Assembly (NCBI GenBank): GCA_054661495.1
Contig: BAAFSQ010000129.1
Span: 1-28,001 of the forward strand
Length of the DNA stretch: 28,001 bases
From: Zygophlyctis sp. KS116
Lineage: Eukaryota; Fungi; Chytridiomycota
Direction: 5' to 3'
In this document: piece by piece, positions 1 through 28,001 of the stretch
Numbering within the stretch: position 1 is the stretch's first letter
How the letters are laid out: the number at the start of each line of letters is the position of its first letter
The notes under the pieces: generated by a model
Told to the model about the DNA's origin: nothing
Seen by the model: the letters and a program-made list of their open reading frames with translations, nothing else
Databases searched by the model: none
Made by a program: the position numbers and the translations under genes

Positions 1-47
1 TAGGCAAGGGTGGTCCCATCAATGCATTACTCATTCCCGCAATTTAA
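1..47 (+). CDS. Possible 3' terminal exon of a gene entering from the left (...KGGPINALLIPAI*)
   Basis: Window opens with tag (possible acceptor), then a GC-richer open frame ending TAA at 45-47, followed by an AT-rich spacer convergent with the ABC gene. Product not recognised. Confidence 0.25.
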   Translation, partial: GKGGPINALLIPAI

Positions 48-114
48 TTTAAAAACGTTCGGACATGATGAAATTGAACTTAAATATATATTCAAGTTTA
101 TAATCTATAATAAT

Positions 115-3100
115 CTATCGTTGTTCCCTAACCATGATTTGTAACCAAATAAGAGAAATCAAGACCAAAATAGCACAGGTGTACCATAAATACTGAACAT
201 CCAACCAGTAATTTTGAGGGTTGAGGCCAAATAAATTTAGAACTAGTGCACCAGTGGTTTCAATTTTTTGACCTGCCTTTTCATCCATCAATTTTAAGCC
301 ATTAACTTCATTGACTGCAACTGCTTCAAAAGCAAAACCGAAGAAGCTTATTTTCTTTAAAAACCAGAGAATTTCAGGAATTGACTTTTGATTTACCAGA
401 AATCCACCAAAAAGCATCTGAAAAAGTAAATTTAAAATCGCAACCAAGCTAGCGACACTTGCATCTTTAAATATGATGCTGATCATTAGACATAATGACG
501 CTGCTGATACATTGAAAAGAATTATAACCTGAAGAAATCTCAATAAGAAGACAAGAGACTCTGACCGAAGTCCAGCCATTTGATAGCAAATCAATCCAAA
601 AAATATTGGCGGTATGATGCGCAACGGAAATATGTCAAAGAGAATCTACAATTTAGAATCATATGAAAAACTACCTTCGATATGAAATAGATAAATGGAC
701 TATAATATCCATTTGCACGCTCCTTTATAAATATTATCCTTTCTGAAGAAAAAGTCTTGACATTAGTAGGGTTTTTCCTTACCGGGATAGAAGCAATACA
801 CATAAATGCAAAGAGAACAAAGCTAAAGAAAAAAAACCCGAGTCTGTTTTGAAAACCAGCTACGTCGTTTGTTAACTTCCAATATAAACTCCCAATGCTA
901 AGAGCCATAAAGAATGTAATAATATATTGAGCTTTCAGAAGGTCAGGATTTCGAACCAAATTTTTCAGATTCCTATCCGACAGGATTTTAAACTGTGTCC
1001 ACCAAGATGCTTGATTCATGTTTGTGTACCACGAAAAATAATCCACAGAAGAAGTTTGATTTCTTAAGTCATTTGCAGATGGATTAGATTCATCTCTTTT
1101 GCTTTCGGACATAAACTTATCGACTTGTGCCGACATACTACTATTTAAGTATCCTACAATGAGTTCTTCTAACTGAGAGCCCGTTTCCATATAAGTAATA
1201 TCTCTCGGTGGAAAATTACTCGTGAATCCCTGGTAAGTGTTGTTATATGATTCAATTATAGGGCGATCTGATACTGGAGAAAAAAACAAAGGCGAGGATA
1301 AACTCGGCGAAACAAATTTCGGAGTAAATAGTTCTTCTTCTTGTATAGAACGAACAGAGCGTCTTGAAGAAGGTCGAGAGTTAGATCTGTTTCCGACTGC
1401 TAATGATAAATTTTCATTGTCGCGATGATTTAGTGGAGCTGAGTTTTTCGCATTTGCTGCATGCATTGTCAAATCTACCAGATAATCTGCTAGATTAAAT
1501 CCTAGTGGGCAAACGAACCCAAGATTTCTGAAATGTTCGAGGGCCTCCTCATGAGCTGGACCAGAGTAAATAAGTCGACCTTTGGCCAATAAAACCAGCT
1601 TATCGAATAAAGCGTAAATATTTGATCTGGGTTGATGGATTGTCATAATAACTGTTCGCTTGTAAGATCGAGCTAGTGTAACAAGACATTCAACAACATT
1701 GTATGCGTTAAATGCATCCAGCCCTTGAAATTAGATTGTATTTTATGGTACCTGAAGTAGGTTCGTCTACGAAAAGAATACTTGGACTTGTAACAAGCTC
1801 ACACGCAATGCTAACTCTCCGTTTCTCGCCACCACTTATACCTCGCTTATCTTTGAATTAGATAATAAATTCGAGATATACCACTTGTCCCAATATATCG
1901 ATTTGCAATATTTACTATTCCCAATTCCTCCATGGTCTCATTTACTCGGCGAATTTTGTTGGCAATTGACATTTTTTGAGGCAATCGCAGCAAGGCCGAA
2001 TGCAGAATAGTTTCATAAACTGTCAATGTCCCCATCAATGTATCCTCTTGATCAATATATCTTTTTTTAGTAATCTAAGAAAATACCCAATTATTGATTT
2101 ATATTCTTGGGCATTCATTTTTTTACCATTAACACTGATTTCACCAGTTATTAAACCTTTCTTATTCTTTTTCGCTAAAATATCGAGGAAAGTTGTTTTC
2201 CCCGCTCCACTTCCACCCATAATAGCCAAAATTTCTCCAGGCTTTACAAAACCTTTAATATCTTTTAAAACCATCAGTGAATTAGATAAAACTTGCCCGG
2301 AAGAGCCTTCAGAAGATGTTGTGGGCTCTTTTGGGATATGAAATGAGTTTGAATGCCCCTCTATAGAATATGAGATATTTGAAAAGCAAAGGGTAGATGG
2401 CACATGATTGGCCATGATATGCTGTTCTTGCTCTCTAACATCTTCATCGTCCATGAGAGGCCTTGTCTCATCATTTTCAGAATATCCATGACTTCTTCGC
2501 TTTAACCATGAAATACAAGCAAAAGTTCCAATCAAGATAAATATAGCACTGAATGACATAATGATAATAGCAGAATCCGAAAAAGATGGATTTTGGGGAG
2601 GTTTCCAATCAGGTAGCTGACTTTCATGCAAACACTCCCCGGCCCGATTACAATCTAGATATATCAAAGGATCGCCAAATATTGTGTTAATCAGATCATT
2701 CATATGTGGCTCTAAATTAAGTTTTATACATAAGAAATACCGGAAAATGTACAGCTTCTTGATTCATTTTTTAATGCAGACTCTATACACTCCATAGTTG
2801 ATGGACCTTTCGGACCGTCTTCGCTTTTAAACCATTCCGTGAGATCCGTCCCATTCGGATCACACAGAAATCTTCCTGGCACACAATTACATTGTACATT
2901 TTGACATTTATATGTATTGATTACATCTTTCTCTTTGATGCCTTTTTATTATTTTCCAAAATTCAAAACTACCATTTTCACCCTTGCAGCTACTAAATGT
3001 ACAAAAAAAGCTTTCGATGGATCCAGTCCAGAATTCAAAATGACATTTACTACTCCTGGCGTCACAAGAAAACGTAATCGACGGTTTCCTATCATTTCCC

Positions 3101-3552
3101 AACTTATCCGCAATTTCTTTATCTTGTAATCAATTTAAATCTATCATACTCGTTACTTTGCATTCCAGAAAATTTTGTACAATTGCAAGTGAAGAATTAT
3201 AACATAATCCAGTCATGTTTGTAGGCATCATAGCATCACATACAGAGTTCTCTTGGCAAACTACCAGTTATTAATTCAAATTCATACTATTGCAATTAGT
3301 ACCAGCCCATCCTTTTGAGCAGCTGCATGAGTCACCATTCCTTCCTTTTCTTTGAGGATTGGGAATTGGCAGGGAATCACATACTAAAATTAGAAAAGGT
3401 TTATTACATGGATCTAAACAGTTTTGACCACCAAAGCCTGGCGGACAAGAGCAGAGTCCAGTTCCACTGTTACATATGCCAGCATTTAAACAAGGGAATT
3501 GATCTAAGTTACAGTTGAAGCATGGCGGACAATCAATGGAATTAGACAACAT
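115..3552 (-). CDS. ADP1: ADP1-like half-size ABCG transporter with N-terminal EGF-like Cys-rich domain
   Basis: CPPCFNC and [12 protein letters not shown]-like repeats, one TM, Walker [10 protein letters not shown], signature ISGGE, Walker B DEPTSG, H-loop TIHQP, C-terminal ABC2 membrane domain (GFQNRLG, ERANGYY). Ten frame-restoring GT-AG introns: 3384-3407, 3261-3287, 3123-3149, 2942-2972, 2712-2740, 2061-2086, 1851-1881, 1724-1751, 756-782, 646-674. Start codon uncertain because no signal peptide follows ATG 3552. Confidence 0.9.
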
Positions 3553-3564
3553 TACGGATTTGAT

Positions 3565-3580
3565 ACGCGCTTAAACGCGT
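3565..3580. promoter_or_regulatory. Near-palindromic double CGCG element (ACGCGCTTAAACGCGT) in a 41 bp divergent promoter
   Basis: 16 bp imperfect palindrome with one mismatched pair, containing a perfect ACGCGT (MCB-type core). Lies between ATG 3552(-) and candidate ATG 3594(+). Confidence 0.5.
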
Positions 3581-3593
3581 TTTGCTTTCGAAG

Positions 3594-3944
3594 ATGATCT
3601 ACCGAAGAAATGGCTTGACACTTATACGTAAATATTGAAACTTCAAGTATACCTTTACAAGCGTATGAAGTACCAGAGAAAAAGCCAGTCATCAAGAGAA
3701 AAGTTGTGGTTGCTGAATTTGTCAAAGTTCTCGTTCAAAGTCATCAGATTGGCAGACTAGATGTAAAGCATTTGAATCTCTTAGATAGCCAAAGCTAGCT
3801 CTGATTAAATTAAAAAACTTTCTGGAAGACAGAAATAAAAAGTTGAATTTTTACATAAACTTAAAATCTAAACATATACCGAATAAGCCGCACCTGGGAA
3901 CATTCTATATCTGTACATCCAACAATAATTATTGTATTAATTAA
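3594..3944 (+). CDS. Probable small basic hypothetical protein missed by the ORF track (MIYRRNGLTLIPYEVPEKKPVIKRKVVVAEFVKVLVQSHQIGRLD...)
   Basis: ATG 3594 and two candidate tiny introns (3628-3661, 3763-3788) that keep an open frame. It fills the only sizeable gap between ADP1 and the ankyrin gene. Acceptor choices and 3' end are ambiguous. Confidence 0.35.
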
Positions 3945-3953
3945 TACACAATA

Positions 3954-6900
3954 TTAGTCTAATTTTCTTCTTTGGTAGATCAATGCAACTTTTGGGGACA
4001 AGAGATTTACATTAATCTTGTCATATCTCTCACTTGCTTTGATGAATGGGAATTTTAAGTTTGTTGCTTGATCAAAGATTGTATGTTCTTGAGTTTCTGT
4101 AAGATCATGATTGATGGGATTTGCTATTAGAGAACCTAACAAGTCCGATCTTAGTCTTTGAATCTCTCCTAGCTGTTTTAAATGAATCTGCTTGAATTCA
4201 CTTAATTCATTTGCTAATAGTGTATCTTGAACTAAAGAATTCAATTGTTCAGTTGAACTGAAATTTGAAATAAGGGTATCTTTGTCCTTGCTTGTTGTTT
4301 TATTTTCTCTGTCTTTGATTATCTTGTTTCGAAGTGCATCAATCTCTTTTTTAAGCGTATCGTTGGAGTTTTGTAGTTTTTCAATCTCGTTCTGATATGA
4401 TGCATTTAGTTTAGTATCTTTGGTAGCTTTTTCGAAGAGCAATTGATGGGATGAAGATAAATTGTTAGTTTTAGATAAAAGTTGGTTCACCATATCCAAA
4501 AGATCTTTAATTTCTTCATCTGAAAGATTGAGAGTGGCTTCCAAATGTTTAATCATTGTTTCACTGTGGGCTTGATCATGTTTGGCCTGGTTTACTTGTA
4601 AATTTAAACAATTTATCTCTAGTTGAAGCTGTTTTAATTCTTGCTGGTAAGATTCTGCTTGAATGTTGTAATGTTTTTTAAGCTGCTTATAAGATTCGTC
4701 AAGTTTATCTTTTTCAGTAGTTAATTGCAAAACTGTGTTTTCAAGTTTCCTAATTTCTTCCTTTGATTGCTTCATTCTGATTTCCTGTTGAATAATCATA
4801 GTCTCTGCCGCTGCATGAACTTCCTTTTCTATCGTGAATTTTTTCAGTTCTAACTTTAGTTTATCGATATCGATAGCATAGCATTCATTACAGTTTTGAA
4901 GACGTTCGATTTCTCCTCGCAACAGTTCAGTCTGAGATCTCTCTTTTGCTGTTAGATTATTCATGTTGGAATCTCGCTCCTGTTTTACGTTTTTGAGTTC
5001 TAAACACAATCGATCAATTTCTTTGATGTTTTCTGAATTGGATACTTGAATCTTTTGAAATTCTAATTGAAAATTCTCGTTCATTTCCTTTTCTTTTCTG
5101 CTTTGGATCAATTCCAGACGCATGTTTTCCAGATCTTGTCTATACTTTTCGTTTGTAACCAATAGGGTATCAATCTCTTTGCGATTAGATAATGTCGCGC
5201 TGGACTGTTCATCTTTTAAGTCATGCAAGACTTTCTCAATTTGGCTCTTTTCGACTTCCGACTCATTTAGCCTATTTTGAAGCTGCGCCAACTCCAAACT
5301 TAATGAAGATTCCTTTCCTTCGATCGCATTTTGCATCTCCTTACGTAAGTTATCAATTTCTATTATTTGTCTTTCATTATTTATTGATAGCTTTTGAATT
5401 TCGTTTCGGTTAGCTTCTGCTAGAGCGCTTTCATGCATCCATTTATCTTGAAGTTGCCGATTTGAAATAGTCACATTTTTTATTTCAGCCCTTAATTCCT
5501 GTACAAGATTTTGATGATCTTGATTTTCCAAATTCGAAAGATCTAGAGAGTTTTGCAGATCTATAACCATGGAAGCCATATCTGCATTTGTTTTTTTTGC
5601 GTCTGTATTATTTTTTCCCGCTTCTGTTAACCTATTCATATTGGCTAGAAGACTTTCGATTTCCTTTTTATATTCACATTTAACACTTTCTTTGTCTTGA
5701 ATCAAATCATTGATTTTTTTATCAAACTCAAGTGAATCCTGATTATACTGGGCCGTTATTTCCATATTGCTGTTTTTAAGCTGAATAATTTTTGTCCTGC
5801 ATTCATTTACTTGATTTGATAAATCAGACATGTTGTAACTCAAAATCTCCTTTTCCTCCAAAGCTCTTACAAGATCTGACTCTAGCTGATCATTTGTTTG
5901 TAAGTATTTTTCTAGCTCCTCTTTCAGATGTATGATTTCATTTTTGGCTAGTCGCAAAGTACCGCCTTGAGCTGAAGCTAAATCTGATAGATTAGATTCA
6001 CTTTTAACCGTGATAAGCGATTCTTGAAATTCAGAAACCTTTTTAGCCAATTCATCTTTTTCTTGGATTAAATCTTCTCTGACAATCTGTTCTTTTTCGA
6101 TTTGATGCTCCAAAAATTGAATTTTAGCCAAATATTCTGGAAATTGATGCAAACTAGAGGTGTTTTCAGTCTGTGTTTGACTGTTTTGTCTTACAATTGG
6201 TGGATTCATTTGTAAGTAGTCAGAAGTTGTCGTTAGTTTATCTGCAGAGTAAAATGAAGTATCCATAGTAAAATTAGAATGTTTATCTGGAAATGAAAAG
6301 CTACCAGGACCATTAGAGTCTATTAATATTTCATCTTCATCTTGACAAATTTGACTATCACTACCATCAATTGAATCTTTTTCGATATCACTTATATAAT
6401 CTGGAATTTCAGGAATCTCTGATATTTCCCTTAAAGGAATCCCCAATCTTTCAACTGACATGCCGTCATCTTCCCTGACTCCTTTATTATCAAAAATCTA
6501 GAATTACTTTCATAGTGCCATTACCTGTGATCTAATATCGCTTGTATTTTCTGTATTAAAACTGACAATATCAGATAGTTCATCATCAGAAAAAACATTT
6601 GTATTTTGAGCTGATAATATCTTGATAGTAGGAAAATTAAAATAATCCTGGGGTACTCTTCCAAAACAATCTCTAGAATCAATTTTAGCGCCACCGTTGA
6701 GTATTAAATCAATCATTTCTTGATTCTTTTCAATCGTGGCATAATGTAACGGCGATCTTTAAAAGTCAGTTTTCATGAGACCTTTGTACCTCTTTTGAGA
6801 ATCTTCTACATTGACATTAATCCCATAGTCCAATAAACATTTGAGAATTGAAATCCCTTTGTATAGAATCACGTAATGTATCAAGTATTTTCCAGACTTT

Positions 6901-7465
6901 TTTGTAAATAACCTGCATGTACCTTGTCCACACTGTTTATATCTTCTCCTCCATTTATAAGAGCTGTGATTGCTGTCAAATTTTGGTTAAAAATAGCAAA
7001 ACTATACGTAAATCATTAAAGGTACTTTAGCGCAGAGTGTCCGAAATCATCTTTTTGATTAGTTTGAACTTTGCATTCAATCAGTAAAAATTCCATAATA
7101 TCCAAATGGCCATTGATTATGGCCTATTTTTAATAATAAGTAAATACAATCATCAATGGATTTCTTCCTTTAGCGTCTTTTAGTTCGAGATCAGCCCATG
7201 TCTTCCTTTTCGGACATTCATCAAAAGTAGTCGTTAGCTCTCGAACGATTGTCAAAGATCCTAATTCTACTGCATAATGAAAAGAAGAGAACCCATATTT
7301 TGAATTCAACTTGTTAACATCTTCCTTGTATAGACTCTTTACTTTTCTATTATCACCAGTGAATATTGCTTTTTCCATTGAATTTAAATATTTTGGATTC
7401 ACCGGCTCTAATCGTTTGCATTGACCGATATCTACTATTTCACTATTTTTAGTATCGAAGCTCAT
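3954..7465 (-). CDS. Ankyrin-repeat protein with long C-terminal coiled coil
   Basis: Ankyrin motifs (GFSSFHYAVELG, GRNPLMIAIINGH, GHSALNFA, RSPLHYA). Five introns of 24-33 nt join them in frame to the 835 aa E/K/L/Q-rich heptad ORF 3954-6461. Confidence 0.85.
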
Positions 7466-7491
7466 CAGGAAAGTCGCTTTTGAGACCGCTG

Positions 7492-7499
7492 TGACGTCA
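7492..7499. promoter_or_regulatory. CRE/ATF palindrome TGACGTCA in a 54 bp divergent promoter
   Basis: Perfect TGACGTCA between ATG 7465(-) and ATG 7520(+). Confidence 0.4.
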
Positions 7500-7519
7500 T
7501 TCTACTCTGATAAAGATTG

Positions 7520-8957
7520 ATGGAGCTTCCAAAGTCTCGAGAAGCATATTTACAGGAATACTTTGATGAATATGTTATTCTTTGTGATCAGAAAGGTCTA
7601 CAAGTTTTATTGCCAATCAGAAAGGCATTGGAAGAATCTATAGCTTCAAGGTAATATCTTTATTAACTCAATCAAAGAGTAACTCCAGATCAATTTATTT
7701 TAAATGGAAATGCACCCGAAAGAAGAACGTTTAGACTCGAAGATGATTATGTAGAGTCAATATTTCTGCCAATGATTGGGATTTCTTTTCTAAGAGAAAT
7801 AGATCTATCGTTTAATGAATTTGGAGATAAAGGGGCTAAATTACTTGCTAGATTAATCCAAGAAGATAAATATTTGGAAATCTTGAATTTACAATCTAAT
7901 AATATCGGGGAATCGGGTTCTGAAGCACTATGTAAAGCTCTACAACTCAATGAAAGAATCAACAACTTTAATATTTCCAATAATCCTATTGGTGATGTTG
8001 GCGGAATGGAATTTGCAAGAATGTTACAAGTAAAGTAAAACATAATTTAATACTAGGTAAATAGTACTATTACACATCTTGGAATGTCAGGCTGTGGATT
8101 AAAGGCAACATCTTCAATTGCATTATGGACAGTTGTAAAAAATAATGAGGCTTTAACTCATTTTGATATCTCAAATAATATGTCAAATCTTAATAGTTTA
8201 ACTCAATCAGTCATAAATGATATAATGTTACACTTATCAAGAGCTATTACTGGTCATACAACTCTAAAGTACTTGAATTTATCTAGAATGAATATCACAG
8301 ATTGGTCTACATGTGATTATTTTGCAAATGCACTTGGTGAATGCTCTGCTTTAGAAACTTTAGATTTAACAGCGTAATTTACCTATTCTAAAACTTAGAA
8401 ATAAAATTTCTAGAGATGGAGGTGTTGCAATCTTTAAAGCTTTAGCTAAACATACATCTATTTCAACCCTTATTTTAACTCGTTGTTCTATTCAAGATGA
8501 AGGTGCTTATGCTGTAAATGAGTTTCTTCTTGTAAATACAAGTCTTAAAAAGTAATTTATTTAGACTAAGAATCAGATTATATTTGGATTATAACAAGAT
8601 CACATCTAAAGGACTCATTGATATTGCTTTGGCTTTAAATGGAAATTATTCTGTAGAATTTATTGCTCTTTGGGGTAACCAATGGGATAAATTAGCTTGC
8701 CAGGTACATTTTCAGTATATAACTTTGAAAAGGCTTTTGCACCTCTGATTGGTGGACCAATTTATTCTGTTTCTATTGATGATGATCTTAAACTTCCAGT
8801 ATTACCACGCAATACTGCACTTTTCGCATTTGAAAATTCTGATACTGATAATATAATCGTTCGTAAAAGAAAAGGGAAATCTCGACTTCGTCGGAATGGA
8901 ACGGATGTTACATTTTACACGACTGAAGGAGTCTTGAACGTTGCAGAGTCACATTGA
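7520..8957 (+). CDS. Ribonuclease-inhibitor-type leucine-rich-repeat protein, LRRC34-like
   Basis: Repeats IDLSFNEFGDKGA, LNLQSNNIGESG, FNISNNPIGDVGGMEFARMLQVN, LYLDYNKITSKG and the C-terminal ALWGNQW. Five introns of 25-29 nt, first at 7651-7677. LRRC34 assignment is from remembered similarity. Confidence 0.8.
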
Positions 8958-9016
8958 ACCCTAAAAGTTGAAAATAAAATTTTTGTTTCCCGTTTTCGCT
9001 TGTTTAAAAATTGATC

Positions 9017-9718
9017 ATGAATCGAAATAGATCCTATTCTCTCCCTGGATACCAATTTTCCCATTCAGATAATCCTCTGCTCTCACTCTGGGCATCAATG
9101 TCTAGACCCCCGATGCATTCATCGTCATTAGAGTTATCTCCCTTTCATGAAGACACTACTTCTAACCTCTGGACAATGGAAGATGAAAGTGCGTATCCAA
9201 CTCCCCTGGACAAAAGTGACGATCCTTTTCTGCCTGAAAAAACTATCGCCCATCCCGATCATGAGTTTGATCAAGAAATTGTAAAGTCTTCTTCGCTTTT
9301 TGAATCACTGCTGGTTGCGAACATCAATGGGTCTCAGATCAATGTACAAAAAGATGAGATAAGTAGTGGGAGACATCGAAGCTTTAGTCATTCATGTGCT
9401 ATTCCAAGGACATTTAATGGATCAGAAAAAACGATTCAGTGTCCATTTTGTGATAAGATGTTTTATAAAAAGTACAATCTCAAATCTCATCTAGTGTCGC
9501 ATTCTAGTAAGTCATAATGTTATCATTAATTTTTAGAGGAAAGACCTTTTGTATGTCAAGTTTGTGATTCTGCTTTTGCTCGGAAACATGATCTTCAAAG
9601 GCACTTACGATCTCTTCATGGGTTATTGCAAACTTACAAGTGTAAAAAATGTGATCAAATTTTTTCTAGATTTGATGCTTTGAAAAGGCATGTTCTTCAG
9701 CAATGTGAATCAGTATAG
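9017..9718 (+). CDS. C2H2 zinc-finger transcription factor (three fingers, Crz1-like finger array)
   Basis: CPFCDKMFYKKYNLKSHLVSH, then a 30 nt intron, then KERPFVCQVCDSAFARKHDLQRHLRSLH and YKCKKCDQIFSRFDALKRH. Ser-rich N-terminus. Confidence 0.85.
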
Positions 9719-9894
9719 TCTCTGTCCCTATAGTTTTTAATACTTGTGAAATACTAATAGCTAATAAATAAAATTCTTTTTGAATTCTTTTTTCTCTACG
9801 ACTCTCAATTATGGATATCATTACTTAAAGTAATAGGCGACAGTAAAATCACAAAGTAGAATGTATTTTGGTTTTGTCTAGCAAAATAGCATTA

Positions 9895-11409
9895 TCATTG
9901 GGTATCTTTTTCATTTTCTGACTGATCCTGCGATCCAGAAACATCGTTAAGTGCACTTTTAATAATATCGTCTCCTTTTTCTTCCATAGCATCGACTGTT
10001 AATGATTCAGCTTCAGAGTCTTTTGGAAAATATATGATAGATTTCTTTCCTATATCTAAAACATTCTGTGCATTTCCAATCCTTCTTTGTTTCACAGCGA
10101 TAAGATTTTTCTTTGTGTAATCAAAGACTTTGAATTTCTTTTCAAGAATCTCATACTCTGGAGGCAGAGCCTCGCCAGTATTAGATATCCTCACACCCGT
10201 ACTTTTCGTATGGTTAGTAATGGGATTGTCCTCTAGTAATAATTCCTCAAGTTCATGCTGCGCATCAAAGTTAACTTTCTTCGACTAATGATTAACAATA
10301 AGAATATTTACATCTGGTATAAAAGGCGGTTTGATTTGCCTTGATTCTAGAGAATGCCAATCCAATCCAGTAAAAATAGAATGTTCTTTGTATTTTTTTG
10401 GCACTCCTTCACCTTGGGTTCCAAGTCTCTGCTTTACTGTCCGTTGTAAAAGCTAAAAATGAGATAATTGAAGCAAACCCGATGTATAAAATCAATGCAC
10501 TCAGCACTTTGAGGGGTCTCTTTTGGAACTTTTGGAAACGAAACTTCTTCACTTGTAATTGACTTTACAAGAAGTTCATGGTTTTTGGCTCTAAATGGCC
10601 GCTATTAATTTAAAATGGAGTTAAAAATTACTTTTCCAAAAAGAAGCTCATAAAAAGTTACGCCAAGACTCCAATAATCCACTTCAGGTCCATAGTTTTT
10701 AGAAAATATTTCAGGGGCTAAAGAAATTAATAATAAAGATATTTACCGATATAAGCAAGACTTCCTGCAAAAGCTTTTAGTGGCACCCCGGGTCGAGCTT
10801 TGACTGCCACATTGAAATCTGTCAAACTGACATGCCCATCCGATGATAGTAATACTAAATTTTAGTTACTTCAAAAATACAATTATCAGGTTTTATGTCC
10901 CGATGAACAATATTCTTATCATGCAAGTATTCAAGTCCAGAGCCGATTTCTGCGGCATAAAATATGATTTGAGGAACAGTAAATGTGCCAGTATCAAGTA
11001 AATGAAAACGCATGTCACCACCGAGCATCAAATCGAGAACCATGAAGAGATTGTCATCATCTTGAAATGCATATCTTAAATTGCTATATATTATATTAGA
11101 TAATCATACCAAATAAAAGCGTGGCTTAATTCCTCTAGAATTCTTCTTTCTTGTATAATATTACCAACCGCCTTCATCTTGATACATTTTGCTTTATTTA
11201 TGTATTTCAATGCAAACATAAGTTTAGATCCTTTATGCTCCGCCACTCTAACCTATGGTTGTAAGATAACGCCAATACCTTTCCGAATGCTCCTTTCCCT
11301 ACTGAGCGAAGTAAAGAAAAATGACTCAGGTCAACTATAAATTTATGGATACATTAATGATACCTTCTTGTGTGAAATCAATATCCTCTGAGCAGCAAAA
11401 GCAGCCCAT
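9895..11409 (-). CDS. AGC-group Ser/Thr kinase, YANK/STK32 family
   Basis: MGCFCC acylation-type N-terminus, [34 protein letters not shown], family-typical DFN (LTDFNVA), APE, and C-terminal [17 protein letters not shown]. Eight introns of 26-30 nt. Confidence 0.9.
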
Positions 11410-11613
11410 ATTGAAAGAATCGGGGATTTCGCGTCGTCTGACACGTCGACTTTGCGTGTTGAGCCAGTGGCATGGCCCAATCTAAAGTCCGAAAAAAGAA
11501 AATATCGATACGAATCTCAAAAGATTGTCCATTGAAATCAAACCACATTTGAGATGTCATATTTAGTCTTGTGATCTACTCGGGGCGCTAGTGGCGTTTT
11601 GTTTAGAAAAGAA

Positions 11614-12279
11614 ATGGGTAATCCAATCGAAACATCACATCTTGATACAGATGCGGTTGATGATGAGACTTTAAGATGCATCAAGAATGTGAAAGATCTC
11701 AGCCCCCAAAATATTAAAATATTTCTTGAACATTTGTTTGGAGGAATGTCATTGATTGCCAAAGAAACAGTGGTTGACATATTATGGGCTTCAATGACAT
11801 TAAGAGAACAACATCTGTTTGATATGCCGACTGCAGGTCGTAGACTTACGGATGAAGAAATACATCGCAATTTTAGTTCATCAGAGCTAAATGTGATTCC
11901 CAGAAGAGTGGTGAGAGATCTGCATCAAGTAGATCCTTTAAGCCGATCTATGAGAACACGCACAGGATTAACAACACAGATATGGCCTAGAATAGGATAC
12001 TCTAGGGCAGTAGAAGGGAACTCTAATGATGCGAATCCCCCGGAAATTGGAATAGAACTATTCCAATCTGATAATGTTCGAAGGCGAAATCTGTCAAATA
12101 GTACACCAAACGAACCTGGGGAAATCGGCGACCATATATTGACCTTGCTTATGTACTTTTATTCAATAGCTAAAATTAGGGATGTTGTAATGAGAGCTGA
12201 ACTAAATTCATCTAGAGGAGGGGCAGGATCAACTCAAGAAGAAGATTCCGAACATACTACCCGTCGATCACGCCAGTGA
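11614..12279 (+). CDS. Intronless hypothetical protein (221 aa), no family recognised
   Basis: Long open frame with first ATG at 11614, preceded by a CG-rich promoter-like stretch. Ends 13 bp from the convergent oligopeptidase stop. Confidence 0.6.
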   Translation: MGNPIETSHLDTDAVDDETLRCIKNVKDLSPQNIKIFLEHLFGGMSLIAKETVVDILWASMTLREQHLFDMPTAGRRLTDEEIHRNFSSSELNVIPRRVVRDLHQVDPLSRSMRTRTGLTTQIWPRIGYSRAVEGNSNDANPPEIGIELFQSDNVRRRNLSNSTPNEPGEIGDHILTLLMYFYSIAKIRDVVMRAELNSSRGGAGSTQEEDSEHTTRRSRQ

Positions 12280-12292
12280 TAAGTCCGATTTT

Positions 12293-14728
12293 TTATTTTC
12301 GATTCATAATACGATCAATTATAAAAGCATAATCAGCAGCTACTTCTTTGTAATATGAATATCTTCCAGATGCTCCGAAATGACCAGATCCCATTTTACA
12401 ATCTAATAAAATGTTTGATGAGTCTGACATTAGACTTCTCAGTTTTGCACACCATTTTGCAGGCTCTAGATCATTAAAAACAAAAAATATACCCCAATAT
12501 GCAACACGAGGATCATTAAGTCCTGCTTTAATAAGCAAATGAGGAAACTAAAACATGAGTTTAAGGAAAATACCTTTTCAGATCCCCTTAAATTATCATA
12601 TGGCGAATATGATAAAATATAGTCAAAGAAGTCCTTCTCATTAGGATTACCCCATTCTTCATACTTTCTAATTAGTGGCTAAACAAAATACTTCATTAAT
12701 AGTCAGAGGTATACTAGGATCCATCACTAAATTAAATTAGTAAATATTTAAGTACTTGTGTTAGTTACATCAACAAAAGGCACACCTGCAACTGCAGCAG
12801 CGGCAATATCAGGCTTTAAATTCAAGGTAGCCCCTATCAAGAGACCGCCTGCAGATCTCCCTTCAATCGCCATATGTTCATGGCTTGTAACTTTTGCTTT
12901 TACCAACTCTTCTGCGCACGCTATAAAGTCATAAAAAGTATTCTTCTTATTCTTGAACTTGCCGGCTTCATACCTAAACTTAAAAACCAATTATAAAAAT
13001 ACCATCCACGCCCGCAATCGCCTCCTCCTCTTATATGCGCTATTGCATACACGAACCCACGATCTACTAAACTAAATCTGTAATAGCTAAAAGAAGGATC
13101 GATTGAGATCCCATAGCTTCCATATCCATAAAGTAGGCAAGGATTAGAGCCATTCTTCTTATAGAGAGATTTCTTATATATAATTGAAATGGGTATTTTG
13201 TCTGGTACCGGTGTATTGAAAGGAGCGTCGACTTCAGTTCCAGCCTTCATTGGAGCATATATTCGCTCCATAGCATATTCAGAAGGATCGAATCCCCCAC
13301 AAACATTCTAAAGAAATTGCAAACATAATTAACATACCGTTTTCTTTAAAATAGATTGAGAAAATGTATCCATATCAACTTCCCAGACTTCCTTTGCGGT
13401 TATCATTGATTGATAATTTAAGCGGATAATATTTGAGTCATAATCTTGCTCAACACCAAGTGCAGGTTCAACAAAATACAATGGTTGATGAAATTCCATA
13501 TATCTCCCCGAATTAATATCAATTACACTATTTTTGTCAACTTTGAGAACATAAATGTGTTTCAGAGCATCATAACACTCATATACCACCAGATAATCTC
13601 TAAAAGGACAAATATCAATTAAATTCTTCAAAGGATTGTATGGTAAAATTTCCTTCCAGTTTTCTTGTTCTGTTTGATTCTAATCATGAATAGAAAATAA
13701 TAATTACCAGAGGACAAGCACAGAGCTTATTATTCAAATATTTCCCACCTCCATTTGTTAATATTAAAAACTGTGTTCCTAAATGCTCTACATCATATTT
13801 ATGATTGAGCTCTCTTTTTTGAAATAATTTTGGATCAGAATTTGACTCTTGTCCATCCAAAACCCAAATTTCACTAGTCAAACCAGACGCAGCAGTTATA
13901 AAGATATATTTTCCTGAAGCTGATTTCTTAATCCCAACAATATATTGTTCATCTTTTTCATGAAAAACAACCATATCCTCCTGACAATCCCTTTAAAATA
14001 AAAACAAATAATATACAAAAGAACATGTCTAAAAACCTTATCACTTCTATGAATATGATCTAAAGTAGTATAATATATAGCCTTTGAATCTTGTGTCCAC
14101 TCAAAATCACCACAAGTTTTATGAATTTGATCAGACAACAATTCTCCACTTTCCAAATCTTTAAAGTAAATTGTAAAAAACTCTGAACCATCTGTATCTA
14201 TTGAATAACAAAGTATTTTATGATTTGGACTAACTTGAATTTTCCCTAAATCCATATATTCTAAATCCATTGAATTCTGATCCAACAATACTTGTTCTAC
14301 ATCATCTTTTTTCCTTTGATAGACTGGATATTGTGCATCCTTGATTGTCCTACTATAATAAGAAAATAATCCTTTTTGAACTGGAACAGAAAAATCATTT
14401 TCTTGAATTCTCCCTACAATTTCCTTGTAAATCAAATCCGTCAGCGACTTATTTGGCTCTAAATGAGCTTGGGCAGAATATTCATTTTCACTCTAAACTT
14501 TTTAAAATATTCATTTACCTCTAAATATTGAATTATTTCTAGTCTTTTAGAGCTATTTTGGTCTTTTAACCAATGATAATCATCTTTAATAATATTTCCA
14601 AAGTATGAGTGTTGATGTTCAACTGTTTTTGCTACAGGCACTTTCATTCTAGACCAGAATTTATAATTTTTTAAAGTATTAAACATTCTGCTCAATAATA
14701 CGCCTGATAATGGCTTGATAAGCCTCAT
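12293..14728 (-). CDS. Oligopeptidase B / protease II (S9A family), intact copy
   Basis: DDYHWLKD N-terminus, beta-propeller region, LLYGYGSYG, HIRGGG, catalytic GRSAGG, EYEEWGNP, NDPRV and GHFG. Eight introns of 26-30 nt. Basic, acid-free N-terminal extension resembles a mitochondrial presequence. True start could be a downstream Met. Confidence 0.92.
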
Positions 14729-15024
14729 TCAATTTAATCTTGTATTACTTGCATTCAGCTTTGCTTTTAAAGCTTGATCTCTAAAAGACTCATACATGTC
14801 GTCTGTAGTGTATTTAGATAGACACTTGTTTAATGTATCTTTTTCCTTTAAACATGCAAAATAAACTGTAATTGTACGATGGCTAGTACAATTTACTAAT
14901 TCCTGCATTAATTCTGAACAATGTAGTCTAGCATTTTTCTTAAATTTCTCTCTAATAAAATCCTAATATTAATAATAGAGACTAGTACTTCTTCTCCAGA
15001 ACTTAAAACTGTAATGATTGTCAT
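14729..15024 (-). CDS. CMC1: CMC1-like twin CX9C cytochrome c oxidase biogenesis protein (copy 1)
   Basis: MTIITVLSSGEE, a 26 nt intron, then DFIREKFKKNARLHCSELMQELVNCTSHRTITVYFACLKEKDTLNKCLSKYTT: two exact CX9C motifs with Cmc1-like spacing. Absent from the ORF track. Confidence 0.8.
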
Positions 15025-15181
15025 TGCGTGTGACCTCGACACTCTTTCTAATTCGTACAAGATTTTATCTAGTATCTATGCTTTCTAGTGTCTAGTAGTG
15101 TTCTATAAGTAGTAGTGTTTAGTAGTTTATAATAGATTTTTTAAATATAATAAAGTATCGCTGATTAACTACTTAAGAAAT

Positions 15182-16971
15182 ATGAGAAATGATAAAATAC
15201 TAAATTCAGCAATTATAGAGGATGCTACAGAATTATATCCTCTACAAGATACTAGTATTTCTTGTGAAAATGAGGATTCAGTTCTAAAATCTAAAGAGAA
15301 CATTATTTTATGCAAGAACAAAAGAGAGTTGTTTAGATTTAAAACTCAACCTCAAATAGATGGGAATTTGTCATTGGGGACATTGTTTTATCTACAAAGA
15401 CATGTATTTATGATATTCACAGACGTGATTCTGGTTTTGTTGCTCAGTAATTCTATTTGGACTCTGTATTCAACTGCATTATCTATAGATATATCAATTT
15501 TATCATATCTTGGAGTGTATTGTCCAATATATTTCTCAATTATAAAATGTTTTTGGCATTTAGATGGTAAATTTATTCAATTAAAATATAGCATCATATG
15601 GACATGATAATATACTGTATTATGTAATTAATGGTACAAGGTTGGTTTTGTATTATGGGATATGTTATACTGGTCCATCAGTGTATAATTCTAATGGAGC
15701 TAATCTATTTGCGTTTTCAGTCTTTCTTTCTGCTCAACGATTTCTTGTATTGGTTTTTAAATGTATGTTTTATACTACTAAAAGCAGGTTTTATGGCTTT
15801 TAAATTTAAGAAATTATCATCAAGAAATGTAGTGTTGATGATAACTATGGATTTAATTCCATTATCATTTTATGTTGCTATTGCTGTTTTACAATCAATT
15901 TTAAAACATAGGATGGATTTAATATATCTAATATGGGCATTTGGGATTGTTGCTGATTTTATTACATTGATTGTGATTGATGGTGTAAATGTTTGGACTA
16001 GAACAAATATTAAGCCAGATGATTTAAGTCTAATAGTTTCTAAAAAGACGTATACAGAACAATTAAGTTCAGATCCTTTTGATCGTATGAAAATAGTGAC
16101 TTTAACGGCTTTTGCATGGGGTGGAAGTCAATTGTTTCCAAGTCGTAATGGAGTTGGAATGCCAGATTTATTTGTTTCTATTGATTATAATAATTCAGAT
16201 TTTCTAGTTGGAATGATGGGCATTTTAATAATCTATTTTTTGATGCGATGTTATGTTGCTGCAAGTACTAATATATGTATTTTCAAGGATGATGCAAAGG
16301 ATACAATGTCTAAAAGAGTAAATATTCTAATTGGATTACAAAAACTATTACATGTGTTTATTCATGCAATTTTATTTTTGGTATTGAATTTATTAAAGAG
16401 ATGCATTAAAGATATATGGGATAACTTTAACAGGTTTCCTGGAACAGGATTTTACTTTGATTTTGGAAAGATTACAGGATATCAATTCTCTTTATGGCGA
16501 TCTCTACCATATCCAACACAAGACACGTTTACTAATTTTCTAAGACCTTGGGTGGCTAATCAAACCATGGCTAGTACACCTCCCCCTGGATTGTATTCTA
16601 TTCCTTCTTATATGTCTGGAACATCTCTATTACACGTTCCTCTTATTCAACCAGATGTTGTATTCTGTGTCGCATTAGGACTTTTCAACTTGTTTTTACT
16701 GTTTATACATTGGACAAATCAAGGGATTGAAATTTATCAAAGTAGTCAAGATCCGGTGGATGAATCAATGCCTTTATTTAAATCAATTTTCTTTACAAAC
16801 AATAGCATCATAAAGATAATGAATGCAGCGATTTTCTTTGCAATAGCCCCAATAGACGTAAGATATCTAAATATTCTCTGCAAGATGATCGTCATTACAT
16901 CGACTACGTTTATACAAGTGTTATGGGATGATTCACAAAGAATCTCTGGCTACCAAAGATCTTTTACCTGA
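15182..16971 (+). CDS. Polytopic membrane protein, possibly LtrA (low-temperature requirement A)-like (copy 1)
   Basis: ORFs 15182 and 15631 are joined through two 25 nt introns and an intermediate exon (ASYGHDNILYY...). Many hydrophobic helices. IFTDVILV, YGHD and FDRMKIVTL loosely match LtrA motifs, so the family call is tentative. Confidence 0.65.
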
Positions 16972-17205
16972 TTGGCTCCAAATGTATAATCCCTGATTTT
17001 TAAATAAATATTATCATACTACAATTGTCATTCCTCCTCCAATGATTCCGTAAGCTATCGAAAAGGTTTTTCTAGTGAGCGATCGTATTTCCTTTTTATG
17101 CTTTTCTATTTCCTCTTTTGACATTCCAGCCATCGGATCTTTAAAATGCATGAACCGCCTACTATTTTTCAATGGCGCCAAGCTCTTCAAACTCTTTAAT
17201 AGCAT
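16933..17205 (-). CDS. Small single-TM protein with mitochondrial-type presequence (copy 1); weak resemblance to COX8/COX7c
   Basis: Basic presequence MLLKSLKSLAPLKNSRRF, then HFKD...RKT and a hydrophobic segment completed after intron 16993-17019 (GLYIWSQSGKRSLVARDSL*). The 3' end overlaps the convergent membrane gene. Confidence 0.6.
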
Positions 17206-17248
17206 TGGATTTGCGTTTAATTCTTCCGAAGCCTGCGCGTTCTTCTAG
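17206..17248. promoter_or_regulatory. 43 bp divergent promoter with GCGCGTT and TTGCGTTT motifs (repeated at 22605-22647)
   Basis: Entire space between ATG 17205(-) and ATG 17249(+). CGCGT at 17236-17240. Confidence 0.5.
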
Positions 17249-18314
17249 ATGGAATCTAAAGGGACAATACAGATCTATTGCCGAGTCCGACCGACCAAAC
17301 CTAATGTTCGAATCTCTGATGATAGATACTGGATAAAGAATCCTGAAATTATTGATGAGAATGATCCAGATTCAGTACCAAAACTGGGATTTTTCATTCC
17401 AAAAGATCTTGGCTCAGGCATGATTAACAATCAACGAGAAAATTATGAATTCAAGTTTGATCGTGTATTTGGCATGAACACTCAACAAGGTAATATCTTT
17501 ATTTTAAACATGTAGAGGAAATTTTTGGTAAATTACTAGAAATAATATATAGATGTTGTTGCTAAACCTGTGATTTCTAGGTAATTTCAAGGATCAATAT
17601 GATCTAAACAAGTCTCATTAGATAGCGTGATTGAAGGTTATAATGGGACAATTTTTGCATATGGACAGGTAATCAATTATACAAAAATAACCCATTAGAC
17701 AGGATCCGGAAAAACATTTACAATCACTGGAGGGGCAGAAAAGTATTCTGATAGAGGTATAATACCACGATCTATACAGCACATGTTTAAGGAAAAAAGC
17801 AAGGTAAATTTAATAATTGTAAATTCAAGTCTGATCGGCATTTCGAATTTGCAGTTTCTTATCTAGAAATATATAATGAAATTGGTTATGATTTGTTGGA
17901 TAATTCTAGAGAAGCAAAAAAACTGGAAGATTTACCGTAAATATTCTAATTTTTTAATTATTAGGAGGATTACGCTACAAGAAGATGCGGAAGATCTCAT
18001 TCATTTGAAAAATTTAAGTGTGATTCCAGTTTCAAGTGAAGAAGATGCTCTAAATCTCTTATTTGTTGGTGATACAAATCGTATGATTGCAGAAACGCCA
18101 TCAAATCCTTCATCTTCTAGAAGTCACTGCATTTTCATTATTTCAGTTTCCAGTAGAAGTAATAATGGTGATACTATTCGTAAAAGTAAATTACATCTTG
18201 TAGATCTTGCTGGGTAAGACATTCTAGGCAAATTCATATACTAGTTCTGAAAGAGTAGCTCAATCTGCCATACATGTCCAGGAATGTCGAGCAGCAAAAG
18301 AAATGATGCAATAA
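17249..18314 (+). pseudogene. 3'-truncated KIF6-like kinesin fused to insert-derived tail
   Basis: Identical to 22648 onward up to DLAGSERVA. It then reads into the insert (QSAIHVQECRAAKEMMQ*) and stops at 18312-18314, lacking the rest of the motor and the stalk. Confidence 0.85.
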
Positions 18315-18963
18315 TGATTGCTAAAACTTCTGCTTCCAAAAACACAACTGCCCGAATGATGTCCATACATCCAGGGATGTGGTGCAATCCCATATGAACA
18401 GCATAGCCGAAAAGAAGCAATCCCACCAAATGACCGGAACGATGCCAGTTCAAGTTTGGCTTTTGCTCATGGACGAATTTGACTTGGCATGGTACAAGAG
18501 CGACCATCATTGCACGTTTCAAGCTCGTGATTTTGTACTTTTCCAGCAATGGACGACCTCCAAAAACCAACACAGCATTGCTACATTCCCACAACGCCGT
18601 GATGGCATAAAAAAGAATCGAAGGCAGAAGTTGTCCACCAAAGAGTGGGACCAATAAGAGGGTCTTGTAAATGGCCACGCCAGCGACGCAGGAAGCGGCA
18701 ACTTGCCAACGAGCGACAGACCACCATCTGGATTGGTTAATACCCCAGTCCTGAATATACCAGCCAACCAAGACAGTGATGATATTCATCAACAGATAGG
18801 GAGCGGCTGCCGGGTAACCAACTGCGGCTGGCACGATAGTTCCGGCGAGGATGATAGCGATATATACCAGTTTCAGAAAAGGTCGGGCGTCTTGTTGAGG
18901 CGAGGAGGAAGGAGAAGAGGAATCCGGTGAGGATACAATGAGAGGTTGTTGGTCCTGCGACAT
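18241..18963 (-). pseudogene. 5' part of an intronless polytopic membrane-protein gene carried by the insert (possibly MBOAT/wax-synthase-like), truncated at the junction
   Basis: 234 codons lie within the insert. The last residues ELLFQN* and the stop come from the antisense strand of the host kinesin (18241-18261). Several TM segments; family guess is weak. Confidence 0.6.
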
Positions 18964-19691
18964 TTTGTAGGGTTAGGGTAAAAATTATATAAAGCAGTGA
19001 AAAATCTCCGTCTTCTTTTCTTTTCTAAAAAATGACGTCAACGTCCTCACCCACAACAAGTGAAAGCAGTACTTACTCGATTCATGACCCGCCTGGATAC
19101 ATCAAGCCTTCTTTGCAAGACATGCTCCTCACCGACATTGACGCTGAAGAGTTGTTGACAATCGCAAAGCGACTTGGAGAGGACTACTTGGGGCCAGCAG
19201 CTGAATTCCCAGGTTCCTTTCCGGTTGATGGAAAAATTCATGGAAATAACAAACGTCTCATGGTTTCTCTCTCTTGTTGCTGGGAAGGAAAGAACTCGAA
19301 AGCCATCAACATCATCTTCCTCATCGACACTGGCTCCCCAAATACTTTTTTGTCAGACAAAGCTATGGAGGCACTGGTTGGAAAGCCTGGATGCAATATT
19401 GGCACGATGATGGGTGTCAGGATTCATACCAAGAAAGTTATCGAATGTCATTTATCACCTCATGATAAACACTTTGCGGATGTGAATGTGCTTGGTGCCG
19501 ATTTCTTGGTGGAAAATGGTTTGACATTGAAAGCAAATTATAGCAACAAAATTTGTACTTTGCTGGTTGAGGAAAATGAATAAAACATCATTCCTTTCTA
19601 TATTTACAATGCTTTATATTTCTGATGCTTGGACCATTGAAACTCAAATGTAAAAAAATGGTATCATTCGGTGCTCTATCTATACTACTCA
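18262..19691. other. 1,430 bp unique, compositionally foreign segment between the two duplicate copies
   Basis: Visibly GC-richer (roughly 45-50% in its ORFs vs roughly one third in host genes, estimated by eye). No tiny introns, two divergent ORFs, no terminal repeats or transposase. Confidence 0.9.
19032..19583 (+). CDS. Stand-alone retropepsin-like (clan AA) single-domain aspartic protease
   Basis: Catalytic motif IFLIDTGSPNTFLS plus downstream NVLGADFL (hydrophobic-hydrophobic-Gly-x-Asp). Complete ORF with aaaaATG context and AT-rich 3' flank. No gag, RT or integrase nearby. Confidence 0.8.
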   Translation: MTSTSSPTTSESSTYSIHDPPGYIKPSLQDMLLTDIDAEELLTIAKRLGEDYLGPAAEFPGSFPVDGKIHGNNKRLMVSLSCCWEGKNSKAINIIFLIDTGSPNTFLSDKAMEALVGKPGCNIGTMMGVRIHTKKVIECHLSPHDKHFADVNVLGADFLVENGLTLKANYSNKICTLLVEENE

Positions 19692-20127
19692 TGTTCTACA
19701 TCATCTTTTTTCCTTTGATAGACTGGATATTGTGCATCCTTGATTGTCCTACTATAATAAGAAAATAATCCTTTTTGAACTGGAACAGAAAAATCATTTT
19801 CTTGAATTCTCCCTACAATTTCCTTGTAAATCAAATCCGTCAGCGACTTATTTGGCTCTAAATGAGCTTGGGCAGAATATTCATTTTCACTCTAAACTTT
19901 TTAAAATATTCATTTACCTCTAAATATTGAATTATTTCTAGTCTTTTAGAGCTATTTTGGTCTTTTAACCAATGATAATCATCTTTAATAATATTTCCAA
20001 AGTATGAGTGTTGATGTTCAACTGTTTTTGCTACAGGCACTTTCATTCTAGACCAGAATTTATAATTTTTTAAAGTATTAAACATTCTGCTCAATAATAC
20101 GCCTGATAATGGCTTGATAAGCCTCAT
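19685..20127 (-). pseudogene. 3'-truncated duplicate of oligopeptidase B (N-terminal fragment only)
   Basis: Identical to 14728 downward as far as RKKDDVE. It then enters the insert (HE*) and stops at TAG 19687-19685. Confidence 0.85.
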
Positions 20128-20423
20128 TCAATTTAATCTTGTATTACTTGCATTCAGCTTTGCTTTTAAAGCTTGATCTCTAAAAGACTCATACATGTCG
20201 TCTGTAGTGTATTTAGATAGACACTTGTTTAATGTATCTTTTTCCTTTAAACATGCAAAATAAACTGTAATTGTACGATGGCTAGTACAATTTACTAATT
20301 CCTGCATTAATTCTGAACAATGTAGTCTAGCATTTTTCTTAAATTTCTCTCTAATAAAATCCTAATATTAATAATAGAGACTAGTACTTCTTCTCCAGAA
20401 CTTAAAACTGTAATGATTGTCAT
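20128..20423 (-). CDS. CMC1: CMC1-like twin CX9C protein (copy 2)
   Basis: Duplicate of 14729-15024. Confidence 0.75.
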
Positions 20424-20580
20424 TGCGTGTGACCTCGACACTCTTTCTAATTCGTACAAGATTTTATCTAGTATCTATGCTTTCTAGTGTCTAGTAGTGT
20501 TCTATAAGTAGTAGTGTTTAGTAGTTTATAATAGATTTTTTAAATATAATAAAGTATCGCTGATTAACTACTTAAGAAAT

Positions 20581-22370
20581 ATGAGAAATGATAAAATACT
20601 AAATTCAGCAATTATAGAGGATGCTACAGAATTATATCCTCTACAAGATACTAGTATTTCTTGTGAAAATGAGGATTCAGTTCTAAAATCTAAAGAGAAC
20701 ATTATTTTATGCAAGAACAAAAGAGAGTTGTTTAGATTTAAAACTCAACCTCAAATAGATGGGAATTTGTCATTGGGGACATTGTTTTATCTACAAAGAC
20801 ATGTATTTATGATATTCACAGACGTGATTCTGGTTTTGTTGCTCAGTAATTCTATTTGGACTCTGTATTCAACTGCATTATCTATAGATATATCAATTTT
20901 ATCATATCTTGGAGTGTATTGTCCAATATATTTCTCAATTATAAAATGTTTTTGGCATTTAGATGGTAAATTTATTCAATTAAAATATAGCATCATATGG
21001 ACATGATAATATACTGTATTATGTAATTAATGGTACAAGGTTGGTTTTGTATTATGGGATATGTTATACTGGTCCATCAGTGTATAATTCTAATGGAGCT
21101 AATCTATTTGCGTTTTCAGTCTTTCTTTCTGCTCAACGATTTCTTGTATTGGTTTTTAAATGTATGTTTTATACTACTAAAAGCAGGTTTTATGGCTTTT
21201 AAATTTAAGAAATTATCATCAAGAAATGTAGTGTTGATGATAACTATGGATTTAATTCCATTATCATTTTATGTTGCTATTGCTGTTTTACAATCAATTT
21301 TAAAACATAGGATGGATTTAATATATCTAATATGGGCATTTGGGATTGTTGCTGATTTTATTACATTGATTGTGATTGATGGTGTAAATGTTTGGACTAG
21401 AACAAATATTAAGCCAGATGATTTAAGTCTAATAGTTTCTAAAAAGACGTATACAGAACAATTAAGTTCAGATCCTTTTGATCGTATGAAAATAGTGACT
21501 TTAACGGCTTTTGCATGGGGTGGAAGTCAATTGTTTCCAAGTCGTAATGGAGTTGGAATGCCAGATTTATTTGTTTCTATTGATTATAATAATTCAGATT
21601 TTCTAGTTGGAATGATGGGCATTTTAATAATCTATTTTTTGATGCGATGTTATGTTGCTGCAAGTACTAATATATGTATTTTCAAGGATGATGCAAAGGA
21701 TACAATGTCTAAAAGAGTAAATATTCTAATTGGATTACAAAAACTATTACATGTGTTTATTCATGCAATTTTATTTTTGGTATTGAATTTATTAAAGAGA
21801 TGCATTAAAGATATATGGGATAACTTTAACAGGTTTCCTGGAACAGGATTTTACTTTGATTTTGGAAAGATTACAGGATATCAATTCTCTTTATGGCGAT
21901 CTCTACCATATCCAACACAAGACACGTTTACTAATTTTCTAAGACCTTGGGTGGCTAATCAAACCATGGCTAGTACACCTCCCCCTGGATTGTATTCTAT
22001 TCCTTCTTATATGTCTGGAACATCTCTATTACACGTTCCTCTTATTCAACCAGATGTTGTATTCTGTGTCGCATTAGGACTTTTCAACTTGTTTTTACTG
22101 TTTATACATTGGACAAATCAAGGGATTGAAATTTATCAAAGTAGTCAAGATCCGGTGGATGAATCAATGCCTTTATTTAAATCAATTTTCTTTACAAACA
22201 ATAGCATCATAAAGATAATGAATGCAGCGATTTTCTTTGCAATAGCCCCAATAGACGTAAGATATCTAAATATTCTCTGCAAGATGATCGTCATTACATC
22301 GACTACGTTTATACAAGTGTTATGGGATGATTCACAAAGAATCTCTGGCTACCAAAGATCTTTTACCTGA
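20581..22370 (+). CDS. Polytopic membrane protein, possibly LtrA-like (copy 2)
   Basis: Duplicate of 15182-16971 with identical ORF translations. Confidence 0.65.
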
Positions 22371-22604
22371 TTGGCTCCAAATGTATAATCCCTGATTTTT
22401 AAATAAATATTATCATACTACAATTGTCATTCCTCCTCCAATGATTCCGTAAGCTATCGAAAAGGTTTTTCTAGTGAGCGATCGTATTTCCTTTTTATGC
22501 TTTTCTATTTCCTCTTTTGACATTCCAGCCATCGGATCTTTAAAATGCATGAACCGCCTACTATTTTTCAATGGCGCCAAGCTCTTCAAACTCTTTAATA
22601 GCAT
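22332..22604 (-). CDS. Small mitochondrial-type single-TM protein (copy 2)
   Basis: Duplicate of 16933-17205. Confidence 0.6.
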
Positions 22605-22647
22605 TGGATTTGCGTTTAATTCTTCCGAAGCCTGCGCGTTCTTCTAG

Positions 22648-25310
22648 ATGGAATCTAAAGGGACAATACAGATCTATTGCCGAGTCCGACCGACCAAACC
22701 TAATGTTCGAATCTCTGATGATAGATACTGGATAAAGAATCCTGAAATTATTGATGAGAATGATCCAGATTCAGTACCAAAACTGGGATTTTTCATTCCA
22801 AAAGATCTTGGCTCAGGCATGATTAACAATCAACGAGAAAATTATGAATTCAAGTTTGATCGTGTATTTGGCATGAACACTCAACAAGGTAATATCTTTA
22901 TTTTAAACATGTAGAGGAAATTTTTGGTAAATTACTAGAAATAATATATAGATGTTGTTGCTAAACCTGTGATTTCTAGGTAATTTCAAGGATCAATATG
23001 ATCTAAACAAGTCTCATTAGATAGCGTGATTGAAGGTTATAATGGGACAATTTTTGCATATGGACAGGTAATCAATTATACAAAAATAACCCATTAGACA
23101 GGATCCGGAAAAACATTTACAATCACTGGAGGGGCAGAAAAGTATTCTGATAGAGGTATAATACCACGATCTATACAGCACATGTTTAAGGAAAAAAGCA
23201 AGGTAAATTTAATAATTGTAAATTCAAGTCTGATCGGCATTTCGAATTTGCAGTTTCTTATCTAGAAATATATAATGAAATTGGTTATGATTTGTTGGAT
23301 AATTCTAGAGAAGCAAAAAAACTGGAAGATTTACCGTAAATATTCTAATTTTTTAATTATTAGGAGGATTACGCTACAAGAAGATGCGGAAGATCTCATT
23401 CATTTGAAAAATTTAAGTGTGATTCCAGTTTCAAGTGAAGAAGATGCTCTAAATCTCTTATTTGTTGGTGATACAAATCGTATGATTGCAGAAACGCCAT
23501 CAAATCCTTCATCTTCTAGAAGTCACTGCATTTTCATTATTTCAGTTTCCAGTAGAAGTAATAATGGTGATACTATTCGTAAAAGTAAATTACATCTTGT
23601 AGATCTTGCTGGGTAAGACATTCTAGGCAAATTCATATACTAGTTCTGAAAGAGTAGCTCGGACCGGCATTGCAGGAAATCTATTGAAAGAAGCCAAATA
23701 TATTAATCTTTCATTACACTACTTAGAACAGGTTATTGTCGCACTGCACGAAAAAGCTCTTGGTAAACGAACTCATGTACCGTATCGAAACTCTACAATG
23801 ACTTCAGTTTTGAGAGATTCGTTAGGAGGAAACTGCAAAACTACAATGATTGCTACATGTGCAGTTGAAGATTCACTAATTGATGTATCTAGTCTCAAAT
23901 AATGAATTAATTCTAGGAATCAATATCAACATGTCGATTTGCGCAGAGAGTCGCTTTGATATCTAATAAAGCAGTTCTAAATGAAGAAATGGACCCGTAT
24001 CTCACAATCGCACGTCTCCAGAAAGAGATCACCCGATTAAAAACTGAACTGGCTATTGCAAGGGGGGAAACTGGTGATTCTAATGAAGAGTTGCCAGATT
24101 ATGAATTAGAAAGGTATATTGTCATCAATTTATTTCAAATAGAATCAAACAGATGGTCGATGATTTCCTCTCAAATCAATCAAATGAACTATGTTTTAGT
24201 GATTTCAGAAAAATTACTGCCGCATTTAATATTCTTCGAGTATTTTACAGCTTTTAATTTAATAGGAATTGATTCATAAAAGGGGATCAGGTGCAATCTC
24301 TTCGATCCCTTCACAAAAATTGGTAGAGCTGAAAGAAGCCACAAATAATCAAAATCCAACTAAAGAGGACTCCAAAAATCTAAGCCAAATACTAGATCAC
24401 AGAGATAATGAGATTAGTAAGTTAATAGAATGTGAAAATAACATTTTAGAAATTCTTGTAAGCATGGTGAATCAGCTCAAGTTAAAGCTTGAAGCTTCAG
24501 GGGAAACAAATACTGTAAAAGCAAACCATATAATTCTTAGGAAAAAACGATCACTCAAATCGAAGCAGAGACAACTGCATCTCCAGCGTCACAAAAACCT
24601 ATATCAACTAGCCAAACGCTTGAATCAATTTCAAAGCTGAAATCCAGTATCCCTAAACTAACTACAGAAAAAGCCAAAGCCTTTGAAATATTCAAGAACG
24701 GTTATCCATCTGGAGCTTGGATTGATGGCCAAAAAGCCTTGCTAAAGAGCAAATACGGTGAAGCTAAAGCTCTTGGAGAAGTAGCACAGGCTAATAGAAA
24801 CGATATTAGTATTTTACAATATATTAATCTCTTAGAGCATTTAAAAGAACTGATTGGAAATTCCGACGCAAATGAAAGTGACAAATCAGAGTGGAGAGAG
24901 CTAATATCCAAAAAAGTAGCAGAGTAAAAATATTTAAATTGAAAAATAGATACAAAATATCATATGGGAAACTAAAAGAATTGAAGATGGAGATTGAACA
25001 TTTGCAACACTTACTCGAACATGCAAGAACACGCTTAACTAGAGATTTTGAACACTGGTATGTCCACGTCTATCTAGAAACCCCAAATACCACAGACAGC
25101 AAATTAACCCAAAGCATTTCTACAACATCACTCGTTGAAGCTATACAGCCAAATGAGTGTAAAGTTGAAGTCCATACCCGTGCAATTGCAAACGTAAGTT
25201 ACTTTTTTTAAACCAAGGCCACTCCAACAAAGTCAAAAATTCAATCTGATATTGAAGCATTTTATAGATGTCAAAGAGAGCTAAATTCTAGCCTAGCCAA
25301 GAAAAAATAA
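22648..25310 (+). CDS. KIF6: Kinesin-9 family motor, KIF6-like (intact copy)
   Basis: RVRP, P-loop AYGQTGSGKTFTITGG, DRGIIPR, GDTNRMIAETPSNPSSSRSH, DLAGSERV, EAKYINLSLHYLEQVI, HVPYRNS, LRDSLGGN, STCRFAQRV, LKMEIEHLQHLLE and terminal DIEAFY. About 15 introns of 24-45 nt, including 12 nt and 28 nt micro-exons. Confidence 0.9.
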
Positions 25311-25373
25311 TAACATATTTGTAGTTTAGGATCATTTTGATCTTTCCTTGAATTAATCATCATCGGAACTCTG

Positions 25374-26330
25374 ATGAGTCTGACACAAGAAGAGTACCGA
25401 CGCAAGTTGGAGGAATATAAGAAAAGCAAGGAAATTCAAAAGTATTGACTTTATTATTGTAAACAATAGGCTCAAGTTAGCGTCTGATAAAGAGAATAAG
25501 AAGCTGAGCGCCAACCGTGGATGTCCGAAACAGGAGAAAACCATTGTTTCTGGGCAGCTGAATAAGACTGCACGGTTTGATGTAAAGAGGAAATCGGTTG
25601 TTCCTACTAAAAACGCTAAAATCTCTGTACTTAAGCCGACTCAGCAAGAATCTAATTCACGTGATACAGTACTCAATGATACCGTGGCTAATGCTCACAC
25701 TAGCACTGTCTCTGATGCAGTTATGATGACTAATAATTCAAATCAAGAATCAATTATCTCTTTTGATAACTTAACTAAACCTTCTGATTCTAAATGTACA
25801 AGTTGTAATCCAAGTCCTGGTATTGTCAGAGATGTACCGGTCAATGGTCAGAATATTGAATGCGATCAAAAGATTGATATTGAAAAAGTCATTAGTGAAC
25901 CATTGGTTGCGAAGAATGAAATCCTAGATATTGCAAACATGCTTGAATCACTTCAGCTACAAACTCCAGCCAAACATATTTCAACAAAAACACCGAAAGA
26001 AGAAACTAAATCTCTCAATATTAAGATGGCTGGAGATGGAGTATGCATCAATACAGACGGGACATGTTTAACGGTACTGACTCCAGTGAGGGCTTCCCGA
26101 AAAGTTGAAAAAGGTACGTATTTTCTAAATATGAAATTTATAGAATTGGGAGTGAAAAATGTTATAACTCCCGTAAGAAGATCAATAAGAAATGCCCTTA
26201 TGATTCCACAAGATTCGTCAGTTAAAAAACACGACCAGATCCATAATCTACTGAATGATCATGATTTTGCATATGTTCCAAATGATGTAAACTTAAATAT
26301 TTCTAATCATAGGCTTTTAAGGAGAATTAG
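25374..26330 (+). CDS. CKAP2-like microtubule-associated / cell-cycle protein
   Basis: N-terminal EEYRRKLEEYKK, KEN box (DKEN), LTPVRAS and ITPVRRSIR motifs, terminal AYVPNDAF. Three introns (28, 30, 26 nt). Family assignment rests on short motifs only. Confidence 0.6.
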
Positions 26331-26592
26331 CTGTAAAACAGTCGCCAAATATGATTTTGAGAGAACTCTCAAATACAAAACATTTTTAAGCAGCGGACAT
26401 TTCATTGAGCAACAGAAAAATGAGATGTAGTTTTAGGTCACTAGGATCCTTGAACTGATCGATCTTATCTTTGATATTTTCGGACATGATAATCCAACTT
26501 AAAATCACTTCGGTCGGTGATGACCATCCCATCCAATCCAATCGGTCCAGTCAAACAAACGGATTATCTCCGAATCATTCAGTTTACAAATC

Positions 26593-27838
<1,246 letters not shown>

Positions 27839-28001
27839 GTGCAAATAAACGATTTATTCTTATCAAATCATATATCCAATCTTATCCGATAACAACTCGA
27901 GAGCCATTTGTCCGAACTGCGCGTTTCAAGACAAAATTTTCATTTTAAAAAGCGAAAATTTGCATTCAAATTTTGTAGTCTAGGTCTTGAAACTCCTTAC
28001 C

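Follow-up and report, generated by a model that had tools for sequence, protein, structure and literature searches.

An apparent 4-kb tandem duplication with the end of a resident TIR transposon at its junction in the chytrid Zygophlyctis sp. KS116

Background

Transposons at the junctions of tandem duplications have been described for the maize Ac element (PMC3744419, PMC4270019) and for human L1 (PMC7058536). The maize events involve two termini from two nearby elements and keep the canonical 8-bp target duplication (PMC4270019), and the L1 events are RNA-mediated, involve an endonuclease and a reverse transcriptase, carry a poly(A) tail and produce megabase-scale duplications (PMC7058536). 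Here, we describe a window of 28,001 bp (the whole stretch of DNA analysed; contig BAAFSQ010000129.1) in which, as in maize (PMC4270019), a tandem direct duplication on the kb scale carries the terminus of a class II element at its junction: the tip of the element ends at 19689, and the second copy of the repeat starts at 19692.

Results

Layout of the repeat and genes at its borders

Self-comparison of the window at an offset of 5,399 revealed one unbroken identical run, in which positions 14293-18261 equal positions 19692-23660 over 3,969 bp with 0 differences, confirming the layout given in the initial annotation, namely, two copies of a repeat (A) around a spacer (X). The elements of this layout are as follows:

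14293..18261, no strand: copy A1 of the 3,969-bp direct repeat (self-comparison)
18261..18262, no strand: J1, the junction at which the end of A1 meets, over 1 nt of microhomology, the inner end where X is broken
18262-19691: spacer X, 1,430 bp, between A1 and A2
19690..19691, no strand: J2, two filler bases (CA) between the tip, which ends at 19689, and A2, which starts at 19692
19692..23660, no strand: copy A2 of the repeat (self-comparison; the Logan contig L065, 3,963 nt, covers exactly that span)

A perfect repeat of 4 kb cannot have arisen by chance, and A is present in the whole assembly only as these two copies. The GC content of X is 0.44, versus 0.31 for A and 0.35 for the flanks. 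No copy of X was found in the left or right flank of the locus, which dismisses unequal crossing-over between flanking repeats.

Both breakpoints, 14293 and 18261, are situated within coding exons. The first lies inside the Peptidase_S9_N exon of an oligopeptidase gene on the minus strand. The second affects a plus-strand gene for a KIF9-like kinesin, in which the switch-II region is interrupted after the first base of the codon that follows "...DLAGSERVA". The genes concerned are listed below:

12748..14728, minus strand: oligopeptidase B-like (S9) gene, intact (Pfam Peptidase_S9_N and Peptidase_S9 on the exon ORFs)
14729..14908, minus strand, second copy at 20128-20307: CMC1 gene, doubled (PF08583 Cmc1 on the called gene of the Logan contigs L064 and L065; coordinates via alignment)
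15182..16971, plus strand, second copies at 20581-22370: ORFs of 141 aa and 446 aa, doubled (ORF calls)
17249..18261, plus strand: KIF9-like kinesin, truncated 5' copy (Pfam Microtub_bd and Kinesin; spliced translation)
19692..20127, minus strand: oligopeptidase gene, truncated 5' fragment (ORF analysis)
22648..26430, plus strand: KIF9-like kinesin, intact, formed by A2 and the right flank, 3' limit approximate (Pfam Microtub_bd, Kinesin and KIF9)

The intact oligopeptidase gene has its 5' part (14293-14728) in A1 and the remainder in the unique left flank, and contig L064 is colinear with window positions 5178-15791. The switch-II motif of the intact kinesin is unbroken across 23660/23661. 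The truncated kinesin is cut after ...DLAGSERVA and continues for 17 codons of X before a stop, and the oligopeptidase fragment reads into the transposon tip and stops there (a 49-aa chimeric ORF at 19685-19834). The initial annotation had placed the breakpoints within both genes and proposed that no gene was lost, which is correct: the oligopeptidase and the kinesin are each represented by one intact and one truncated copy, and CMC1 and the 141-aa and 446-aa ORFs, for both of which no Pfam match was found, are present twice.

The spacer and its transposon family

These data raise the question of where X comes from. It contains the following features:

18262..18963, minus strand: MBOAT-like membrane-protein cargo gene, cut off at J1 so that about 233 codons of its 5' part are present
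19032..19583, plus strand: complete 183-aa retropepsin-like ORF (peptidase A2-like, DTG motif), recognized by its homologues
19654..19689, plus strand: terminal inverted repeat (TIR) tip, which ends ...CTATACTACT (genome matches)

X is not foreign: it derives from a TIR transposon that belongs to this genome and carries cargo, and it represents the right-hand end of that element. The 183-aa ORF has at least eight paralogues in the genome, with amino acid identities of 54-84%, and its family sits beside the transposon tip; the last 36 nt of X are the tip of a resident TIR family with 36 copies. The earlier description of X as a foreign segment thus holds only in a weaker sense: this cargo gene, which has a higher GC content, occurs nowhere else in the genome but is found, with at least 99% identity, in lake DNA without A. 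The 183-aa ORF also has 148 homologues in chytrids and aphelids, some of which are named "Peptidase A2 domain-containing" by their sources, and a weak Pfam match to PF13975. The inner end of X is a break inside the cargo gene, and A1 supplies the stop and the last 7 codons of the window ORF at 18241-18963. In lake-metagenome DNA (L057), the uninterrupted cargo gene continues; this native sequence is 99.4% identical up to 18261 and differs from the window to the left of that position, and beyond the cargo gene it contains a repeat that is multi-copy in the present genome, where it is located inside TIR elements. The assembly does not contain the 3' half of the cargo gene, which would follow from excision of the donor instead of copying. 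Exact-protein look-ups of the J1 chimera (240 aa), the J2 chimeras (49 and 47 aa) and the 183-aa ORF returned no record, and a homologue search with the 49-aa J2 ORF returned no candidates.

The search with the tip yielded 36 matches in the genome versus 0 in the control, and the sequences flanking the tip copies diverge directly after the tip. Inverted tip pairs mark complete copies, namely, C11:23217-25794 (2.6 kb), in which the TIRs reach 60 nt or more, and C244:52-333 (282 bp); both are bordered by 6-bp target duplications (AGCGTA and CATGTC). The window locus differs from them in having no 6-bp duplication but two filler bases followed by the 3,969-bp repeat. Polinton/Maverick elements are characterized by a 6-bp duplication, long TIRs and 5'-AG...CT-3' ends; a Polinton/Maverick-like identity was rejected since the pPolB profile PF03175 gave no match over the cut-off. 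The rve profile (PF00665) matched many sequences, but on long retroelement-like ORFs of other contigs, and the ORFs of the family members gave no significant Pfam match. The ends do not fit a Helitron. The locus mimics LINE-like traits in its conserved 3' end, 5' truncation and variable target duplication; nevertheless, an origin by target-primed reverse transcription was rejected in view of the inverted tip pairs, the fixed 6-bp duplications, the two divergent genes in X and the lack of poly(A). A search for the tip in a viral contig collection gave 0 matches and is uninformative.

The arrangement recurs once: on another contig (C7), an insert of 1,394 nt is bracketed by a perfect duplication of 543 bp, with the same tip next to the duplication; the filler at the tip is 6 nt long, ACTACT, repeating the tip's own end. 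A search of the flanks of three further tips found them to be unique, with no long duplication.

Origin of the duplication

The locus is best read as the product of one aberrant one-ended transposon insertion or repair event that gave rise to a giant target duplication. We assign a probability of roughly 60% to a real, heritable 3,969-bp tandem duplication that arose in one event and has its junction filled by a native TIR transposon of the cut-and-paste type with cargo, of which the right-hand 1,430 bp are present. A transposon fragment whose natural tip was still intact would have been attached by this free end to the chromosome at 14292/14293, with two filler bases. The inner end of the fragment, broken within the MBOAT-like cargo, would have been joined at 18261/18262 to another copy of the region, on the sister chromatid or on re-replicated DNA, through 1 nt of microhomology. 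On this reading, A would exist in two physical copies, and the outcome would resemble a one-ended insertion with a 4-kb "target-site duplication", in which the hit genes keep one intact copy each and three genes are doubled. Several observations count against this explanation: no single molecule was found to span A-X-A, the filler bases at the tip suit end joining better than clean transposase strand transfer, the search for a transposase in the family was negative, and a long duplication is present at only 2 of the ~13 evaluable tips.

Could replication alone have produced the same structure? Tandem duplications formed at stalled forks with templated or captured filler are kb-scale, have 0-1 nt of microhomology and contain short fillers, as here. 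In such a scenario, fork stalling and template switching or microhomology-mediated break-induced replication would have generated the duplication, together with a templated insertion from a transposon elsewhere and without a transposase, and the position of the tip at J2 would be due either to chance or to run-off where a linear template ended. The single nucleotide of microhomology at J1 and the fillers at both examined tip junctions (CA here and ACTACT on C7), which are similar to polymerase or end-joining products, agree with this scenario. However, stalled-fork duplications do not predict that fillers at different loci should end at the natural tip of a transposon; here, one and the same tip forms the end at two separate loci, which makes coincidence implausible, and the donor copy needed as a template is not in the assembly. 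We therefore regard this explanation as unlikely, although it survives better than the other rivals. A transposase-free route for the inserted DNA, as originally suggested, fits poorly with J2, since X terminates 2 nt past the exact natural terminus of the family, which suggests that the DNA joined there was a transposon end and not a random sequence.

Junctions in independent samples, assembly and depth

Another question is whether A is in fact single-copy and whether a loop formed by rare chimeric or minority molecules was unrolled by the graph assembler. This caveat of the initial annotation is justified. The assembly shows the behaviour of a k=77 graph, with contig ends lying exactly 77 nt within repeats; both A copies are therefore one collapsed edge that the contig must pass twice and are identical by construction. 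Perfect identity of A therefore says nothing about the age of the event, and the same caution applies to such repeats in k-mer graph assemblies in general. Two further observations are compatible with an artefact. First, the depth of A is close to that of the right flank (R) in run SRR35554702. Second, position 14293, where A starts, lies within an uninterrupted 12-kb contig of run SRR35555750; a short branch leading into the repeated tip may, however, have been clipped there.

Against this, J1 is a real junction, since it is spanned by the ENA scaffold L067 from an independent bulk lake metagenome, which contains 583 nt of A and 495 nt of X and has three private SNPs relative to the window in the 583 nt of A, and since the repeat borders coincide exactly with breaks in Logan contigs from two other runs. 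In SRR35554702, the A contig corresponds exactly to 19692-23660, the X and R contigs both open with the last 30 nt of A, and the sole predecessor of X is the tail of A; in SRR35555750, one contig stops exactly at 18261. In addition, J2 coincides with a transposon tip, and this tip is found again in such a layout on C7. An assembly artefact is thus distinctly unlikely, and the occurrence of J1 in a scaffold with its own SNPs also speaks against the MDA chimera considered previously. Because J1 is common to diverged genotypes, the event is not brand new, with J1 predating the divergence of the genotypes that share it; an extremely recent event, offered earlier as one of two explanations of the perfect identity, does not agree with these SNPs. 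No sequence spanning J2 was found outside this assembly, and the independent support for J2 is indirect. The exact J1 pattern gave 0 matches in JGI metagenome contigs, where the A-tail control also gave 0, so this collection does not contain the locus, and the 0 matches of the J2 pattern in prokaryote genome contigs are uninformative.

The contig depths in SRR35554702 were 140 for A, 133 for R and ~257 for X, these values being contig means confounded by GC. A duplication predicts 2:1:1, which the depths fit only if they rise steeply with GC (0.31, 0.35 and 0.47, respectively) or if coverage is uneven; moreover, they break flow conservation under any model, and depth was rejected here as an unreliable test of copy number. 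These values also bear on a 5,399-bp extrachromosomal circle (A plus X), or a population mixture, alongside an unduplicated chromosome. Such a circle would have the same graph topology as a tandem duplication and could stem from pop-out recombination of the duplication, being an expected by-product of recombination between two copies. It is nevertheless improbable: it predicts that A should be deeper than X, the opposite of what was seen, and only a replicating episome could have persisted in different lakes and genotypes.

Campbell-type integration by a single crossover of a circle with host DNA and truly foreign DNA, one of the routes initially proposed, is compatible with the geometry and with a GC-richer cargo that is unique in the genome and present in lake DNA without A, but is highly improbable, since X is a fragment of a resident transposon family, the initial joining of A to X at a transposon tip is left unexplained, nothing was found in its support, and J1 and J2 would still need to be made first. 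ORF and Pfam analysis found no recombinase within X. A one-ended event is more likely than any of three alternatives, namely, Campbell integration, a route without transposase and an artefact of the assembler alone.

Discussion

The one-ended event may, tentatively and with considerable doubt, be extended to a wider proposal, according to which cargo-carrying TIR elements of zoosporic fungi would have a second, one-ended insertion mode. In this mode, the tip would be joined first, followed by replication and end joining, with target duplications ranging from tens of bases to 4 kb, so that interrupted genes would be kept intact in a gene-dense genome and tandem gene duplicates would be created. 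To our knowledge, an insertion mode of this type has not been described for eukaryotic class II elements. If confirmed, the locus would provide a direct connection, in an early-branching fungus sampled from nature, between one transposon end and a tandem duplication of kb scale, with one event doubling three genes and leaving two truncated gene copies. It would also explain how mobile cargo genes can land within coding exons while gene function is preserved in a compact genome.

Further similarities to maize Ac include the fractured element, flanking duplications of variable length from one event and end-joining repair (PMC4270019). Unlike the maize events, the locus has one tip, its other end is a break in the cargo, a filler takes the place of the 6-bp duplication, and no neighbouring element was seen. 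Alternative (reversed-ends) transposition of the Ac type was therefore rejected, since it involves two termini and no 6-bp duplication is present at J1 or J2.

The L1-mediated duplications in tumours (Rodriguez-Martin et al. 2020, PMC7058536) are similar in that a 5'-truncated element with an intact 3' end is found at the junction of a direct tandem duplication. The family described here differs from L1 in possessing inverted terminal repeats and, when complete, fixed 6-bp duplications. In the model proposed for L1, the free end of the element is joined to a break on the sister chromatid (PMC7058536), which is similar to the course of events suggested here, and the one-ended mode, if true, would be the DNA-level counterpart of target-primed insertion.

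Geometry of the repeat and the interrupted host genes

Self-comparison of the window at an offset of 5,399 confirmed the A-X-A duplication of the initial annotation: the direct repeat copies A1 (14293-18261) and A2 (19692-23660) are identical without interruption over 3,969 bp and are separated by the spacer X (18262-19691, 1,430 bp). In the Zygophlyctis sp. KS116 assembly (12.7 Mb, 1,175 contigs), A was found twice, both times on this contig. The GC content is 0.31 in A, 0.44 in X (0.47 in its left part) and 0.35 in both flanks. The earlier description of the genes also held: the borders of A lie inside an oligopeptidase B-like gene and a kinesin, and three internal genes (CMC1, a 141-aa ORF and a 446-aa ORF) are doubled. 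The interrupted genes are as follows.

~14728 down to ~12748, minus strand: oligopeptidase B-like S9 gene
start near 17249 in A1 and 22648 in A2, plus strand: KIF9-like kinesin

The left border, 14293, falls within the Peptidase_S9_N exon. In the kinesin, the exon after a 31-nt intron reads ...DLAGSERVA, and the right border of A is one base into the following codon; across this border the canonical switch-II sequence carries on from A2 into the right flank, while the A1 copy runs 17 codons into X and then meets a stop. The intron (18214-18244), which splits the switch-II region, was inferred from the restored DLAGSER motif. A polymorphism hot spot, with three haplotypes from three data sets, lies at 14472-15059 (7 SNPs and 2 indels in 1.5 kb, versus 1 SNP in 9 kb of the left flank); part of this variation could represent differences between two collapsed copies of A.

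X is the end of a resident transposon

The origin of X is indicated by its final 36 nt (19654-19689, ending ...CTATACTACT). This sequence, hereafter the tip, has 36 copies in the genome, 19 of them forward and 17 reverse (reversed control, 0), and what lies past it differs in every copy. Two inverted tip pairs bound complete elements, each with a 6-bp target duplication (C-numbers denote contigs of the assembly).

C11:23217-25794: complete TIR element, 2.6 kb, target duplication AGCGTA
C244:52-333: complete TIR element, 282 bp, target duplication CATGTC

Thus, X is the right-hand end of a resident cargo-carrying TIR transposon, with its natural terminus intact and its inner end broken. The previous view of X as a foreign segment that arrived by a transposase-free route is abandoned on both counts, since X is a fragment of a native transposon. 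At J2, where X meets A2 (19690..19691), the order is tip, CA, A2. Extra ACT units follow some tips (e.g., C7:80356-80361 and others; L021); the terminus may thus end in an (ACT)n tail of variable length.

Cargo genes and their wider occurrence

X contains two divergent ORFs.

18241-18963, minus strand: MBOAT-like cargo ORF, its final 7 codons and stop supplied by A1
19032-19583, plus strand: retropepsin-like ORF, 183 aa, with a DTG motif

The minus-strand ORF occurs once in the genome and, by comparison with its relatives P0001 (near-identical) and P0002 (410 aa), comprises the first ~233 codons of a ~410-aa membrane protein with a FWRKWSRP...YYPLGG motif. It was unrecognised in a Pfam search, and a language-model search offers a relationship to MBOAT proteins as a lead only. 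The MBOAT motif is RRWH, with a catalytic His; P0001 and P0002 have Ser at that place. Given the lack of a Pfam match, such proteins may constitute a divergent or inactive acyltransferase family.

The 183-aa ORF has at least eight paralogues in the genome. Its homologues in chytrids and aphelids number 148, and the sources of some label them 'Peptidase A2 domain-containing'. Conservation within this family is 50-95% in Batrachochytrium, Rhizoclosmatium, Amoeboaphelidium and other chytrids and aphelids; a zebra mussel (Dreissena polymorpha) record also contains a member, at 78% identity, which reflects either contamination or transfer. The cargo is varied: another example, at C541:2737-3933 (L039) and immediately inward of a tip, is a secreted-looking protein of 398 aa that has NHL/YD-like repeats.

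The ENA lake-metagenome scaffold L057 matches 18724-18261 of the window at 99.4% and continues with the remainder of the cargo gene, the 3' half of which was not found in the Zygophlyctis sp. KS116 assembly; multiple copies of the sequence beyond the gene, at 92-98%, are present in this genome, including within the C11 element. The full-length native context of X adjoins repeats that share 98% identity with copies in this genome. In the bulk metagenomes X6 and X9, X also occurs in its native context, continuing past 18261 into other sequence. The lake metagenomes X4 and X6 contain X at ≥99% identity with A undetected at ≥90%; therefore, the element also lives in other lineages, having perhaps spread recently or passed horizontally between chytrids.

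Is the A-X-A structure real?

Five contigs (C223, C71, C475, C585 and C194; L018, L019, L023, L027 and L054) start exactly 77 nt before the tip end, pointing to a k=77 graph assembly that we read as SPAdes-like. In such an assembly, two occurrences of a 4-kb repeat on one contig mean that a single graph edge was walked twice; A1 and A2 are therefore 100% identical by construction, and their identity is uninformative on age. The initial annotation had taken it to mean either an extremely recent event or a loop unrolled by the assembler. Identity by construction applies to every perfect repeat above 77 nt in this assembly. A duplication and an assembly loop are inseparable from the assembly alone, and the deciding point is the existence of J2 and of J1 (the A1-to-X junction, 18261/18262) in DNA.

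Logan contigs of run X2 (SRR35554702), a small 'freshwater metagenome', were compared with the window. An 890-nt contig matches 18232-19121 with 0 differences, its start lying exactly 30 nt (k-1) inside A, another is exactly 19692-23660, and the right-flank contig also begins at the final 30 nt of A; with such borders at the ends of A, the loop topology in X2 is the same as in the assembly. The A of X2 differs from that of the window by 9 substitutions and one 6-nt deletion and hence represents a different genotype or a different selection of variants. In SRR35555750, one contig ends exactly at 18261 and a 12-kb contig passes 14293 without a break; the J2 branch, short and entering a 36-copy repeat, may have been clipped there. 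The ENA scaffold L067 provides the strongest evidence. It stems from bulk lake-metagenome data of a separate study (KAVA23-1), is colinear with 17679-18756 and crosses J1, reaching 583 nt into A on one side and 495 nt into X on the other. Its A portion carries three private SNPs; J1 is therefore real and common to diverged genotypes. Independent sequence, to which the initial annotation had looked at both junctions, thus spans J1, whereas sequence spanning J2 was found only in this assembly.

The X2 contig depths (A 140, right flank 133, X ~257) depart from the 2:1:1 predicted by a duplication, but we deem them unreliable and no refutation because they rise with GC and break flow conservation under every model, the sole predecessor of X being the tail of A. 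We put the probability that the A-X-A structure is real at roughly three in four; the structure is not brand new. Of the initial interpretation, the duplication is retained as probably real, and the entry of foreign DNA is not.

A proposed one-ended insertion and its parallels

With moderate confidence, we propose that a single event would have attached the free transposon tip at 14292/14293 and, at 18261/18262 of another copy of the region, the broken inner end of X; this other copy would be the sister chromatid or re-replicated DNA. Such an event would amount to a one-ended insertion that leaves a giant target duplication. The microhomology at J1 is 1 nt, which, together with the fillers at tips, suggests completion by end joining. 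The donor copy is missing, which makes capture of an excised element more likely than copying from a template resident in the genome. Within the loci examined, the tip-plus-duplication layout recurs on C7, where six filler nucleotides (ACTACT) and then a perfect 543-bp repeat come after the tip; the repeat duplicates the stretch that precedes a 1,394-nt insert. Three other tips examined have unique flanks.

Published parallels include alternative transposition and re-replication by maize Ac (PMC3744419, PMC4270019) and L1 at tandem-duplication junctions, explained through joining to a sister-chromatid break (PMC7058536). Unlike both, the present locus has a single tip and lacks the canonical short duplication, and its element is a DNA transposon, whereas L1 is a retroelement. 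The locus belongs with the transposon-associated tandem duplications, an already known phenomenon.
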